Assembly: GCA_026399515.1 (NCBI GenBank)
Contig: JAPLQT010000121.1
Coordinates: 54,938 to 118,937 of the forward strand
Origin: Pseudomonadota bacterium
Lineage (GTDB): Bacteria; Pseudomonadota; Gammaproteobacteria; Burkholderiales; Rhodocyclaceae
Direction of reading: 5' to 3'
Length of the DNA: 64,000 nt
Below are positions 1 through 64,000 of the stretch, one piece after another. Below the pieces are notes generated by a model. That model had not been told where the DNA came from. It saw only the letters and a list, made by a program, of their open reading frames with translations, and made no database searches. The position numbers and the translations under genes were made by a program. How positions within the stretch are numbered: the stretch's first letter is position 1; each line of letters starts with the position of its first letter.

Positions 1-182
1 GATGTCCCCATGCCCGGAATGGTCCATAGCACGCAGGCAGAAATCCAGAAGAACCAGAAAGGACGGCGCATATTTTTCACCGCGCTATGGTAGCAGCGTC
101 AAACCCGGAAGATTCGGTACCCAACGGGAATAAATCTTATCGGCTCTGGGGATCCGCCGCTCACCGTCGATAGATATCAGAT

Positions 183-2147
183 TCAGATAGTCGGCAGACC
201 TTCAAGGCTTTCGTGCATTTCCAGCCAGCGTAGTTCCGCCTGTTCAATGGCGCGCAGCAGTTCTGTCTTGCGCTTCAGCAGGGTCTGCGCCAAGGCTGGA
301 TCGGCGTCGCCCGCATAGAGCGTGGGGTCGACCAGGCGGGCTTCGAGCAGCGCCAGTTCGCTTTGTCGCGACGCGATCTGCTTTTCGATTTTCACCGTTT
401 CCTTCTGCAAGCTGCGCCGTTGTTCCAGCAATGCCTGGCGCTCGGCGGTCGCCTGGGCGCGGTCTTCACGCCGCGCCTGCTTGCCGGTCGAAGGCGTACC
501 CGCCGAGGCCGCCGCCGAACGCTGCCTGGCCAGCCAATCCGAATAGTCGTCGAGATCGCCGTCGAAGGCCTGCACCCGGCCATCGGCCACCAGCCACAAT
601 TCGTCGGCGGTGGTGCGCAGCAGGTGCCGGTCGTGCGACACCAGCACCACGCCGCCTTCGTATTCCTGCAATGCCAGGTTCAAGGCTTCGCGCATCTCCA
701 GGTCGAGGTGGTTGGTCGGTTCGTCGAGCAGCAGCAGGTTGGGTTTCTGCCAGATCAGCAGGGCCAGCGCCAGGCGCGATTTCTCGCCGCCGGAGAAGCG
801 GCCGCACGGCGCCGACACCATATCGCCGCGGAAATCGAAGCTGCCGAGATAAGTGCGCAGTTCCTGTTCGCGTGTCCTGGAGAACAGGCGCAGCATGTGC
901 TGTAGCGGCGACTCGTCCGGCCGCAACTGCTCCAGTTGATGCTGGGCGAAATAGCCGATGTTCAATCCCTTGCCTTCGACCCGCTCGCCGGACATCGGTT
1001 GCAGTTCCCCGGCGAGGAGCTTCACCAGGGTCGACTTGCCGGCGCCGTTGCGGCCCAGTAGCGCCAGGCGTTGTCCCGGCCGCAGCGTCAGCTTGATGTC
1101 CGACAGGACGGTCTTCTCGCCATAACCCGCACGTCCGTCGTGCACCACCAGCAAGGGATCGGGGGCGGCGCCGGCATCGCGGAAACGGAAAGTGAATTGG
1201 GTGTCGACGTGGGCCGCCGTCACTTCTTCCATGCGGGCCAGTGCCTTGATGCGGCTCTGCGCCTGGCGCGCCTTGGTGGCCTTGGCGCGGAAGCGTTCGA
1301 TATAGCTGTGCAGGTGGGCTTTTTCGCGCTGCTGCTTTTCGTACATCGACTGCTGCAAGGCTAACTGTGCGCTGCGCTGGCGCTCGAAGTCGCTGTATCC
1401 GCCGGTGTACAGCTTGAGCTTCTGCTGTTCCAGATTCAGGGTATGGTCGGCGACGGCATCGAGAAAATCCCGGTCATGCGCGATCAGGATCAAGGTGCCG
1501 GAATAACTCTTCAGCCAGTTTTCCAGCCACAGCACGGCGTCGAGATCGAGGTGGTTGGTCGGTTCGTCGAGCAGCAGCAGGTCCGAGCGGCACATCAGAG
1601 CCCGCGCCAGGTTCAGGCGCACCCGCCAGCCGCCGGAGAAGTCGGATACCGGCCGGGCGTAATCGGCGTCGGAAAATCCCAATCCGTACAGCAGTTCGGC
1701 GGCGCGGGCGGGTGCGGCGTAGCCGCCGATTTCGCCCAGGCGTCCATGCAGTTCGCCGACCCGGTGGCCGTCCCACGGGGACTTCCGCTGGTCGTCCCGC
1801 AGGGACTTCCTCTGGTCGTCGTGGTCGTTGTCGTGGGCCGCTTCGAGCGCCGCCAATTCGCGCTCGATGGCGCGCAGCTCGGTGTCGCCGTCGAGGGTGA
1901 AGTCCAGCGCGGCGTCGGGCAGCGCCGGCGTGTCCTGCGCGACGTGCGCCAGCACCCAGGCGCGGGGCAGTTCCAGGTCGCCGCTCTCGGCGTGCAATTC
2001 GTCGCGCAGCAGCGCCAGGAATGACGACTTGCCGCTGCCGTTGGCGCCGATCAGGCCAATCTTCCAGCCCGGATGCAATTGCAGGCTGGCGTCTTCGACG
2101 AGCAATTGCCCGTTGCGGCCGAATGAAAGGTTGCGCAGCAGAATCAT
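183..2147 (-). CDS. yheS: ABC-F family ATPase, YheS-like (two tandem ABC domains, no membrane domain)
   Basis: 654-aa ORF. Two Walker A loops (GANGSGKS, GRNGAGKS), two signature motifs (FSGGWRVRL, FSGGEKSRL), [12 protein letters not shown] twice and a coiled-coil C-terminal tail. Long colinear stretches match my recollection of E. coli YheS. Confidence 0.85.
   Translation of the reverse strand: MILLRNLSFGRNGQLLVEDASLQLHPGWKIGLIGANGSGKSSFLALLRDELHAESGDLELPRAWVLAHVAQDTPALPDAALDFTLDGDTELRAIERELAALEAAHDNDHDDQRKSLRDDQRKSPWDGHRVGELHGRLGEIGGYAAPARAAELLYGLGFSDADYARPVSDFSGGWRVRLNLARALMCRSDLLLLDEPTNHLDLDAVLWLENWLKSYSGTLILIAHDRDFLDAVADHTLNLEQQKLKLYTGGYSDFERQRSAQLALQQSMYEKQQREKAHLHSYIERFRAKATKARQAQSRIKALARMEEVTAAHVDTQFTFRFRDAGAAPDPLLVVHDGRAGYGEKTVLSDIKLTLRPGQRLALLGRNGAGKSTLVKLLAGELQPMSGERVEGKGLNIGYFAQHQLEQLRPDESPLQHMLRLFSRTREQELRTYLGSFDFRGDMVSAPCGRFSGGEKSRLALALLIWQKPNLLLLDEPTNHLDLEMREALNLALQEYEGGVVLVSHDRHLLRTTADELWLVADGRVQAFDGDLDDYSDWLARQRSAAASAGTPSTGKQARREDRAQATAERQALLEQRRSLQKETVKIEKQIASRQSELALLEARLVDPTLYAGDADPALAQTLLKRKTELLRAIEQAELRWLEMHESLEGLPTI
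1778..1821. repeat. In-frame imperfect 24-nt tandem duplication inside yheS
   Basis: gggacttccgctggtcgtc (1778-) is repeated as gggacttcctctggtcgtc (1802-), with 19 of the first 20 nt identical. It encodes DDQRKSLR/DDQRKSPW in the variable loop of ABC domain 1. Confidence 0.8.
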
Positions 2148-2263
2148 GGTTGGATGGCGTCAGTTGGAACGGGCAATGGAAAAGGGGAGGAAGTACATCG
2201 CGAGGCCGGCGCCTCATGGTTGTGTTGCGGCCCGGCTCTATGCTGAGGGAATAGTCGCCCCGG

Positions 2264-3484
2264 TCAGCGCTTGACGCTCTTGAGCAGCGTCTGCCAGTGA
2301 TCCCACTCCTCACGGCAGGCCGGCGGCACCTGCGTCATGGGCAGCACCGCCAGGCAGTTGAGCGGGGCCAGGCTCTGCGCAACGCGGGTGGCACGGGCCA
2401 GGCATTCGCCCAGATTGTGGTGGCCCTCGTTCTTGCCCGCCACCGTGGAGTGCACCACATCGGGAAAGGAGAAGCGCTGGAGATAACGCTCCGAGACCAG
2501 GCGGATCGGGCAGGGAAATATTTCATTCTGCAGCCGGATCTTGGGTAGCGGATCCTTGCCTCGGCAGCGTTGCAGGTATTTGGTCATCAGTGCCGGATAG
2601 GTTTCCGCCACCGCCAGCCAGCCGATGCACGAGACCAGCCCGATGGCATGGGCGTCGTCGGCCATGGCTTCGGGAATTCCGTAGTCGGGCAGCAGGGCGC
2701 GCATCGCGGCGCCGGTGGCCAGCGCATTCATCCAGTACGCCGAATAGTTGAATTCGGGGCAGCGTCCCTTCTGGTAGCGCATCATCATCGCGGCAACGAA
2801 CACCACCCGCTGCACGAAGACCATGCCCAGGCGCACTACCGCCTGGCGCACCGACGCCGTCTTGTCGGCGCCGATGAAGCGGGCGGCATTGGCGTAATTG
2901 ATCAGCGACAGCGAAATCACGGGATCGGACTGGATGATGGCCGCCACTTTCTTGATATCGCCCTTGCTGACGGCGTCCTCGACCATGTGGAACAACGTGT
3001 TGGGTACGGGCAGGTTGCTGTGCGCCTCGACGGCTTCGAGAAATTCCTGCATCGAGGGGGTTTCCTCTTCCAGGCTGGGCGTTTCGCTCGCCGCCGAAAG
3101 CATTTCCAGCGCCACTTCACCTGCCGCGCCGGTTTCCTTGAGGAAGGCCTCGACGCCGAGTCCGGTGGGAAAACGCTGGTAAGTCACTTCGGGCAGGGCT
3201 CCGCTGTCGGACCATTTCGGAACCGCCAGGGTAAACCGGCCCACGGCGTCGATCACCGTCCAGCTCAAAGTCTCTGCCGGCTCCCGGATGCCCGCTAGGA
3301 CGAACTGGATGGCCGCCGGGGCCATGTCCTTGATCGGGCGGCCGGGGTCATGATAGGGATCGCAGGCCAGCGCCACGATCGCCGGCCAGCCCATCTCGGC
3401 GGGAACGTAGGCGGCGATGATGCCGAACCCGGGACGGGCCTGGCCATCCGGGGAGACTTCGAACTGAAAAACGCGGGGATCCAA
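2264..3484 (-). CDS. HDOD domain-containing signalling protein with an unassigned N-terminal domain
   Basis: 406-aa ORF. The C-terminal half has HDOD-like text (IIQSDPVISLSLINYANAARF...VRQAVVRLGM). The start is TTG at 3484, so the 5' end is uncertain. Confidence 0.65.
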   Translation of the reverse strand: MDPRVFQFEVSPDGQARPGFGIIAAYVPAEMGWPAIVALACDPYHDPGRPIKDMAPAAIQFVLAGIREPAETLSWTVIDAVGRFTLAVPKWSDSGALPEVTYQRFPTGLGVEAFLKETGAAGEVALEMLSAASETPSLEEETPSMQEFLEAVEAHSNLPVPNTLFHMVEDAVSKGDIKKVAAIIQSDPVISLSLINYANAARFIGADKTASVRQAVVRLGMVFVQRVVFVAAMMMRYQKGRCPEFNYSAYWMNALATGAAMRALLPDYGIPEAMADDAHAIGLVSCIGWLAVAETYPALMTKYLQRCRGKDPLPKIRLQNEIFPCPIRLVSERYLQRFSFPDVVHSTVAGKNEGHHNLGECLARATRVAQSLAPLNCLAVLPMTQVPPACREEWDHWQTLLKSVKR

Positions 3485-3603
3485 TTAATTGTCCAGAATT
3501 GCGTTGGGTTTGGGTCGGGTTTGTGTCGAGTTTGTGTATATGCCAGCGCGAATCATACCTCAGAGCCCGATAGCCGCGCGTACGCGGGGTTTCAAACACA
3601 TCG

Positions 3604-4182
3604 TCATATCATCCCGCGCGGTGCTGACTTCGCCGCGAAGGCGATGCGCCCTTCCTGGGCCGGATACCTGCCACGACGCCCGGCATAGACCCCGGAAATT
3701 TGCTTCAGGTCGGCGGACTCGTCGCCGCTCAACGCCAGGTAATCCCGGATGCCGACTTCGCGGTGCGCATAATCGATGAACGCGCAGGCCAGCGGGACTT
3801 GTGCCGCCAAGGCCAGGCGATAGAAGCCGCTCTTCAGCTCGGAGGTGGCGCGCCGCGTGCCTTCCGGGGCGATGGCCAGATAGAAGCGTTCATGCCGTTC
3901 GAACTCCGCGACCATCTGGGTGGTGAAGCCGGTGCGCTTGCTGCGGTCCACCGGGATGCCGCCGAGCCAGCGGAACAGCGCCCCGAACGGCCAACGGAAC
4001 AGGCTGTCCTTAGCGGCAAAGCGGATAGGCAAGCGGATGGTGGCGCGCGCCAGGACGCCGATGGGAAAGTCCCAGTTTGAGGTATGCGGATAAACGATAA
4101 CGACCGCCTTCGGTCCGGGCGGCGGAACATAGACCACCTTCCAGCCGAACAATCGCAATAGCCAGCGTGCCGCTCCGCTCAC
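3604..4182 (-). CDS. Lysophospholipid (1-acyl-sn-glycerol-3-phosphate) acyltransferase family protein
   Basis: 192-aa ORF with an HX4D-type block (YPHTSNWDF) and a downstream AIAPEGTR block. The GTG start overlaps the ybiT stop (GTGA), suggesting an operon. Confidence 0.7.
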
Positions 4183-5786
4183 TCGATCCCCTGGCTCGCC
4201 AGATATTCCTCGTAGTTGCCTTTGTAGTCGATGATGGCGCCGCCCTTGATCTCGAAGATGCGCGTGGCGATCGAGGAGACGAACTCGCGGTCGTGCGAGA
4301 CGAACACCAGGGTGCCGGTGTATTTGTCGAGGGCGGTGTTCAGCGACTCGATGGACTCCATGTCGAGGTGGTTGGTCGGTTCGTCCATCAGCAGCACATT
4401 GGGCTTCATCAGGATCAGTTTGCCGAAGAGCATGCGGCCCTGCTCGCCGCCGGAAATCACCTTGACCGATTTCTTGCCGTCGTCGCCCGTGAACAGCAAG
4501 CGACCGAGCGTGCTGCGGACGATCTGTTCGTCCTCGCCCTGGCGTGCCCAGCCCTGGATCCAGTCGACCAGGGTTTCATCCGTGGCGAAATCCTCGCTGT
4601 GGTCCTGGGCAAAGTAGCCGGGGCGGGCCTTCTCCGCCCATTTGACGGCGCCGCCCTGGGGCGTCAGGCCGCCCAGCTTCTCCCCGGCCAGGCAGCGCAG
4701 CAGCGTGGTCTTGCCGACGCCGTTCTCGCCGATGATAGCGATCTTGTCGCCGGCCTCGATGAAGGTGCTGAAATTCTGGAACAGCGTGCGATCGTAGCCG
4801 TGGCGCAGGTTCTCGATCTCCACCGCATGGCGATGCAGTTTCTCCTTGTCGTCCACCTCGAAGCGGATCCACGGATATTGCCGCGAACTCGGCTTGAGGT
4901 CGTCGACCTTGATCTTCTCGATCAACTTGGCGCGCGAAGTGGCCTGGCGCGCCTTGGACTTGTTGGCCGAGAAGCGGCGCACGAATTCCTGCAATTCGGT
5001 GACGCGGTCCTTGGCCTTGGCGTTGGCCGACACCTGGCGCGCGCGCGCCTGGGCCGATGCTTCCATGTAGTCGTCGTAATTGCCTGGATAGACCTTGAGT
5101 GTCCCGTAATCGAGGTCCGCCATGTGGGTGCACACTTGATTCAAAAAGTGGCGGTCGTGGGAAATGATGATCATGGTGCTGTCGCGCTGGTTGAGCACGT
5201 CTTCCAGCCAGCGGATGGTGTTGATGTCGAGATTGTTGGTCGGCTCGTCGAGTAGCAGGATGTCGGGGTTGGAGAACAGCGCCTGGGCCAGCAGCACGCG
5301 CAACTTCCAGCCCGGCGCCACGGCGGACATGGGGCCGCTGTGCTGGTCGGTGGGGATGCCCACGCCGAGCAGAATCTCCCCGGCGCTTGCTTCCGCGGTG
5401 TAGCCGCCGTACTCGGCGAATTTCGATTCGAGCTCGGCGGCGTGCAGATAGTCGGCCTCGCTCGCCTCGGGATTGGCATAGATCGCGTCCTTCTCCAGCA
5501 TGGCGGCCCACATCTGTTCGTGGCCCATCATCACCACGTCGAGCACGCGGATGTCTTCGAAGGCGAACTGATCCTGCCTGAGGAAGGACATGCGTTCGTG
5601 GGCGTCGAGCGAGACATTGCCGCCGGAAGGCTCCAGCACACCGGCGAGGATGCGCATGAAGGTGGTCTTGCCCGAGCCGTTGGCGCCGATCAGGCCATAG
5701 CGGTTGCCTTCGCCGAACTTGAGCGAAATATTCTCGAACAGGGGCTTGGCCCCGAACTGGATGGTGATGTTGGATGCGACGAGCAC
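4179..5786 (-). CDS. ybiT: ABC-F family ATPase, YbiT-like
   Basis: 535-aa ORF. The N-terminus (M)[43 protein letters not shown] and the C-terminus [13 protein letters not shown] are near-colinear with my recollection of E. coli YbiT. Two ABC cassettes; GTG start. Confidence 0.9.
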
Positions 5787-5924
5787 GGCGGAGAATCCTG
5801 TTTCAGCGGATGAAGTGACGAAGGCGGGAAGAAGCTCGGCGGCTCAGCAGCCATCGCCTGCCTGCGGGGCCGCTATTCTAACCGCTTTCATGGGCCGGCG
5901 AGAGGAAATCGCGGCTCGCGGCGG

Positions 5925-6818
5925 CTACATCAGTTCGACCACTGCTTCTGTTTGCGCGCGACGGGCGAGGAAGCCTTCGAGCGCGAATATGAATAATGCC
6001 GTCCAGATGATGCCGAAGCCGATCAGCTTGTCCATGGCGAAAGGCTCATGGTAGATCAGGATGGCGACCAGGAATTGCAGCGTCGGGGCGATGTATTGCA
6101 GCACGCCCAGCAGCGCCAGCGGTATGCGTTGCGCCGCCGCGGCGAACAACAGCAGTGGAATCGCAGTCACCACGCCACAACCGATCAGCAGCGTGTCGAT
6201 CAGCGCGCCGGCATGGAGGAAGGCGCCCTGGCCGTTGGCATCGAGAGTGAACAGATACGCCAGCGCCGGCAGCAGCAGGATGCCCGTCTCCAGCGTCAGG
6301 CCATGCAGGGCGCCCAACGGAGAGGTTTTCTTGATGAGTCCGTAGAGCGCGAACGAGAATGCCAGTGCCAGGGCGATCCAGGGCAGGGAGCCGTGGGCGA
6401 TGGTCAGGTAGACCACGCCCAGTATCGCCAGCGACACCGACACCCACTGCCAGGAACGCAGCTTCTCGTGCAACAGCAGGACGCCCATCAGCACGCTGAT
6501 CAGGGGATTGATGAAATAGCCCAGGCTGGCTTCGAGGATGAAGCCGCTGTTCACCGCCCAGACATAGACCAGCCAATTGACGCTGATCAGCACCGCGGCC
6601 AGCAGATAGGCGCGGATCACCTTGAGTTTCAACGCCTGTTCGCAGAAGGCCGGCCACTGCCGCGTCACCACGATCACCGCGCCGAGCATCAGGCAGGACC
6701 AGACGATCCGATGGCCGATCAACTCCAGCGCCGGAACCTGGGCGAGCCATTTGAAATATACCGGGAACCCGCCCCACAGCGTGTAGGCGGCGACGGCGCT
6801 CCAGATGCCCCGGTTCAT
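5925..6818 (-). CDS. rarD: EamA/RarD family transporter (10 TM)
   Basis: 297-aa polytopic ORF. The N-terminus GIWSAVAAYTLWGGFPVYFK is typical of RarD. Its ATG overlaps the stop of the upstream MATE gene (ATGA). Confidence 0.75.
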   Translation of the reverse strand: MNRGIWSAVAAYTLWGGFPVYFKWLAQVPALELIGHRIVWSCLMLGAVIVVTRQWPAFCEQALKLKVIRAYLLAAVLISVNWLVYVWAVNSGFILEASLGYFINPLISVLMGVLLLHEKLRSWQWVSVSLAILGVVYLTIAHGSLPWIALALAFSFALYGLIKKTSPLGALHGLTLETGILLLPALAYLFTLDANGQGAFLHAGALIDTLLIGCGVVTAIPLLLFAAAAQRIPLALLGVLQYIAPTLQFLVAILIYHEPFAMDKLIGFGIIWTALFIFALEGFLARRAQTEAVVELM

Positions 6819-8179
6819 GTGCCTGCCTCGTTATAACCGGGTTGCAAGGCGACCTTCGACACGCGCAGGAAATATGCCGTCACCAGTCCGCCCGCCAGCG
6901 CCAGGCTGGTCAGCGCCGCCAGCCAGAAACCCGGCGCGCCGCGCGCCGCGCCGAAGTGGTCGGTCAAGCCGAGCAGATATCCGCCGGCCAGGCCGACGCC
7001 CCACAGCGCCACGGCATAAATCATCATCGGCACGGCGGTCTTCTTGTAGCCGCGCAGCACGCTGACCGCCGCGGTCTGCAAGGCATCGAAGACGTGGTAC
7101 ACGGCGACGTAGCCGATCAGCAGCGCCGCCGCCGCGCGGACCTCGGCGTTGTTGGTGTACAGCCCGGCGATGGTGTCGGCTCCCAGGCGCAGCGCCAAAC
7201 AGGTCAACACGCCGAATCCCAGACCCATGGCGATGCCCGCTCCCCCGGCATGGCGGGCGCGCCGCGCATCGCCCGCGCCCAGCGCCTGACCGGCCAGCAC
7301 GCTGGCGGCGTTGCCCAGCGACAGCGGCAGCATGAACGCCACGGCGGCAAGGTTGGAGGCGATCTGGTGGGCCCCCGAAGTGGCCGGGCCGAGCCGGGCG
7401 ATGAACAGCGCCATGAAGGTGAAGGCGGTGACGTCGACGAAGAAGGTGACGCCGATGGGCATGCCGAGCCGCAGCAGTTCCCACATCTTGGCCGGCTTCG
7501 GCCCGTCGAAATCGACGAAGATGCGGTAGACACGATATTCCGCGTTGTAGGCGCACCACGACCAGGCGATCAGGCAACTCAGGATGCCGATCACGGCGGT
7601 GGCCACGGCGCAGCCCGGCCCGCCCAGCGCCGGCATGCCCAGGCCGCCATACATGAAGACCAGATTGAGCGGCACCTTCAACGCCACCCCGAGCAGATTA
7701 AACATCATGATCGGGCGCGGCCGGCCGATGCCGTTGGCGAAGCCGTAGAAGACGCGGAACATCAGGTTAGGGATGACGCTCCACGACAGCGCGTCGAGAT
7801 AGGCGCGCACCTTGATCTCCACTTCCGGCGTCAGCCGCGACAGCGCCAGGAACGGCTCGGGATAACGCATCAGCAGGATCACCACGACGCCCAGCAGCAG
7901 CGCCAGCCACGCCGATTGCCGCACTTCCTCGCCGATCAGCGCCTGGTCGCCGGCGCCATAGAGATGCGCGACATTGGGCGTCAGCGCGATCAGCACGCCC
8001 ATGGCGGTGACGAACACCGTGAAATAGATCGACGCGCCGATGCCGACGGCAGCCAGGTCGACTGGCGACAGCCGCCCTGCCATGACGGTGTCGATGACCC
8101 CGTTGGACATCACCGCCAACTGGGCGATCAACACCGGCCAGGCGAGGTGGAAGAGTTCGCGGAGCATGCTGGGTTTCAT
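6815..8179 (-). CDS. norM: MATE family efflux transporter (NorM-like)
   Basis: 454-aa 12-TM ORF. The N-terminus LFHLAWPVLIAQLAVMSNGVIDTVMAGRLS is characteristic of MATE/NorM. Confidence 0.8.
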   Translation of the reverse strand: MKPSMLRELFHLAWPVLIAQLAVMSNGVIDTVMAGRLSPVDLAAVGIGASIYFTVFVTAMGVLIALTPNVAHLYGAGDQALIGEEVRQSAWLALLLGVVVILLMRYPEPFLALSRLTPEVEIKVRAYLDALSWSVIPNLMFRVFYGFANGIGRPRPIMMFNLLGVALKVPLNLVFMYGGLGMPALGGPGCAVATAVIGILSCLIAWSWCAYNAEYRVYRIFVDFDGPKPAKMWELLRLGMPIGVTFFVDVTAFTFMALFIARLGPATSGAHQIASNLAAVAFMLPLSLGNAASVLAGQALGAGDARRARHAGGAGIAMGLGFGVLTCLALRLGADTIAGLYTNNAEVRAAAALLIGYVAVYHVFDALQTAAVSVLRGYKKTAVPMMIYAVALWGVGLAGGYLLGLTDHFGAARGAPGFWLAALTSLALAGGLVTAYFLRVSKVALQPGYNEAGT

Positions 8180-8253
8180 GTGATTCGTGCGTTATGTCTC
8201 ATGTGTTGGTGCGGGCAGGGTTGCCGAATCAGACGATTGGACTGGGTCTGCAA

Positions 8254-8280
8254 ACAAAAAGACCGGATCGTATCCGGCCT
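8254..8280 (-). terminator. Rho-independent terminator downstream of brnA
   Basis: The minus strand reads GGCCGGAT-ACG-ATCCGGTC followed by TTTTTGTTTG, 57 nt after the brnA stop. Confidence 0.55.
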
Positions 8281-8336
8281 TCCCATCCACCATTCGCCAA
8301 TTGCAATACCCGATCCGTGTCTGCCCTTCTTACTCG

Positions 8337-8660
8337 TCAGCCGTGCGCCAGTTCCTCCCGAATCACGCGGCGCAAATCCGCCTCAAGGTGTCCGGTTTCG
8401 ATTACGCGGCGCAGCGTGTCATTGATCAGCGTCTGATAGCCACGCTCGCCGGCAAGTGCCTTGAAGTGATCGACGATGGGCGCATCGAGCATGATGTTGA
8501 TGCGCAGCTTGGAGACTCTGGCGCGCACCGCCGCCTGCCATTCGGCGCGGCTGACATCCTTTCCCGCGACACGCAGTCGGGCACGATCGAAGTCGGCTTG
8601 CGTCAACTTCGGCGCGTCGTCAGAAGTAGCCGGCGTTTTTGTAGAAGAGGTCCGTTTCAT
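8337..8660 (-). CDS. brnA: BrnA-family antitoxin
   Basis: The C-terminal text INIMLDAPIVDHFKALAGERGYQTLINDTLRRVI matches the BrnA ribbon-helix-helix family, and it lies immediately downstream of BrnT. The start is uncertain (ATG at 8660, or at 8720 in the long ORF); both overlap brnT. Confidence 0.65.
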   Translation of the reverse strand: MKRTSSTKTPATSDDAPKLTQADFDRARLRVAGKDVSRAEWQAAVRARVSKLRINIMLDAPIVDHFKALAGERGYQTLINDTLRRVIETGHLEADLRRVIREELAHG

Positions 8661-8898
8661 TGCTGTCTGCCTTGCGCATGGAGATGATGCGGATTTCCTG
8701 TTCGGATTCGATATGGACAATCAGCACGACCAGGAAATCCAGCAGGCCGATACCGATCATGCGCTGTTCGCCATAGCCTTCTCTACCGTCTTCGATGAGC
8801 ACCAGCGGGCTGTCAAACACTCTTTCCGCATCCGCGAAATCCAGCCCATGTTTCGCAAGGTTGGCTTTGCGTTTGGTCTCGTCCCACGTGAAGCGCAT
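8620..8898 (-). CDS. brnT: BrnT-family toxin (ribonuclease)
   Basis: MRFTWDETKRKANLAKHGLDFADAERVF...RIISMRKA is the typical BrnT pattern. I placed the start at the ATG giving MRFTW (8898) rather than the ORF-track start at 8913. Confidence 0.75.
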   Translation of the reverse strand: MRFTWDETKRKANLAKHGLDFADAERVFDSPLVLIEDGREGYGEQRMIGIGLLDFLVVLIVHIESEQEIRIISMRKADSNETDLFYKNAGYF

Positions 8899-8999
8899 GG
8901 ATGAATTATACATACTGCAATGTGTATGTCAAACCGCGAAAGGCACCGCAATAGCCGTTTCAGGGTGAATCTAAGAGATCATCTGTCGTGCGAGATGGC

Positions 9000-9335
9000 T
9001 TATGCGTGCGCCATTTCAGCGTGCAGTTTGACGCCGAAGGCACGCATCAGGGCGTCGTCGAAGCTGCGCGCGCCGCCGCTCTGGTAGCAGTCGATGCGGC
9101 CTTCCGATGCTCCGCCGTCGCCGTGGCGAAACACGATGCGCCGCGCGAAGACATAGGCGTTGTCGGCCGTGTCGGCCCGCGCCGGGTCTGGCACCGGCAG
9201 GCCCAATAGTTCGCACAGTTCGCGCACGAAAGTCTGCGCATTGGCGAGCTCGCTGCCGTCGGCATGTTGCCAGCGGGCGATGAAGGTGGCGATGGCGGTT
9301 GATTCGTTTGGCATGACGGCGAAGTTTAACCCCAT
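9000..9335 (-). pseudogene. Remnant of the N-terminus of an MmeI-family (type IIL / BREX PglX-like) DNA methyltransferase-restriction protein
   Basis: FIARWQHADGSELANAQTFVRELCELLGLPVPDP...NAYVFARRIVFRHGDGG..EGRIDCY matches the conserved N-terminal module of roughly 900-1200-aa MmeI-like enzymes as I remember it. Similarity stops after about 75 aa and the ORF ends at 111 aa. Confidence 0.5.
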
Positions 9336-9376
9336 CCGCCCTGTTTTCTGAATGCCGCTTGATCAAGTAAGCATTT

Positions 9377-9589
9377 TTGTTTATATTCTCGACATCGACA
9401 GCGGGAGGCACGGCGAAGCAAAGCGAGTTTGTCAGATGGCTGAGCAGGCAGGGCGCGAGCTTCAAGGACGGCACGAAACACCTGAAAGTTTATCTCAATG
9501 GTAGGCAAAGCCATCTGCCACGCCACCCGTCAGCGGAATTGAAAACCGCCCTGATCGAAGGCGTGAAAAAGCAGCTTGGACTGAAATAG
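9377..9589 (+). CDS. hicA: HicA-family mRNA interferase toxin
   Basis: KQSEFVRWLSRQGASFKDGTKHLKVYLNGRQSHLPRHPSAELKTALIEGVKKQLGLK is colinear with E. coli HicA (MKQSEFRRWLESQG...). There is no ATG at the homologous start; the only in-frame start in the ORF track is TTG at 9377. Confidence 0.7.
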   Translation: MFIFSTSTAGGTAKQSEFVRWLSRQGASFKDGTKHLKVYLNGRQSHLPRHPSAELKTALIEGVKKQLGLK

Positions 9590-9598
9590 GAGAAAGCC

Positions 9599-10015
9599 AT
9601 GCGTTATCCGGCAAAATTTGCTTCCGCCAAGGAAGGCGGGTTCGTGGTCACATTTCGCGACATTCCCGAAGCCATCACCCAGGGCGACAGCCTGGAGGAG
9701 GCCACGGCGATGGCCGAGGATGTGCTGGTGTCGGCAATGGATTTCTATTTCGAGGATCGCCGCGCGGTGCCGTTGCCCTCCCTGCCCAAGCGCGGCGAGC
9801 GCTTGATCGAGCTGCCGCCCAGTGTGGCGGCCAAGGTGTTGCTGCTCAATGAACTGGTGCTTTCCGGGCTGTCGAATATCGAGCTGGCCCGCCGCATGGG
9901 CACACGGCCGCAGGAGGTGCAGCGCATCGTCGACCTGAATCACGCCACCAAGATCGATACCATCGCCGCCGCGCTGGCCGCGCTGGGCAAGCGGCTGGAT
10001 GTGCGGGTGGCCTAG
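9599..10015 (+). CDS. hicB: HicB-family antitoxin with C-terminal HTH
   Basis: 138-aa ORF. N-terminus YPAKF...GGFVVTFRDIPEAITQGDSLEEA (HicB fold) and C-terminus LSNIELARRMGTRPQEVQRIVD (HTH). It starts 10 nt after hicA. Confidence 0.8.
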   Translation: MRYPAKFASAKEGGFVVTFRDIPEAITQGDSLEEATAMAEDVLVSAMDFYFEDRRAVPLPSLPKRGERLIELPPSVAAKVLLLNELVLSGLSNIELARRMGTRPQEVQRIVDLNHATKIDTIAAALAALGKRLDVRVA

Positions 10016-10092
10016 CCGATCCGCCCAGTAGCTTAAAATACCCTTCTTTACTGTTTTGCTAACCTCGTAGAGCCGAGGCTCTTTCCGTCCCT

Positions 10093-13000
10093 ATGCCCGC
10101 CCGCCTGCGCGAAATCCCTTACAACTACACCTCGTTCTCCGACCGCGAGATCGTCATCCGCCTGCTCGGAGCCGAAGCCTGGGAGGTGCTCGACGAGTTG
10201 CGCGGCGAGCGCGTCACCGGGCGTTCGGCGCGGATGCTTTACGAAGTGCTCGGCGACATCTGGGTTGTGCAGCGCAATCCCTACCTGGAAGACGACCTGC
10301 TGGCCAATCGTGAGCGGCGCGAGGCGCTGGTCGGCGCCTTGCGCCACCGCCTGCATGAGATCGAGAAGCGCCGCCAGGGCAATCCGCTGGTGGAACAACT
10401 CATCAGTCGGACTCGCCTGGCGATCGATGCTTTCGAGCGCCGCTTCGCCGACATCGCCGCCAAGCGCCGCCGGGTGTTGCAGGTGCTGGCGAAACACACG
10501 CGCCGCGACAACATCGCCTTCGACGGCCTGGCACGGGTATCCCATGTTACCGATGCCACCGACTGGCGGGTCGAGTATCCGCTGGTGGTGCTCTATCCCG
10601 ATAGCGAAGCGGAAATGGGTCCACTGGTGCGCGGCTGCATCGAACTGGGACTGACCATTATTCCGCGCGGCGGCGGCACAGGCTATACCGGCGGCGCGGT
10701 GCCGCTGACGGCGGATTCAGTAGTGATCAACACCGAGAAGCTCATTGACCTAGGCGAAGTCACGCAGACGCAGTTGCCCGGCGTGGCGTTGCCCTATGCG
10801 ACGATACGTACCGGCGCCGGCGTGGTGACGCGGCGGGCGATGGAGGCCGCGGAAGACGCTGGCCTGGTATTCGCCTGCGATCCGACTTCGGCCGACGCCT
10901 CCTGCATCGGCGGTAACATCGCCATGAACGCCGGCGGCAAGAAGGCGGTGCTGTGGGGCACGGCGCTGGACAATCTGGCGTCGTGGAAGATGGTGATGCC
11001 GGACGGCAACTGGCTGGAAGTCGAGCGCATCGGCCACAACCTGGGCAAGATCCACGACCAGGAAACCGCCACCTTTCGCCTCAAACGCACCGACGATGCC
11101 GGGCGCCAACTGGGCGAGGAATTCCTGTCGATTCCGGGCAAGACCTTCCGCAAGGCCGGACTGGGCAAGGACGTCACCGACAAATTCCTTTCCGGCCTGC
11201 CAGGCGTGCAGAAGGAAGGCTGCGACGGCATCATCACTTCGGCGGTGTGGCTGCTGCACAAGATGCCGCCGGTGGTGCGCACCGTCTGCCTGGAATTCTT
11301 TGGCCAGGTGCGCGAGGCGGTGCCGAGCATCGTCGAGATCACTGACTATTTCAAGCCCGGCGGCGTGGGCGCGCGCAGCGGCGTGCTGCTGGCCGGACTG
11401 GAACATCTCGACGAGCGCTATGTGCGCGCCGTGGGCTACGCCACCAAAGCCAGAGGCGGGAGTGTTGGCAGAGGCCGACCCAAGATGGTCTTGATCGGCG
11501 ACATCGTCGGCAATGACGAAACCGCTGTGATGCGTGCCGCCTCAGAAGTGGTGCGCATTGCCAACCTGCGTTCGGGCGAGGGCTTCATCGCCGTCTCGGC
11601 GGAGGCCCGCAAGAAATTCTGGCTCGACCGCGCCCGCACCGCGGCCATCTCGCGCCACACCAACGCCTTCAAGGTCAATGAGGACGTGGTGATTCCCCGG
11701 CCGCGCATGGGCGATTATTGCGACGGCATCGAGCGCATCAACATCGAACTCTCCATCGCCAACAAGATCGAGTTGTGCAACGCGCTGGCCGAGTTCCTCG
11801 ACAGCCCGGCCAATGACTGGCCGCTGCACCTGGAAGACGCCTCGCTGGCCAAGCCGGAAATCATCGGCGACCGCCGCGCCCAGGCGCAGGAGGCGGTGCA
11901 CGGGGCGCGGGACCGTTGGCAGTTGCTGCTCGACAATCTCGACGCGCCCTGGCCTCCGCAGCGCCGCTGGCATCCGCTGCCGCCGCCCCTGCCGGCGCCC
12001 AGGCGCTGGCACCCGGTGCCGGTTGCCGCACCTACGGCGCCCACGGTGTTCCAGCGCCTGCAGGATTACTCGTTGCGGGTCTCCTGGAAGCGCGAGCTCA
12101 AGCCGCTGCTGGAAACCATCTTCGACGGCAACGCCTTCCGGCCGGTGCTGGCGCGCATCCAGGCGATCCACCGGGAAACGCTTCGCGGCCGGGTCTTCGT
12201 GGCCCTGCACATGCACGCCGGCGATGGCAACGTGCATACCAACATCCCGGTCAATTCCGATCGCTACACCATGCTGCAGACCGCCTACCGCACGGTGAGC
12301 CGCATCATGGCGCTGGCGCGGGGCTTGGGTGGAGTGATCTCCGGCGAGCATGGTATCGGCATCACCAAGCTGGAATATCTGTCCGCCGAGGAAATCCGGC
12401 CCTTCCGCGAGTACAAGCAGCGCATCGATCCCGAAGGGCGCTTCAACAAGGGCAAGCTGATGCATGGCGGCGATCTCGCCAACGCCTACACGCCGTCGTT
12501 CAGCCTGCTCGGTACCGAGTCGCTGATAATGGAACAGTCGGCCATCGGCGGCATCTCCGCCTCGGTCAAGGACTGCCTGCGCTGCGGCAAATGCAAGCCG
12601 GTGTGCTCGACCCATGTGCCGCGCGCCAACCTGCTCTACAGCCCGCGCAACAAGATCCTCGCCACCTCGCTGCTGATCGAGGCCTTCCTGTATGAGGAGC
12701 AGACGAGGCGCGGCGTTTCGCTGCAACACTTCGACGAATTCTCCGACGTCGCCGACCATTGCACGGTGTGCCACAAGTGCGCCAATCCTTGCCCGGTGGA
12801 CATCGACTTCGGCGATGTCTCGATCGCCATGCGCAACTTCCTCCGGGTGCAGGGCAAGAAGAAATTCAATCCCGGCACGGCGGCGGCCATGGCCTTCCTC
12901 AACGCCACCGACCCGGCGACGATCAAGCTGATCCGCGCCGGCATGATCCGCGTCGGCTATGCCGCGCAGCGTCTCGCCTACCGCGCAGCCAAGGCGCTGG

Positions 13001-13989
13001 GCCTGACCCGCGAGCTGCTCAGCCACCCGCCGGCCACGCTCGGCCGTCCGCCGCTCAAGGCTCAGGTGATCCACTTCCTCACCAAGCCGATGCCCGGCGG
13101 CTTGCCCAGCCGCACGGCGCGCGCCCTGCTGGACATCGAGGACGACAAGGTGGTGCCGGTGATCCGCGATGCGCGCAAGGTCGGCGAAGAGAATTACACC
13201 GGCGACGCGGTGTTCTACTTTCCCGGCTGCGGTTCGGAACGGCTGTTTTCGCAGGTCGGCCTGGCCACCCAGGCGCTGCTCTACCATGTCGGCGCGCAGA
13301 CGGTGCTGCCGCCGGGCTACCTGTGCTGCGGTTATCCGCAGACTTCCAGCGGCGACGATGCGACCGGCAGCCAGATCACCACCGACAACCGCGTGCTGTT
13401 CCATCGCGTCGCCAATACGCTGAACTATCTCGACATTAAGACGGTGATCGTCTCCTGCGGTACCTGCATGGACCAGTTGCTGAAATACCAGTTCGACAAG
13501 ATCTTCCCCAGCTGCCGCCTGCTCGACATCCACGAATACCTGCTGGAGAAAGGCATCAAGCTGGAGGGTGTGACTGGCACACGCTACATGTACCACGAGC
13601 CCTGCCACACGCCGATGAAAACCTACCAGGGTATCAAGGTGGTGAACGCGCTGATGGGATCGGCGGTGGAACTCAACGACCGCTGCTGTGGCGAATCCGG
13701 CACGCTGGCGGTGACGCGGCCGGACATCTCGACGCAGTTGCGTTTCCGCAAGCAGGAAGAGATGGAACGCGGCGCCGGGAAATTGCGCGCCGACGGGTTT
13801 GCTGGCCCGGTGAAAATCCTCACCTCCTGCCCGTCCTGCCTGCAAGGGCTGGCGCGCTACGACGACGACAGTGGCACCACGGCCGACTACATCGTGGTGG
13901 AGATGGCCAGGGCGATCCTCGGCCCGGAGTGGCTGCGGGACTTCGTCGCAACAGCCAACAACGGCGGCATCGAGAGGGTGTTGCTGTGA
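10093..13989 (+). CDS. DUF3683-GlcD-GlcF-type fusion: FAD-linked oxidase plus (Fe-S)/CCG-domain oxidoreductase
   Basis: 1298-aa ORF. The N-terminus [16 protein letters not shown] is the DUF3683-type start. FAD-binding block [33 protein letters not shown] and GEHGIGITK are GlcD-like. Two ferredoxin-type cysteine clusters ([23 protein letters not shown]) and C-terminal CCG repeats follow. Confidence 0.8.
11962..12021. repeat. Imperfect 39-nt-period direct repeat encoding a Pro/Trp/Arg-rich insert
   Basis: cgccgctggcatccgctgccg (11962-11982) and aggcgctggcacccggtgccg (12001-12021). They encode RRWHPLP...RRWHPVP within [33 protein letters not shown]. Confidence 0.6.
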
Positions 13990-14014
13990 ACTGCCGCTAG
14001 CCATTCGACTGGCC
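13986..14014. repeat. Left copy of a 29-bp imperfect direct repeat (15-bp perfect core gctagccattcgact) bracketing the 14.0-16.3 kb islet
   Basis: gtgaactgccgctagccattcgactggcc overlaps the TGA stop of the 1298-aa gene. By my alignment 25 of 29 positions are identical to 16259-16287. Confidence 0.75.
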
Positions 14015-14225
14015 GGCCGTAGCATCGGAAATCGGTCCCGGGAATATGGCTTGACTGACCTGGATCAAAACATGTACGTCGCCGACGCGGCATCATTGGC
14101 CATCAGGTTTGTCAATCCAGTTGCCCCTATGGCTGAGAATATTGCGCCGGAATTTGCTGATCCGAGAATTGCCTGGAGCAAGTCCCGGTCGATTGGCATG
14201 TCGTAGGATCTTCCCCTGACGTCCC

Positions 14226-14621
14226 ATGGCATATCCCTTGATCTTTCTTGTTGCGTTACTTCTCACCGGGACGCTCTATGGCTGGTCGCGGCCATCCCGC
14301 GTCCAGATTGCCTTTCACCACCTGTTTGCCGGCCTCGCCAAAGGAATCTCATGGCTCGCGGTGATGATTCCGATTCTGATGATCGGCCCTATCGCGCTAA
14401 TGTCGATGCTCATCGTGTATGTGCTGATTCCGCTGATCGCCTGGACAGTGATCTTTGTGCTGGCACGAATCATCATTGCATCCATGAATCTCCTGCCCGA
14501 ATTGAATGGGCTGGCCGTCTGGCACGCCTTGCCCGAGTGGGCATGGCATGGATTGGGAACGGTGATCACGGGCGGACTGATCTATGCCGTTTGGAGTCGC
14601 CCTTTCGACAAGCAAACCTGA
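14226..14621 (+). CDS. Small hypothetical integral membrane protein (about 4 TM)
   Basis: 131-aa ORF with four hydrophobic segments and an ATG start. Its composition is visibly lower in GC than the flanking genes. No family recognised. Confidence 0.5.
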   Translation: MAYPLIFLVALLLTGTLYGWSRPSRVQIAFHHLFAGLAKGISWLAVMIPILMIGPIALMSMLIVYVLIPLIAWTVIFVLARIIIASMNLLPELNGLAVWHALPEWAWHGLGTVITGGLIYAVWSRPFDKQT

Positions 14622-14646
14622 CTATTTAACGAAATCACTCTAACCT

Positions 14647-16179
14647 ATGTCTCCCAGTCACAGCGGCGCCAAGTCGATCCTGTACGTACGATTACCCTGC
14701 TGGAAGATTTACCCGGGCGGCGTAATTTACGTTGCGGACTATGTCCACAAGCAACGCCCCGACATCAACCAGCATCTGCTCGACCTGGCGCTGGTCGCGC
14801 CAGACCAGCGCAAGCGCGTATTGCGAGACAGACTCCTTGAGCAGCGTCCGGATCTGGTCGCATTTTCCTGGCGCAACATGCAATCCTTCGGTCCTCATCC
14901 CGAGGACGACGCGCTCGACGTGGTGATGAAGTTCGACCATTCTCCCAATCTCTGGGAACGTCTCAAGTCGGTCAAGGATGCGGTGCGCATCATCGGTGAC
15001 TATGTTCTCAGCCGATTGCGCAATTTCGGCTACATGAAGATAGTGCGTCGCTTGCTCCCCGAGGCACGCATCGTCGTGGGCGGCACGGCGGTTTCGATAT
15101 TCGGCAAACATGTCGCGGCGAAGTGTCCGAACAATACCGTCGTGGTCATCGGCGAGGGAGAAGATGCCATGCTCGCCATTGTCGATGGATTGGAAAACCC
15201 GAAGGGCGAGTATTACTACAAGGATAGTCTCGGCACGATTACGCACCGCGCGCGCAGCGAGGATTTCGATCTGCGGCAGCTGACGGCCGTGGATTTCTCC
15301 TATGTGGAATCGATTTTTCCCGCGTTCCAAGAGTATCTCGGCGACGATATCGGGGTGCATACCAAGCGTGGTTGCCCGTTCCAGTGCCACTTCTGCCTCT
15401 ACAACAAGATCGAGGGCGCGCACCAACGTTACCGGGAGCCGGTGGAAATCGCCAAGGAGATCGAGGTTCTCAATAAGCGCTATGGCGTGAAGCGAATCTG
15501 GTTCACCGATGCCCAATTCTGTTCCACCCGACGCAGCATGGCGCATGTCGAACAGGTCTTGGACGAGATGCTGGCGAGGCAGACGCAAGTCAGCTGGTCC
15601 GGCTACCTGCGATTGAATCACCTGACACCCGCCATCGCCCGCAAGATGCTGGCTTCCGGCATGTGCAGCGTCGATCTGTCATTTACCGGCTCGCAGGAGG
15701 TGATCGATCAACTGACCCTGGGTTATTCCCTCGACCAACAGATGGAAGCCTTTCGCATGCTCAAGGCACAGGGCCACGACAAACAGAAGGTGAAGCTGTA
15801 TATACCGCTGAATGCCCCCGGCGAGACAGTCGAGACGCTGCGCAGGACCATCGCCAAGGTCAAGGAGATCTATGCGCTTTTCGGTCGCGATCAGGTGTTG
15901 CCGTTCATTTTTTTCATCGGCATCCAGCCAGGCACGCCGGTGGAAAAGCTGCTTATCGAACGCGGCTACCTGCCGCCGAACTACAACCCGCTGACACTGA
16001 ACCCGTTCACGATCAAGAAGCTGCTCTACAACCCGAAGCCGCTGGGAAAGCTGATCGGCCGCGCCTATCTCGAAGCTGTGGAGTCGCTCGATCCGTCCAG
16101 TGAATACGTCGGTCGATCGACACTGGATATCATCGAGCGCAATCTGCCGAGATCTTCGCCGGATCTTGTTTCCGCATAA
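14647..16179 (+). CDS. B12-binding-domain radical SAM protein
   Basis: 510-aa ORF. It has the radical SAM cluster motif HTKRGCPFQCHFCLY (CxxxCxxC) preceded by an N-terminal Rossmann-like B12-binding-type region (RIVVGGTAVS...VVVIGEGE). Substrate unknown. Confidence 0.75.
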   Translation: MSPSHSGAKSILYVRLPCWKIYPGGVIYVADYVHKQRPDINQHLLDLALVAPDQRKRVLRDRLLEQRPDLVAFSWRNMQSFGPHPEDDALDVVMKFDHSPNLWERLKSVKDAVRIIGDYVLSRLRNFGYMKIVRRLLPEARIVVGGTAVSIFGKHVAAKCPNNTVVVIGEGEDAMLAIVDGLENPKGEYYYKDSLGTITHRARSEDFDLRQLTAVDFSYVESIFPAFQEYLGDDIGVHTKRGCPFQCHFCLYNKIEGAHQRYREPVEIAKEIEVLNKRYGVKRIWFTDAQFCSTRRSMAHVEQVLDEMLARQTQVSWSGYLRLNHLTPAIARKMLASGMCSVDLSFTGSQEVIDQLTLGYSLDQQMEAFRMLKAQGHDKQKVKLYIPLNAPGETVETLRRTIAKVKEIYALFGRDQVLPFIFFIGIQPGTPVEKLLIERGYLPPNYNPLTLNPFTIKKLLYNPKPLGKLIGRAYLEAVESLDPSSEYVGRSTLDIIERNLPRSSPDLVSA

Positions 16180-16258
16180 CACTCTCTTGACTTGCCGGTG
16201 CCCGGACCGAATGACTCGGTACGGGCAACGAATGCCGGAAGAGGGAGAGAGTGCTCCG

Positions 16259-16287
16259 GTGAACGGCTGCTAGCCATTCGACTAGGC
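16259..16287. repeat. Right copy of the 29-bp imperfect direct repeat
   Basis: gtgaacggctgctagccattcgactaggc lies 36 nt downstream of the pyruvate kinase stop (convergent gene). Confidence 0.75.
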
Positions 16288-16322
16288 TGGCAAACGACGC
16301 CAGCCAAGTCGCTGGTTATGAT

Positions 16323-18212
16323 CTACTGCTGATCGCGCGGCTTGCGCAGGTCCGAGATGGAGAGCTTGCGCAGCATGGCGGTCTTCTTGTTGTGATGGGC
16401 TTCCATGCGGTTCAACACGTCGCAGAGGAATTCCATGGTCTGGAGTATGTACGGCCCCTTGTTCAGCATCACGCATTCCGCGCCGGTTCCCATGGCCGCG
16501 TCGGTGACCTCGGCGCGCGAGGGCATGCCGCCCTTGGCCAGGGATTCGAGCACCTGGGTGGCCCAGATCACCGGCACATGCGCGGCTTCGCACAGCCAGA
16601 GAATTTCCTCCTGGACTTCCGAGAGGCGTTCGAAACCGACCTCGACGCCCAGGTCGCCGCGCGCGACCATCACCGCCACCGGATAATGCCGCATGGCGCT
16701 GAGCAGCAGGCTGGGCAGGCGCTTGAAGGCCTCATGAGTCTCGATCTTCAGGACGATGCCGAGTTGCCCGGCTTGCAGCCGGTCCAGCGCGGCGATCAGT
16801 TCCTCGACGTCTTCCACCCGCTGGACGAAAGACATCGCCACCATGTCCGCATGCCGGACCGCGAACACCAGGTCTTCGCGATCCTTGACCGTCATCGCCG
16901 GCAGCTTGAGGTCGGAGTCGGGCAGGTTGATGCCCTTTTCCCCCAGTAGCTTGGCGGTTCCGCCTACGGCGCTGGAAATCTGCACCCGGATGCGGTTATA
17001 GGTGACGCCGAGGATTACTCCGGAGATCCTGCCGTCGTCGAAGAAGATTCTTTCGCCCTTGCGCACGTTGCGAAACACCTCGGTCAGCGAACAACCGATA
17101 AGCGCGTGCCTGGTCACCTTGCCGGCATCGTCGAGCAGCGCGGGCCGGCCGAGGATATTGCCCCTGGCGATTTCCAGGATGTCTCCTGGTTTAAGCGGAA
17201 TCGCCTGTTGCAGCGGAGGAAGATCGCCGATCTGCGCCTTGCCGACCGTTCGATCCTTGCGCCGGAGTTTGAGTTCGATGCCGGGTATCACGTAGGCGGC
17301 GCGATCGGCATGACAAACGCAAGCGTCAGGGCCGGCCTCGACCACCTCCAGCGAGCGAACTCTGCCGCGCGTGTCGGTCAGCACCATGCAATCGCCGACC
17401 CTGGCCTTGCCCAGCAGTTTCCCCTGAATCGGGATGGTAACGCCGACCGCTGCCGCCGCATCCGCGGGCGCTTCCCTGACGAAGCTGACGACGGCGGGCG
17501 CGATGACCTGGCCCAGCGCATTCCTGGCGGGGCGCCACTTGACGACGCACTCGCCGGTCTCGATGCCTCCGGTCCTGAGTTTCGGCCCCGCCAGGTCGAA
17601 GGAAATCCTGCACGACAGGCCGAGCTTCTTTTCGGCGAGGCGCAGGTGCTTGATCATCCGCGCCCAGACATCCGGGCTGTCGTGAGCACAGTTGATTCGC
17701 ATGATATTCATGCCCTGCGCCAGCAGGTCGGCGATGTAGGCGGGATCGCCGGCGGCCTCGCTCGGCATGGTGACCATCACCCGCGTCTTGCGATCCGCCG
17801 GCACCGGCCCCAGGATGGCGTCGGCGTGCGTCGCCAGGATGGCGTCGCCGCTGTCGAAAGTGATGGGCGGAGCCTGTTTCAAGTCCTCCGGCACCGGGCG
17901 CTTGCCGATCAGGCAAAGCGCCTGAGCGACATCGTTGAGGGAGGTCAGGACATGCGCCTCCATGCGCCCCAGGGAACTGAGTCCCAGCTTGCCCAGATCG
18001 CGTTGCAGGTTGCGGATATCGTTATGCCGCACGGCGAGGTAATGCATCAGGTTGCAGGCGCTGTTCCTCAGCGCCGGTGCGGTCCCCTGCAGGGTTTCGG
18101 CAAACTTTCCTTCCAGTTGCAGGGCTTCCTTGCGGAGTCGCTCGACTGCCCGTAAAGCCTGATCTATCTGGCTTGCACGATCGCTTTCAAGAGAGGGCTG
18201 TTTTTTTCCCAC
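16323..18212 (-). CDS. pyk: Pyruvate kinase, long form with about 150-aa N-terminal extension
   Basis: 629-aa ORF with MRINCAHD, MVARGDLGVEVG and VMLNKGPY blocks. GTG start, so the 5' end is uncertain. Confidence 0.8.
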   Translation of the reverse strand: MGKKQPSLESDRASQIDQALRAVERLRKEALQLEGKFAETLQGTAPALRNSACNLMHYLAVRHNDIRNLQRDLGKLGLSSLGRMEAHVLTSLNDVAQALCLIGKRPVPEDLKQAPPITFDSGDAILATHADAILGPVPADRKTRVMVTMPSEAAGDPAYIADLLAQGMNIMRINCAHDSPDVWARMIKHLRLAEKKLGLSCRISFDLAGPKLRTGGIETGECVVKWRPARNALGQVIAPAVVSFVREAPADAAAAVGVTIPIQGKLLGKARVGDCMVLTDTRGRVRSLEVVEAGPDACVCHADRAAYVIPGIELKLRRKDRTVGKAQIGDLPPLQQAIPLKPGDILEIARGNILGRPALLDDAGKVTRHALIGCSLTEVFRNVRKGERIFFDDGRISGVILGVTYNRIRVQISSAVGGTAKLLGEKGINLPDSDLKLPAMTVKDREDLVFAVRHADMVAMSFVQRVEDVEELIAALDRLQAGQLGIVLKIETHEAFKRLPSLLLSAMRHYPVAVMVARGDLGVEVGFERLSEVQEEILWLCEAAHVPVIWATQVLESLAKGGMPSRAEVTDAAMGTGAECVMLNKGPYILQTMEFLCDVLNRMEAHHNKKTAMLRKLSISDLRKPRDQQ

Positions 18213-18250
18213 GGTCTTCCCGACATGTCTTGCTAATCAATTTAGTATAG

Positions 18251-18878
18251 CTAGAAGGTTCCCGGGTAGGCGCCGCCATCCATCAGGAAATTGGCGCCGG
18301 TGACGAAGCCGGCCTGGACGCTGCACAGATAGGCGCAGGCCTGGCCGAATTCCAGTGGGTTGCCGATGCGGCCGGCCGGGATGGTCGCCACGCGTTCGGC
18401 CAGCGCCGCTTCGTAGGAAATTCCTTTGGCCTTAGCGGCACCGCCGACCACTGCCTGGATCCGGTCGGTATCGAAGAAGCCCGGCAGCAGGTTGTTGATG
18501 GTGACGTTGTGTTTGACGGTCTTGCGCGCCAAGCCGGCGACGAATCCGGTCAGACCGGAGCGCGCGCCGTTGGACAGCCCGAGCACGTCGATCGGCGCCT
18601 TCACCGCGCCCGAGGTGATATTCACGATGCGGCCGAACTTGCGGGCGATCATGCCGTCGATGGTGGCCTTGATCAGCTCGATCGGCGTCAGCATGTTGGC
18701 GTCGAGCGCCTTGATCCAGTCGTCGCGGGTCCAGTTGCGGAAATCGCCGGGCGGCGGGCCGCCGGCATTGTTCACCAGGATGTCCGGTTCCGGGCAGGCC
18801 TTCAGCGCAGCGTCGCGTCCCCAGTCCTTTGCTGGCGGCGCAGACCAATGCCTGCCTGCCTGTTATGCCCAGATCCAT
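18251..18878 (-). pseudogene. SDR-family oxidoreductase with an internal out-of-frame deletion
   Basis: The N-terminus MDLGITGRQALVCAASKGLG (frame of ORF 18432..18878) joins one nucleotide out of frame to RDAALKACPEPDILVNNAGGPPPGDF... (frame of ORF 18251..18775). The span is 628 nt, not a multiple of 3. The rest of the Rossmann beta2-beta3 region expected between the TGxxxGxG-type loop and NNAG is missing. Confidence 0.7.
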
Positions 18879-18948
18879 GCGTACTCCTTAAGAGATATTT
18901 AACAATGCCAGAGTATCATTGTAATTTGTTCGCTTCCCCGAGTCTTCA

Positions 18949-20214
18949 ATGCTGAACATTCATCGCCTGTTGCTGCAACGTCTGCTGGCCAGCTGGGTGC
19001 TGATTTCCCTGGCGGTCGGGGGGACGGTCTACTACTTCGGCATCGAGAAAATCGACGATCAACTGGTGGACATCGTCAGCGCCGAATCGGCCCACATTTC
19101 CGAGACTCATATTTCCATCATCAACGACCCTGTGGTCGATCTGCCGGCGCTGGGGAAAATGACGGACGGCGTGATGCGAGAAAATTTCGTCGTCGTCGAG
19201 ATCTACAATCGGAGCGGGGAAAAACTGCTGGAGCGGGTGAACCCGCGCTTCGAAACCATAGAGCAGCATCTCAAGCAGTACACCCATGTTTTCCCGCGCG
19301 ATGGCGGCGTGAAATACGATCGTTTCCAGGTCGACGGGCAGAACGTGCTCCAGGCCCTGGTGCCCATCAAGGACCACGCAGGGGCAACCGCCGGTTTCCT
19401 CGAAGGGGTTTTCATCATCGATCCGGAGATCCTCGCCCGCTTGCGCCAGGATCTCGCCGTGACACTGCTGATAGCGTTGTGCACCGTGCTGGTGACGACC
19501 TTGGTGTTGTATCCGGTGATCATTTCGCTGAACCGCAATGTGATCAAATTCACCCGCGACCTGCTCAAGGGCAACATCGAGCTGATGGAAGTGCTGGGCA
19601 GCGCCATCGCCAAGCGCGATTCGGATACCAATATCCACAACTACCGCGTGTCGATTTATGCAGTGCGGCTGGCGGAGGCGGCCGGCCTGAGCAAGGAGCA
19701 GATCCTCAATCTGATCGCCGGCGCCTTTCTTCACGATGTCGGCAAGATCGGCATCAGCGACAGCATCTTGCTCAAACCCGCCAAGCTGAGCGAGGAAGAG
19801 TTCGCCGTGATGAAGACCCACGTCACCCTCGGCGTGGATATCCTGACCAAATCCAACTGGCTGCAAAGCGCGCGCGACGTGGTCGAATTCCATCACGAAA
19901 AATTCAATGGCAAAGGTTATATGCGCGGCTACAAGGGAGAGGAGATTCCCATCAATGCCCGCGTCTTCGCCATCGTGGACGTCTTCGACGCGTTGACCTC
20001 GAAGCGGCCCTACAAGGAGCCGATGCCTTTCGACGAGGCGATGGCGATCCTGCGCCGCGACAGCGGCAGCCACTTCGATCCGCGCCTGATCGTGGCCTTC
20101 GAAGGCATCGTCGAGCCCCTCTACCGGCAGATCAGTGCCGCGCCGGACGAGGTGGTGGAGAAAAAGCTACAGGCGCTGATCGAGCGCTATTTCTTCGCCG
20201 ACAAAGCGGTCTGA
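18949..20214 (+). CDS. HD-GYP domain cyclic-di-GMP phosphodiesterase-type protein with membrane-anchored N-terminal sensor region
   Basis: 421-aa ORF. Two TM segments flank a periplasmic-type region. HDVGKIGI, HHEKFNGKGYMRGY (GYP) and DVFDALTSKRPYK are present. Confidence 0.85.
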   Translation: MLNIHRLLLQRLLASWVLISLAVGGTVYYFGIEKIDDQLVDIVSAESAHISETHISIINDPVVDLPALGKMTDGVMRENFVVVEIYNRSGEKLLERVNPRFETIEQHLKQYTHVFPRDGGVKYDRFQVDGQNVLQALVPIKDHAGATAGFLEGVFIIDPEILARLRQDLAVTLLIALCTVLVTTLVLYPVIISLNRNVIKFTRDLLKGNIELMEVLGSAIAKRDSDTNIHNYRVSIYAVRLAEAAGLSKEQILNLIAGAFLHDVGKIGISDSILLKPAKLSEEEFAVMKTHVTLGVDILTKSNWLQSARDVVEFHHEKFNGKGYMRGYKGEEIPINARVFAIVDVFDALTSKRPYKEPMPFDEAMAILRRDSGSHFDPRLIVAFEGIVEPLYRQISAAPDEVVEKKLQALIERYFFADKAV

Positions 20215-21006
20215 TCAGACGGCCACCAGGAATTCCATCAGCAGTCGGTTGAAAATCTCCGCTTGTTCGATATTGGACAAGTGCGCGGCATCGGGAATGA
20301 TCTCCAGCCGGGCGCCGGGAATTGCCTCGGCGATCTCGCGCGCCATCGATGGTGGCGTGCCGGCATCCTCGGCGCCGACGATCACCAGCGTCGGGTGAGC
20401 CACCGCGTGCAGCCGTGGAGTGATGTTCAGGGTCGGGATGGTCTGCCCGCAGCCGTTATAACCGGCCGGCGGCGTGTTGCGGATCAGGTTTCCGATACGC
20501 GCCATGACATCGGGATGGGCGGCGCGAAACGGCGCTGTGAACCAGCGCTCCAGGGTGCTGTCCACCAGCACTGCCATGCCTTTCTCGCGAACGAGCCTGA
20601 TGCGCTCGACCCAGACAGGGATCGCCGCGGGCGGATAACGGCTGGAAGTGTCGGCCAGCACCAGCCGATCGATACGCTCGGGCGCGCGCAAGGCCAGGTG
20701 CTGGCCTATCATGCCGCCCATCGATAGCCCGGCGAAATGGGTGCGCGCTATGCCCAGGACATCGAGCAGGCCGAGGACATCGCCGCTCAAGCGTTCCCAA
20801 CTGTAGGCATCCTCGGTGTCCGGCGGCGCGCTGCTTTGCCCGTGGCCGCGCGTGTCGAAGCGCAGCACGGTGAAATGCGGCGTCAGCGCCGCCATCTGCG
20901 GATCCCACATGGAGAGGTCGCAGGCCAGCGAATGCGACAGCGTCAGCCATGGCCCGCTGCCGGCGATGTCGTAATGGATGTCGATGCCGTTGGCGTGGAT
21001 TTTCAT
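20215..21006 (-). CDS. Alpha/beta hydrolase, 3-oxoadipate enol-lactonase-like
   Basis: 263-aa ORF with nucleophile elbow GLSMGG and a C-terminal AAHLSNIEQ block. Its stop abuts the stop of the HD-GYP gene. Confidence 0.7.
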   Translation of the reverse strand: MKIHANGIDIHYDIAGSGPWLTLSHSLACDLSMWDPQMAALTPHFTVLRFDTRGHGQSSAPPDTEDAYSWERLSGDVLGLLDVLGIARTHFAGLSMGGMIGQHLALRAPERIDRLVLADTSSRYPPAAIPVWVERIRLVREKGMAVLVDSTLERWFTAPFRAAHPDVMARIGNLIRNTPPAGYNGCGQTIPTLNITPRLHAVAHPTLVIVGAEDAGTPPSMAREIAEAIPGARLEIIPDAAHLSNIEQAEIFNRLLMEFLVAV

Positions 21007-21016
21007 TTTGAAGTCC

Positions 21017-23248
21017 TTATGCCGGTGTCAGTTTGGCGATGGAGAGCGCCAGCCATTTCATGCCGGCGTGGCCGAAGTTGACCTGCACCCGCGCATCCAT
21101 GCCGGATCCTTCGGCATTGATGATGACGCCGAGGCCGAACTTGCCGTGCATGACGTTCTGGCCGATATGGAAGCCGCTGGCGTCTTCCTGCCGTGACGCG
21201 CGCAAGCGTGCCACGTCCCTATCTGGATACGTCGGCATATCCCCCCAGGGGACTTCCTTCCGGGCGAAGTCGCTGTGCCGTTCGGAAATGCTGTTGGCCT
21301 TGAATTTGGGCGTCAGCCATTTCAACAAGTCCGCTGGGATTTCATCGAGAAAGCGCGACACCATGTTGTAGCGCGTCTGGCCGTGCAGCATGCGGGTCTG
21401 GGCGAAACTCAGGTACAGCCGCTGGCGCGCCCGCGTCACGGCGACATACATCAGGCGCCGCTCTTCCTCCAGGCCCTTCTCCTCGATCACTGAGTTCTCA
21501 TGCGGAAACAGCCCTTCCTCCAGGCCGCTGATGAACACCATGTTGAACTCCAGGCCCTTGGCGGAATGCACGGTCATCAACTGCACCGCGTCGTCGCTGT
21601 CGCCGGCCTGGTGTTCGCCGGCTTCCAGCGCGGCATGCGCCAGGAAGGAGGCGAGGTCGCCGGTGTCTTCCATACCCTCGGTCGGCGCTTCGCGGTTCCC
21701 TTCTTCGGCGACGAAACCGGCGGCGGCGTTGATCAGTTCGTCGAGGTTGGCCAGGCGGTCTTCGCCTTCCCTTTCGTTGCGGTAGTGTTCGCGCAGCCCG
21801 GAGAGTTCCACCACATGGTCGACTACTTCGGGCAGCGGCAGGCCGGCGCTGCCTTCCCGCATCCGGATGACGAGTTGGGCAAAACCGGACAAGGAAGCCA
21901 GCGCCTTGCCGCCGAGTCCCCGGATCGCCGCGTGCAGGCTACAGTTCCGTGCCTTGGCGGCATCGGCGAGCTGCTCCAGGGAACGCGCACCGATGCCGCG
22001 GGTGGGGAAATTCACCACCCGCGCAAATGCGGTGTCGTCGTCGGCGTTGGCGATCAGGCGCAGGTAGGCCAGGGCGTGCTTGATCTCCTGGCGTTCGAAG
22101 AAGCGCAGCCCGCCATACACCCGGTAGGGCAGGCCGGCGTTGAACAGGGCATGTTCCAGCACCCGCGACTGGGCGTTGGAGCGATACAGCAGGGCGATCT
22201 CCGCGCGGGCATGGCCGTCGCGCGTCAGCGCCTTGATCTCCTCGACGATCCAGCGCGCCTCGTCGACATCGCTCAAGGACTCGAAGACGCGGATCGGTTC
22301 TCCGCTGCCGGCCTCGGTCCACAGGTTCTTGCCGAGCCGCGCCGCGTTGTTCTTGATGATGGCGTTGGCGGCATCGAGGATGTTGCCGTGCGAGCGATAG
22401 TTCTGTTCCAGCCGGATGACCTTGGCGACCTGGAATTCGCGCTCCAGGTCGCGCATATTGCCGACCTCGGCGCCGCGAAACGCGTAGATCGATTGGTCGT
22501 CATCACCGACGGCAAACATCGAGGCACCGCCGCCGGCCAGCAGTTTCAACCACCGATATTGCAACTTGTTGGTGTCCTGGAATTCGTCGACCAGGATGTG
22601 ACGGAAACGTTCCTGGTAATGGCGCCGCAGGATCTCGTTCCTCTCCAGCAACTCGAAGGAACGCAGCAGCAGCTCGGCGAAATCCACCACGCCTTCGCGC
22701 TGGCATTGCCGCTCGTAGGCGTCGTACAGTTCGACGCGCTTGCGGGTGTAGTCGTCCCACGCCTCGACCACCGCAGCGCGCAGTCCCTGCTCTTTCTGCG
22801 CGTTGATGAAATGCTGCAATTCGCGCGGGGGGAATTTCTCGTCGTCGACGTTCAAGGATTTCAGCAGGCGCTTGATCGCCGACAACTGGTCGGCCTGATC
22901 GAGGATCTGGAACAATTGCGGCAGCGCGGCCTCGCGGTAGTGGGCGCGCAGCAGGCGGTTGCACAGGCCGTGGAAGGTGCCGATCCACATGCCGCGGGTA
23001 TTGATGGGCAGCATCGCGGACAGCCGGGTGAGCATTTCCTTGGCCGCCTTGTTGGTGAAAGTCACGGCGAGTATGCTGTGTGGCCCGGCCTGGCTGGTGG
23101 AGATCAGCCAGGCGATGCGCGTCGTCAGCACCCGCGTCTTCCCGCTGCCTGCGCCGGCAAGGATCAGCGCGTGCTGGGGCGGGAGGGTGACGGCGGCAAG
23201 TTGTTCGGGATTGAGGCCGGAGAGCAGGATGGGTGTGAGAGCAGGCAT
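21017..23248 (-). CDS. uvrD: ATP-dependent DNA helicase II (UvrD/PcrA family)
   Basis: 743-aa ORF with LNPEQLAAV, AGAGSGKTRVLT, the TFTNKAAKEM, VDEFQDTN and VHSAKGLEF motifs, plus a C-terminal HGKFGLGVI tail. Confidence 0.85.
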   Translation of the reverse strand: MPALTPILLSGLNPEQLAAVTLPPQHALILAGAGSGKTRVLTTRIAWLISTSQAGPHSILAVTFTNKAAKEMLTRLSAMLPINTRGMWIGTFHGLCNRLLRAHYREAALPQLFQILDQADQLSAIKRLLKSLNVDDEKFPPRELQHFINAQKEQGLRAAVVEAWDDYTRKRVELYDAYERQCQREGVVDFAELLLRSFELLERNEILRRHYQERFRHILVDEFQDTNKLQYRWLKLLAGGGASMFAVGDDDQSIYAFRGAEVGNMRDLEREFQVAKVIRLEQNYRSHGNILDAANAIIKNNAARLGKNLWTEAGSGEPIRVFESLSDVDEARWIVEEIKALTRDGHARAEIALLYRSNAQSRVLEHALFNAGLPYRVYGGLRFFERQEIKHALAYLRLIANADDDTAFARVVNFPTRGIGARSLEQLADAAKARNCSLHAAIRGLGGKALASLSGFAQLVIRMREGSAGLPLPEVVDHVVELSGLREHYRNEREGEDRLANLDELINAAAGFVAEEGNREAPTEGMEDTGDLASFLAHAALEAGEHQAGDSDDAVQLMTVHSAKGLEFNMVFISGLEEGLFPHENSVIEEKGLEEERRLMYVAVTRARQRLYLSFAQTRMLHGQTRYNMVSRFLDEIPADLLKWLTPKFKANSISERHSDFARKEVPWGDMPTYPDRDVARLRASRQEDASGFHIGQNVMHGKFGLGVIINAEGSGMDARVQVNFGHAGMKWLALSIAKLTPA

Positions 23249-23287
23249 GCCGAAATTATAGGCGGATGGCGCGGTATCATCGGGGGA

Positions 23288-24049
23288 ATGTTAAGTTCAA
23301 GTTCTCCCATTCGCAGCGCCATCGTTGCCCAGTTGCTCGGCGCAATCGTCGCGGCTTTGCTGGTCCGCCTGGCCTATCCGCAACTCGTCGACACGCCGCT
23401 GGCCTGCGCCATCCTGCAAGGCATCTGCGCGGCGTTGATCGGCCATGGGATGGGTGCGCCGCGCTGGTGGCTGATTATCCACTGCGGCTTCCTGCCCGCC
23501 GCGGTGCTGGCCGGCCGCCTGGAAATTGCGCCGGAATGGTATTTCGCCGCCTTCGCCCTGTTGCTGCTGATCTACTGGCGCACCGATCAGAGCCAGGTGC
23601 CCTTGTATCTGTCGAACGCGACGACCGCCCAGTCGCTACTGGAAATGCTGCCGGACTATCCCTGCCGGCTTGTCGATCTCGGCTGCGGCCATGGCGGATT
23701 GCTGTGCCGGCTGGCGCGCGCACGCCGCGACTGTTCCTTTGTCGGCATCGAACACGCGCCATTGCCGTGGTTGTGGGCGAAGCTGGCGAGCCTGGGCTTG
23801 CCCAATATGCGGATTCGTTATGGCGATTTCTGGCGCTCGACTCTCGCCCCCTACGATATTGTCTACGCTTTCCTCTCGCCCGTGCCGATGCCTCGCCTGA
23901 TGGACAAGGCTCGCGCCGAAATGCGCGCCGGCACTCTTTTGATCAGCAACAGTTTCGCCGTTCCCGATGTGACGGCGGAATGCGTCGTCGATGTCCCGGA
24001 CCGGCGTGCCACGCGCCTATATTGCTACCGCCCGCTCGGTTCGAATTAA
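23288..24049 (+). CDS. Class I SAM-dependent methyltransferase with N-terminal TM segments
   Basis: I placed the start at the ATG giving MLSSSSPIRS. The upstream part of ORF 21500..24049 is an antisense shadow of uvrD. SAM motif I is VDLGCGHGGLL, and three to four hydrophobic helices precede it. Confidence 0.65.
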   Translation: MLSSSSPIRSAIVAQLLGAIVAALLVRLAYPQLVDTPLACAILQGICAALIGHGMGAPRWWLIIHCGFLPAAVLAGRLEIAPEWYFAAFALLLLIYWRTDQSQVPLYLSNATTAQSLLEMLPDYPCRLVDLGCGHGGLLCRLARARRDCSFVGIEHAPLPWLWAKLASLGLPNMRIRYGDFWRSTLAPYDIVYAFLSPVPMPRLMDKARAEMRAGTLLISNSFAVPDVTAECVVDVPDRRATRLYCYRPLGSN

Positions 24050-24165
24050 GGCCCGATTGCATTGCATTTCGCCGCATCGCTGCCTCATGCTTTCCCCAAT
24101 AATCCGAACCTGATGCAAGCCCCGCTGGAATAACAGCGGGACGGGCGACGAACTGGAGAGGCAAT

Positions 24166-24858
24166 ATGGCGGACATTATTTGCGTCATCGGCAACAAGGG
24201 CGGCACCGGCAAGACCACGCTTTCGCACATGCTCTGCCAGGGGCTGGGCCTGGTCGGCCAGCGTTCGGTGTGCGTGCTGACCGACACCCATCGCGAACCC
24301 CTCGCCCCCGGCAGCCGCCGCTATTTGACCGCCGATGCGCGCACCCGCGAAGCGCTGGGCAAGGTGGTCGACAAGGTGCGTGCGCTGAAAGCCTGGCTGG
24401 GCGTCATCGACGGCGGCGGCAACCGCACCGAGATGGACCGCAAGCTCTATGGCCTGGCCGACCTGGTGCTGCTGCCTTTCCGCGATTCGCACGAGGACAT
24501 CCGCACGGTGATCCGCGACCTGGACATGTTTCCGCGCGCCTATGCCGTGCCTATGCAATGGCCGACCAACCCGTGGCAGCGCGAGGCGGCGGAAAAAAGC
24601 GTCGGCGAATTCCTGACGCCTTACCGGGACCGTATCCTGGAGCCGGTCTTCGCACTGTCGGCAACCAAACTGCTGCTACAGAAGGAGTTGCCCGGCGCCT
24701 TGCCGACGCCGCTGGCGAATGCCTGCCGGGGCATGGCCCATCAAGTCCTCGATCTGCTGCAAATCGCGATCGACGACGACGTCGTCGAACACGACAACGG
24801 CATTTCGCATCCTCCTCCGTCGTCCCGCAACATGTCCGGCAGCGCAGTTCCGGCCTGA
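24166..24858 (+). CDS. Orphan ParA/MinD-family P-loop ATPase
   Basis: 230-aa ORF with a deviant Walker A including the signature lysine (GNKGGTGKTT). GGAGAGG lies 8 nt upstream of the ATG. No parB-like partner is adjacent. Confidence 0.7.
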   Translation: MADIICVIGNKGGTGKTTLSHMLCQGLGLVGQRSVCVLTDTHREPLAPGSRRYLTADARTREALGKVVDKVRALKAWLGVIDGGGNRTEMDRKLYGLADLVLLPFRDSHEDIRTVIRDLDMFPRAYAVPMQWPTNPWQREAAEKSVGEFLTPYRDRILEPVFALSATKLLLQKELPGALPTPLANACRGMAHQVLDLLQIAIDDDVVEHDNGISHPPPSSRNMSGSAVPA

Positions 24859-24953
24859 GGCACGGGAACCGCTGTCCGGTTTCGGCTTCCCGCCCCACGG
24901 GCGACCGGCCGGCTTAGGTGTAATATCGCCGTATCCACAGCCGGGAGCAAACC

Positions 24954-25355
24954 ATGACCGATGCAACTCAATCGCAGGATCCGCTTGAATTCCTCAAGTC
25001 CATGTGGGGCGGCATGGGGTTTTCCCTGCCCGGAATGGTGACGCCGACGCTGGACGTGGATGAACTCGACAAGCACATCACCGATCTCAAGACCGTCGAA
25101 GGCTGGCTGAAGATGAACCTGAACATGCTGCAGATGACCATCCAGGGCATGGAAATGCAGCGCGCCACCCTGTCCGCGTTCCAGGCCATGAGCCAGTCGG
25201 CGGGCGGCGCCGAAGCACATCCCAACCCCTTCGCCCAGGCATCCCTCAATCCATCGGCCTGGCCGTGGAATTTCATGCAGCCGGCGGCAGCGGAAGCGGA
25301 TGCGCCACCTAAACCAGCGAAGTCCGCCGCGAGAAAAAAGAAGAGCGCGCCTTAG
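24954..25355 (+). CDS. PhaM-like PHA-granule-associated protein (tentative)
   Basis: 133-aa ORF. FLKSMWGGMGFSLPGMVTPTLDVDELDKHITDLKTVEGWLKMNLNMLQMTIQGMEMQRATL resembles my memory of the Ralstonia PhaM N-terminus. It has a Lys/Pro/Ala-rich basic tail (PPKPAKSAARKKKSAP). Confidence 0.5.
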   Translation: MTDATQSQDPLEFLKSMWGGMGFSLPGMVTPTLDVDELDKHITDLKTVEGWLKMNLNMLQMTIQGMEMQRATLSAFQAMSQSAGGAEAHPNPFAQASLNPSAWPWNFMQPAAAEADAPPKPAKSAARKKKSAP

Positions 25356-25405
25356 CAACGGGCCGAGGCGCCCGGCCAACACGCACGTCGGATCCCGGAC
25401 TTTCT

Positions 25406-26644
25406 TCAGTCGTACTTGCGTGCGTCTTCGATTACCTTGCCGTCGTTGGGCAGGCTCCCGCCAGCCACCAATTCGACTTCTCCGCGCAGCTTGGTGATGT
25501 CGCGGATGCTGGCGGCGATCGCCGTCGCCAGGTCCTTGGATGTCGCCGCCGGGACTTCACAGCGCAGCGTCATGCTGTCGCTGGTATCGGGGTTGGTCAC
25601 CACCAGGCGTGCCTTGAGGATCTCGGCATGCCGCTTGACCACTGCCGCCACCTGTTCCGGATGGACGAACATGCCCTTCACCTTGGTGGTCTGATCGGCT
25701 CGCCCCAGCCAGCCCTTGATGCGGGTGTTGGTGCGTCCGCAGGGCGAGATGCCTGGCAGCACCGCCGACATGTCGCCGGTGCCGAAGCGGATCAGCGGAT
25801 AGTCGGGATTGAAGGTAGTGATGACGACTTCGCCGACTTCGCCCGCCGCTACCGGGTCGCCGGTGCCGGGACGGACGATTTCGAGCAGCAGTTCTTCCTC
25901 CAGCAGCAAGCCCTCGCGAGCCTCTGTTTCGTAGGCGATCAAGCCCAGGTCGGCTGTGCCGTAGGCCTGGAAGCAGGCGATGTCGCGTTCCGCAAACAGC
26001 GTTTTCTGCGCCGGGAACAGCGCTTCGCCGGATACCACCGCCCGTTTCAGCGAGGAAATATCGGCTTTAAGTTCATCGGCTTTGTCGATGATGATCTTGA
26101 GGAAGGAGGGGGTGCCGACATAAGCGATCGGGCGCAGATCGGCAATCGCCGCCACCTGCATCTCGGTCTGGCCGGTGCCGGCCGGGAACACGCAGCAGCC
26201 GATCTTCTGCGCCCCGCCCTCGACCATGAAGCCGGCCGGAGTGAAGTGGTAGGAGAAAGTGTTATGCACCAGTTCGCCGGCCTTGAATCCCGCCGCGTAC
26301 AGCGAGCGGGCGAAGCGCCACCAGTCCGCGGCGCGGCCTTCGGGATCGTAGATCGGCCCGGGTGAGGAGAAGATCCGACCGAGCCCGGAAAGCGGCGTGG
26401 CCGTGAGGCCGCCAAACGGCTTCTGCTGTTTCTGCAATTCGATCAGTGCGTGCTTGCGCAGCACCGGAAGTTTAGCTAATGCGGCGCGACTATTGACGGA
26501 AGCCGCATCGACTGCGGCCAGCGCCTGGGCGAAGTACGCCGAATAGTGTTTGGCATGGGCGATCTGCTGCGGCAAGCGCGCCATCAGCGACGCTTCCCGC
26601 TCGTCCGGGTCGCGGGTTTCGAGAGCATCAAAAAACTTAGACAT
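25406..26644 (-). CDS. Phenylacetate-CoA ligase (PaaK/F390 synthetase) family adenylating enzyme
   Basis: I placed the start at the ATG giving MSKFFDALETRDPDERE (26644). The size, the N-terminal pattern and its position next to a Liv-type ABC cluster are typical of this family. Confidence 0.7.
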   Translation of the reverse strand: MSKFFDALETRDPDEREASLMARLPQQIAHAKHYSAYFAQALAAVDAASVNSRAALAKLPVLRKHALIELQKQQKPFGGLTATPLSGLGRIFSSPGPIYDPEGRAADWWRFARSLYAAGFKAGELVHNTFSYHFTPAGFMVEGGAQKIGCCVFPAGTGQTEMQVAAIADLRPIAYVGTPSFLKIIIDKADELKADISSLKRAVVSGEALFPAQKTLFAERDIACFQAYGTADLGLIAYETEAREGLLLEEELLLEIVRPGTGDPVAAGEVGEVVITTFNPDYPLIRFGTGDMSAVLPGISPCGRTNTRIKGWLGRADQTTKVKGMFVHPEQVAAVVKRHAEILKARLVVTNPDTSDSMTLRCEVPAATSKDLATAIAASIRDITKLRGEVELVAGGSLPNDGKVIEDARKYD

Positions 26645-26784
26645 CACAAACTCCAACAAATATTTGACAGGGCAGAGGGGACGAATGCATAGCGCCAAGC
26701 GATGCAAGGCGAGAAAGGGCGCCGCATAGCAGCGCTATGCAAGGCCTTGAGCAACGCCGCAGCGCGCCGTGCGATATGCGTTCG

Positions 26785-27615
26785 TCAGGCGAGCCAGCGT
26801 TTCCTTCTTCGATAGTGCTTGACGTCGCGGAAGCTCTTGCGGCCGCCGGAGGAGATGCCGAGATAGAACTCCTTGACGTCCTCGTTGCTGGCCAGTTCCT
26901 TGGCATCGCCTTCCATTACCACCCGGCCGTTTTCGAGGATGTAGCCGAAATCCGCATAGCGCAATGCCACCGTCGTATTCTGCTCGGCCAGCAGGAAGCT
27001 GACTTTCTCGCGCTGGTTGAGGTCGCGGACGATCTCGAAAATTTCCTCGACGATCTGCGGCGCCAGGCCCATCGACGGCTCGTCGAGCAGGATCATGGTC
27101 GGCTTGGCCATCAAGGCCCGGCCGATGGCCGTCATCTGTTGCTCGCCGCCCGAGGTATAGCCGGCCAGAGAGCTGCGCCGCGTTTTCAGGCGCGGGAAAT
27201 AATCGTAGACCTTTTCAAGGCTCAGCTTGAGGTCGCCGCGCGAAATGTTGCGGGTATAGGCGCCGGTCAGCAGGTTTTCTTCGACGGTCAGGTGGCCGAA
27301 GCAGTGACGGCCTTCCATGACCTGCACCATGCCACGCTTGACCAGATCGTTGGGCGAGAGCTGGTCGACGCGTTCGCCGCGAAATTCCACCGACCCCTTG
27401 GTGACGTCGCCGCGCTCGCCGCGCAGCAGGGTCGAAATCGACTTGAGCGTGGTGCTCTTGCCTGCGCCATTGGCGCCCAGGATGGCGACGATCTTGCCTT
27501 CCTGCACCTCAAGGGATACGCCCTTGAGCACCAGGATCACGTGATCGTAGATCACCTCGACGTTATTGACGTTGAGGAAAGCCTTGGCCGTTGCCGAGCT
27601 GGTCTGGGTATTCAT
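26785..27615 (-). CDS. Branched-chain amino acid-type ABC transporter ATP-binding protein (LivF-like)
   Basis: 276-aa ORF with GANGAGKST, SGGEQQM and ILLDEPSMGLAP, plus a basic C-terminal extension. Confidence 0.85.
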   Translation of the reverse strand: MNTQTSSATAKAFLNVNNVEVIYDHVILVLKGVSLEVQEGKIVAILGANGAGKSTTLKSISTLLRGERGDVTKGSVEFRGERVDQLSPNDLVKRGMVQVMEGRHCFGHLTVEENLLTGAYTRNISRGDLKLSLEKVYDYFPRLKTRRSSLAGYTSGGEQQMTAIGRALMAKPTMILLDEPSMGLAPQIVEEIFEIVRDLNQREKVSFLLAEQNTTVALRYADFGYILENGRVVMEGDAKELASNEDVKEFYLGISSGGRKSFRDVKHYRRRKRWLA

Positions 27616-27699
27616 CGATTTGAACTGATATCTATCGGAACTGCATTTGTCCGTTGCAATCGGACGGACGGGGCGACGCCCCGTCCGCCAACACCGTTA

Positions 27700-29010
27700 T
27701 CAGCCTTCCTTGGAACAGTCGCGCGGCGTGATCTTCTTCTCGACCGCATACTTGCCCGCGCTTTCCTCCATCATCTTGCGGATCATGGCCCTGTCGCCGA
27801 CGACCCAGTTCGGGGTGATCGACTTCCAGGCGGCGCCATCCCAGCGCTGCACCTTGACGGCACCCGAGCCTTCGTGATCCAGGCAGGTCGTCTTGACCGG
27901 CGGCAGCATGCCGAGGGCGCCCAGCGCCTTGAGCTTGGCTTCGTCTACGTTCAGGTTTTCAAAACCCCAGCGTACCTGTTCGCCCGTCATCACCTTGCCC
28001 TTGCCGAACTTTTCCTGAGCCTTGCGGATGGCTTCGACCCAGAGTATCCCCGCCGTCACGCCGCGCATGTGATAGGTGGAGCCGATGCGCGATTTGTCTT
28101 CCAGGTTGCCCTTGCCGGCGGCATAGACTTTCTTCTTGAGCTCGTCGAGCAACGGATAGTTGCCGGGTGTATTGAAGGTCATCGAGGTATAACCCTTGGC
28201 GGCATCTCCGGCCGGCACCACGTCCTCTTCCGAACCGGACCACCATACGCCGAGTATCTTCTCGCGCGGATAACCGTTGCGTTGCGCAGTCTTCAGCGCC
28301 GTCGGATTCATCACGCCCCAGCCCCACAGGATCACGTAATCGGGCTTGGCCTGGCGGATCTGTAGCCACTGCGACTGCTGCTCGTTGCCCGGATGCGGCA
28401 CCGCCAGCTTGAGCAGTTCGAAGCCGACTTGCTTGGCGTAGGCCTCGAGTACCGGAAAGGGCTCCTTGCCGAAAGCCGAGTCATGATAGAGGAAGGCGAT
28501 CTTCTTGCCCTTGAGCTTGTCGAGTCCGCCCTCCTTGTCGCCGAGATACTTGATCATGCCGGCGGCCTGGTTCCAGTAGCTGGTGATGAGCGGGAAGACA
28601 TACGGGAATACCCGGCCGTCGGCCGCATCGGAACGGCCGTAGCCCAGGGTGGTCATGGGAATCTTGTCCTGGGCGACGCGGTCGAGAATGCCGTAGGCGA
28701 TGCCGGTCGACAATGGCTCGACCATGCTTGCACCGCCGTTCTTGCTCTTCAGGCGCTCATAGCACTCGACCCCGCGCGAGGCGTTGTATTCGGTTTCGCA
28801 TTCTTCCCAGATCAATTTGACGCCATTGATGCCGCCGTTGATATTGACCAGGGTCATATAGTCGATGGCCCCGCCGAAGAAGCCTGAGCCTCCGGCAGCG
28901 TACGGGCCGACACGATAGTCGATGGCGGGAATGTATTGCTCAGCAGCCACGACCGCTCCGCCGGACGCCATAAGCGCCAGTGTCAGCAGGATTTTTTTTG
29001 CGATATTCAT
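27700..29010 (-). CDS. ABC transporter periplasmic substrate-binding protein (LivK/type I PBP family)
   Basis: The start ATG giving MNIAKKILLTLALMASGGAVVAA (signal peptide) is preceded by GGAGG. The ORF-track start at 29022 is TTG inside that RBS. Confidence 0.8.
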   Translation of the reverse strand: MNIAKKILLTLALMASGGAVVAAEQYIPAIDYRVGPYAAGGSGFFGGAIDYMTLVNINGGINGVKLIWEECETEYNASRGVECYERLKSKNGGASMVEPLSTGIAYGILDRVAQDKIPMTTLGYGRSDAADGRVFPYVFPLITSYWNQAAGMIKYLGDKEGGLDKLKGKKIAFLYHDSAFGKEPFPVLEAYAKQVGFELLKLAVPHPGNEQQSQWLQIRQAKPDYVILWGWGVMNPTALKTAQRNGYPREKILGVWWSGSEEDVVPAGDAAKGYTSMTFNTPGNYPLLDELKKKVYAAGKGNLEDKSRIGSTYHMRGVTAGILWVEAIRKAQEKFGKGKVMTGEQVRWGFENLNVDEAKLKALGALGMLPPVKTTCLDHEGSGAVKVQRWDGAAWKSITPNWVVGDRAMIRKMMEESAGKYAVEKKITPRDCSKEG

Positions 29011-29032
29011 AGTCACCTCCAATTAAGAAAAG

Positions 29033-29076
29033 TTTTGAAACTGTCGCAGATTTTCTTGGTCTTGTTTTGAAACTCC
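29033..29076. promoter_or_regulatory. Two copies of a 12-bp palindromic box (AGTTTTGAAACT / TGTTTTGAAACT) upstream of the binding-protein gene
   Basis: Boxes at 29033-29044 and 29065-29076 (32-bp period) lie in an AT-rich intergenic stretch 23-66 nt upstream of the ATG at 29010. Confidence 0.4.
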
Positions 29077-29141
29077 ATTAAAACACGTAACCCCCGCAGG
29101 TGTCTTCGGGTGCTGAAATCCCCGAGAACACCGCCCCATAT

Positions 29142-30218
29142 CTAATGTGGGAAGGGCCATAAACGCAACTTCTCCTTGCCGATCTGCCACAAGCGGGCCA
29201 GGCCATGCGGTTCGACAATCAGGAAGAAGATGATCAGCGCACCGAACACCATCAGTTCGACGCTCGAGGAAATTCCGGAAGGCAGTTCCAGCCCGAGGTC
29301 TTTCTCGAGAAAATGGAACATCACGTTGAGTGCAGTCGGCAACAATACGATGAAGGCCGAACCGAGAAAGGAGCCCAGCACGCTGCCGATACCGCCGATG
29401 ATCACCATGAACAGGATGCGGAACGACATTTCGATCGAAAAGCCTTCGGGCTCCACCGTGCCCAGGTAGGCATAGGCATACAGCGCGCCGGCGACGCCGC
29501 AGTAGAAGGAACTCACCGCGAAGGCCAGCAGCTTGGTGCGCATCGGCCGGAAGCCGATGACTTCGGCCGCCATGTCCATGTCGCGGATCGCCATCCAGGA
29601 ACGGCCGGTATTGGAGCGCACCATGTTCTTCGCCAGCAGGGCCATCACCGAAACCACGATCAGGACGAACAGGTATTTGCTCATCGGCGTATCGAAGGCA
29701 TAACCGAGGATCTCGATCTGTTGCGCGGTGATGACGCCGGAAGAACTGTAGTTGGTAAACCAGCCGATCTTGGTCAGGCACCAGACAATGAAAAACTGCG
29801 TGGCCAGGGTCGATGCCGCCAGGTAGAAGCCGCGGATGCGCAGGCTCGGCAGCCCGAAGACGATGCCCACCGCCGCGGCGCACAGCCCGCTCAGCATGAA
29901 TGCGATGAGGATGGGCATGCCGTCGATGCGCAGCATGAAGTTATACGAAGCGAACGCGCCGACCGCCATGAAGGCCGCCGTTCCCAGGGACAACTGGCCG
30001 GCATAGCCGGTCAGGATGTTGAGCCCGAGGGTGGCCAACGCGAAAATCAGAAAGGGGATCAGGATCGCCGAAAAATAGTAGGGCGAGGCGAACAAAGGCA
30101 CGGCAACGAAGGCGACCAGCAGGATAATGGCCATGCCTATCCTGTCTTGGCGGATCGGAAATATCTGGCTGTCTTCGGCGTACGTGGCCTTGAATTGGCC
30201 TGCTTCTCTGTAGAACAT
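29142..30218 (-). CDS. Branched-chain amino acid-type ABC permease (LivM-like)
   Basis: 358-aa polytopic ORF with the LivM-type block GYAGQLSLGTAAFMAVGAF. Confidence 0.85.
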   Translation of the reverse strand: MFYREAGQFKATYAEDSQIFPIRQDRIGMAIILLVAFVAVPLFASPYYFSAILIPFLIFALATLGLNILTGYAGQLSLGTAAFMAVGAFASYNFMLRIDGMPILIAFMLSGLCAAAVGIVFGLPSLRIRGFYLAASTLATQFFIVWCLTKIGWFTNYSSSGVITAQQIEILGYAFDTPMSKYLFVLIVVSVMALLAKNMVRSNTGRSWMAIRDMDMAAEVIGFRPMRTKLLAFAVSSFYCGVAGALYAYAYLGTVEPEGFSIEMSFRILFMVIIGGIGSVLGSFLGSAFIVLLPTALNVMFHFLEKDLGLELPSGISSSVELMVFGALIIFFLIVEPHGLARLWQIGKEKLRLWPFPH

Positions 30219-30236
30219 GGGTTGTCAGTATCTCTC

Positions 30237-31130
30237 TCAGATGCGGCGAATAATCTTCTCGCCGAATAAACCTTCGGGTCGAACCAGCAGAAACAGCAGC
30301 GCCAGCACATACGGGAACCAGCCCTCGATACCGCCGCCGACATAGGGACCGAGAAATACCTCGGCCAGTTTTTCCGAGGCGCCGATGATCAATCCGCCGA
30401 CGATGGCGCCGGGTACGCTGGTGAACCCGCCGAGAATCAGCACCGGCAGCGCCTTCAGCGCCACGAAGGTGAGCGCGAACTGCACGCCGTTGCGTGCCCC
30501 CCACAGCAGGCCGGCGACCAGGGCGACGAAGCCGGCCACACCCCACACGATGACCCAGATCTGTTGCAGCGGAATGCCGATCGACAGGGCTGCCTGATGA
30601 TCGTCGGCGACGGCACGTAAGGCCCGGCCGACCTTGGTCTTGGAGAAGAAGATGGCCAGCGCCGCGACCAATACGAAGGCGATGCCGGCGGCCACCAGGT
30701 CGAACTGGGAAATCGCGATGCCGGCGTTATCCAGCAGGAACTCCAGCGGTACGTCCTCGATGCCGAGTTCCAGTTTGCGCACGCTGGCGCCCCAGATGGC
30801 CTGGGCCAACCCTTCGATGAAGAAGGTCAGGCCGATGGTGACCATGAACAAGGTGATCTCCGCCTGATTGACCAGCGGCCGCAAGACGATTTTCTCGATG
30901 GCCACGGCCAGTACGATCATGATCGCCATGGTCAGCGGCACCGCCAGCCATAGCGAGAGGCCCATGTCATGCAGGCCGACCGCGGTCAGCGCGGCGAAGA
31001 ACACCATGGCGCCCTGGGCGAAGTTGAATACTCCCGAGGCCTTGTAGATCAGCACGAAACCCAGCGCCACCAGCGAATACATGATGCCTGAGAGCAGGCC
31101 GCCGAGCAGGACTTCAAGGAAGAATTGCAT
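30237..31130 (-). CDS. Branched-chain amino acid-type ABC permease (LivH-like)
   Basis: 297-aa polytopic ORF with the LivH-type N-terminus LLGGLLSGIMYSLVALGFVLIYKASGVFNFAQG. Confidence 0.85.
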   Translation of the reverse strand: MQFFLEVLLGGLLSGIMYSLVALGFVLIYKASGVFNFAQGAMVFFAALTAVGLHDMGLSLWLAVPLTMAIMIVLAVAIEKIVLRPLVNQAEITLFMVTIGLTFFIEGLAQAIWGASVRKLELGIEDVPLEFLLDNAGIAISQFDLVAAGIAFVLVAALAIFFSKTKVGRALRAVADDHQAALSIGIPLQQIWVIVWGVAGFVALVAGLLWGARNGVQFALTFVALKALPVLILGGFTSVPGAIVGGLIIGASEKLAEVFLGPYVGGGIEGWFPYVLALLFLLVRPEGLFGEKIIRRI

Positions 31131-31151
31131 GATGTGGTTCCGCCTCCAGCC

Positions 31152-31940
31152 TTAGTGTGCGACGCCCAGATAGGCGTTGATGACGTCGCGATTGGTGCGG
31201 ACTTCGTCCGGCGTCCCGTCGCCGATCTTCTTGCCGTAGTCGAGCACCACGACGCGGTCGGAAATATCCATCACCACGCCCATGTCGTGTTCGATCAGCA
31301 CGATGGTGGTGCCGAGCTGGTCGTTCACGTCGAGTATGAAGCGGCACATGTCCTGTTTCTCCTCGACGTTCATGCCGGCCATCGGTTCGTCCAGCAACAG
31401 GATCGAAGGCTCGGCGGCCAGCGCGCGGCCCAGTTCGACGCGCTTCTGCAGGCCGTAGGCGAGGCGTCCGACCGGCGTCTTGCGGATGTGCTGGATCTCG
31501 AGGAAGTCGATGATCTCCTCGACCTTCTTGCGGTGTTCGATTTCCTCGCGCCGGGCCGGCCCCCAGTAGATCGCGTCGAGCAGGAAGTTCGACTTCATCT
31601 TGAGGTTGCGTCCGGTCATGATGTTGTCGAGCACGCTCATGCCCTTGAACAGCGCAATATTCTGGAAGGTGCGCGCTATGCCACTCTTGGCCGACTCGTA
31701 GGTGTTCATGTCGCGGCGATGTTTGCCGTGGAAGATGATCTCGCCTTCCTGCGGGTGGTAGACGCCGTTGATGACGTTGAGCATTGAGCTCTTGCCGGCG
31801 CCGTTGGGGCCGATGATGGCGCGGATTTCATGCTCGCGCACGTCGAAGCCGATATTGGTGAGTGCCTTCACGCCGCCGAACGACAGCGAGATGTTCTCGA
31901 AACTCAGGATGACGTCGCCGATTTTTCTGCCGGTATCCAT
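31152..31940 (-). CDS. Branched-chain amino acid-type ABC transporter ATP-binding protein (LivG-like)
   Basis: I placed the start at the ATG giving MDTGRKIGDVILSFENISLSFGG (31940). GPNGAGKSS, LAYGLQKRVELGRAL and LLLDEPMAGM are present. Confidence 0.85.
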   Translation of the reverse strand: MDTGRKIGDVILSFENISLSFGGVKALTNIGFDVREHEIRAIIGPNGAGKSSMLNVINGVYHPQEGEIIFHGKHRRDMNTYESAKSGIARTFQNIALFKGMSVLDNIMTGRNLKMKSNFLLDAIYWGPARREEIEHRKKVEEIIDFLEIQHIRKTPVGRLAYGLQKRVELGRALAAEPSILLLDEPMAGMNVEEKQDMCRFILDVNDQLGTTIVLIEHDMGVVMDISDRVVVLDYGKKIGDGTPDEVRTNRDVINAYLGVAH

Positions 31941-31953
31941 CGCTCGGTTATCC

Positions 31954-33930
31954 TCACGCCGCTTTCTTCGCCGACTGCGGCGGATAGGTCTTGGCTTCCA
32001 TGATGCGCAGATCGGCGCTGACCATGCCGGTGCGCCCATCCTCGAACCTGACCTGGGTCTCGATGAATTGCGATTGCTTGCCCGAATACAGCGAGTCGAT
32101 CAGCACCCGGTATTTGTCCGCGACGAAACCGCGCCGGACTTTTCTTGTCCGGGTCAGTTCGTCGTCGTCCGGATCGAGTTCCTTGTGCAGAACCAGGAAG
32201 CGATGCACCTGGGAATCGCTGAGCATCGGGTCGTGGGACAACTCGGCGTTGGAATTCTCGACGCACTCGCGGATCAGGTCATAGACTTCGTTCTTCTGCG
32301 CCAGGTCGGTGTAGCCGGAGTAGGCGATGTTGCGGCGTTCGGCCCAGTTGCCCACCGCGCCCATGTCGATGTTGATGAAGGCGCAGACCTTCTCCAGGCC
32401 GTGGCCGAACACCACCGCCTCCTTGATGTAGGAAACGAACTTGAGCTTGTTCTCGATATAGTTGGGTGCGAACAGGGAGCCGTTGGCCATCTTGCCGACA
32501 TCCTTGGCCCGGTCGATGATCTTCAGGTGGCCGTCCTCGTCGAAGAAGCCGGCATCGCCGGTATGGAAAAATCCCTCGCGGTCGATGGCTTCCGCGGTAT
32601 CGTCCGGCCGCTTGTAGTATTCCTTGAGCAGCATCTCGCCGCGCACCAACACCTCGCCGTTGTCGGCGATCTTCACCTCGACCCCCGGCGCGGGTTTCCC
32701 GACGCTGTCGAACTTGATCTCGCCGTCCGGTTGCAGGCATACCGCGGCGCAGGTTTCCGTCGATCCGTAAAGCTGTTTCAGGTTGATGCCGATGGAGCGG
32801 TAGAAGCGAAACAGATCGGGGCCGATCGCCGCGCCGGCGGTGTAGGCGACGCGGATGCGGCTCATTCCGAGCACATTGCGCAGCGGCCCGTACACCAGCA
32901 CATTGCCCAGCGCATAGAGTTGCCGGTCCAGTGCCGCGACGCCCGGTTTGCCATCGAGTATCTCCGCGCCGCAGCGCCTTGCCACCGCCATGAAATAGTG
33001 GAACATCCGACGTTTGAGGGCGCTGGCGTCTTCCATGCGGATCATCACCGTGGTGAGCAGGTTTTCGAACACTCGCGGCGGCGCGAAATAATAGGTCGGT
33101 CCGATCTCCCGTAGATCGGTCATCACGGTCTCGCCTGACTCCGGACAATTGATGGTGAAGCCTGCCACCATCGCCTGCGCGTAGGAGAAAAGGTGGTCGC
33201 CGACCCAGGCCATCGGCAGGTAGGAGAGGATGTCGTCGTCCGGGCCCAGGCTGTCGAAGTCGACCCCGCTCCGGGCCGCCGTGATGAAGGATGCGTGCGT
33301 CTGGCAGACCCCCTTGGGCTTGCCGGTGGTGCCCGAGGTGTAGAGCATGACCGCGATATCCTCCGGGCGGCCCAACGCGATCTCCCCGTCGAGAAAGTCG
33401 GGATGCGACTTGTCGTGGATGCGTCCCATCTCGACGACTTCGTCCAGGCCCTGGATGAAAGTCTGGTTGTAGTGGCGCATGCCGCGCGGGTCGTCGTAAA
33501 GAATGTGGGCCAGGGCCGGGCAAGCCTCCTTGACTTCCAGCAGCTTGTCGACCTGCTCCTGATCCTCGACGATGGCGAACCTGATTTCGGCGTTCTCCAG
33601 GACGAAGGACATCTCCTGCGCCACGGCATCCTGGTACATCGGCACTGGCACGCCGCCCAGCATTTGTGCAGCGCACATCGCCCAATAGAGCCGCGGCCGG
33701 TTGTCGCCGACGATGGCGAGATTGTCGCCGCGCTTGAAGCCCAGCGCCGACAGACCGCAAGCCATCGCCCGTGTCTCGGCGGCGACCTCGCTCCAGGTCC
33801 AGGCCTGCCAGATGCCCAGGTCCTTTTCGCGCGTCGCCACCTGCCCGCCACGCGCGCTGGCGTGCCGCATCAGGAGACGCGGAAAGGTATCGAGGCGGTC
33901 GCCAAGGACTTGGGCCGCTGTTGCGGGCAT
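31954..33930 (-). CDS. AMP-dependent long-chain acyl-CoA synthetase
   Basis: The start ATG giving MPATAAQVLGD is preceded by GAGGAGGA. AMP-binding motif YTSGTTGKPKGV. It is the first gene of the ABC cluster operon. Confidence 0.85.
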   Translation of the reverse strand: MPATAAQVLGDRLDTFPRLLMRHASARGGQVATREKDLGIWQAWTWSEVAAETRAMACGLSALGFKRGDNLAIVGDNRPRLYWAMCAAQMLGGVPVPMYQDAVAQEMSFVLENAEIRFAIVEDQEQVDKLLEVKEACPALAHILYDDPRGMRHYNQTFIQGLDEVVEMGRIHDKSHPDFLDGEIALGRPEDIAVMLYTSGTTGKPKGVCQTHASFITAARSGVDFDSLGPDDDILSYLPMAWVGDHLFSYAQAMVAGFTINCPESGETVMTDLREIGPTYYFAPPRVFENLLTTVMIRMEDASALKRRMFHYFMAVARRCGAEILDGKPGVAALDRQLYALGNVLVYGPLRNVLGMSRIRVAYTAGAAIGPDLFRFYRSIGINLKQLYGSTETCAAVCLQPDGEIKFDSVGKPAPGVEVKIADNGEVLVRGEMLLKEYYKRPDDTAEAIDREGFFHTGDAGFFDEDGHLKIIDRAKDVGKMANGSLFAPNYIENKLKFVSYIKEAVVFGHGLEKVCAFINIDMGAVGNWAERRNIAYSGYTDLAQKNEVYDLIRECVENSNAELSHDPMLSDSQVHRFLVLHKELDPDDDELTRTRKVRRGFVADKYRVLIDSLYSGKQSQFIETQVRFEDGRTGMVSADLRIMEAKTYPPQSAKKAA

Positions 33931-34102
33931 TTCGGTCTCCTCCTCAGGTAACTGTATGCCGGCCGCCTGTCTCGCTGCGGTTTTACCGGGCACATCCATA
34001 CCGAATATTTTTTGGCTTGCCGGGTCGATTCTAAACGTAAATCCTCCCGGCGCAAGCCTGTCCAGCGCTATCTTACGGCCTTGGAACCTCTATAATTGTC
34101 GC

Positions 34103-34813
34103 GTGGCGGACAATCCAGACCTCGACCCGGAAGCAACAGCACCCAGCTTGGCGCAAAGGCTGCGCACTTGCAGTTGGGCGTCCGATCTTTCCGAAGACGA
34201 GTTCGCCCGCGTCGAAGCGGGTGTTTTCGAGCGTTTCATCCCCGCGGGCGGCTTCGTTTGCCGCAAGGGCGAACCGGCCGAATACTGGCTCGGCGTCATC
34301 GACGGCCTGCTCAAGATTTCCAGCGACTGGGTGACGGGAAAAACCGCCACCCTGTCCGGCATGCCCTCCGGTGGCTGGTTCGGCGAGGGCTCGCTGCTCA
34401 AGGTCGAACGCCTGCGCTACGACGCCATTGCCATGCGCGACTCACGGGTCGCCTACATGCGCCGGGAAACCTTCCAGTGGCTGCTGGACCACAGCATCGC
34501 CTTCAACCGCTTCCTGCTGACGCAATTGAACGAACGCCTCGGCCAATTTATCGGCACCCTCGAATCGGAACGCCTGCTGGACACCGACGCCCGTGTCGCG
34601 CGAGCCCTGGCCTCGCTGTTCAACACCGTGCTGTTTCCCGGCACCGCCCACAACCTGGCGATTTCCCAGGAAGAAATCGGCTACCTCGCCGGCATCTCGC
34701 GCCAGCGGGTCAATCGCTCGCTGAAGATCCTCGAGGATGCCGGCTTCCTCGAAGTTGCCTATGGTGGGGTGAAAATCGTGGATCTGGAGGGCTTGCGCCG
34801 CTTTGGCGGTTAG
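34103..34813 (+). CDS. Crp/Fnr family transcriptional regulator
   Basis: cNMP-binding-like region (GEPAEYWLGVIDGLLKIS...GGWFGEGSLL) and C-terminal HTH (SQEEIGYLAGISRQRVNRSLKIL). The start is tentatively the GTG at 34103. The longer ORF-track N-terminus is an antisense shadow of the ligase gene. Confidence 0.75.
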   Translation: MADNPDLDPEATAPSLAQRLRTCSWASDLSEDEFARVEAGVFERFIPAGGFVCRKGEPAEYWLGVIDGLLKISSDWVTGKTATLSGMPSGGWFGEGSLLKVERLRYDAIAMRDSRVAYMRRETFQWLLDHSIAFNRFLLTQLNERLGQFIGTLESERLLDTDARVARALASLFNTVLFPGTAHNLAISQEEIGYLAGISRQRVNRSLKILEDAGFLEVAYGGVKIVDLEGLRRFGG

Positions 34814-36945
34814 GGTTGCTTCACGGCGGTGCCGGTTTCCTCGAACAAGAATGAGAACATATCCGTCACTTCGGCGATGCGCTCCGACAGTGCGGTGCCT
34901 ATGCCGTGGCCGCTGCTGGCGCTGGTGCGCAGCAGGACAGGCTTGCCTTGAGGATTGGCCGCCTGGAGCCGGGCGATCATCTTGCGCGATTGCGCAGGAT
35001 TGACGCGGCCGTCGTGGTCGCCGGTGGTCATCAGGATAGACGGGTAGGCGGTGCCGTCCTGGACATGGTGGAAGGGGGAATAGGCATACAGGGCGTCGAA
35101 CTGCGCCTTGTCCTTCACCGTGCCGAACTCGGTGATGTTGAAAGCGCCGTTGGGATCGAGTTCTATCCGCAACATGTCGTAAATCCCGACCGAGCTGACC
35201 ACGGCACGAAACAGCGCCGGCCGCTGCGTCAGCGCCGCGCCCATCAACAGGCCGCCGTTGCTGCCGCCCAGAATCGCCAGGCGTTGGGCGGAGGTGTAGC
35301 GATGCGCCACCAGGTATTCCGCCGAAGCGATGAAATCGTCGAAGACCGTCTGCTTGCGGGTGAGATTGCCGGCCTTGTGCCAGGCTTCGCCGTATTCCCC
35401 GCCGCCGCGCAGGTTGGCGATCACATACACGCCGCCCTGATCCAGCCATAGCCGCGCCGCCAGTGAAAATGCCGGCTTCAGGCTGATCCCGTAGCCGCCA
35501 TAGGCGGTCAGCAGGGCCGGATTATTGCCGTCCAGCGTCGTGCCCTTGCGACGCAGGATGTTCAAGGGCACCTTGGTCCCATCCTTGGCGATGGCGAATT
35601 CGCGCACCACTTCGGCGTCGCTGAAATCCGCCGCGGAAGTGACCGCCAGCGATGTCTTGACAGCGTCGCCGGTGGCGCCGATCCGATACCAGGCCGGCGG
35701 CGCCAGAAAGCTGGTAAGGCGCGCCAGCACTTGACCCTGGCCGGTGCGCACCAGATCGGCGACGCCGCTCACCGGGGGCAGCGCGACGGTACTCGCCTGG
35801 CGCGTGGTGGTGTCGATGATCTTGAGTTGCGAGGGACCGCCCACCAGCAGCGAGACGAACAGGAGTTTGCCCGCCGGTTCGAATTGCTCGATGCTGCCTT
35901 CGTCCTCGGCGACGATCAGTTGCGCCTGCCTGAGGCTGGGATGGTCCAGCGCCACGCGCACGATCTTGCCGCGCGGCGCCTTCTTCAGGGAGCGCAGATA
36001 CAGATAGCCGTCCTGGCCGAACTCGGCATGCTTGATCTGATCCGCGAATTTCGCGATCCTGCGCCACTGGCCTTTGGTCTTCAGGTAAAAGGCATAGTCG
36101 CCGCCATCGCCGTTGGCGACCTGGGCGAGTGTGTATTTGCCGTCCGCTGAGGTGGCCAGCCGGGTCTCCGCGATGCGCGGAAACTCCTTGCCGATTTCAT
36201 AACGATCCTGGCTGGTCGGCGTGCCCAGGGTGTGGAAATACACTTGCTGGAAGAAATGCAGATCGGCCTCGGGACGTTCGCCGGCGGCCGGATAGCGGGT
36301 GTAGTAGACGCCGCTGCCGTCGGCGTTCCAGGCGACGCTGCCGCCGCCGGTCGGATAGGCAACACGTGGCACGCGGTCACCGAGATCCTTGCCGGTGGCG
36401 GTGTCGAAGACATGCAGGGTGCCGTCTTCGCTGCCGTTTTCCGACAGCGACACCGCGACTTTCGACCCATCCGGCGAGGGCTGGAAGAAGTCTATGGTCA
36501 ATGTCCCTTTGTCCGACATCAGGTTCGGGTCCAGCAGGACTCTTTCACCGATCGGTTGGCTGGCCGAGTCCAGGGTCACCAGCAGGGGCTGCTGCTTCGG
36601 CGGCTGCCGCTTCAACGCGAACAACTTGCCGCCGCTCTCGATCAATCCGTAGTGGTCATTCGACGTCGAAGTAAACAGCGTTTTCGCCCGTTCCGCCACG
36701 ATGGCACGCGCCGGAAAAGCATCCAGCCGTTGGCGCGTCAGTTGGTTCTCCTGGACGACCCATTGCGTGACCGCGGCATCGTCGGTCTTCTCAAGCCACT
36801 GGTAGCCGTCGCTGACGGCAACGCCATGGTAGCGGTCGACCTTCGGCTGCTTTGCGGCGACAGGGTAGGCAGGCCCCTCGGCGACCGCGGGAAGGCTGGC
36901 GGTCATGGCGACCAGGGCAAGCATGAGGCGGGGCAGGGAGCGCAT
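34810..36945 (-). CDS. Prolyl oligopeptidase (S9A) family serine peptidase, secreted
   Basis: 711-aa ORF with signal peptide MRSLPRLMLALVAMTASLPAVA, a beta-propeller-sized N-terminal part, and a catalytic domain with GGSNGGLL and TGDHDGRV. Confidence 0.85.
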   Translation of the reverse strand: MRSLPRLMLALVAMTASLPAVAEGPAYPVAAKQPKVDRYHGVAVSDGYQWLEKTDDAAVTQWVVQENQLTRQRLDAFPARAIVAERAKTLFTSTSNDHYGLIESGGKLFALKRQPPKQQPLLVTLDSASQPIGERVLLDPNLMSDKGTLTIDFFQPSPDGSKVAVSLSENGSEDGTLHVFDTATGKDLGDRVPRVAYPTGGGSVAWNADGSGVYYTRYPAAGERPEADLHFFQQVYFHTLGTPTSQDRYEIGKEFPRIAETRLATSADGKYTLAQVANGDGGDYAFYLKTKGQWRRIAKFADQIKHAEFGQDGYLYLRSLKKAPRGKIVRVALDHPSLRQAQLIVAEDEGSIEQFEPAGKLLFVSLLVGGPSQLKIIDTTTRQASTVALPPVSGVADLVRTGQGQVLARLTSFLAPPAWYRIGATGDAVKTSLAVTSAADFSDAEVVREFAIAKDGTKVPLNILRRKGTTLDGNNPALLTAYGGYGISLKPAFSLAARLWLDQGGVYVIANLRGGGEYGEAWHKAGNLTRKQTVFDDFIASAEYLVAHRYTSAQRLAILGGSNGGLLMGAALTQRPALFRAVVSSVGIYDMLRIELDPNGAFNITEFGTVKDKAQFDALYAYSPFHHVQDGTAYPSILMTTGDHDGRVNPAQSRKMIARLQAANPQGKPVLLRTSASSGHGIGTALSERIAEVTDMFSFLFEETGTAVKQP

Positions 36946-37260
36946 GGTGTGTGCCTTGTCATGGGGGGAGTATGACGGACAAGAGTATCACAGACGTCAA
37001 ATATTCTCACATGGAGATGATTTTTCGCACTGCCCGTCCCGGCTGCGACTCCCACCGTGCATGATCATCGAGGCATAAAGGTTCCGCCGAGTTCCGATAC
37101 GCATAGGTACATAGTTGCGTGCCTAAAATGTCCTGATAATTACGTATCGCATGGATTAGAACTAATTAGATAAAAAAGGCTGCCGCTGGCAGGGCAGACC
37201 GAGAAATCCAAGTGTTACCACTGTTCCGGTCTCGATCAGTCTTCAAGGGGGAGATGAGCG

Positions 37261-38202
37261 ATGGGACTTACGGCTTTCATCGACGTAGCGATCGGCCTCA
37301 TAGTGATCTATCTAGGCGCCAGCCTGATGATTACGGTGTTCAACGAGTGGCTGTCCCAAGTCAAGGAATGGCGACAGCAAGTGCTCGCCAAATCGCTTGA
37401 ACAACTTTTCAACGGCCAAGGGTTCGCCCAAGCGCTCGAAAAATTGCCTGGACTCCCGCTCCTGAGCGATCTCCTCAAGACTCAGCGCAGCCAAGCCGAC
37501 CCTATCCTGTTGGCGCGAGGCGTCGCTGCCGCCCTCAGCGACGGCGCCGCCGAGGGCAAGGCAACGCTCGAAGCGGTGCGCGCCGGTCTCCGGCATCTGC
37601 CTGAGTCCCAGGCCAAACAAACTCTTACGGCTCTCGCCGCGACCTGTGCCGACGACCTGGAACGTTTTGTCCGAGAAGCTGGCGCCTCGATCGACCATGC
37701 CCTGACCAACCTCGGGCAGACCTACCGAAACCGCATGCAACTGGTCAGCTTTCTGCTCGGCCTGACCATCTCGATCGCCTTCAACATCGACACCCTGCAC
37801 TTGGTCGACCGCCTTTACACCGACAAGGCCTTGCGCAACCAAGCCGTGGCCATGGCCGAGGGTCTTGCGACCATGACCAAAGCGGAACAACTACAGGACT
37901 GCGCCGCAGAATGGGGCAAGGATCCCAAGTCGGTAAGCCAGGGCTGCACTCCGGTTGCCCGGCTCCTCGACGCCACCATCGCACTCCGGCAGCCCGGCCA
38001 GGCTGCCCTGCCGATCGGCTGGGGCGAAGGCCGTCGACACACGCCCGACACCGCTACTGCCGCCATGCTGAGCCTCCTCGGCTGGTTGATCACCGCCGTC
38101 GCGATCTCCTTCGGCGCCCCGTTCTGGTTCGATCTTCTCGGTAAACTGCTGAGCCTGCGTCGCGGCTTCGCCGCCGCGCCACCGTCAAACTCCAACCCTT
38201 AG
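37261..38202 (+). CDS. Hypothetical membrane protein (N-terminal TM, central TM, C-terminal TM)
   Basis: 313-aa ORF with ATG preceded by GGGGGAGA. Hydrophobic segments are FIDVAIGLIVIYLGASLMITVF, LVSFLLGLTISIAF and MLSLLGWLITAVAISFGAPFWF. No family recognised. It is the first gene after an AT-rich gap. Confidence 0.55.
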   Translation: MGLTAFIDVAIGLIVIYLGASLMITVFNEWLSQVKEWRQQVLAKSLEQLFNGQGFAQALEKLPGLPLLSDLLKTQRSQADPILLARGVAAALSDGAAEGKATLEAVRAGLRHLPESQAKQTLTALAATCADDLERFVREAGASIDHALTNLGQTYRNRMQLVSFLLGLTISIAFNIDTLHLVDRLYTDKALRNQAVAMAEGLATMTKAEQLQDCAAEWGKDPKSVSQGCTPVARLLDATIALRQPGQAALPIGWGEGRRHTPDTATAAMLSLLGWLITAVAISFGAPFWFDLLGKLLSLRRGFAAAPPSNSNP

Positions 38203-38230
38203 CGCCTTGATGAATCTGCCCGGGATATTC

Positions 38231-38587
38231 ATGCGCGCTCGGTTACTTCTCCCTGCCATGGTCGCAGGTTTCGTCGCGGCTTGTACGACGGTGACCATCG
38301 TTGATCGGGAGGGCACGACGAAAGTCTCGCGGCATTTCGGCTTCGTTGGCATCGAACTCAGCCCGCAAACCGATGCGGTGGTGGCCGAAGTCACCAGTCT
38401 CGGCTACCACGGTGGTCCACTGGGGCTCAGCCTGGGTGTCAATCACACGGCCATCGCTGCAACTGCGCGGAATTGCCGTCTCATTGTCTGGCTGCGTAGC
38501 GGTAAAGACGCCGCGCAACTGGATCAACTGCTCGGAAAAACCCCGGGCTTATGCATCGTCAATCCCATCTTGGAGGAAAAACCATGA
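38231..38587 (+). CDS. Hypothetical lipoprotein
   Basis: MRARLLLPAMVAGFVAAC has a lipobox (VAAC). The start could also be at 38207 or 38210. The stop overlaps the next start (ATGA at 38584-38587). Confidence 0.55.
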   Translation: MRARLLLPAMVAGFVAACTTVTIVDREGTTKVSRHFGFVGIELSPQTDAVVAEVTSLGYHGGPLGLSLGVNHTAIAATARNCRLIVWLRSGKDAAQLDQLLGKTPGLCIVNPILEEKP

Positions 38588-39069
38588 ACAAGACCGTACT
38601 CGCAAGCGTTGCGATGATCATCCTGGGCGGATGCGCGGAAATACCGAAGAACATGCCGCTGGTGTTCGGCGAGTCGATCACCGTCGGCATCGGCATCGGT
38701 AGCTCGGCCGCGGATCAGGGCATGGACTTCACGCTGGGCGTCAAGACCAGGGATATTGCGGTGATTCCCGTTGTCGCCTACGACAAGGACGGTCAGCGGG
38801 TGGCGATCTACGCGGAAGTTACCGAGACCACTACCGGGACCGAGTCTTCCGAAACGCAAGGCGACAGGAAGATCGTCACCAAGAATCCGGAGACCAAAGT
38901 CGTCAACAAGGACTCGTATTCTGTGCTCGGCCAGTTCGGCAGTACGACCGATGTCAGTACCAAACGCGTGGGCCTGGGCAAGTTCTTCGCTACCGGCGCC
39001 GCGGCCCAGCAATTGTCTGAAGGATTCGCCGAATGCCTGAAGAAGGATAACTGCGGTTCGACCCGGTAA
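38584..39069 (+). CDS. Hypothetical lipoprotein
   Basis: MNKTVLASVAMIILGGC has a lipobox (LGGC). Thr/Ser/Lys-rich mature part. Translationally coupled to the preceding lipoprotein gene. Confidence 0.6.
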   Translation: MNKTVLASVAMIILGGCAEIPKNMPLVFGESITVGIGIGSSAADQGMDFTLGVKTRDIAVIPVVAYDKDGQRVAIYAEVTETTTGTESSETQGDRKIVTKNPETKVVNKDSYSVLGQFGSTTDVSTKRVGLGKFFATGAAAQQLSEGFAECLKKDNCGSTR

Positions 39070-39149
39070 GTAAGGGTCGGCAGTATAAGCCGAGCCATTA
39101 TTTCGCCTTATAAACCACCGACGCCCACCTTTGCTTGCGAGGAGCCGCC

Positions 39150-39980
39150 ATGGCCACCAGACCTGTTCGCCCGATACATCCTATCCCTCCCATCCATCCC
39201 ATCCTTCCACTTTCCGTCGCGCGGAGCGATAGCTTCGTCGCGACGCTCGATCCCGGAGCCACGGCGACGGGCGACGCCATCGTCGCCCTCGCCAGCCGGC
39301 ATATCGGCGAGGCCTATGTCCTCGGCGCGCGCGCGCCGATGGCCAACGTGGATTGGAAAGGCCCCTGGGACTGTGCCGAGTTCGCTTCCTGGTGCGTGTA
39401 TCAGGCCACCGGCCTGCTCTTCGGCGTCGAACCGCGCCACGACCCGATGCGCGCCGACGCCTACACCGGTTACTGGGCGACGCAGGCGCGAGAAGCCGGC
39501 GCCATGGTCGACGTCGACAAGGCGGCCGGCATCGCCGGCGCGCTGCTGCTGCGCGAACCGCAATCGGGGCGCGTCGGCCACATCGTCATTTCCAATGGCA
39601 AGGGCGGCACTGTCGAGGCCCACAGTTCCAACGACGGCGTCATCGCCGGCATAGTGGACGGCCGCCGCTGGGACTGCGGCATCCTGGTGCCCGGCGTGCG
39701 CTATTTCGCCAGCGCGGCGCCCGTCGCCGTCAAGCCGCCGCCGGCCGGCATGCTGCGCCTGACCGACCCGATGCTGCGCGGTGAGGAGATCGGTCGGTTA
39801 CAGGATTGTCTGGCTGCGCTCGGCTTCAACCCGGGCACGCAGGACGGCGTTTATGGCCCGCAAACCGAAGCCGCTGTCGCCGCCTTCCAGGCCGCCAACG
39901 GCCTGGTCGTGGACGGCGAATACGGTGCCGGCACGCGCAAGGCGCTACGAGCCATGCCAGGCTGTCGCAACAAGCTCTGA
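39150..39980 (+). CDS. Cell-wall hydrolase: NlpC/P60- or CHAP-like cysteine peptidase domain plus C-terminal PG_binding_1 domain, with no signal peptide
   Basis: ATG preceded by GAGGAG. Putative catalytic Cys in GPWDCAEFASWCVY and His in GRVGHIVISNG..VEAHS. C-terminus GEEIGRLQDCLAALGFNPGTQDGVYGPQTEAAVAAFQAANGLVVDGEYG is the classic peptidoglycan-binding repeat. The N-terminus carries a PIHPIPPIHPILP micro-repeat and no hydrophobic leader. Confidence 0.7.
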   Translation: MATRPVRPIHPIPPIHPILPLSVARSDSFVATLDPGATATGDAIVALASRHIGEAYVLGARAPMANVDWKGPWDCAEFASWCVYQATGLLFGVEPRHDPMRADAYTGYWATQAREAGAMVDVDKAAGIAGALLLREPQSGRVGHIVISNGKGGTVEAHSSNDGVIAGIVDGRRWDCGILVPGVRYFASAAPVAVKPPPAGMLRLTDPMLRGEEIGRLQDCLAALGFNPGTQDGVYGPQTEAAVAAFQAANGLVVDGEYGAGTRKALRAMPGCRNKL

Positions 39981-40057
39981 AAAGGCTCGATCTGTGCGCC
40001 GGGCGCCGAATCGCGCCCTGAATGAATGCTTCCGCAATTGCCGAGAAAGGATAGTCC

Positions 40058-42753
40058 ATGAATTCCGCACTTGAGCCGGATAGCTTGCGCATCAAACAAG
40101 CCAGCGAAGCAGTGAACCGCTTGGTGGCTGCCGACCCGCCTCCAGGCCTCGACAGTATCCATGAGGCTGCCCTTGAGTGTTTTGAAGCCGGCGCGCCAGC
40201 GGAGGCGAGCAAGCTGCTGGCGCATTTCGCCGGCCACGGAATTCTCGCGCCGACAATCACCAAGACAGCGTGGTTCATCCGCTTCCAGTCGTGGCTGGAC
40301 GCAGCCAAAGCCGAGGACCTGCTGGCCGAAAAACCACAGTTCACGGCCGGCGATACGAAGACCATCCTGTCCTTGGCCAAGCGCCTCAGGAATGCTTCGC
40401 AGTTCGGGCTATCGCGGCGGCTCTTGGCGCGGCTTGCCGGCGAACGCGAAGACCTGCTCGCAGAGCCAGCCGCCGATGCGGAAGCACAAACGACCTTCGC
40501 CATTCTCCTCCTTGAGAAGTACACCAAAGTCATTCAGGATCTTTCACTAAGCACTTACAAGGACCTGGATCTTCACCCGGCGCGTTCGCTGGCAGAGGCC
40601 GAGCGCCTGCTGGGCAAGATCGGCCTGCGCAAAGAAACATGCGCCGACCCGGAGACACTGGGCCAGGGCGGCGCCGTCTTCAAGCGGCGCTGGGAACTGA
40701 CAGGGCGCCTGGAGCACTTGCAGCAGTCCCTCGCTTTCTACCGCCGGGGATGGGAAGCAAGGAAATCGGATAACACCCGTTGGGACGAAGATGCCTATTG
40801 CGGCGGCAACGCCGCGTTCGTCCTGGACCTGCTGGCGCAACGGATCGATGGCCTGGATGCGGACCAGGCGAGCACCTGGCGTAATGAAGCCAAGACGATC
40901 CGCGAAACCTATGTCGCAGAACTGGAGTCGCGGAAAAGCGATAGCAAGTGGTATTTTGCCAGCCTTGCCGACGGCCACTTCGCACTCGACAACTACACCC
41001 AGGCCGGGCAGTACTACGCTGCGGCAAGCCAAGCCATGGAGGGCGACTGGGAACGTAAGACCATGTTCCTCCAGGCGGTGCAGTTGGCGGGCGCCCGAGG
41101 CATTCCGCTGACCGATCCGAAAGTATTGGCCGCCATCCAGCCGATCCTTGGCGAGAGAACCGCCGCCGCGCTAGCCGGCTTCCGGCCCAAGACCGGCCTG
41201 GCGCTGTCCGGCGGCGGATTCCGCGCCGCCTTCTATCATCTCGGCGTGCTGGCGCGGCTCGCCGACATCGACGCACTGCGCCATATCGAGACGATCTCGA
41301 CGGTATCCGGCGGCAGCATCGTCGGCACCCATTATTTTCTCAAGCTCAAAGCCCTGATCGAAAAGAAGGGCGACGATGTCGCGAAAGAAGACTACCGGCA
41401 ACTGGTACGCGAACTGATCGACCAGTTTCGCGCAGGGGTGGCGACCAATTTGCGCATGCGCGCATTCGTCTCCCTGCGCGCACTGTGGCGGATGCTGTTT
41501 CGCCTCGATTACAACCGTACACTGCGGCTGGGCGAACTCTATGACAGCACTTTTTACGCCCGCATCCTGGACAAGACCGCGACGACCCTGCGCGACCTGA
41601 TCGTTTCGCCCACGGGCGCGACGCGCGCCTTCAGCCCGCGACAGGACAATTGGCTGCGCCGCGCTCAGGTGCCGATACTGCTCATCAACGCCACCAGGCC
41701 TCGTCCGCTGTGCCGGGCCTGTTCAACCCGGTTCCACTGGCTGGCCTCTATGCCGAGCGCGATGTGCAGCTCGCTGACGGCGGCGTCTATGACAACCAGG
41801 GTGTGGATACGCTGTTACAGGAAAGCTGTTCGTTGATCCTCTGTAGCGATGCCTCCGGCCAGCTCTCCGACGATACCTCTCCCTCCACTCTGTTCCTCGG
41901 CGTGCTCCAGCGTGCCAACAACATCACCATGGAACGCGACCGCATCGTCGAGTACCAGGATCTGCGTTCTCGGCTGGAGAATCGCGCGTTAGTCGGCTTG
42001 TTGTTTGTGCACCTGCGCCAGGGCCTCGACATCCGCCGCGTGCCGCCGGAATGCGACAAGCCAAACAGCCCGCCGTCAGCCATCACAAGCCCGCCACGCA
42101 CCGATTACGGGGTGGACAAGGGCATTCAGCGCCTGCTTTCGCAGATTCGTACCGACCTGGATTCCTTCTCGGAGGTGGAGGCGGATGCCTTGATGCTGAG
42201 CGGCTACCTGGCGACGGGAAAACGGATTGGGGAATGCCAGAAGACAATGCCGCCCGGCGAGCGCTGGGGCGGATTCGACACGGGCGCCCCGATAAGCGGC
42301 GACTGGCCTTTCCAGTGGACGGAGACATACATCTGCACCACGCCCGGACCACTGGGATCGCCCAACTCCGCGCGTATCGCCGACGCAATGAACCAGCTTG
42401 AAGCATCGAGCAAGATAGTCGCAAAATACTTCTTCATGAACGTCGGCTTCGCCGCCAAGGCAGCGTTGGTAGTCGCTTCGCTGGCGGAAGTTGCGCTGCT
42501 GGCCTACGCGATTTACTGGCTGGCTATGAATGCCGCCCGCTGGCTGGCGCCTGCGCTGGTCGGCTTTGCCGTGATCAGCATATTTGTGCTGGCCGCACAC
42601 GCGAAGCAACCGAAATGGTGGCCGGTGCTCCAGCGCCTGGGCGAACTCGCAGTCGCCATCGCCGTGTGGCCAATCGCTGCGGCGGGACTCTGGATTTTCA
42701 ATCGACCTTATCTGCGGCACGGCAGCCGGGAACGGTTGGAGAGTATCAAATAG
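40058..42753 (+). pseudogene. Patatin/cPLA2-like phospholipase with helical N-terminal module and C-terminal TM anchors, split by an internal out-of-frame deletion
   Basis: ORF 40058..41836 carries the oxyanion motif LSGGGFRAAFYHLGV and the nucleophile region TVSGGSIVG, then PILLINAT. ORF 41650..42753 (other frame) continues with ASSAVPGLFNPVPL and the catalytic Asp motif LADGGVYDNQG, then three to four TM helices. The total span is 2696 nt, not a multiple of 3. The segment normally between NAT and ASSxxPG is absent (junction near 41690-41705). Confidence 0.7.
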
Positions 42754-42810
42754 AGCACGGCTAGAAAATCTAATAACGTTCTTTCACTTACCCACTCGAA
42801 GGAGAAATCC

Positions 42811-43722
42811 ATGCCCGACTATCCGCTCCGACTCTTCTCTCCCAGCGACGTCATCAACCCGCCCGACGACGGTACCATTGGGAAGTGGAAGGATTTCCCG
42901 ATCCGTTTTCTCGCTCAGGGCGACTCTTGGTTCTCCATCGGCGCCGTGCCGCCGTGGGCGACCTCGAACCTGCTCCAGCAGATCGTTCTCAGCCTGGAGG
43001 CTTGCGCGATCAACTGCGCCAACCCTGGCGCCCGGTTGGCACGGATGGTCGACTGGAAGCTCGACGCCGATTTCATGCGCTTGCTGACCGGCAAGTTCGC
43101 CTACAAGTGGGACGGTATCCTGCTCTCCGGCGGCGGCAACGATCTCATAGCGGCAGCGGGCGTATTGCCCGTCAATAGCGACGGCACGCCGGTGCCGCTG
43201 GAATCGCGCCTGCTCTTGAAGCCTGACGAATGGGGTCCGGTGGAACAGCGAGCAGCTCGCTACCTCAGCGACGCCGGCTGGAATACTTTCCGCGCCCACC
43301 TCGGGCCACAGTTTGACGACGTCGTGGCTTTCCGCGACCGGGACGTCAACCGGGACGTGCCGCTGTTCTGCCATAGCTACGCCTACCCCATGCCACGCAA
43401 TGCTCCCGCTTCAGCCTTGTTTCACGTCGGCCCGTGGTTGTATCCTTCCATGGTGGCCTACAAAATTCCGCCCGCCGATTGGCTGGGCGTCGCCACGGCT
43501 TTGATTGACCGCTTGGCGGCCTTGCTCAAGGACATCGTCGCAAAGCACAACATCGCCGGCCGGCGCGTATACCTGATCGAGACCCAAGCGAAACTCACGC
43601 CGGCCCAGGCCGGTACCACAGACCGCAGCAACGACTGGGAAAATGAGATACACCCGGCGCCCGGCGGCTACCAGAAACTGGCAGACCTGTGGCGGCCGGT
43701 GATCGAGGCGCAGGTTCCGTAG
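42811..43722 (+). CDS. SGNH/GDSL-type hydrolase (lipase/esterase)
   Basis: 303-aa ORF with ATG preceded by AAGGAGA. Block I FLAQGDSWFS, block III LLSGGGNDL and block V NEIHPAPGGYQKLA (Asn where the canonical Asp of DxxH sits). No signal peptide. Confidence 0.65.
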   Translation: MPDYPLRLFSPSDVINPPDDGTIGKWKDFPIRFLAQGDSWFSIGAVPPWATSNLLQQIVLSLEACAINCANPGARLARMVDWKLDADFMRLLTGKFAYKWDGILLSGGGNDLIAAAGVLPVNSDGTPVPLESRLLLKPDEWGPVEQRAARYLSDAGWNTFRAHLGPQFDDVVAFRDRDVNRDVPLFCHSYAYPMPRNAPASALFHVGPWLYPSMVAYKIPPADWLGVATALIDRLAALLKDIVAKHNIAGRRVYLIETQAKLTPAQAGTTDRSNDWENEIHPAPGGYQKLADLWRPVIEAQVP

Positions 43723-43843
43723 CCAAGCCCGGATGGAGTATGGGTAGGCTAATCGCGGCTCGCCACCCTCAGCACGTGGGTACCTCACCATCTCGCTTGG
43801 ACTCGCTTCTTCGTATCGAACCGCATGTCTGTCATCCACCGTA

Positions 43844-43853
43844 TCGATATCGA
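43844..43853. promoter_or_regulatory. 10-bp perfect palindrome TCGATATCGA within a duplicated CGTATCGA context, upstream of the TIR operon
   Basis: It lies 71-80 nt upstream of the first possible start (43924) in a 200-nt intergenic gap. cgtatcga recurs at about 43812 and 43840. Confidence 0.3.
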
Positions 43854-43923
43854 ATAGGGAGTGGCATGTCGCGAACACAAGTGTTTTTCAGGTATGCTCA
43901 CGGGCCGCGATGGGCTCTGAATT

Positions 43924-45273
43924 TTGTCCACTAACCGACCGGTTCCACTCGTGAATCCGCTTTGTTTCATCCTCATGCCCTTCGGTCGCAAACCCACTGG
44001 CGATGGCCGGGTGGTGGACTTCGATGCGATCTATGAACACGTCATCAAGCCCGCAGTTGTTGCGGCCGGCCTGGAGCCACTGCGCGCCGACGAGGAGATC
44101 GCCGGCGGGGTGATCCACAAGGCGATGTTCGAGCGGCTGATCCTCTGCGAGTATGCCATCGCCGACCTCACTACGGCCAATGCCAATGTCTTCTACGAAT
44201 TGGGCTTGCGCCATGCGGTGCGGTCCTCGGCGACCCAGTTGATCTTCGCCGAGGGCTGGGGGCAGTTGCCGTTCGACGTGACGCTGTTGCGGGCGCTGCC
44301 CTACCGGCTGGGGCCGGACGGCACGCCGACCGATGTGGCAACCGCCAGCGCCGCCCTGGCAGGCAAGCTGCGCGCGGCGCGGCAGGCACTGCCCGACAGC
44401 CCGGTGTTCCAGATGGTCGAGGGCTTTCCGGACATCCAGCGGCTGAAGACCGATGTCTTCCGCGAGCGGGTGCGTTATGCGGAAGACATGAAGGCGCGGC
44501 TGGCGGCGGCGCGGCGAGCTGGCGTCGGTGCGGTGGCGGCGATGGAGGCGGACTTGGGCGACATCGGCCACGCCGATGCGGCGGTGGTGATCGATCTTTT
44601 TCTCTCATACCGTGCGGTGAAGGCCTGGCAGGCGATGGTTGATCTGGCCGGCCGCATGGCGCCGCCGCTGGCCGCGACAGTGATGGTGCGGGAGCAGTTG
44701 GGACTGGCGCTGAACCGGGCCGGGCGCGGCGAGGAGGCGGAAGCGGTGCTGCTGACGCTGATCGCCGAGCGCGGCGCCAGCAGCGAGACCTGCGGCATCC
44801 TCGGCCGCGTCTATAAGGATCGCTGTGAGACCGCTTCGCAACGAGGCGAAACCTCCTTGGCGCGCGGCCTGCTGGAAAAGGCTATCGGCGCCTATTTGAA
44901 AGGCTTCGAGGCCGACTGGCGCGACGCCTATCCGGGTGTGAATGCCGTTACGCTGATGGAATTGAAGGAACCGCCGGACCCACGCCAAGGCGCGCTGCTG
45001 CCGGTGGTGATCTATGCAGTGGGACGGCGCATCGCCGCCGGCCAGCCGGATTACTGGGACTATGCGTCACGTATGGAACTGGCGGTGCTGGCACGCGATC
45101 AGGCCGGTGCCGAGGAGGCACTCGCCGATGCACTCGCGCATGTGCGCGAAGCGTGGGAGCCGGAAACCACGGCGCGCAATCTGCGGCTAATCCTCGCTGC
45201 CAGAACGCAGCGGGGCGAACAAACCGAGTGGATACGCCAGATCGTGGCAACGCTGGAAAATAGGGCGCACTGA
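43924..45273 (+). CDS. DUF4071 / MAP3K-TRAF-binding-domain-like protein: N-terminal TIR/nucleoside-2-deoxyribosyltransferase-like Rossmannoid module plus helical-repeat (TPR-like) region
   Basis: 449-aa ORF. CFILMPFGRKP...VDFDAIYEHVIKPAVVAAGLEPLRADEEI..GVIHKAMFERLILCEYAIADLTTANANVFYELGLRHA matches my memory of the bacterial DUF4071 N-terminal pattern. Later ETCGILGRVYKDR...AIGAYLKGFEADWRDAYPGVNAVTL matches its helical part. The start is TTG at 43924 or GTG at 43951. Confidence 0.6.
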   Translation: MSTNRPVPLVNPLCFILMPFGRKPTGDGRVVDFDAIYEHVIKPAVVAAGLEPLRADEEIAGGVIHKAMFERLILCEYAIADLTTANANVFYELGLRHAVRSSATQLIFAEGWGQLPFDVTLLRALPYRLGPDGTPTDVATASAALAGKLRAARQALPDSPVFQMVEGFPDIQRLKTDVFRERVRYAEDMKARLAAARRAGVGAVAAMEADLGDIGHADAAVVIDLFLSYRAVKAWQAMVDLAGRMAPPLAATVMVREQLGLALNRAGRGEEAEAVLLTLIAERGASSETCGILGRVYKDRCETASQRGETSLARGLLEKAIGAYLKGFEADWRDAYPGVNAVTLMELKEPPDPRQGALLPVVIYAVGRRIAAGQPDYWDYASRMELAVLARDQAGAEEALADALAHVREAWEPETTARNLRLILAARTQRGEQTEWIRQIVATLENRAH

Positions 45274-45327
45274 GCTGCCGGGTAGCCGCATAGTGCGTGG
45301 TACTTGGAGTCGGGAGGGATATAGGTC

Positions 45328-46020
45328 ATGAAAATATTCTTGGCGTTTTCATTCCGCGACGAGGACAAGCTTTTGGCAAGCCAAGTAGAGAGACTGCTGG
45401 CCAGCCAGTTCGTCCAGTTGCAAACCGGTGAGCAACTCGGCGGCGCGCTACTTACCGACGCGGTTAAAAAGCGGATCGAGGACAGTGACGCCCTGATTGC
45501 CTTGTTGACTCGGCGGGAACAACTTGCGGCAGGTGGCTGGACAACCCACCCGTGGGTGCAGGATGAATTGACCTGCGCACGCACCAAGGGCAAGCTCGCC
45601 ATCGCCCTCGTCGAGGAAGGCGTTGACGCCGCAGGCATGTTCGCGCCCCATGAACATATTCCGCTGAGCCGGACCAACCCTGTGGAAGCGCTACTGCGTC
45701 TTGCGGAAACCGTGGCGGAGTGGAATGGCGACCGGGGTCGAATGATCAAGGTTCGACTCACCCCGGAAGACATTGCCGAGAAGCTTGGACAAGATAGCGT
45801 CCCTTGTCGTCACCGCTTTGTGAAACAGGGCAAGCCGACTTCATGGCGCGAGGCAATGCCTTTCACCGAACCAGGCGGAACCTTCGTCTGGGTGGACGGC
45901 ATTCAGGATGAACACCTTATCCAGGTTAAGGCTGATCAATCCGGGCAGACTTGGCAATCGTTCGTCACCCCCCAATGGGTGCAAGTGCAGTTGAAGAAAA
46001 CGGGAGGTATCGTCCCATGA
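45328..46020 (+). CDS. TIR-like domain protein with about 95-aa unassigned beta-rich C-terminal domain
   Basis: 230-aa ORF. MKIFLAFSFRDEDKLLASQVERLL...SDALIALLT...HPWVQDELTCARTKGKLAIALV follows the bacterial TIR_2 pattern (beta-A FxSxxxxD, then W-x-x-x-E). GGGAGGG RBS. The stop overlaps the next start. Confidence 0.6.
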   Translation: MKIFLAFSFRDEDKLLASQVERLLASQFVQLQTGEQLGGALLTDAVKKRIEDSDALIALLTRREQLAAGGWTTHPWVQDELTCARTKGKLAIALVEEGVDAAGMFAPHEHIPLSRTNPVEALLRLAETVAEWNGDRGRMIKVRLTPEDIAEKLGQDSVPCRHRFVKQGKPTSWREAMPFTEPGGTFVWVDGIQDEHLIQVKADQSGQTWQSFVTPQWVQVQLKKTGGIVP

Positions 46021-46817
46021 GCATTCGAATCGAGCAGAACAGCAGCTACACGGGTAACCAGCGGTGGGATTGGGAGGTGTGGCTTGCCGGTCCGATAGAC
46101 GAGCTGGACCAGATCGAGCATGTGACTTATACGCTGCATCCGACATTCAGCGAGCCAGTGCGGGAAATAAGCTCCCGCGAGAATGGCTTCCGCCTGAAAT
46201 CCGATGGCTGGGGCGAGTTCACCCTGTACATCGACATCGCCCGCAAGGATGGTGGTCATGAGGAACTGAGCCATGAGTTGAAATTGGCCCCTCAGCCGAA
46301 AGATCCTCCCGCAATACTCGGATTCGAGGTGGACATGGATCATTTGCTTGTCATGGGAGATGACCTTCTAAGGGACGCAGCGCCGGTAATCAAGCGAGCA
46401 GGAAAGGCAATGATCGACGTGGCCGTCGCGAAGATCGCTGAACACCTGCCCACCACGACGGTTTTTGTTTCAGGCGGAGTTGCCGACGCCGATGCGGTCA
46501 GCCGCCTGAAAACATCCCTTGGCCATCTGAAAGTGAATATCCTCAGCGACGACGAGGTTCCTGCCGGCGTTCCATACCAGGCGCACATCGCCAACCTGAT
46601 CGGCCAGGCGGATGTTGCGACCTTCCTCGTTTCCGGACGCCCCAGTCGCTGGATGACCCAGGAGATCGAAGTTGCCCAACGCCACGGAAAGCGCATCGTG
46701 CCCGTGTTGGTAGGCAAAGACAGCGTGTTGCCGGAAGCATTGCGGGGCATGGCAAGTGTCCGCATCGAAAATCTGGACAGCGTTGCCGAGTTGACGAAAA
46801 ATATATTGGGCAAGTGA
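46017..46817 (+). CDS. Prokaryotic YEATS (pYEATS)-like domain fused to a C-terminal TIR-like domain
   Basis: I placed the start at the ATG giving MSIRIEQNSSY (ATGA overlap with the upstream stop). YTGNQRWDWEVWLAGPIDELDQIEHVTYTLHPTFSEPVREI...GFRLKSDGWGEFTLYIDI matches my memory of the pYEATS family. The C-terminus VFVSGGVADADAVSRLKTSL...ADVATFLVSGRPSRWMTQEIEVAQRHGKRIVPVLV is TIR_2-like. Confidence 0.65.
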   Translation: MSIRIEQNSSYTGNQRWDWEVWLAGPIDELDQIEHVTYTLHPTFSEPVREISSRENGFRLKSDGWGEFTLYIDIARKDGGHEELSHELKLAPQPKDPPAILGFEVDMDHLLVMGDDLLRDAAPVIKRAGKAMIDVAVAKIAEHLPTTTVFVSGGVADADAVSRLKTSLGHLKVNILSDDEVPAGVPYQAHIANLIGQADVATFLVSGRPSRWMTQEIEVAQRHGKRIVPVLVGKDSVLPEALRGMASVRIENLDSVAELTKNILGK

Positions 46818-47074
46818 CGCACCGCGTCGTGGGGCTGACCTGACTCCTGGAATGGAGATGCGGCTCGGCAAGCACTCTTTCCCGTTGTCCACATGCGGTG
46901 GCATCTTCAGAACACACTCGTTCGGGAAGATGCAAGTGCTCTGCACTCGGGGCGTTCACGAAAACGGGCATCTCCAATTTTGCGTCCACTGTCCGCCAGA
47001 CGACAGTGAAACGTCGTCGAGGCGACTAGGATACCGACCATAAAAAGACTTTGTTGTCCTTAATGGGAGGTTTC

Positions 47075-48601
47075 ATGGGATCGTCACTTGCAGAAAATGG
47101 ATTGGGCCGCCAACAAGACCCGGGCGGCATCGTTAGCTATTTCCTGGGAAATATCCGTGCGCAGGGCATGACGGCGCGCAAGACGCTCATCGGCTACGTC
47201 GCCGCGTGGGCGGGGCTGGCAACGATCCTGTGGGGCGTGGATCTGTCCCCGGCGATAACCACCTATCCGGCCAAAGCCGTGTTGGCCGTGATTGTCTGGG
47301 CTTGCATCGTCTGGGTGACCGAGGCCGTGCCGGTGGGAGTGACCGGCCTGATAATCCCGATGCTATTGGTGGTGACGAAGGCGGTGCCGAAGATTCCGGA
47401 GGCCTTCGGCGGATTCGTTCTCGACGTCAGTTTCATGACCTTGGGGGCGTTCATGTTCGCTGCCATCCTCAGCGCGGCGAAGCTCGATACGCGCATTGCC
47501 CTTTTCGTCCTGAACAAGATGAAGGCGGTGCGGGTCGGCAAAATCATCGTCGCATTATTTTCCACCAACATGGCCTTGTCGCTTGCGGTGCCGGCGGCCA
47601 ACGCGCGTTCAGCGACCATGTTGCCGATTGTCAATGGCGTGATCGGCCTGTTCGGCGACGGCGCGGCGGAGAAAAACGCGAAGAAGGCGATCGTCATTTC
47701 TTGCATCGTCTATGCCACGATGGTGGGCGGCATCCTGTTCCTGACCGCCCATCTGCCCAACCTCCTGATGGTGGGGCTGTTCGACAAGCAACTCGGCGTG
47801 CACATATCGTGGATGCAATGGCTGTGGCTGCACCTGCCGATACTCGGCATGTTCCCGGTGATGTACTGGGTCATGAGCTTCACATTTCGCAGCAATAGCG
47901 TGGAAGTTCCAGGCGGTCTGGAACGGATACGTAAGGAACAGGACGAACTTGGCGAGACGCGCAGCCATGAGTGGGTGATCCTCGCCATCTTTGCCTTTGT
48001 GGCGGTGATGTGGATGCTGGAGGACGTCCACAAGATCAAGAGCGGAATGATGACCTTGATGGCGTTGGCGGTGTTTTTCATTCCCGGCATCTTCCCGCTG
48101 AAATGGGTCACGGTGCAGAACAAGACCATCTGGGGTACTTGGCTCTTGCTGTGTGGCGCCCTGTCCTTGTCGTCCGCCATGGGATCGTCGGGGCTCGCCA
48201 GTCAGATGGCGGCGGTCATCTATCCATGGGTGGCGGGGCATGGCTGGATCGCGGCGCTGCTCATTATCATGTTGGCCACCCGCATCATCCGCCTCGGCAT
48301 GCTGAGCAATATCGCCTCCGTCGCCATGCTGGCGCCTGTGTTGCTGGAAATGGCGCCTTTGCTCCACATGAATCCGGTCGCGCTTACCCTGCTGGTCGGA
48401 AACGTCGATACCTTCGCGTTTCTGATTCCGACCCAGGTGGTGGCGGGCGTCGTCGCTTACAGCACCAACACCTTCAGCATGTGGGACTACTTCAAGGTCG
48501 GACTGCCGACCGTCATCGCGGCCATCCTATGGAGCGTATTCGTAATGGCGCCCTGGTATGCATACAACGGCTTCCCGGTCTGGGAGCCGCTGCTGAAATG
48601 A
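47075..48601 (+). CDS. DASS/SLC13-type anion:cation symporter family permease
   Basis: About 508 aa from the ATG preceded by GGGAGG (the ORF-track start at 47051 is TTG). Polytopic. CIVWVTEAVPVGVTGLIIPMLL resembles the DASS signature region. Substrate not inferable. Confidence 0.6.
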   Translation: MGSSLAENGLGRQQDPGGIVSYFLGNIRAQGMTARKTLIGYVAAWAGLATILWGVDLSPAITTYPAKAVLAVIVWACIVWVTEAVPVGVTGLIIPMLLVVTKAVPKIPEAFGGFVLDVSFMTLGAFMFAAILSAAKLDTRIALFVLNKMKAVRVGKIIVALFSTNMALSLAVPAANARSATMLPIVNGVIGLFGDGAAEKNAKKAIVISCIVYATMVGGILFLTAHLPNLLMVGLFDKQLGVHISWMQWLWLHLPILGMFPVMYWVMSFTFRSNSVEVPGGLERIRKEQDELGETRSHEWVILAIFAFVAVMWMLEDVHKIKSGMMTLMALAVFFIPGIFPLKWVTVQNKTIWGTWLLLCGALSLSSAMGSSGLASQMAAVIYPWVAGHGWIAALLIIMLATRIIRLGMLSNIASVAMLAPVLLEMAPLLHMNPVALTLLVGNVDTFAFLIPTQVVAGVVAYSTNTFSMWDYFKVGLPTVIAAILWSVFVMAPWYAYNGFPVWEPLLK

Positions 48602-48681
48602 CGCTTGCGGGCCAGGTGCTGGCGCGGGGTTACAATGGAGGCTCGAATTTCGCCCACCAATGCCCCGCGCGAGGCTCCGGC

Positions 48682-49368
48682 ATGGAAAAACAGTTCGACC
48701 CGAACGAAATCGATCTCGTCCGGCAGTTGCCCGAGAGCGAGAGAACGCTCCTGGAGCGTCATTCCATCCGCAAGAGATACCCCCGGTCGACCATTATTCA
48801 TTCGCCGGGAGATCTGGGCGGGATGGTGAATTTCGTTCTCAGCGGGCGGGTGAAGATTTACAACTTGTCCGCCTGCGGCAAGGAAATCATCTATCGCTTC
48901 TGCAACTCCAACAGCTTCTTCGGTGTTGCGGAGATATTCGGCGGCGAGGAGCGGGAGGTCTTCGCCGGGGCAATGGAAGACACCGAAGTAATGTGTACGG
49001 ACAAGCAGTACTTCGAGAACTTGATCCTTCGCAACCCGGCGCTTACGCTGACGGTGATGCGCATCCTGGGCAACAGGGTGCGACAAGCGCACAAGGCGAT
49101 TCAAAGCTTCGTGTTCTGCGATGTGCGCACCCGCCTCGCCCAGTTGCTCATCAAGCTTGCCCAGATCAACGGCGTCGAAAATCCGGACGGGACGATCACC
49201 TTGCGCAACCGATTCACCCATCAGGAGATGGCCAACATGATTGGCGCCATTCGCCAGACCGTCTCGGAAAATATCAACCACTTCAAACGCAGCGGCTATA
49301 TCCGGGTTGCCGGAGAACGCATTACCCTGATCGACCTCGCCAGCCTCAAGAACCTCCTCGACGATTAG
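48682..49368 (+). CDS. Crp/Fnr family transcriptional regulator
   Basis: I placed the start at the ATG giving MEKQFDPNEIDLVRQLPE. cNMP-binding-like fold text and C-terminal HTH THQEMANMIGAIRQTVSENINHFKRSGYI. The upstream part of ORF 47971..49368 is out-of-frame overlap with the transporter. Confidence 0.8.
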   Translation: MEKQFDPNEIDLVRQLPESERTLLERHSIRKRYPRSTIIHSPGDLGGMVNFVLSGRVKIYNLSACGKEIIYRFCNSNSFFGVAEIFGGEEREVFAGAMEDTEVMCTDKQYFENLILRNPALTLTVMRILGNRVRQAHKAIQSFVFCDVRTRLAQLLIKLAQINGVENPDGTITLRNRFTHQEMANMIGAIRQTVSENINHFKRSGYIRVAGERITLIDLASLKNLLDD

Positions 49369-49471
49369 GCATCGCCTCCCGCGTTATCGCGGTGCATGTC
49401 GTCCAGCAGACAGACCCGGGATGCGCTCTGCGCTAGCATCCATCCACTGTCTATCAACGTGGAGAACTGGC

Positions 49472-50620
49472 ATGGCAATCGAACTCAAGGAGCGGCCGAT
49501 TTTCGTGATCGGCTACGAACGGTCGGGCACGACCCTTCTGATGGCGATGCTTGGTTGTCATCCGCGACTGTCCATGCCCGAGGTGGGATGGTTGTTCCCG
49601 CGCATCTATCCCTGGCGCCACACCTATGGAGATCTGTCGGTGGACGGCAATCTTCGCACCCTGGCGAGCGAGATGCTGTTCGGCCTCAACCAGCCTCTCT
49701 GGGGTATGAGCCTGAACCCGGCAACCGCCGTTGACGAGATACTCTCCCTCGCGCCGGAACGCAGCTTCGCCGGCATATACACCGCCATGCATCTGCGCTA
49801 CGCCAAGGAATTCGGCAACAAGCCGCGCTGGGGACAGAAGACTCCCAATAATCTCTATTTCGTTCCCCAGATATTGGAAAACTTCCCCAACGCCCAGTTC
49901 CTCTTCATCACCCGCGACGGCCGGGATGCTTGCGCCACCAGTATCGAATCGGCATTCGGCGCCGGCAACATCTATGGCGCGGCCTATACCTGGAACGCGG
50001 CCAATGCGTTCGTCATGCCGTTTCGGCAGCGTTATGGCGGTACCTCGACCTGGTTCGACGTCGGGTATGAAGAGTTGGTGCGCGAACCCAAGCGGGTTCT
50101 GCAACAGGTCTGCGACTTCCTGGGCGAATCCTTCGCGCCGGAGATGATGGATTTCTTCCGCACGCCAACCGGCGTGGCGCGAGGCAAGCAACGCGACCAT
50201 GCTCCTCTTGGCCACGCGGTTTCAGACCAGTACGTGGGGCTATACAAGAATTTGCTCAGCCTGCGCGATCAGCAGATCTACGCGGCGGTCGCCGGGGAAA
50301 CCCACCGCAACGCGGGTTACGATCTGGATGTCGAACCGCTCGCCATTTCGGAGCAGGACAAGGCCTTATGGTGGGAGTGGGATGGGCGGTACCGGGCCGC
50401 GCGGCTGGACGGCCCGGACGGCCATCTGGTTTTCGAAAGCTACCGCGACTGGCTGGTGGACCAACGCCAGGTGCGCAAGCAAAAAGGCATCTGGTCGGAC
50501 AAGGACGCCACCCACGAATTTCCCGTCGGGCACGTTGACGAGGAGATCATCGTCGGATTCCGCGCCTGGAAAAAATGGAAGGAGCACTTCAGCATCAAGC
50601 GGCAATACAACAAGAAGTAG
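49472..50620 (+). CDS. Cytoplasmic PAPS-dependent sulfotransferase family protein
   Basis: The start ATG giving MAIELKERPIFVIGYERSGTTLL is preceded by GGAGA. 5'-PSB-like loop YERSGTT and 3'-PB-like FLFITRDGRDA. No signal peptide. Confidence 0.7.
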   Translation: MAIELKERPIFVIGYERSGTTLLMAMLGCHPRLSMPEVGWLFPRIYPWRHTYGDLSVDGNLRTLASEMLFGLNQPLWGMSLNPATAVDEILSLAPERSFAGIYTAMHLRYAKEFGNKPRWGQKTPNNLYFVPQILENFPNAQFLFITRDGRDACATSIESAFGAGNIYGAAYTWNAANAFVMPFRQRYGGTSTWFDVGYEELVREPKRVLQQVCDFLGESFAPEMMDFFRTPTGVARGKQRDHAPLGHAVSDQYVGLYKNLLSLRDQQIYAAVAGETHRNAGYDLDVEPLAISEQDKALWWEWDGRYRAARLDGPDGHLVFESYRDWLVDQRQVRKQKGIWSDKDATHEFPVGHVDEEIIVGFRAWKKWKEHFSIKRQYNKK

Positions 50621-50771
50621 CGCCTCTCGCCGCCGCCGCTTCATCGCGGTGGCGGCAGAAGCGCCTCGCCGTGCCAGCAGCGCCGACTTTCCGCCGCGGA
50701 TATGAAGCGTTCGAAATTCATGCCCTCTTGGCGGCCATCGTAACCCGATGCCTTGCGACGCTTCGGCCGCC

Positions 50772-51932
50772 TCAAAGAACATTCGGCATTCTGCACAGAT
50801 TGCCCGCGGGGAAGGCCGTGATTCCCTCGGCCAGCGGCCACGGCGGCTCGCTGCCGTGGCAGACGACGTACAGGTGATCGAGCTTGAGCACCTCGCGTGC
50901 CGAGCGCATGGATGGCGTGACTGCCGGAGAGCGGGTCAGCTTGACTTCGAAGCCGATGCGTTCCGTCCCGCGCAGAATCAGCAGATCCAGCTCGCCGCCG
51001 GTATGCACGCCCCAGAACCAAGCACCATCGCGCCCAACGCCGGAACGGCGGGCAAGTTCGAGGACGATCAGTCCCTCCCAGGAGGCGCCGCACTTTGGAT
51101 GGGCGCGCAGGGCATCCTGGCTGCCGATACCGAGCAGGCTGTGCAGCAGTCCGGTATCGGCGATGTAAACCTTGGGCGCCTTGATCTCCCGTTTGCCGAC
51201 ATTGGCATGCCACGGCCGCAGGCGGCGAACCAGGAAGGTGCCTTCCAGCACATCCAGCCAGCGCGACACGGTCTTGTCGGTGACGCCCAGCGAACGGGCA
51301 AGCTCGCTGCCATTCCAGGTTTGCCCGTGGTAGTGGGCGAGCATGGTCCAGAAGCGACGCATGGTCGCCGCCGGCAGCGCAAACCCGAGTTGCGCCAGAT
51401 CGCGCTCGAGATAGGTGCGGATCAGCGCGGCGCGCCATTCGGCGCTGGCCGTATCGGTCGCGGCCAACAAGGCGCGCGGAAAGCCGCCGCGCAACCAGCG
51501 CGTGTCGATGTCGCCGACGCCAATCTCGTCCAGGCCAAAGCCTTCGAGCTCGTGAAAACCAATCCTGCCGGCCAGCGACTCGGAGGCGTGGCGCATCAGT
51601 TCCGGCGATGCGCTGCCGAGTATCAGGAAACGCGCCGGACTATCGGGGCGATCCGCCAGCACCCGCAGCAGCGGAAACAGATCTGACCGCCACTGGATCT
51701 CGTCAAGTACCACCAGGCCGCGCAGCGGACGCAGGGCGAACGAGGGGTCGGCCAGTCGCGCCAGATGGTCCGGATCTTCCAGATCGAACAGTGTGCACGG
51801 CCCGTCCCAGACGGCGGATAACTGCCGCGCCAGCGTGGTCTTGCCCACCTGGCGCGGACCGAGCAAGGCCACCACGGGGAAGTCGGTGAGCCGACGGCGC
51901 AGGCGATCGAGATGCGAGGAGCGGGAATCCAT
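50772..51932 (-). CDS. AAA-type ATPase with C-terminal DUF4143 domain
   Basis: 386-aa ORF with Walker A LLGPRQVGKTTLA, Walker B-like LVVLDEIQ, and the typical size and layout of the widespread ATPase-DUF4143 family. Confidence 0.7.
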   Translation of the reverse strand: MDSRSSHLDRLRRRLTDFPVVALLGPRQVGKTTLARQLSAVWDGPCTLFDLEDPDHLARLADPSFALRPLRGLVVLDEIQWRSDLFPLLRVLADRPDSPARFLILGSASPELMRHASESLAGRIGFHELEGFGLDEIGVGDIDTRWLRGGFPRALLAATDTASAEWRAALIRTYLERDLAQLGFALPAATMRRFWTMLAHYHGQTWNGSELARSLGVTDKTVSRWLDVLEGTFLVRRLRPWHANVGKREIKAPKVYIADTGLLHSLLGIGSQDALRAHPKCGASWEGLIVLELARRSGVGRDGAWFWGVHTGGELDLLILRGTERIGFEVKLTRSPAVTPSMRSAREVLKLDHLYVVCHGSEPPWPLAEGITAFPAGNLCRMPNVL

Positions 51933-52163
51933 GGCTGGATACTACCATGAATATTCGGAATACGACTCCGACTTTTCACTGACTATCTGTCAGCGCCAGA
52001 ACCCCGGCTTGCGGCTCGGCGGTGTCAATCCCGGATACGGCAGGACAAGCAGTGTGCGGTCAACAATCCATGCAAATCGAGCGGTGACCGCTCAATTTGC
52101 ACGGGCGATACCGGATCGCCGTCCCACCAGCGCCGTTCCAGGGGATATCGCTTCGCATAACTC

Positions 52164-55100
52164 TTACATGCTGCGTCGGTACTGCCCGCCGACCTCGAAC
52201 AACGCGCTGCTGATCTGTCCTAGCGAGCAGATGCGCACCGCATCGACCAGCACCTCGAAAACGTTGCCGTCGGCGATCACCGTCTGCTTCAGGCGTTGCA
52301 GCATCGCTGCGGACTGCGGCGCATTTCTGGCCAGAAATGCGCCGCAGTCCCGAACGTGCCAACTCGATCTCGATCTGCGCGTCTCCCTTGGGATTGCGGA
52401 AAGTGTTCACGCCGATGATGGGGTAGGAACCGTCGTGCTTCTTGTGCTCGTAGTAGAGCGACTCTTCCTGGATCTTGCCGCGCTGGTAGCCGGTTTCCAT
52501 GGCGCCCAGGACCCCGCCGCGGGCGGCGATGGCCTCGAACTCCTTGAGCACGGCCTCTTCGACGAGGTCGGTCAGCTCGTCGATGATGAAGGCGCCCTGG
52601 TTCGGATTCTCGTTCTTGGCCAGGCCCCATTCGCGGTTGATCACCAGTTGGATGGCCATGGCGCGGCGCACCGATTCGTCGGTCGGGGTGGTGATGGCCT
52701 CGTCGTAGGCGTTGGTGTGCAGGCTGTTGCAGTTGTCGTAGATGGCGATCAGCGCCTGCAGCGTGGTGCGGATATCGTTGAAGGCCATCTCCTGCGCGTG
52801 CAGGCTGCGGCCGCTGGTCTGGATGTGGTACTTGAGCTTCTGGCTACGCTCGTTGGCGCCGTAGCGGTTCTTCATCGCTACCGCCCAGATGCGCCGGGCG
52901 ACGCGGCCGATCACCGTGTATTCGGGGTCCATGCATGCCGCGCGCCAGATAGGCTTCGACATAGGTAAAGCCGTTGGCAAGCGTAAAGGCGAGCTGCGAG
53001 ATCGGGTTGGCGCCGGCCTCGGCGATATGGTAGCCGGAGATCGATACCGAGTAGAAATTCTTGATGTCGTGGTTGACGAAATACTGCTGGATGTCGCCCA
53101 TCATCTTCAGCGCGAATTCCGTCGAGAAGATGCAGGTGTTCTGCCCCTGGTCTTCCTTGAGAATGTCGGCCTGGACCGTGCCGCGTACCGAGGATAGCGT
53201 CCATTCCTTGATCTTTTCGGCTTCGTCCTCGGTCGGATCGCGGCCGTTGTCGCTCTTGAACTTGTCGAACTGCTGCTCGATGGCGGTGTTGAAGAACATC
53301 GCCAGGATCATCGGCGCCGGGCCGTTGATGGTCATCGACACCGAGGTGGTCGGCGCGCACAGGTCGAAGCCCGAGTAGAGCACTTGCATGTCGTCCAGGG
53401 TGGCGATGGAAACGCCGGAGTTGCCGACCTTGCCGTAGATGTCCGGACGCTCGTCCGGATCGAAGCCGTACAGCGTCACCGAGTCGAAGGCGGTGGACAG
53501 GCGCTTGGCCGGCAAACCTTCTGAGACGCGCTTGAAGCGGCGGTTGGTGCGGAAGGCATCGCCTTCGCCGGCGAACATGCGGGTCGGGTCTTCATTCTCG
53601 CGCTTGAAGGCGAACACCCCTGCGGTGAACGGGAAGCTGCCGGGCAGGTTCTCCTTCAGCATGAAGCGCAGCACTTCGCCTTCGTCCTCGAAGCGTGGCA
53701 GGGACACCTTGCGGATCTTGGTGCCGCACAGCGAAGTGGTAGTGAGCGCAGTGCGCATTTCCTTGTCGCGGATTTTCACCACGTATTCGTCCTGAGCGTA
53801 AAGCTCGACGGTCTTGGGCCACATCTCCAGCAGTTTCCTGCTGCGCGGGTCGAGCTGGCCGTCTTTCCATGCGATCAGTTCGTCGAAGTCCTTGGCCTCC
53901 TTGCCGCAGTCAGTGAATATCGCCTTGGACGTCTTCAGCGACTGACGCTCGCGCGCCAGCGTCGCCTGCTGCGCCGTGTGTTCATGATAGGCACGCACGG
54001 CTTCGGCGATCTCGGCCAGGTAACGGACTCGGGCGGTCGGGACGATGGCGCGCGACACCGACGACTGCCGGACGGCGACTTGCGGCAGTTTGCCGGGCTT
54101 GGTCTTGAGGCCGAGCTTCTGTAGACGCGGCAGCAGCGCTTGGTACAAGGCAGTGACGCCGTCATCGTTGAAGCGCGCCGCCATGGTGCCGAACACCGGC
54201 ATTTCCTCGGTCGCCTGGTTGAACAGCTCGCGGTTGCGCTGGTACTGCTTGCGCACGTCGCGCAAGGCATCCTCGGCGCCCTTGCGGTCGAACTTGTTGA
54301 TGGCGACGAAATCGGCGAAATCCAGCATGTCGATCTTCTCGAGCTGGCTCGCCGCGCCGAATTCCGGGGTCATGACATACAGGGAGACGCCGACCAGCGG
54401 CACGATCGCCGCATTGCCCTGGCCGATGCCCGAGGTCTCGATGATCACCAGGTCGAAGCCGGCCAGCTTGCAGGCGGCGATCACCTCCGGCAGCGCCACG
54501 GAAACCTCGGAGCCGGTGTCGCGGGTGGCGAGCGAACGCATGTAGATGTTGGGATGCTCGATGGCGTTCATGCGGATCCGGTCGCCCAGCAGCGCGCCGC
54601 CGGTGCGCTTGCGCGACGGGTCGATGGAAACCACGGCGATGGACAGGTTGTCCTGCTGGTCGAGGCGGAAGCGCCTCACCAGCTCGTCGGTGAGCGAGGA
54701 TTTGCCGGCGCCGCCGGTGCCGGTGATGCCCAGCGTGGGCGTGCCGAGCTTGGCGGCGGCTTCGACGATCTGCTTCTTCAAGGCTGCGGGATAGACGCCG
54801 TTCTCCAGCGCCGTGATGATCTGCGCCAGCTTGCGCCGGTCGCCGCTCTTGAGCGCCTGGAGCACTTCGCCGGGCGGCGGCACGAAGGGTGCGAGATCGA
54901 AATCGGCCTGATGCACGACATCGTTGATCATGCCTTGCAGGCCCAGCGTCTGGCCGTCCTGCGGGGAATACAGGCGGGTCACGCCGTAGTCGTGCAGTTC
55001 CTTGATCTCGGCGGGGACGATCACTCCACCGCCGCCGCCGAAGACCTTGATGTTGGCGCCGCCGTTGGCGCGCAGCAGGTCGAGCATGTACTTGAAGAAT

Positions 55101-55351
55101 TCGAGGTGGCCGCCTTGATAGGAAGTGATGGCGATGCCCTGGACATCTTCCTGCAAGGCCGCATTGACGATCTCGCCGACCGAGCGGTTGTGGCCGAGGT
55201 GGATCACCTCGGCGCCGGTGGCCTGCATGATACGGCGCATGATGTTGATCGAGGCGTCATGACCGTCGAACAGCGCGGCCGCGGTAACGAAGCGGACTTT
55301 TTGCTTCGGCTTGTAGGTGCTTAGCTTGGCGCTTACGCTCAGATCCGTCAT
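52164..55351 (-). pseudogene. icmF: Fused isobutyryl-CoA mutase IcmF (B12 domain - MeaB-like GTPase - mutase barrel) interrupted by two frame-breaking lesions
   Basis: ORF 52844..55351 has the N-terminus [24 protein letters not shown] (B12), GTGGAGKSS (G-protein) and the mutase barrel up to [14 protein letters not shown] 52060..52980 (second frame) resumes at [20 protein letters not shown]... and runs to [10 protein letters not shown] third frame ending at TAA 52164 gives [55 protein letters not shown]. The span is 3188 nt, not a multiple of 3. Confidence 0.75.
52311..52350. repeat. Perfect 40-bp palindrome at the second icmF lesion
   Basis: ggactgcggcgcatttctgg|ccagaaatgcgccgcagtcc. The half at 52311-52330 is native coding sequence (ARNAPQS). 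The half at 52331-52350 is its inverted copy, replacing the expected codons after IELARS. Confidence 0.9.
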
Positions 55352-55412
55352 CTTGCCTCCCTGCGTTTCATCGATTTTCAGACTGCCACTCGGATGGGGA
55401 AATCTACCTTAC

Positions 55413-55430
55413 GTTGACGTAAACGTCAAC
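55413..55430. promoter_or_regulatory. 18-bp palindrome GTTGACGT-AA-ACGTCAAC, candidate operator upstream of icmF
   Basis: Perfect 8-bp arms, 62-79 nt upstream of the icmF ATG (55351), in the 155-nt intergenic gap. Confidence 0.4.
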
Positions 55431-55506
55431 TTGGCCGGCACTTGGATAATTGCCACAAGTTGTTGTTGAATCGCGATTTTATGCCTTCCATCGTCGCGTT
55501 GCCACG

Positions 55507-57015
55507 TCACAGCAATTCACGCAACGCCGTCTTGAGCACCTTGCCTGCTGCGTTCTTGGGCAGCGCGGCGACGAACACGTAGCGTTTCGGCCGCTTGAAG
55601 CGCGCGATGTTGTCCAGGCACAGGCGTTCGAGTTCCTGCGCGCCGACCGCGCCGCGCCCGACCACGAAGGCGACCACCTGCTCGCCCCATTCGGCGTCGG
55701 CGACGCCGACCACCGATGCTTCCGCCACGGCAGGATGGGTCAGCAGTACTTCCTCCACTTCGCGCGGATAGATGTTGGAACCGCCGCTGATGATGACGTC
55801 CTTGCTGCGGTCCTTCAATGTCAGGAAGCCGCGCTCGTCGAGGCAGCCGATATCGCCGGTGTGCAGCCAGCCATGCGCCAGGGTCCGGGCGCTGGCATCG
55901 GGATTGTTGAGATAACCCGCCATCACCGTGTCGCCGCGCACCAGTACTTCGCCGACCTCCCCGCTCGGGAGCGACCGGTCCTCGTGATCCGCGATGCGCA
56001 CCTCGATGCCGGTGAAGGGCAGGCCGACCGAGGCCAGCATGCCCTCGTCGGCATCGGCATGCAGGGCTTTCGACATTGCGGTAATGGTCATCGGGCTTTC
56101 CCCCTGGCCGTAGATCTGGGCGAAACGCGGGCCCATGACGGCCATGGCGCGCCGGATGTCGGCGACATACATCGGGCCGCCGCCATAGACGATGGTCTTG
56201 AGATGGCTCAGGTCGGGGGAGGCGCTCTCGGCGCGGTCGACCAGGCGCTTGACCATGGTCGGCGCGGCGAACAGGGTGACGCCACGATGGGCGGGTAGCA
56301 GATCGAAGATTTCGGCGGGATCGAAGCCGCCCGACTCGGGGATGACATTGCACGCCGCCTGCGCCACGTGCGGCAGGATGTAGATCCCCGAGCCGTGCGA
56401 CATCGGCGCGGCATGCAGAATCGATTCGCCACTGGCGATGCAGTCCACGTCGGAAAAATAGTTGTGCGTCATCGCCAGCAGGTTGCGCTGGGTCAGCATG
56501 ACGCCCTTTGGTTTGCCGGTGGTGCCGCTGGTGTAGAAGAACCATGCCAGATTGGTCGTTTCGCGCTCGATAAATGTGTCGCTCGCGGTGGCGAGCAGTT
56601 TCGCATAGTCGCCGCTTGCCACATCGATCACGTGGCGCAGCAACGGCGAGGATTGTTGCGCCTGGGCCGCATCCCCGGCATGATCGGCGGTGACAAAACA
56701 GGCGGCGGCGCAGGAATCCTGGAAGATGAACGCCAACTCCTTCGGATGCAGCGTGGCGTTGATCGGCACCGCCGTCAGGCCGGCGTGCCAGCAGGCGAAC
56801 AGCAACTCGACATATTGAGGGCAGTTGCGCATCACCAGCGCAACGCGGTCCTGGGCTTGCAAGCCGAGCCGCTCGCGCAGGCCCGCGGAGAGCCGCGTGA
56901 CGCGCTCGGCCAGGGTCGCGTAGTCGCACCATACCTGGGCGCCGACGGCGACCGCGGGCTGTCGCGGATAAGCCCGCGCGGCACGCTCCAGCAAGTTGAG
57001 CAGGTTGGCGCTCAT
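55507..57015 (-). CDS. AMP-dependent acyl-CoA synthetase/ligase
   Basis: I placed the start at the ATG giving MSANLLNLLERAARAYP (57015). AMP-binding motif FYTSGTTGKPKGV and C-terminal GKVLKTALRE. Confidence 0.85.
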   Translation of the reverse strand: MSANLLNLLERAARAYPRQPAVAVGAQVWCDYATLAERVTRLSAGLRERLGLQAQDRVALVMRNCPQYVELLFACWHAGLTAVPINATLHPKELAFIFQDSCAAACFVTADHAGDAAQAQQSSPLLRHVIDVASGDYAKLLATASDTFIERETTNLAWFFYTSGTTGKPKGVMLTQRNLLAMTHNYFSDVDCIASGESILHAAPMSHGSGIYILPHVAQAACNVIPESGGFDPAEIFDLLPAHRGVTLFAAPTMVKRLVDRAESASPDLSHLKTIVYGGGPMYVADIRRAMAVMGPRFAQIYGQGESPMTITAMSKALHADADEGMLASVGLPFTGIEVRIADHEDRSLPSGEVGEVLVRGDTVMAGYLNNPDASARTLAHGWLHTGDIGCLDERGFLTLKDRSKDVIISGGSNIYPREVEEVLLTHPAVAEASVVGVADAEWGEQVVAFVVGRGAVGAQELERLCLDNIARFKRPKRYVFVAALPKNAAGKVLKTALRELL

Positions 57016-57024
57016 GCCGCCAGC

Positions 57025-57080
57025 CTCGCCCAAGGCGAGGCGGCCGTCAAGGCTCGCCCAAGGCGAGGCCGCCGTCAAGG
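57025..57080. repeat. Two tandem 28-bp units, each containing a GCCTCGCC-CAA-GGCGAGGC-type hairpin
   Basis: ctcgcccaaggcgaggcggccgtcaagg (57025-57052) and ctcgcccaaggcgaggccgccgtcaagg (57053-57080) differ at one position. They lie 9 nt upstream of the ligase ATG on the minus strand. Confidence 0.85.
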
Positions 57081-57180
57081 GGGGCACCGGTCGCTGCACG
57101 ACTTCCCACGCTCCATCGGGCGGGATAGACTCTCAGAAAGCGCGATAATCTGAAGCTTTCCAGTTCCCGACCCCACCGCC

Positions 57181-57675
57181 ATGAAACCTGAACAACGTGC
57201 CCCGGAAACGCCCGCGACGCTATTCCTGCGCAAGCATGGCGTCGCCCACTCCGACCATCTTTATGCCTACGAGGAACACGGCGGCACAGCCGTTTCCGCG
57301 CGCGAACTGAACGTTCCGGAACACTGCGTGATCAAGACCCTGGTGATGGAGGACGAGGCGGCGCATCCGCTGATCGTCCTGATGCACGGCGACCGCCAGG
57401 TGTCGACCAAGGAACTGGCCAGACAGGTCGACGCAAAGAAGATATCGCCGTGTACGCCCGAAACGGCGAAGCGCCACACCGGTTATCAGGTCGGGGGGAC
57501 CTCGCCTTTCGGGGTGAAGAAGCCGCTCTTGATCTGCATGGAGAAAAGCATCCTCGACTTGCCGCTGGTGTATATCAACGGCGGCCAGCGCGGCTACCTG
57601 GTCGGCGTGCACCCGCACGACATCCTGAGGGTGCTGGCGCCGCGGGTCGTCACGGTGGCCAAAGCTTCATCCTGA
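57181..57675 (+). CDS. ybaK: Cys-tRNA(Pro)/Cys-tRNA(Cys) deacylase, YbaK family
   Basis: 164-aa ORF. TPATLFLRKHGVAH..YAYEEHGGT, IKTLVM and TGYQVGGTSPFG are typical of YbaK/EbsC. Confidence 0.8.
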   Translation: MKPEQRAPETPATLFLRKHGVAHSDHLYAYEEHGGTAVSARELNVPEHCVIKTLVMEDEAAHPLIVLMHGDRQVSTKELARQVDAKKISPCTPETAKRHTGYQVGGTSPFGVKKPLLICMEKSILDLPLVYINGGQRGYLVGVHPHDILRVLAPRVVTVAKASS

Positions 57676-57745
57676 CTCACATGGTCGTCAGACCACTCCC
57701 GTGCCATGAATGTTTAAAGACAGGATTTATGCCCCCACCCCCCCA

Positions 57746-57763
57746 CCCCCGCCCGGGCGGGGG
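57746..57763. terminator. GC-only 18-bp palindrome (CCCCCGCCCGGGCGGGGG) between convergent ybaK and folB, a possible bidirectional terminator
   Basis: Preceded by the C-tract cccccaccccccaccccc. There is no clear U-tract on either side, so terminator function is uncertain. Confidence 0.35.
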
Positions 57764-57819
57764 GACAAATTGTTCGCTGCGCTCGTGAGTTACGGGGCGT
57801 TTCATAACCACATTTCACT

Positions 57820-58173
57820 CTAAGAACTCTTGCTGCGCTCGATCTGCACTCCGACCCGGCGCACGCCTTTCATGATGCCGAGCTTGGCGATGGAAATCTT
57901 GACCCAGGGTGCGCCGAACTCGTCGAGCATCAGGGCGATGACGAACTCCCCCAGCGTTTCCAGCAGATTGAAGTGACGTTCGGCAAGTTCCTTGCGGATA
58001 CGCTCGATCACCGCGTCGTAGCGGATGGTGTCGGCGATGTCGTCGTTCTTCGCTGCTGCGTCGGGCACGCCGAAGGTCAGGCTGATTTCCAGCGTCTGGG
58101 CGGCCGCCCGTTCGCGCGGGAAAATCCCGACATGCGCCTCGACGCGCATGTCGTCGATGAAAATGAAGTCCAT
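57820..58173 (-). CDS. folB: Dihydroneopterin aldolase
   Basis: 117-aa ORF. MDFIFIDDMRVEAHVGIFPRERAAAQTLEISL and YDAVIERI follow the FolB pattern. Confidence 0.8.
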   Translation of the reverse strand: MDFIFIDDMRVEAHVGIFPRERAAAQTLEISLTFGVPDAAAKNDDIADTIRYDAVIERIRKELAERHFNLLETLGEFVIALMLDEFGAPWVKISIAKLGIMKGVRRVGVQIERSKSS

Positions 58174-58229
58174 GATGAATTCCTGAAGGCAAGGCTACAA
58201 TGCCGCACATTCTAAGGTGAGAGTGGCTG

Positions 58230-58820
58230 ATGACTTCCGCAATTTTTGTCGTAATGGGTTACCTGCTGGGTTCGCTGCCGTTTGCGGTGATCGTATCGCG
58301 CGCCTTCGGCCTGGCCGACCCGCGCAGCTATGGATCGGGCAATCCCGGCGCCACCAATGTGCTGCGTTCGGGCAACAAAGCCGCCGCGGTGCTGACTCTG
58401 CTCGGCGACGCCGCCAAGGGCTGGGCGGCGGTATGGCTGGCCGCGCGATTTGGCGCAGAGGAGGCGGCCTTGGCCACGATCGGGCTGGCGGCCTTTCTCG
58501 GCCATGTGTTCCCGCTGTTCCTGGGATTCAAAGGCGGCAAGGGTGTCGCCACCGCCGTCGGCGTTCTGCTGGGCCTGCACTGGATACTGGCCCTCGCCGC
58601 GACGCTGACCTGGTTGCTGGTCGCCCTGGTCACTCGTTACTCGTCGCTGTCGGCGCTCGTGGCGGCCGTAGAGGCGCCGTTCGCCGCTTGGATATTGACC
58701 GACAGAGCAGATATTGCCGTGCCCGTCGGGATCATGTCCTTGATGCTGATCTGGCGGCACGCGGCCAATGTACGAAAATTGCTGGCGGGCACCGAAAGCA
58801 AAATCGGCGGGAAGAAGTAA
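58230..58820 (+). CDS. plsY: Glycerol-3-phosphate acyltransferase PlsY
   Basis: 196-aa [42 protein letters not shown] and [10 protein letters not shown] are PlsY hallmarks. Confidence 0.9.
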
Positions 58821-58827
58821 GCAAGCC

Positions 58828-59850
58828 TCAGCCCGCCGACAGGAATTCCTGCAAGGGCCAGCGTGGGCGCACCGCGAATGCGCCATTTTCCGAGGTGGCG
58901 GCGCCGGCCAGCAGACGCTGAGCGCCGCAAAAGGCGATCATGGCGCCGTTGTCGGTGCATAGCTCGAGTTCAGGGTAATACACCCGCACGCCGACCTTAG
59001 CCGCCGCGAGATCGAGCCTTTCGCGCAGCCGCCGGTTGGCGCCGACCCCGCCGGCCACGACCAGCCGTTGCATTCCGCAACTGCTCACTGCGGCAAGCGA
59101 CTTGGTCACCAGCACTTCGGTGACGGCTTCCTGGAACTCGGCGGCAAGATCGGCCCGGCCTGCATCGTCCAGCGGCCCGGCGCGCACGGCGGTCAGCACG
59201 GCGGTCTTCAGGCCGGAAAAACTGAAATCCAGGTCGCCGCTGTGCAGCATCGGGCGCGGCAGCTTGAAGCGGCCCGGCGTGCCGCTTTCGGCCAGCCGCG
59301 CCAGAGCCGGCCCGCCCGGATAGCCGAGACCGAGCAGTTTGGCGGTCTTGTCGAAGGCTTCGCCGGCGGCGTCGTCCAGCGATTCGCCGAGCAGTTCGTA
59401 AGCGCCGACTGCGGTCACGCGCATCAGTTGCGTGTGCCCCCCGGACACCAGCAAGGCGACGAAGGGGAAGGCAGGCGGATCGCGTCCGAGCAGCGGGGAA
59501 AGCAGGTGCCCCTCCAGGTGATGCACCGGCAGCGCCGGGATCCCCCGCGCCAGCGCAAGCGCAGCGGCGAAGCTGGCACCAACCAACAGGGCGCCGGCGA
59601 GACCCGGTCCAGCGGTATAGGCGATGGCATCGACATCGTCCATGCTTGCCCCGGCTTCGGCCAGTACCCGCAGCAGCAGAGGCACCAGCCGGCGGATGTG
59701 GTCGCGCGATGCCAGTTCCGGCACTACGCCACCGTAGGCCTCGTGCATCTCGACCTGGGAATGGACAGCATGACCCAGCAGGCCGCGGTCGGTATCGTAG
59801 AAGGCGACACCGGTTTCGTCGCAGGAAGATTCGAAGCCCAGAACACGCAT
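58828..59850 (-). CDS. tsaD: tRNA N6-adenosine threonylcarbamoyltransferase TsaD
   Basis: I placed the start at the ATG giving [19 protein letters not shown] (59850). HLEGHLLSP and [11 protein letters not shown] are present. Confidence 0.9.
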
Positions 59851-59907
59851 GCCGGGCATTCTACCCGGCCCGACTGTTGCAAATCGGCCACAAACACGAC
59901 TTTTTGC

Positions 59908-59936
59908 TTGGATTCCGACCGGAATGTGGATAGAAT
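59908..59936 (+). promoter_or_regulatory. Candidate sigma70 promoter for rpsU (TTGGAT-17 nt-TAGAAT)
   Basis: Hexamers at 59908-59913 and 59931-59936, 35 nt upstream of the rpsU ATG in the divergent tsaD/rpsU intergenic region. Confidence 0.35.
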
Positions 59937-59970
59937 AGCCGGCTCTTTGTATCAATCAGGGAAGCACCAA

Positions 59971-60183
59971 ATGCCGGGTATCCGCCTCAAGGAAAACGAG
60001 CCGTTCGAAGTTGCGATCCGCCGCTTCAAGCGCGCCATCGAAAAGACGGGGGTTCTGACCGAACTGCGTTCGCGCGAGTTCTACGAGAAGCCCACTTCAG
60101 AGCGCAAGCGCAAGCTGGCCGCTGCGGTGAAGCGCCATCACAAGCGCATCCGCGGCCAGATGTTGCCGCCCAAGCTCTACTAA
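59971..60183 (+). CDS. rpsU: 30S ribosomal protein S21
   Basis: [48 protein letters not shown]..., 70 aa. Confidence 0.95.
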
Positions 60184-60221
60184 GAAGCAGCCGCTCCCGC
60201 TGCATCCGCTATTCACCAAGG

Positions 60222-60257
60222 GCCGGCACCGCGCAAGCGCTGCCGGCGTTTGTATTT
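60222..60257 (+). terminator. Rho-independent terminator after rpsU
   Basis: GCCGGCA-CCGCGCAAGCGC-TGCCGGC (with inner GCGC/GCGC pairing) followed by GTTTGTATTT. Confidence 0.55.
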
Positions 60258-60284
60258 CTGGAGACTGGAGACTGGAGACTGGAG
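60257..60284 (+). repeat. Heptanucleotide tandem repeat (CTGGAGA)x4 immediately upstream of the yqeY-like start
   Basis: ctggagactggagactggagactggaga is followed by ctgat ATG (60291). Each unit carries a GGAG Shine-Dalgarno-like core. Confidence 0.9.
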
Positions 60285-60290
60285 ACTGAT

Positions 60291-60737
60291 ATGTCGCTAA
60301 AAGAACGGGTCATCGAAGACATGAAGAACGCCATGCGCGCCCGCGAGACGGCGCGTCTGGGCGCCATCAGGCTGCTGCTGGCGGCAATCAAGCAGCGCGA
60401 AGTCGACGAGCGCATCCAGCTCGATGATGTTGCCGTCATCGGGGTGATCGACAAGATGCTGAAGCAGCGCAAGGATTCGATCGAGCAGTACCAGAAGGCC
60501 AAGCGCCAGGATCTGGTGGATGCCGAGCAATTCGAGGTATCGGTCCTGACCGCTTACATGCCGCAGGCGCTGTCTTCGGCCGAGGTCGAGGCCATCGTCA
60601 CGGCGGCCGTGGCCGAAAGCGGCGCCAAGGCTATCCAGGACATGAGCAAGGTGATGGCCCTGGCCAAACCCAAGCTGGCTGGCCGCGCCGACATGGGCGA
60701 AGTGTCCAAGCTGGTCCGGGCCAAACTGGCCGGCTGA
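60291..60737 (+). CDS. yqeY: GatB/YqeY domain-containing protein
   Basis: 148-aa ORF. SLKERVIEDMKNAMRARETARLGAIRLLLAAIKQREVDER is the typical YqeY N-terminus. Conserved position between rpsU and dnaG. Confidence 0.85.
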   Translation: MSLKERVIEDMKNAMRARETARLGAIRLLLAAIKQREVDERIQLDDVAVIGVIDKMLKQRKDSIEQYQKAKRQDLVDAEQFEVSVLTAYMPQALSSAEVEAIVTAAVAESGAKAIQDMSKVMALAKPKLAGRADMGEVSKLVRAKLAG

Positions 60738-60815
60738 CCAGGACCATCGCCGCGTCGGCCGGCGTTAAAATAGGCCCCGCAACTTTCTCCCGGCGTTCAA
60801 GTCGAATCGTTCGCA

Positions 60816-62594
60816 ATGATCCCTGAGTCATTCATCCAGGAACTGCTCGCCCGCGTCGACATCGTCGACGTGATCGAACGCCACGTCCCGCTGCGCAAGG
60901 CCGGCGCCAATTACAGCGCCTGTTGCCCGTTTCACACCGAAAAGTCGCCCTCGTTTACCGTCAGTCCCAGCAAGCAGTTCTATCACTGCTTCGGCTGCGG
61001 CGCCCACGGCAGCGCCATCGGTTTCATCATGCAATATTCCGGGCTGGGCTTCGTCGAAACGGTCGAAGAACTGGCGGGCAACGCCGGCCTGCAAGTGCCC
61101 CAGCAGATCGTCGCGCGCCGCCAGGACGAGGCGAAGAAGGCGCCGCTCACCGAGTTCATGGGGCGCGCGGCGAAGTTCTACCGCGAGCAACTGAAAGCCA
61201 GTCCGCGCGCGGTGGACTACCTCAAGCACAGGGGCTTGTCCGGCGAGATCGCTGCGCGTTTCGGTCTCGGCTACGCGCCCGACGGCTGGCAGAATCTCGA
61301 TCAGGTGTTCCCCGATTACAAGGCCGCGGAACTGGCCGAGTGCGGCCTCGTCATCGATAACGAGCAGGGCCGCCGTTACGACCGGTTCCGTGATCGCATC
61401 ATGTTCCCGATTCTTGACCAGCGCGGCAATGTCATCGGCTTCGGCGGCCGGGTGCTCGACAAGGGCGAACCGAAATACCTCAATTCGCCCGAGACGCCGC
61501 TGTTCGAGAAGGGCCGGGAACTGTATGGCCTGCCCCAAGCGCGCAAAGCCATCCACGACGGCGACAGCGTCATCGTTGTCGAGGGCTACATGGATGTCGT
61601 CGGGCTCGCCCAATCGGGGGTGGAGAATGTCGTGGCATCGCTGGGGACTGCCACCACCGGGATGCATCTGCAAAAGTTGTTCAGGCTGACCGATCACGTG
61701 GTGTTCTGCTTCGATCGCGACAGCGCCGGTGACAAGGCGGCATGGCGCGCCATGGAGGTGAGCCTGGAGCACCTGGCGGACAACAAAAACGTGGAGATCC
61801 TTCAGATGGACAGCCGCCAGGATCCCGACGAGTATATCCGCGAGCATGGCAGGGACGCCTTCCTCGCCTTCTCGAAAAACGCTACCCGGCTCTCCGAGTT
61901 CATGGTGAGGGAACTCGAACGACGCACCAAGCCTACCACCGCCGAAGGCCGGGCCCAGATGATCCATGAAGCCAAGCCGCTGTTGCAGCGCGTAACGGCG
62001 CCGGTCCTGCGTGTCCAGTTGACCAAGGCGATCGCCAAGGTCGCCCAGTTGTCCCAGGAGGAAGTCGAAGCGGCGTGCGGACTCAAGCCCCTGAACTTCG
62101 GCCGCCGTGCCCCGCCACGTTCGACGCATCGCCCGGTGGCCCGTTCGATCGAGCACCAGCTCCTCGAAAACATCCTGCACCAGCCGGAGCGGGCGGCGCG
62201 CCTGCCGCTGGAACTGATCGCCGGCGACAGCCCGGAGGAAGCCGCGTTGCGCGCCATTGCCGACGCCATCGACCATGGAGAGCTGCCTACCCAATTGAAC
62301 TCGGGCGGGACCAGGGTCGGATTGCTGCTGGAACATTTTCGCGGCAGCGAGCATGAAGCGACTCTGGCCCAATATACCAGCGCACTGGTCAGCGGGGACG
62401 TCGATGAAGAGGCATTGGAAGCGGAATTCGGCGATGCCCTGGAACGTTTGCGTAACGCCGGATTAACTACCGCGATTGCCGCATTGAGCTATAAAGAACG
62501 TAATGGAGGCCTCTCGGCCGAAGAGCGTCAGCACCTCGCCGCTTTGCTGATGCAGAAAACCGCAGCGGCGGCGAGAGCAAGGCAGAGAGACTGA
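60816..62594 (+). CDS. dnaG: DNA primase
   Basis: 592-aa ORF with zinc-binding CCPFHTEKSPSFTVSPSKQFYHCFGCGAHG, the RNA polymerase core and TOPRIM (VVEGYMDVV, FDRDSAG). Confidence 0.95.
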   Translation: MIPESFIQELLARVDIVDVIERHVPLRKAGANYSACCPFHTEKSPSFTVSPSKQFYHCFGCGAHGSAIGFIMQYSGLGFVETVEELAGNAGLQVPQQIVARRQDEAKKAPLTEFMGRAAKFYREQLKASPRAVDYLKHRGLSGEIAARFGLGYAPDGWQNLDQVFPDYKAAELAECGLVIDNEQGRRYDRFRDRIMFPILDQRGNVIGFGGRVLDKGEPKYLNSPETPLFEKGRELYGLPQARKAIHDGDSVIVVEGYMDVVGLAQSGVENVVASLGTATTGMHLQKLFRLTDHVVFCFDRDSAGDKAAWRAMEVSLEHLADNKNVEILQMDSRQDPDEYIREHGRDAFLAFSKNATRLSEFMVRELERRTKPTTAEGRAQMIHEAKPLLQRVTAPVLRVQLTKAIAKVAQLSQEEVEAACGLKPLNFGRRAPPRSTHRPVARSIEHQLLENILHQPERAARLPLELIAGDSPEEAALRAIADAIDHGELPTQLNSGGTRVGLLLEHFRGSEHEATLAQYTSALVSGDVDEEALEAEFGDALERLRNAGLTTAIAALSYKERNGGLSAEERQHLAALLMQKTAAAARARQRD

Positions 62595-62625
62595 TTCGTA
62601 CCCCAGCAGAAAATACGGGCACTAG

Positions 62626-62633
62626 TGTATAAT
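62626..62633 (+). promoter_or_regulatory. Extended -10 element (TGTATAAT), candidate rpoD promoter
   Basis: tgtataat lies 77 nt upstream of the rpoD ATG. I did not see a strong -35. Confidence 0.35.
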
Positions 62634-62709
62634 TACCGGTTTTCCCCAATCTTTGTCGGCCAGGCTGGCGTGGGCGCGAGTCCCACCATCCGCACCTGAC
62701 AGCGAGGAC

Positions 62710-64000
62710 ATGATGGTCAAAGCAACCGCCAAACCCGCCAAAGCAGTGGTAAAGAAAACTCCCCCGGCCAAGGCTGTCGCGGCCGCGCCCGTGCCAGTGG
62801 AAGTGCCGGCCAAGGCGCCAAAAGCCGCCAAGCTGAAACCCGAGCCACGCGCCAAGCGCGGCAAGGACCGGGCGGCCGACATGCCTGCCGCCTTGCCGCT
62901 CGACCTCGATGCCCGCCGTACCCGCTTGAAGAATTTGATCACGCTCGGCAAGGAGCGCGGCTACCTGACCTATGCCGAAATCAACGATCACCTGCCCGAC
63001 GACATGGTCGATGCCGAGCAGATCGAGTCGATCATCACTACCTTCAGCGACATGGGCGTCCAGGTCTATGACGAGGCGCCGGATGCGGAAACCCTGCTGC
63101 TGACCGAGCAGACCCCGGCCGTCGTCGATGCGGCGGAAGTCGAGGAACAGGCCGAACAGGCGCTGTCGACCGTCGACTCCGAATTCGGCCGCACCACCGA
63201 CCCGGTGCGCATGTATATGCGCGAAATGGGCTCCGTCGAACTGCTGACGCGCGAAGGCGAAATCGAGATCGCCAAGCGCATCGAAGACGGCTTGAAGCAC
63301 ATGATCATCGCCATCTCCGCCTGCCCGACCACCATCGTCGAGATCATCGATTCGGTCGGCAGGGTGGCACGCGACGAGATGCGCATCGATGAACTGATCG
63401 ACGGCCTGATCGACCCGAACGCCTCCGCCGAGATCGAGGCCCTGGCCGAGGACGAAGTTGCCGAGATCGAGGCCGACGAGGAGGACGACGGCAGCGCCGC
63501 GATCGCCGCTTCGCTCCTGAAGCTCAAGGGAGAGGCGCTGGAAAGATTCACGGTCATCTTCCACTTGCACGAAAAAATGCGCGTGGCCCTGGCCAAGAAA
63601 GGCTCGCAGGATCGCGGCTATCTCAAGCTGCAACAGCAGATTACCGCCGAGTTGATGAACATCCGCTTCACGGCCAAGACCACGGAGCGTCTGTGCGACT
63701 CCGTGCGCAGCATCGTCGACGACATCCGCAAGCATGAGCGCAAGATTCTGCACCTGTGCGTCGACAAGTCGCACATGCCGCGCCAGCATTTCATCAAGAT
63801 GTTCCCCGGCAACGAAATCAATCTGGACTGGCTCAAGCACGAAATCGCCGGCGCCAAGATTTATGGCGCCCAACTGATGCGCGCCGCGCCGGCGATCATC
63901 GAGGAGCAGCAGAAGCTGATCGATATGCAGACGCGCATCGGCATCCCGCTCAAGGAAATCAAGGACATCAACAAGCAGATGTCCACCGGCGAGGCCAAGT
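62710..64000 (+). CDS. rpoD: RNA polymerase sigma factor RpoD (5' partial in window; runs off the right edge)
   Basis: My own translation from ATG 62710: MMVKATAKPAKAV... (Lys/Ala/Pro-rich leader), then LITLGKERGYLTYAEINDHLPDDMVDAEQIESIITTFSDMGVQVYDEAP (region 1.1) and TDPVRMYMREMGSVELLTREGEIEIAKRIE (region 1.2). It is not in the ORF track because it has no stop in the window. Confidence 0.9.
   Translation, partial: MMVKATAKPAKAVVKKTPPAKAVAAAPVPVEVPAKAPKAAKLKPEPRAKRGKDRAADMPAALPLDLDARRTRLKNLITLGKERGYLTYAEINDHLPDDMVDAEQIESIITTFSDMGVQVYDEAPDAETLLLTEQTPAVVDAAEVEEQAEQALSTVDSEFGRTTDPVRMYMREMGSVELLTREGEIEIAKRIEDGLKHMIIAISACPTTIVEIIDSVGRVARDEMRIDELIDGLIDPNASAEIEALAEDEVAEIEADEEDDGSAAIAASLLKLKGEALERFTVIFHLHEKMRVALAKKGSQDRGYLKLQQQITAELMNIRFTAKTTERLCDSVRSIVDDIRKHERKILHLCVDKSHMPRQHFIKMFPGNEINLDWLKHEIAGAKIYGAQLMRAAPAIIEEQQKLIDMQTRIGIPLKEIKDINKQMSTGEAK

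Follow-up and report, generated by a model that had tools for sequence, protein, structure and literature searches.

The window analysed here, a stretch of 64,000 nucleotides from a metagenome-assembled genome, contains a block of ten co-directional ORFs. The preliminary description proposed it as a single candidate conflict system, so far undescribed, in which a signal module may be coupled to envelope-destroying effectors. This raised the question of whether the block forms one machine. The assignment to conflict or immune DNA was supported, and so was the coupling of TIR proteins to a patatin phospholipase. The ten genes as one unit were not: the complete set was found in 0 of 80 genomes carrying the anchor gene g7 and at 0 of 80 g1 loci, and only sub-modules recurred. 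The block is probably a composite immune locus of two modules rather than one ten-gene machine.

Organization of the Locus

All ten ORFs between 37261 and 46817 were confirmed on the forward strand and represent nine genes, because the phospholipase gene is split over two frames (Table 1). Domain matches bore out that the block is wedged between an S9 peptidase gene on the left (Peptidase_S9_N and Peptidase_S9, reverse strand) and a transporter gene on the right (Na_sulph_symp/CitMHS). The other calls of the preliminary description, namely a 3-TM protein, two ATGA-coupled lipoproteins, a signal-less NlpC/P60 plus PG-binding hydrolase, a patatin phospholipase with a helical N-terminal module and C-terminal TM anchors, an SGNH hydrolase, and three TIR/NDT-like Rossmannoid proteins of which one is fused to pYEATS, also held, as detailed below.

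The GC content of the block was 62.1%, compared with 62.3% for the window, which indicated that it is not compositionally foreign. The gap upstream is likely the promoter region. Its stretch 37081–37200, previously given as about 47% GC, was computed at 46.7%, and no consensus sigma-70 site, Rfam family or tRNA was found in this gap; the downstream gap had no Rfam match. Two weak terminator-like hairpins (39077–39093 and 43902–43917) could break the block up, giving three transcripts; overall, sites of this type were at chance level. Ten same-strand ORFs are in themselves unremarkable in bacteria, and the element of the block that exceeds chance is the recurrence of its sub-modules in other genomes.

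Table 1. Features of the block and its borders (positions in the window).
Feature	Coordinates	Strand	Remarks
Non-coding gap upstream, AT-richer	36946..37260	.	50.2% GC (window 62.3%)
g1, 313-aa inner-membrane protein, 3 TM segments	37261..38202	+	C-terminal motif GAPFWFDLL
g2, small lipoprotein	38210..38587	+	lipobox VAAC, residues 22–25
g3, lipoprotein	38584..39069	+	lipobox LGGC, residues 14–17
g4, signal-less papain-fold (NlpC/P60/CHAP-like) murein hydrolase with C-terminal PG_binding_1	39150..39980	+	
g5 5′ part, TPR-S and N-terminal patatin fold	40058..41695	+	pseudogene fragment
g5 3′ part, C-terminal patatin fold (DGG motif) and three TM-like segments	41698..42753	+	other frame
g6, cytoplasmic SGNH/GDSL-type esterase	42811..43722	+	motifs GDSW / GGGND / ExxHP
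g7, NDT/DNPH1-like (DrHyd, 'CMP hydrolase') N-domain, then TPR-S / ASK1-type TPR	43975..45273	+	
g8, 230-aa, TIR-like N-domain (W-x-x-D-E-L motif) and beta-rich C-domain	45328..46020	+	
g9, pYEATS-TIR protein	46017..46817	+	ATGA-coupled to g8
Non-coding gap before Na/sulfate-symporter-family gene	46818..47050	.	57.1% GC

The TIR and TPR-S Module

Module B (40058–46817) is a TIR-signalling defence system of the TPR-S/type VIII Thoeris kind, in a variant form. The coupling device, overlooked in the preliminary description, is the TPR-S domain, which forms the N-terminal module of the phospholipase g5 and also the C-terminal half of g7, the NDT-like protein of 449 aa. TPR-S is a predicted sensor of NAD+-derived signals. 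Burroughs and Aravind are said to have predicted TIR/TPR-S signalling modules in 2020, and the abstract of that work reportedly described prokaryotic YEATS domains as well.

The best-conserved gene of the block was g7. Its product matched the profiles MAP3K_TRAF_bd (E = 7e-41) and TPR-S (E = 1.8e-24) and resembled ASK1 both by profile (E = 1.9e-10) and by Foldseek (5ulm; E = 3.6e-6, TM 0.48/0.54). DNPH1/Rcl were the sole PDB matches of its N-domain (E = 0.15–1.2), with the YELG motif aligned, and a relative (E = 7e-27) matched Pfam Nuc_deoxyrib_tr. Among the 92 neighbours of g7 homologues in operons, TIR_2 (13), TPR-S (12), Patatin (10) and TIR (5) were the commonest families, followed by SLATT_3, CHAT, DUF4231 and ThsB_TIR (4 each), SLATT_1 (3) and pYEATS (2).

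The match of g8 to TIR_2 (E = 9.8e-4) was below the Pfam cutoff, and a sequence match in PDB was absent. The product of g9 matched pYEATS (E = 1.2e-21), YEATS (E = 1e-13) and TIR_2 (E = 1.9e-9); its PDB matches were Taf14, Yaf9 and YEATS2 (best 1.8e-5), with the HPTF...GWGxF motif aligned. The two genes share an ATGA overlap at 46017–46020, on which gene calls of an identical Logan contig agreed. Homologues of g8 adjoin g7-type and pYEATS genes at four loci, two from Nitrospira (L006, L016) and two from Acidobacteriota (L028, L038), where the trio of g7, a g8-like gene and pYEATS(-TIR) recurs. As to function, g8 is a candidate signal-generating or sensing TIR, and g9 a candidate infection sensor and signal-generating TIR.

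The phospholipase gene g5 is broken. Its ORFs extend from 40058 to 41836 (frame 1) and from 41650 to 42753 (frame 0). The 5′ part carries TPR-S (E = 7.5e-11) and positions 1–118 of the 191 in the Patatin profile, and it was 67% identical to residues 1–554 of the intact 962-aa orthologue at locus L082. Compared with this orthologue, which is 65% identical to g5, a 166-nt out-of-frame deletion removed residues 555–610 and split the gene; across the junction at 41695/41698 the product reads ILLINAT and then (Q)ASSAVPGLF. Because the genome is metagenome-assembled, an artefact of assembly might in principle explain the deletion. In this genome g5 is dead by the frameshift, so that the ThsI-like arm alone is likely functional.

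Besides its own motifs, the esterase assignment of g6 was supported by homologues carrying Lipase_GDSL_2 (PF13472) and Lipase_GDSL (PF00657). A g6-type gene adjoins TPR-S-Patatin at L166/L167, and a 3′ remnant of an SGNH gene was found at L082. Relatives with 63–69% identity were mostly solitary in housekeeping contexts (L168, L170, L172). As a neighbour of the patatin gene, g6 is restricted to the lineage; it is probably outside the core, and would most likely be a resident gene or a passenger there.

The Proposed Envelope-Lysis-Type Module

Module A (37261–39980) is a separate envelope-lysis-type unit comprising g1, the two lipoprotein genes and the gene for a signal-less murein hydrolase. 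No g1–g4 genes were present within the available DNA of L082 and L166, the closest relatives of the locus.

The family of g1 comprises 17,205 cluster representatives and has no Pfam model; g1 itself gave no Pfam, NCBIfam, PHROG or PADLOC match. Its AF2 model (pLDDT 81) had no fold match in PDB. The polar residues R38, Y155, N175 and D291 were invariant, a pattern that suits an enzyme better than a holin. Only two of 2.9 million viral contigs contained the family. Signal-less hydrolases with PG_binding_1 (GH25, GH24 and Amidase_2) adjoin g1 relatives, and in protein P0369 a g1 domain is fused to a g4 homologue (C-terminal part; 49% identity, E = 4e-72, 231 aa). The protein g1 is a candidate membrane-breaching partner or effector.

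The g1 family also repeatedly adjoins, or is fused with, TIR, NDT-TPR-S, patatin, protease and NTPase modules. At L083/L084, a g1 relative (70% identity) adjoins a TIR-TPR gene with overlapping stop and start. Other relatives lie beside TIR (L116), NDT-like proteins (L144, L111), a g7 homologue (L024) or patatin (L085), and one island (L052) has the order TIR, g1, two ThsB_TIR genes, g7 homologue, TPR-S-Patatin and integrase. Two of the 80 g7 loci contained g1, versus 0.011 expected (Poisson P = 6e-5). The neighbours of distant g1 relatives were very mixed and included housekeeping genes. The recurrent company of TIR, NDT-TPR-S, patatin and the other modules named above makes module A plausibly an extra suicide-lysis effector arm within this immune locus.

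The lipoproteins g2 and g3, whose genes overlap by ATGA at 38584–38587, had no family match. The hydrolase g4, for which TTG 39135 is an alternative start, had a strong PG_binding_1 match (E = 3.4e-19) and weak matches to CHAP (2e-4) and to the NLP/P60 structure 6b8c (0.013). No signal peptide was found in g4, and its matches to endolysin PHROGs were via the PG-binding domain only. None of g2, g3 and g4 occurred in about 170 related loci, and no TIR, TPR-S or g7 gene was seen next to any of them.

Comparison with Known Systems and Alternative Explanations

A PADLOC 2.0 search recognized weak TIR matches in the block and nothing else. The earlier statement that no characterised system has this composition fails for the core, which is of the type VIII Thoeris or BcTir/Tpr kind. 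Type VIII Thoeris is a validated antiphage system with a ThsI/ThsB pair and cADPR as messenger, and its ThsI is termed 'CMP hydrolase and TPR' (bioRxiv 10.64898/2025.12.03.692087). BcTir/Tpr likewise confers phage defence, its two proteins act as a complex, and four 'Patatin-Tpr' assemblies were listed among operons from Burroughs and Aravind, 2020 (Liu et al., 2023; bioRxiv 10.1101/2023.05.26.542521). Both systems resemble the window core in that an NDT/CMP-hydrolase plus TPR effector lies beside TIR genes. However, no TIR of the window matched the ThsB cluster of validated type VIII systems. Published type VIII TIR sequences matched ThsB_TIR ORFs beside g7 homologues at eight loci of the set used for the neighbour counts (E 1e-5 to 1e-19). 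The g7 N-domain was 34% identical (E = 3e-24) to a 'TRAFs-binding domain' protein encoded on L178, an IncP plasmid of E. coli, where it is followed by a TIR that shares 56% identity with the Yersinia ThsB of a validated system.

It is improbable that all ten ORFs form one integrated, undescribed abortive-infection system, in which the TIR trio signals to the murein hydrolase, phospholipase and SGNH esterase. The tight spacing, common direction and single AT-rich gap upstream would fit such a system, as would the company of the g1 family and the patatin–SGNH adjacency kept in L166/L167 and as a remnant in L082. However, the set recurred at none of the anchor or g1 loci, neither g4 nor g6 has TPR-S or another recognisable ligand-sensor domain, the SGNH relatives are solitary, and the core is already known. 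A possible reading, which we hold to be less likely, is that module A is unrelated to immunity and merely lies beside the defence module. It would then be a lysis or secretion cassette standing on its own, akin to holin–endolysin or type 10 secretion systems, or else an amidase effector whose immunity proteins are the lipoproteins. The pairing of g1 relatives with signal-less PG hydrolases that span four catalytic types, the fusion to a g4 homologue, eCIS-type genes (eCIS_core, DUF6519, AAA) beside g1 relatives, and the absence of g2–g4 from every TIR/TPR-S locus examined all favour it. So does the arrangement of lipoproteins beside a signal-less papain-fold amidase, which we take to be like the Tae/Tai effector–immunity pairs of T6SS. 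However, the flanking genes examined included no prophage, T6SS or secretion-substrate genes, a PHROG holin or spanin match and an i-spanin-type TM protein were absent, and the closest g1 homologues are translationally coupled to TIR-TPR and not to a hydrolase.

Signal flow within module B might run in reverse, with the NDT-like domain of g7 as the NADase making a cADPR isomer and depleting NAD+, and the TIR proteins as sensors or regulators in complex with it. The NADase and cADPR-isomer activity belongs to BcTpr and not BcTir (Liu et al., 2023; bioRxiv 10.1101/2023.05.26.542521). Homologues of g7 were frequently solitary (17 of the 74 loci in our set; 29 of the 78 counted by Liu et al.), which fits a self-contained sensor-effector, and g7 is 56–72% identical across many phyla. 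Nevertheless, this direction is doubtful: TIR proteins alone gave phage-dependent cADPR, the toxicity of added cADPR was confined to cells bearing type VIII (Yirmiya et al.), and the TIR catalytic-type Glu motif is retained in g8 (WxxDEL) and g9 (WMTQEI). It is very unlikely that the locus is a decaying remnant without present function. The frameshift in g5 and the gene remnants at L082 (the 3′ end of an SGNH gene and a duplicate of the g7 5′ end) point to decay, but the other eight reading frames are intact, g7 is 83–86% identical to its orthologues with profile-invariant residues retained, and an identical 2.2-kb stretch was present in an independent sequencing run.

Proposed Mechanism

The domain identities, the order of the genes, the deletion in g5 and the recurring sub-modules are direct observations. 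For the preferred reading of two modules, we infer the direction of signalling in module B and the identity of its messenger by analogy with the known systems. The TIR proteins g9, with its pYEATS reader-type domain, and g8 would sense infection and make a cyclic ADP-ribose-type messenger from NAD+. Two effectors would bind this messenger by their TPR-S domains; g7, as a ThsI-like NDT/'CMP-hydrolase' enzyme, may then deplete a nucleotide or NAD+ pool, and g5, as a membrane-anchored patatin phospholipase, would destroy the inner membrane. In module A, g4 may depend on g1 as an endolysin does on its holin, or g1 may tether g4, and the lipoproteins might be outer-membrane or spanin-like helpers, or inhibitors of g4. 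It is plausible that the two modules act together, with cross-talk between TIR signalling and envelope lysis.

Gene organization, composition, and flanks

The ten plus-strand ORFs within 37261–46817 represented nine genes, g1–g9, because g5 was split. The genes g1–g4 were treated as module A, and the stretch from 40058 to 46817, which carries the TIR/TPR-S signalling genes, as module B.

Positions of the nine genes of the block in the window
Gene	Position	Strand	Product	Remark
g1	37261–38202	+	3-TM protein	
g2	38210–38587	+	lipoprotein	most likely span
g3	38584–39069	+	lipoprotein	ATGA overlap with g2
g4	39150–39980	+	murein hydrolase	
g5	40058–41695 and 41698–42753	+	TPR-S-patatin phospholipase	split
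g6	42811–43722	+	SGNH esterase	
g7	43975–45273	+	ThsI-like NDT-TPR-S protein	
g8	45328–46020	+	TIR-like protein	
g9	46017–46817	+	pYEATS-TIR protein	ATGA overlap with g8

The overlap of g8 and g9 was confirmed by the genes predicted on a public (Logan) contig of 2.2 kb with identical sequence. An exact look-up of the g7 protein of the window returned no long contig, and g8 was found only on this 2.2-kb contig.

The GC content of the block (62.1%) was indistinguishable from that of the window (62.3%), and a horizontally acquired island of deviating composition was therefore rejected. The left gap was AT-richer (50.2% GC), and the value of 46.7% for 37081–37200 agreed with the earlier estimate. 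The pair g8–g9 had a lower GC content (57%) and a GC3 of 0.65–0.68, compared with 0.75–0.82 in the other genes of the block; the GC3 of g2 was also low (0.64). The lower GC content of g8 and g9 may mean that the TIR pair was acquired more recently.

The flanking genes were as previously read, with a prolyl-oligopeptidase-family S9 peptidase on the minus strand to the left and a Na/sulfate-symporter-family transporter to the right. The tRNA scan found no tRNA gene, Rfam gave no match, and no direct or inverted repeats that would mark an integration site were found flanking the block. The promoter and terminator scans stayed at chance level (1 promoter-like site versus 2.2 expected; 12 terminator-like sites versus 9.2 expected).

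Domain content of the nine genes

The hydrophobic segments (three in g1 and three at the C-terminus of g5), the lipoboxes of g2 and g3, and the lack of a signal peptide in g4 and g6 were all verified. In the Pfam search, g4 matched PG_binding_1 (E 3e-19) and weakly CHAP, with which a weak NLP/P60 match in the PDB agreed. The g5 reading frames contained TPR-S (E 7.5e-11) and Patatin, the latter divided between the two frames. The g7 protein matched MAP3K_TRAF_bd/DUF4071 (E 7e-41) and TPR-S (E 1.8e-24), g8 matched TIR_2 weakly (E 9.8e-4), and g9 matched pYEATS (E 1e-21), YEATS (E 1e-13), and TIR_2 (E 1.9e-9). The PDB matches of g9 were Taf14, Yaf9, and YEATS2, with the HPTF...GWGxF motif aligned. 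The C-terminal half of g8 (45700–46017) formed a beta-rich domain of ~100 aa, which had no sequence match in Pfam or PDB and was conserved together with the g7 and pYEATS trio in Nitrospira and Acidobacteriota; it may be a sensor domain.

No match to g1, g2, g3, or g6 was found in Pfam, NCBIfam, PHROGs, or PADLOC. Across the ten ORFs, NCBIfam returned only PG-binding-domain matches, and PADLOC 2.0 returned just two weak TIR matches and thus called no named system. The g6 protein possessed the motif blocks GDSW, GGGND, and ExxHP, and its homologues matched Lipase_GDSL and Lipase_GDSL_2; the assignment to the SGNH hydrolases was therefore right. The preliminary description read the domains accurately, and the finding is real. 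It also recognized the phospholipase, and it missed that the helical module in front of it is TPR-S, the same domain as the C-terminal half of g7.

In a Sulfuritalea MAG (L082), the orthologue of g5 was intact, a TPR-S-Patatin-TM protein of 962 aa. The window matched residues 1–554 of this protein in one frame (67% identity) and residues 611–962 in another (64%). At the DNA level, 166 nt of L082 (3223–3388) were absent from the window, so that the two sides of the catalytic dyad, GxSxG and DGG, fell in different frames.

The g7 family and its neighbourhoods

The g7 protein had more than 7,000 database relatives, of which the best 120 were 68–100% identical. The best 80 relatives in one-genome-per-species contigs (L002–L081) were 56–72% identical and came from Proteobacteria, Nitrospirota, Acidobacteriota, Actinomycetota, Bacteroidota, Gemmatimonadota, Ignavibacteria, Desulfobacterota, and others, which is more than ten phyla. 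Members of the family were also located on plasmids of Rhizobium, Agrobacterium, Paraburkholderia, and Aliarcobacter. This conservation was unusually strong for an immune gene and implied wide horizontal spread under tight constraint.

The N-terminal domain of g7 had DNPH1/Rcl N-hydrolases of the nucleoside-2-deoxyribosyltransferase superfamily as its sole sequence relatives in the PDB. These matches were weak but consistent (E 0.15–1.2), with the motif ADLTTANANVFYELG aligned to AEVTQPSLGVGYELG and with YELG aligned. A relative reached from this domain (E 7e-27) matched Pfam Nuc_deoxyrib_tr (PF05014). The alignment profile of g7 matched ASK1 (E 1.9e-10). In the AF2 model, which was built from a shallow alignment of 12 sequences, the confident TPR half was closest to the central regulatory region of ASK1 (5ulm; E 3.6e-6, rmsd 4.0 over 280 columns). 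The pLDDT of the N-terminal domain was 30–50, and the fold search therefore informs on the TPR half only.

A single conserved ten-gene unit was not borne out by the 80 loci, in which the set was absent around the g7 relatives. Leaving out L001, the 2.2-kb contig of the window itself, homologues of g1 were found in 2 of the 80 loci, g5-like genes in 16, g8 in 5, and g9 in 4; g4 was matched once, consistent with a match through the PG-binding domain only, and g2, g3, and g6 were matched in none. Sub-modules did recur. The trio of g7, a g8-like gene, and pYEATS(-TIR) was conserved in Nitrospira (L006, L016) and Acidobacteriota (L028, L038), and in L038 it was accompanied by a WD40 protein, ThsB_TIR, TPR-S-Patatin, and another patatin. 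When 92 operon neighbours on the same strand were assigned to Pfam families, the counts were TIR_2 (13), TPR-S (12), Patatin (10), TIR (5), SLATT_3, CHAT, DUF4231, and ThsB_TIR (4 each), SLATT_1 (3), and pYEATS and nSTAND (2 each). The neighbourhood of g7 was unmistakably immune. In 17 of 74 loci, no same-strand neighbour was present within 250 nt.

Relationship of module B to TIR/TPR-S defence systems

In the validated type VIII Thoeris system, the TIR protein ThsB makes canonical cADPR on infection, and ThsI, described as "CMP hydrolase and TPR", serves as the effector (Yirmiya et al., bioRxiv 10.64898/2025.12.03.692087). The experimental criteria for this type are canonical cADPR made in response to phage, toxicity triggered by cADPR, and protection against phage. 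A second effector in one operon is known from ThsH plus ThsI, and SLOG-patatin, the only patatin effector tested in that study, gave no defence (bioRxiv 10.64898/2025.12.03.692087). As stated in the same preprint, the TPR domain of ThsI had earlier been predicted by Aravind and colleagues. In the loci compared here, DUF4231 was the second effector in L174 and L178.

The g7 protein shares the architecture of ThsI, an NDT/CMP-hydrolase-like N-terminal domain followed by a TPR domain, and possesses both the NDT-superfamily domain and the TPR-S required of a ThsI-type effector. As in type VIII Thoeris, TIR-type genes lie in the operon of the effector, here as two candidates for a signal-generating TIR after g7, g9 with a TIR_2 match at E 1.9e-9 and g8 with one at just E 9.8e-4. 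Elsewhere, g7 homologues adjoin ThsB_TIR genes homologous to the validated ThsBs: in L006, L017, L036, L038, L052, L075, L078, and L082, the ThsB_TIR ORFs neighbouring g7 homologues were matched by the published type VIII TIRs (E 1e-5 to 1e-19). On the E. coli IncP plasmid pKMi029_2 (L178), a "TRAFs-binding domain-containing protein" was followed by a TIR protein sharing 56% identity with the validated ThsB of Yersinia. The similarity of g7 to this plasmid ThsI-type protein was, however, limited to the N-terminal domain alone (34% identity, E 3e-24). Two further differences were found: g8 and g9 lie outside the validated ThsB cluster, with no match between the published type VIII ThsB sequences and the window at E 1e-3, and the second effector of the window is a broken TPR-S-patatin-3TM protein.

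The combination that marks a TPR-S conflict system was present in the block, namely TPR-S with patatin in g5, TPR-S with an NDT-like domain in g7, and TIR neighbours. A computational study by Burroughs and Aravind in J Bacteriol (2020) reportedly described TPR-S-centred systems using NAD+-derived signals, together with pYEATS and a link to the ASK signalosome. As represented in Pfam entries PF20308/PF20305 and in citing papers, their network holds all of the module B domains, with TPR-S fused to DrHyd or patatin and accompanied by TIR and pYEATS. Liu et al. (bioRxiv 10.1101/2023.05.26.542521) took 78 operons from this catalogue, including 29 solitary Tpr, 28 Tir-Tpr, 4 Patatin-Tpr, and others. 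TPR-S and pYEATS were not mentioned in the eLife 2020 conflict-systems paper or in the lipocone paper. The BcTir/Tpr pair of B. cereus gives phage defence (Liu et al., bioRxiv 10.1101/2023.05.26.542521). It is a two-gene system of TIR plus glycosidase-TPR, whose "core Tpr architecture" is that of g7. However, the chemistry assigned there differs, with Tpr as the NADase, and the pair is of Firmicutes origin and lacks patatin, pYEATS, and membrane components.

Two other named systems were considered. CBASS with the CapV effector also employs a nucleotide-activated patatin phospholipase as a membrane-destroying suicide effector, but the sensor domain in the window is TPR-S instead of a CapV-type nucleotide-binding site, and CBASS was ruled out by the absence of any CD-NTase/SMODS cyclase match among the ten ORFs in PADLOC and Pfam. 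Type I Thoeris was ruled out as well, as PADLOC and Pfam gave no ThsA-type match and the only ThsB match was weak (E 0.0011). Based on homology to components of type VIII Thoeris and BcTir/Tpr, module B (g5, g7, g8, and g9) represents a variant form of systems that have already been described and in part validated. The locus is not a categorically new system, since the core matched the type VIII Thoeris/TPR-S kind. The special features of module B are two TPR-S effectors in one locus, TIR proteins outside the ThsB_TIR cluster, and the conserved trio of g7, a g8-like gene, and pYEATS(-TIR). By analogy with the established work, the TIR proteins would make an ADPR-type messenger to be read by TPR-S, with the NDT-like and patatin domains acting as executors. 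The locus offers natural examples of a TPR-S-patatin-TM effector, a pYEATS-TIR sensor, and a conserved 230-aa TIR partner; in the literature found, these three parts of the network have so far been predicted only, and here they adjoin a ThsI-like effector of the kind just validated.

Evolution of the locus

The window and the Sulfuritalea locus L082 shared the right flank (window 51058–55351), which consisted of an AAA_14/DUF4143-type gene and a fused B12-binding/MeaB/methylmalonyl-CoA-mutase gene (IcmF-type). This synteny indicated that the immune locus occupies a conserved chromosomal site in the lineage. Between g7 and these genes, the window carried g8, g9, the transporter, and a sulfotransferase, none of which was present in L082. 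In L082, a duplicated 170-nt stretch from the 5′ end of g7 (6443–6612; window 43952–44121) was located upstream of an inserted TIR/HhH-glycosylase/QueC-like/ThsB_TIR cassette, and a 255-nt remnant of the 3′ end of g6 (4498–4752; window 43468–43722) was located after the patatin gene. The duplicate and the remnant are footprints of cassette insertion and deletion, and the locus is an old, shuffling site.

The cassette, which was absent from the window, encoded a TIR protein of ~470 aa, an HhH-GPD/Ogg-type glycosylase, a QueC-like enzyme, and ThsB_TIR. It was observed beside g7 homologues in distant bacteria (L082, 6644–9868; L006, 4267–7497; and L174, a Rhizobium plasmid, 1438–4600). Its composition suggests a TIR system linked to base chemistry of the 7-deazaguanine type.

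In another Sulfuritalea MAG (L166/L167), a g6 orthologue (84% identical) was located directly after a TPR-S-Patatin gene, whose product was just 43% identical to g5; then followed TIR_2, a TPR protein, a g7 orthologue (83%), and a DUF4062 protein. The g6 relatives at 63–69% identity were solitary among housekeeping genes (L168, L170, L172), and g6 had no sensor domain. The SGNH esterase was rejected as a core component because its relatives were mostly solitary. We read g6 as a resident or passenger gene of the locus in this lineage, and its recruitment into the locus is possible.

Module A and the g1 family

The order of module A resembled that of holin-endolysin-spanin cassettes and type 10 secretion: a multi-TM protein, lipoproteins, and a signal-less PG hydrolase with PG_binding_1. 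The g4 protein had neither a signal peptide nor a TM segment and combined PG_binding_1 with a papain-fold amidase domain. As in lysis cassettes, the membrane protein paired with hydrolases of interchangeable catalytic type. However, g1 is a 313-aa protein with invariant polar residues and no holin-family match, and neither it nor g2 and g3 matched a PHROG or Pfam family. The lipoproteins g2 and g3 carried no C-terminal TM segment, and no i-spanin, including type II, was found in module A. A prophage or tailocin context was also missing: the flanks were the S9 peptidase and the transporter, and the other window genes examined were housekeeping genes (UvrD, DnaG, IcmF-type mutase, and AMP-binding enzymes). 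Moreover, the g1 family was nearly absent from viral contigs, in which the scan found 2 loci, both uninformative.

The relatives of g1 amounted to 17,205 cluster representatives (50% identity) in 1.84 billion, and the family had no model in Pfam, NCBIfam, PHROGs, or PADLOC. Residues R38, Y155, N175, L185, G274, and G285 were invariant in the alignment, as were the P-F-W-F-D run (287–291) and L293, which are part of the GAPFWFD motif (GAPFWFDLL). The AF2 model was confident (pLDDT 81) and all-helical, and it had no meaningful fold neighbour in the PDB (best E 0.08, TM 0.16). No relatives of g2 or g3 were found in any of the loci retrieved; the two lipoproteins may act as helpers or as inhibitors.

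The closest g1 homologues (70% identity, L083/L084) overlapped the start of a TIR_2-TPR gene, and a 40%-identical homologue followed a patatin gene (L085). In L024, a g1 relative was located directly 5′ of a g7 homologue, and L052 had the order TIR_2, g1, two ThsB_TIR, g7 homologue, TPR-S-Patatin, and integrase. The two g1 occurrences among the 80 g7 loci compared with 0.011 expected (Poisson P 6e-5). Among 80 metagenome loci with distant relatives, g1 neighboured GH25 plus PG_binding_1 (L106), GH24 phage-type lysozyme plus PG_binding_1 (L130, L135, with a stop/start overlap in L130), Amidase_2 plus PG_binding_1 (L132), and a PG_binding_1 protein (L164). Three of four adjacent PG hydrolases (L106, L130, L132) had no signal peptide, and the N-terminus of the one in L135 was that of an over-extended ORF. 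Four neighbours matched the PLC-type Phosphoesterase family of Pfam within a cluster of five loci (L110, L112, L122, L136, L149), of which L110 was individually confirmed. TIR_2 was found beside g1 in L116 and NDT-like proteins in L111 (with TPR-S) and L144; eCIS-type and unrelated housekeeping genes were also among the neighbours.

Three fusion proteins were identified. In P0369, the g1 domain (residues 1–317) was joined to a homologue of g4 (49% identity over 231 aa, E 4e-72), followed by a further C-terminal region. P0377 combined g1 with a chymotrypsin-fold protease (GDSGGP motif, weak PDB hits). P0433 had a Walker-A NTPase region N-terminal to g1, called as a P-loop NTPase by motif only and with no sequence match in the PDB.

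The pairing of g1 with interchangeable signal-less wall hydrolases follows holin or gate logic, and its association, by adjacency or fusion, with TIR, NDT, protease, and NTPase modules is in keeping with an immune effector domain. Caution is called for by the invariant polar residues, by the protein size, and by how rarely the family occurs in viral contigs. We propose that g1 gives g4 access to murein and that module A may act as an extra suicide-lysis arm. It is possible, if rather doubtful, that g1 represents a widespread and so far undescribed family of membrane-breaching effector or gate domains, which bacteria couple either to signal-less envelope hydrolases (four murein-hydrolase types, PLC-type phosphoesterases, and patatins) or to immune sensors (TIR, NDT-TPR-S, and STAND-like NTPase), and that TIR/Thoeris-type killing here proceeds by programmed cell-wall lysis.

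Implications

The conservation of g7 (56–72% identity across more than ten phyla) and its relation to ASK1 make this family a promising entry point to the bacterial roots of the ASK signalosome in animals. The g1 family is the more original lead, as a large and unnamed group of membrane proteins that connects immune sensors with signal-less hydrolases of the cell wall and of lipids. If the proposed role is true, cell-wall lysis would be an effector route so far undescribed for Thoeris. If g1 is a controlled membrane-breaching device, it would represent a new class of effector in bacterial immunity, and possibly also matter for lysis-dependent release systems.

Follow-up and report, generated by a model that had tools for sequence, protein, structure and literature searches.

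Described TIR/TPR systems closest to the locus

Thoeris types are named after their effector, and that of type VIII, ThsI, joins a 'CMP hydrolase' (NDT-like) N-terminal domain to a TPR region and is activated by canonical cADPR; the type VIII system defends E. coli, synthesis of canonical cADPR by its TIR proteins occurs only once a cell is infected, cADPR supplied from outside is toxic to cells that have the system, and the co-occurrence of SLATT effectors has been described for cADPR systems (bioRxiv 10.64898/2025.12.03.692087). In the BcTir/BcTpr pair, BcTpr binds cADPR with a Kd of 1.9 uM and depletes NAD+, and defence is lost when its N82 or E86 is mutated; the cADPR isomer is reported to come from BcTpr and not from BcTir, the pair works as a complex, and the catalytic Glu of BcTir is naturally replaced by Lys (bioRxiv 10.1101/2023.05.26.542521). 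'Patatin-Tpr' assemblies were noted in the same work by Liu et al. (bioRxiv 10.1101/2023.05.26.542521). The maker of the signal is disputed, being the TIR protein ThsB in one report (bioRxiv 10.64898/2025.12.03.692087) and BcTpr itself in the other (bioRxiv 10.1101/2023.05.26.542521). A role of the TPR domain in bacterial TIR signalling had been predicted earlier by Aravind and colleagues, as cited in bioRxiv 10.64898/2025.12.03.692087 (reference 39).

Type I Thoeris (ThsA, with SIR2/Macro-SLOG, plus ThsB) follows the same logic that we propose for the present locus, in that TIR sensors supply a distinct effector protein with a cADPR-type signal, and its loci, too, often have several TIR paralogues. 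Reference 39 of Yirmiya et al. is presumably Burroughs & Aravind 2020, a purely computational study that reportedly predicted TIR/TPR-S/pYEATS conflict systems and is said to have proposed the TPR-S scaffold as a sensor of NAD-derived signals, with a link to ASK. The systems reportedly predicted there and our locus have the same domain vocabulary of TPR-S, prokaryotic YEATS and TIR.

The g1-g2-g3 operon and its domains

The locus lies in a 64,000-nt stretch of DNA (the window) from a Pseudomonadota bacterium (GCA_026399515.1 JAPLQT010000121.1:54938-118937), where three co-directional genes, g1, g2 and g3, span positions 43924-46817. The tight three-gene operon described in an earlier note is borne out by the ORF coordinates: exactly 54 nt separate g1 from g2, the ATG of g2 is preceded by a GGGAGGG Shine-Dalgarno sequence, and g2 and g3 overlap by ATGA, with GGGAGG upstream of the g3 start, which implies translational coupling of these two genes. 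The motifs quoted in that note are likewise present in the translations, namely, CFILMPFG...NVFYELGLRHA in g1, HPWVQDE in g2, and WDWEVWL, VTYTLHPTF, GWGEF and SRWMTQE in g3. The features are as follows.

40058-42753, + strand: disrupted TPR-S-patatin phospholipase gene with C-terminal membrane region (Pfam, tblastn)
42811-43722, + strand: 303-aa ORF between the two TPR-S effector genes, weak GDSL/SGNH hydrolase similarity
43924-45273, + strand: g1, 449 aa, TTG start (ORF translation)
43957-44340, + strand: g1 N-terminal NDT/DNPH1/MilB-like N-glycosidase domain, about aa 12-139
44500-45255, + strand: g1 C-terminal ASK1-like TPR-S domain, about aa 193-444
45328-46020, + strand: g2, 230 aa (ORF translation)
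45328-45735, + strand: g2 TIR domain, aa 1-136, putative catalytic E80
45739-46002, + strand: g2C, the family-specific all-beta C-terminal domain of g2, aa 138-225
46017-46020, + strand: g2/g3 stop/start overlap ATGA (direct sequence reading)
46017-46817, + strand: g3, 266 aa (ORF translation)
46017-46286, + strand: g3 pYEATS domain, aa 1-90
g3 aa 97-132, + strand: disordered linker
46458-46811, + strand: g3 TIR domain, aa 148-265, putative catalytic E216

The deposited protein identical to g1 has 432 aa and starts at ATG 43975. Since the conserved 'PLCFvLMPFG' of g1 homologues maps 5' of this codon, we judge the true start to lie further upstream, at TTG 43924 or GTG 43951. The start of the deposited 280-aa protein matching g3 was probably called too far upstream, because the homologue alignments begin at the 46017 ATG, where M1 is invariant.

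The g1 protein matches MAP3K_TRAF_bd (= DUF4071; 7e-41) and TPR-S (2e-24) in Pfam. Its catalytic motif, N86-x-N88-x3-E92, has the spacing of N80/N82/E86 in BcTpr, and the N/N/E residues are invariant in 24 homologues. Against PDB sequences, the g1 profile matches ASK1 (8qgy, 3.6e-16) across the N-domain and the TPR, i.e., g1 is homologous over both domains to the N-terminal (thioredoxin-binding) domain plus TPR of ASK1/MAP3K5; however, ASK1 has His (FYHLG) where g1 has the catalytic Glu (FYELG), and it continues into PH and kinase domains, whereas g1 ends without them. The match of the profile to Rcl/DNPH1 is weak (E about 0.3), with the YELG of the latter falling on the YELG of g1. The hallmark of a type VIII effector, an NDT-like/CMP-hydrolase N-domain with a C-terminal TPR, is found in g1, which by this two-domain architecture and the active-site motif is classed as a ThsI/BcTpr-like protein. 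The statement of the earlier note that the operon has no canonical partner does not hold, as g1 is itself that partner, NDT-like + TPR-S being the effector type of both type VIII Thoeris and BcTir/BcTpr. The N-domain is 34% identical (E 3e-24) to the ThsI-like protein of an enterobacterial locus (L091), and the TPR region has no pairwise similarity to this protein, so that the ligand of g1 may differ from cADPR.

The g3 protein matches pYEATS (1e-21), YEATS (9e-14) and TIR_2 (1.6e-9), and its AlphaFold model (pLDDT 80) matches the YEATS domains of GAS41, Yaf9 and Taf14 in Foldseek (rmsd 2-3 A, 21-25% identity). Its profile finds Yaf9 at 4e-11, with LHPTF/GWGEF of g3 aligned to LHDTY/GWGEF, and among 27 homologues W212 and E216 are invariant, and H41, F44 and W65 nearly so. 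The relationship to YEATS/pYEATS (PF03366/PF20305), the Ig-like fold and the aromatic acyl-lysine pocket motifs are thus all found in g3, in keeping with the YEATS assignment in the earlier note. Like the eukaryotic YEATS readers (Yaf9, Taf14, GAS41, AF9), g3 keeps the fold and the pocket motifs LH-x-(S/T)-(F/Y) and GWGEF, whereas its domain is bacterial, fused to a TIR domain and without chromatin context. Fusions of pYEATS with TIR occur in three separate architectures. Our literature search found no experimental study of pYEATS-TIR, as the note had supposed, and no report of a ligand of any prokaryotic YEATS domain.

Profile searches with TIR_2, pYEATS and DUF4071 gave matches far beyond chance for g1 and g3; g2 reaches only 1e-3 with TIR_2, under the Pfam cut-off. 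However, the g2 AlphaFold model (pLDDT 91.7) matches the TIRs of SARM1, RPS4 and RPP1, and also NDTs, in Foldseek, and HHalign pairs g2 with the g3 TIR at 93% probability, with E80 aligned with E216. From the model match and this alignment, we take the N-terminal region of g2 to be a TIR domain. A flavodoxin-like fold and a conserved Glu are found in both g2 and g3, E80 being invariant in 38 g2 homologues, and, judged by motif position only, E80 and E216 would correspond to E642 of SARM1. The domain architectures, folds and conserved W-x-x-x-E glutamates claimed in the earlier note have therefore stood, on Pfam for g1 and g3 and on model and HHalign for g2. The C-terminal g2C has no Pfam match; with 116 representatives among 1.84 billion proteins, nearly all of the same architecture and ~230 aa long, it appears to be a novel domain without family assignment.

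As in type VIII Thoeris, the gene for an NDT-like + TPR effector adjoins TIR genes, g2 and g3 lying directly downstream on the same strand in the effector operon, and other g1-subfamily genes adjoin ThsB_TIR genes homologous to validated ThsB. On the other hand, the locus has a TIR + beta-domain protein and a pYEATS-TIR instead of small ThsB_TIR proteins, a g1 TPR diverged from that of the enterobacterial ThsI-like protein, and a second, broken TPR-S-patatin effector. A placement of g2 and g3 among the ThsB-clade TIRs was rejected: ThsB_TIR (PF08937) has no match at E <= 0.01 in either, and BLASTP against the validated Yersinia and Pseudomonas ThsB TIRs gave E = 0.002 for g3 and nothing significant for g2; the PADLOC ThsB model matches g3 weakly (1e-3). 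Because Thoeris types are named after the effector, these non-ThsB TIRs lower the claim to type VIII membership without excluding it. With BcTir/BcTpr the locus shares a MilB-like glycosidase + TPR protein, the essential N..N...E motif and a paired TIR gene, but BcTir has Lys at the catalytic position where g2 and g3 keep Glu, it has a single TIR gene where our locus has two, and that system is without a YEATS domain. Unlike type I Thoeris, the locus has no SIR2, Macro or SLOG protein, its receptor is TPR-S instead of SLOG, and its effector is an NDT-like glycosidase.

Pfam searches of the 22 main ORFs at ~32-57 kb found no ThsA (SIR2 or Macro + SLOG), caspase-like effector, CD-NTase, pyrimidine cyclase or STAND NTPase, and the SIR2/Macro-SLOG, STING, SAVED, cyclase and STAND genes that the earlier note had listed as missing are indeed absent from the main ORFs searched. 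In the seven ORFs nearest the operon, PADLOC found no type I/II/IV Thoeris, CBASS, Pycsar or Avs; its only other matches were PDC-S01 on a DUF4143 ATPase and a generic 'Effector / TIR' model on g1. The core of g1 + TIR maps to a named defence system, whereas the g2 + pYEATS-TIR pair matches no PADLOC 2.0 system, and the sequence motifs of the pair are absent from the accessible portions of the Thoeris supplementary tables.

Recurrence of the cassette and exchange of TIR modules

The genes for g2 and a pYEATS protein make up a two-gene cassette that is rare and conserved, found in 36 loci, in which g2C and pYEATS always travel together, next to a TIR. The full g1-g2-g3 order recurs in three other loci, L007 (Nitrospira), L084 and L100, with g3 identities of 37-57%. 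The 4-nt g2/g3 overlap is also present in L084, L085 and L086, and the junction gap is <=10 nt in L089 and L090. We counted the linkage to TPR-S over the 19 g2C + pYEATS loci with at least 5 kb of sequence: 13 have a TPR-S protein in the fetched stretch, at <=400 nt from the cassette in nine and at 1.3-2.8 kb in the other four. The remaining six (L086, L089, L093, L094, L109 and L110) have no intact TPR-S there. L093 has a truncated g1 only, a TIR + nSTAND1-WD40 pair adjoins the cassette in L086 and L094, and on a 76.9-kb contig with the same genes as L089 the cassette adjoins a TIR-nSTAND1-WD40 protein and a WD40 protein. In view of these six loci and the nSTAND1-WD40 neighbours, the cassette may work without g1.

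The effector is found with other TIR modules as well. L081, from a Sulfuritalea MAG, encodes a g1 that is 86% identical and shares the chromosomal context (TPR-S-patatin upstream; DUF4143 ATPase and IcmF-like genes downstream), and this near-identical g1 is accompanied by a Cap9/10/11-type TIR module in place of g2/g3; L082 has LRR-Roc-COR-TIR instead. Such swapped modules would be expected if different TIR sensors feed one effector kind. The type VIII-like L091, on an E. coli IncHI plasmid, encodes the ThsI-like protein, which itself has a TPR-S domain, beside a SLATT gene and two ThsB TIRs; compared with the type VIII ThsB validated in Yersinia and Pseudomonas, these TIRs have identities of 56% and 61%. 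In L077, L084 and L081, g1-subfamily genes have small ThsB_TIR neighbours that share 28-33% identity with the validated ThsB of type VIII (E 1e-13 to 1e-22), and L085 and L092 contain a ThsH-like SLATT effector.

Proposed mechanism and alternatives

We propose, with a probability of about 0.6, that the operon belongs to the Thoeris-type anti-phage signalling systems, as a relative of type VIII, in which g2 and g3 sense infection and an NAD-derived signal activates g1. The translationally coupled g2 and g3 would probably form a hetero-oligomeric sensor, in which pYEATS and/or g2C may be the part that senses infection. Upon infection, their TIR domains would act as signal makers, converting NAD+ into a cyclic-ADP-ribose-type messenger, by analogy possibly cADPR. 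This messenger would bind the TPR-S of g1 and release its N-terminal N-glycosidase (N86/N88/E92), which would degrade NAD+ and/or nucleotides, leaving an infected cell that cannot support phage replication. More tentatively, the g2 + pYEATS pair might be a new kind of infection sensor, in which the YEATS domain, with its intact aromatic pocket of the acyl-lysine type, would recognise an acylated or similar planar-amide mark or molecule arising in phage infection and g2C relay this to signal synthesis by the TIRs; we hold this to be possible but rather unlikely.

Alternatively, g2 and g3 might be an autonomous two-gene abortive-infection module, with pYEATS + g2C sensing infection, the TIRs themselves depleting NAD+, and g1 a separate neighbour in a defence islet; TIR-STING, SPARTA and the Pycsar TIR effectors are precedents. 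The pair does form the conserved core, tightly joined, over the 36 loci, the Glu on which NAD+ cleavage depends is kept in both TIRs, and L086, L094, L089, L093 and L109/L110 have no intact TPR-S in the fetched stretch. However, the TPR-S effector in 13 of the 19 longer loci is usually adjacent and co-directional, and the gene order is identical in three distant loci. Moreover, the pYEATS partner is without any TIR in several cassette loci, so that the second TIR would be dispensable and the system looks like a sensor, not a bulk NADase. Such autonomy is therefore unlikely. The signal could also be made by g1, which would produce a cADPR isomer and deplete NAD+, with g2/g3 mainly binding g1 as regulators or sensors, not enzymes. 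This is how BcTpr acts, in complex with its TIR partner (bioRxiv 10.1101/2023.05.26.542521). Its catalytic motif is common to g1, and many g1 genes are solitary: 29 of the 72 g1-subfamily genes (about 40%, by local HMMs) lack both a TIR gene and a second TPR-S gene at up to 5 kb, compared with 29/78 in bioRxiv 10.1101/2023.05.26.542521. These solitary genes also speak against the Thoeris-type reading. But where BcTir has exchanged Glu for Lys, the residue is invariant in g2 and g3, which argues for enzymatic TIRs, and phage-dependent cADPR was detected in cells with type VIII TIR proteins (bioRxiv 10.64898/2025.12.03.692087); we regard this division of labour as quite improbable here.

A physiological role, the operon being a stress or NAD-signalling module equivalent to the ASK signalosome and not a defence system, would agree with the homology of g1 to ASK1 across the N-terminal domain and TPR (3.6e-16) and with the setting: the genes around the locus are chromosomal housekeeping genes, the window contains no tRNA gene, and the locus is not flanked by repeats of the mobile-element-boundary kind. 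We give this reading very little credence, as related architectures are experimentally anti-phage (bioRxiv 10.64898/2025.12.03.692087; bioRxiv 10.1101/2023.05.26.542521), the neighbours of its relatives are conflict parts (Cap9/10/11, SLATT, nSTAND-WD40, patatin and toxin-antitoxin genes), close relatives differ in their TIR module, and the GC3 of g2 and g3 (0.65, vs ~0.80 in most neighbouring genes) is atypical, which suggests horizontal gain.

Since the effector side of the preferred Thoeris-type reading, an NDT-like glycosidase under TPR-S control, has experimental precedent, the locus taken whole does not represent a new type of system; the distinctive part is the TIR side, where the small TIR protein is replaced by the g2 + pYEATS-TIR pair. 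If pYEATS is indeed a sensor, a prokaryotic YEATS domain would for the first time have a function assigned to it, and a chromatin 'reader' fold would be linked directly to innate immune sensing. Because the cassette plugs into an effector that is under ThsB, Cap9/10/11-TIR or LRR-Roc-COR-TIR modules in other genomes, it lends itself to a clean comparison, which could address how TIR sensors detect phage and whether the messenger is common to all. It also bears on the evolutionary links of bacterial TIR/TPR-S systems to the animal ASK signalosome, and of bacterial to eukaryotic YEATS readers.

The earlier note missed the disrupted TPR-S-patatin effector gene 1.2 kb upstream of g1 (TPR-S 7.5e-11, Patatin 5.5e-11). 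This gene is split into two frames at 41695/41698, with about 56 codons missing: tblastn with the intact 961-aa homologue of L082 matches frame +2 over residues 1-554 and frame +1 over residues 611-961, with no equivalent of residues 555-610, and the gene thus does not qualify as an intact ORF of TPR-S plus a patatin domain with Gly-rich loop, Ser motif and DGG Asp. Either genuine decay or an error in the MAG assembly may explain the disruption; the gene could be a former second effector on the same signal, broken in this genome. The 303-aa ORF downstream of it matches Lipase_GDSL_2 (0.022) and Lipase_GDSL (0.11), both under the cut-off, and has no homologue in the 80 g1 loci; its membership in the system is uncertain. 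Of the 80 genome loci, 10 have an intact TPR-S-patatin next to the g1 homologue and one more has a fragmented copy; intact copies are also present in L081-L085, L090 and L100.

The operon and its candidate effector

Three ORFs, all in one direction on the + strand, span positions 43924-46817 of the window:

43924-45273, +, g1, 449 aa with a TTG start, NDT/DNPH1-like domain plus TPR-S
45328-46020, +, g2, 230 aa, TIR plus an all-beta C-terminal domain (g2C)
46017-46817, +, g3, 266 aa, pYEATS plus TIR

The 54-nt gap between g1 and g2 contains a GGGAGGG ribosome-binding site, and an ATGA overlap, with GGGAGG upstream of it, joins g2 and g3. Both the gap and the overlap had been described in an earlier note made from the sequence alone and were read again here, and every peptide motif quoted in that note is present in the translated ORFs. 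Deposited MAG proteins labelled 'Proteobacteria bacterium' and encoded on a 119-kb contig match all three genes, and the nearest relatives of g1 come from Sulfuritalea and Rhodocyclaceae. The deposited match of g1 (432 aa) begins at ATG 43975 (region 43924-43975), a start that removes the conserved beta-1 strand PLCFILMPFG (PLCFvLMPFG in the family), while that of g3 (280 aa) begins upstream of Met 46017 (region 45975-46017); the g3 homologue alignments start at ATG 46017, a conserved Met. The starts of both deposited proteins are probably wrong.

The g1 protein matches the Pfam families MAP3K_TRAF_bd (7e-41) and TPR-S (2e-24), and a g1 profile built from 24 homologues matched human ASK1 (8qgy) at 3.6e-16 over the N-terminal domain and the TPR. 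This profile also matched Rcl/DNPH1 weakly, the FYELG of g1 falling on their YELG, which we take to be the motif with their catalytic Glu; ASK1 has a His at the position of the Glu in FYELG. Residues N86, N88 and E92 are invariant in the 24-homologue alignment and have the same spacing as N80/N82/E86 of BcTpr from the Bacillus cereus TIR/TPR system BcTir/BcTpr, in which N82A and E86A each abolished NAD+ depletion and defence (bioRxiv 10.1101/2023.05.26.542521). That system has an effector of the same architecture as g1, with cADPR binding and NAD+ depletion, and Patatin-Tpr assemblies are listed in the same study (Liu et al., bioRxiv 10.1101/2023.05.26.542521). The g1 family is large, with at least 6,897 matches at E <= 1e-10, and strongly conserved (53-74% identity across many phyla). 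Local HMMs applied to 72 analysable genome loci placed a TIR gene not more than 5 kb from g1 in 28 of them and, in 23, another TPR-S protein; neither was seen in 29, which is an upper bound because the local TIR HMM may overlook divergent TIRs.

Type VIII Thoeris consists of ThsB, a TIR protein, and ThsI, described as 'CMP hydrolase and TPR'; it defends E. coli, the TIR making canonical cADPR upon phage challenge and cADPR inducing toxicity (Yirmiya et al., bioRxiv 10.64898/2025.12.03.692087). Table S1 of this preprint contains the TIR sequences of the two validated systems. An E. coli IncHI plasmid (locus L091) encodes two TIRs with 56% and 61% identity to these sequences. Next to them are a SLATT gene and the gene of an NDT + TPR-S protein of 402 aa, which shares 34% identity with g1 over the N-domain (E 3e-24). 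The ThsB_TIR proteins encoded next to g1-subfamily genes in three further loci (L084, L077, L081) share 28-33% identity with validated ThsB. Based on its architecture and its homology to validated effectors, g1 thus qualifies as a putative ThsI-type effector. The earlier note had described the trio as lacking a canonical partner; the missing partner would be gene 1 itself.

The trio therefore corresponds only in part to a named defence system, as g1 maps to the ThsI type but g2 and g3 match no PADLOC system. In contrast to the TIR proteins of type VIII Thoeris, g2 and g3 are not members of the ThsB_TIR family and are barely similar to validated ThsB. PADLOC-DB 2.0 and NCBIfam gave no system-level or family name for g1, g2 or g3, and the g2/g3 sequence motifs do not occur in that portion of the Yirmiya et al. 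supplementary tables which we searched. The class of system is already known, from a computational prediction in 2020 and experimental preprints in 2023 and 2025. Both preprints credit Burroughs & Aravind 2020 with the predicted role of TPR in TIR signalling, Yirmiya et al. naming 'Aravind and colleagues' (reference 39) for the TPR prediction (bioRxiv 10.64898/2025.12.03.692087).

The g2 and pYEATS cassette

The match of g2 to Pfam TIR_2 is sub-threshold. In its confidently predicted model (pLDDT 91.7) a TIR-like alpha/beta domain precedes an all-beta one, and Foldseek matched it to the TIRs of SARM1, RPS4 and RPP1 and to NDTs. HHalign aligned the TIRs of g2 and g3 with 93% probability, placing E80 of g2 opposite E216 of g3, each invariant within its own family; this bears out the earlier proposal that both TIRs keep the Glu at the catalytic position. 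At the start of g3, where the earlier note had recognised a YEATS domain, Foldseek superposed the N-domain on GAS41, Yaf9 and Taf14 structures with an rmsd of 2-3 A, and the g3 profile matched Yaf9 at 4e-11. The modelled N-domain thus has a genuine YEATS fold, and the models agree with the folds expected of the two proteins, TIR-like in g2 and YEATS in g3. The pocket motifs LH-x-T-F and GWGEF are kept, and this conserved pocket provides a concrete, testable hypothesis. A disordered linker is predicted between the YEATS and TIR domains of g3.

No Pfam family matched g2C, and we found just 116 representatives of it in 1.84 billion proteins, almost all of them within proteins that share this layout and a length of about 230 aa. 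The possibility that g2C is a diverged YEATS domain was dropped, since the two do not resemble each other in HHalign (probability below 1%). Foldseek of g2 against PDB and BFVD gave only TIR/NDT folds and, across both domains, NAD kinases; we assigned no fold to g2C. An NAD kinase is the top PDB match for full-length g2 (E 4e-6); the alignment covers both domains, but with an rmsd of about 16 A, and we treated it as a domain-level resemblance only, which may arise simply because both proteins combine an alpha/beta domain with a beta sandwich.

In word-indexed searches both families are small, with 27 matches for pYEATS-TIR and 95 for g2. Proteins of the two kinds are encoded together in 36 loci, g2 lying directly upstream of its pYEATS partner in nearly all of them (pYEATS comes first in L106 and L107), often with a 4-nt overlap. 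Since some partners are pYEATS-TIR proteins (about 260 aa) and the others consist of pYEATS by itself (about 100 aa), the conserved core is g2 (TIR + g2C) plus a pYEATS domain, and the second TIR is optional. We counted TPR-S linkage in the 19 cassette loci for which 5 kb or more of sequence was available: within the stretch examined, a TPR-S protein occurs in 13 of the 19 (not more than 400 nt away in 9, at 1.3-2.8 kb in 4), and one further locus has a truncated g1. As for conservation of the trio as a whole, the exact g1-g2-g3 order recurs in three other loci, L007 (Nitrospira), L084 and L100. The sensor pair g2 + pYEATS(-TIR) and the g2C domain are rare and without previous characterisation; literature searches gave no report on prokaryotic YEATS (pYEATS), nor on the TRAFs-binding domain in a phage context.

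Two other TIR fusions of pYEATS were seen, TIR_2-pYEATS and pYEATS-CAP12 TIR. Metagenomic pYEATS proteins include a tandem double pYEATS of about 235 aa (L123/L124), a TIR_2-pYEATS of 286 aa (L125/L127) and a fusion of pYEATS to a CAP12/Pycsar-type TIR of 568 aa (L128). A TIR + nSTAND1-WD40 pair or fusion often adjoins the cassette (L085, L086, L087, L094 and an L089-like 76.9-kb contig). In L086 and L094 such a pair adjoins the cassette and no TPR-S protein was seen, and on the 76.9-kb contig, which carries the L089 genes, a TIR-nSTAND1-WD40 protein and a WD40 protein lie beside it. These recurrent neighbours indicate that STAND-type TIR systems often share islands with the cassette; none is present in this window.

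Module exchange and a proposed signalling scheme

The closest relative of the locus, in a Sulfuritalea MAG (L081), has a g1 86% identical to ours and shares with the window a TPR-S-patatin gene upstream and DUF4143 ATPase and IcmF-like genes downstream. Upstream of its g1, in place of g2/g3, is a TIR-TGT / OGG / QueC / ThsB_TIR block, a Thoeris arrangement of the Cap9/10/11 type to which Yirmiya et al. refer (bioRxiv 10.64898/2025.12.03.692087). The exchangeable modules are located as follows:

L081 3644-6868 and L092 442-3605, Cap9/10/11-type block, annotated
L082/L083 3016-6975, LRR-Roc-COR-TIR (ROCO-type), between the TPR-S-patatin gene and the g1 homologue

The block encodes a TIR-TGT-like protein of about 480 aa, an OGG/DNA lyase of about 237 aa, a QueC-like protein of about 200 aa and a small ThsB_TIR, and by ORF layout it also lies upstream of g1 in L007, L016, L033, L036 and L042. 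The Cap9/10/11-type module would drive the effector family to which g1 belongs. The LRR-Roc-COR-TIR, found with a g1 homologue 82% identical to that of the window, would be a further exchangeable TIR sensor serving this effector pair, and L077 is a simple pair of g1 and ThsB_TIR.

The observed architecture, catalytic residues, operon, recurrent linkage, module swapping and effector homology are best read, with a probability of about 0.6, as those of a Thoeris-like signalling system. We infer its trigger, the source and identity of its signal and the substrate of g1 as follows. The g2 and g3 proteins, probably as a hetero-oligomer, would detect infection via g2C and/or pYEATS, and their TIR domains would make an NAD-derived cyclic messenger. 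This messenger would be bound by the TPR-S domain of g1, whose NDT-like glycosidase would then degrade NAD+ and/or nucleotides. We think it unlikely that g2 and g3 instead form an autonomous NADase module. A scheme in the style of BcTpr, with g1 making the signal and the TIR proteins regulating g1, is more doubtful still, being weakened because g2 and g3 keep the catalytic Glu that BcTir lacks. A role of the operon in stress signalling other than defence appears very improbable.

Genomic neighbourhood

The genes flanking the operon include the following:

40058-42753, TPR-S-patatin gene, disrupted, frames split at 41695/41698
42811-43722, 303-aa ORF between the two TPR-S effector genes, with GDS.../GGGND/..H motifs
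50772-51932, -, DUF4143/AAA_14 ATPase, matching PADLOC candidate system PDC-S01 (1.4e-79)

When an intact 961-aa homologue is aligned with the patatin gene, the match runs in frame +2 as far as residue 554 and resumes in frame +1 at residue 611. About 56 codons that should separate the Ser motif from the DGG Asp are missing, through genuine decay or through a fault in the MAG assembly. An intact TPR-S-patatin gene adjoins g1 in 10 of 80 loci, and a fragmented copy in one more. Under the Thoeris-like reading, this gene would formerly have supplied a parallel, membrane-directed effector, inactivated here. The 303-aa ORF has weak GDSL/SGNH Pfam matches (0.022 and 0.11) and no homologue in the 80 related loci.

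Downstream of the operon are genes for a Na/sulfate symporter, a Crp-type regulator, a sulfotransferase, the DUF4143/AAA_14 ATPase and an IcmF-like mutase. Since a DUF4143-type gene directly follows g1 in L081, the window has an insertion relative to that locus, made up of g2-g3 and the symporter, regulator and sulfotransferase genes (the latter three at 47051-50620). The wider window is ordinary chromosome; we found no tRNA genes, Rfam matches or mobile-element-bounding repeats in it, and no promoter/terminator signals or mobile-element boundaries above chance around the operon. Upstream of the patatin gene, positions 37261-39980 hold small membrane/lipoprotein-like ORFs without a Pfam family, followed by a 281-aa protein with a PG_binding_1 match (3e-19) and a sub-threshold CHAP match. 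Third-position GC is 0.65-0.66 in g2 and g3 versus about 0.80 in g1 and most neighbours, a composition that suggests recent horizontal acquisition of the cassette.
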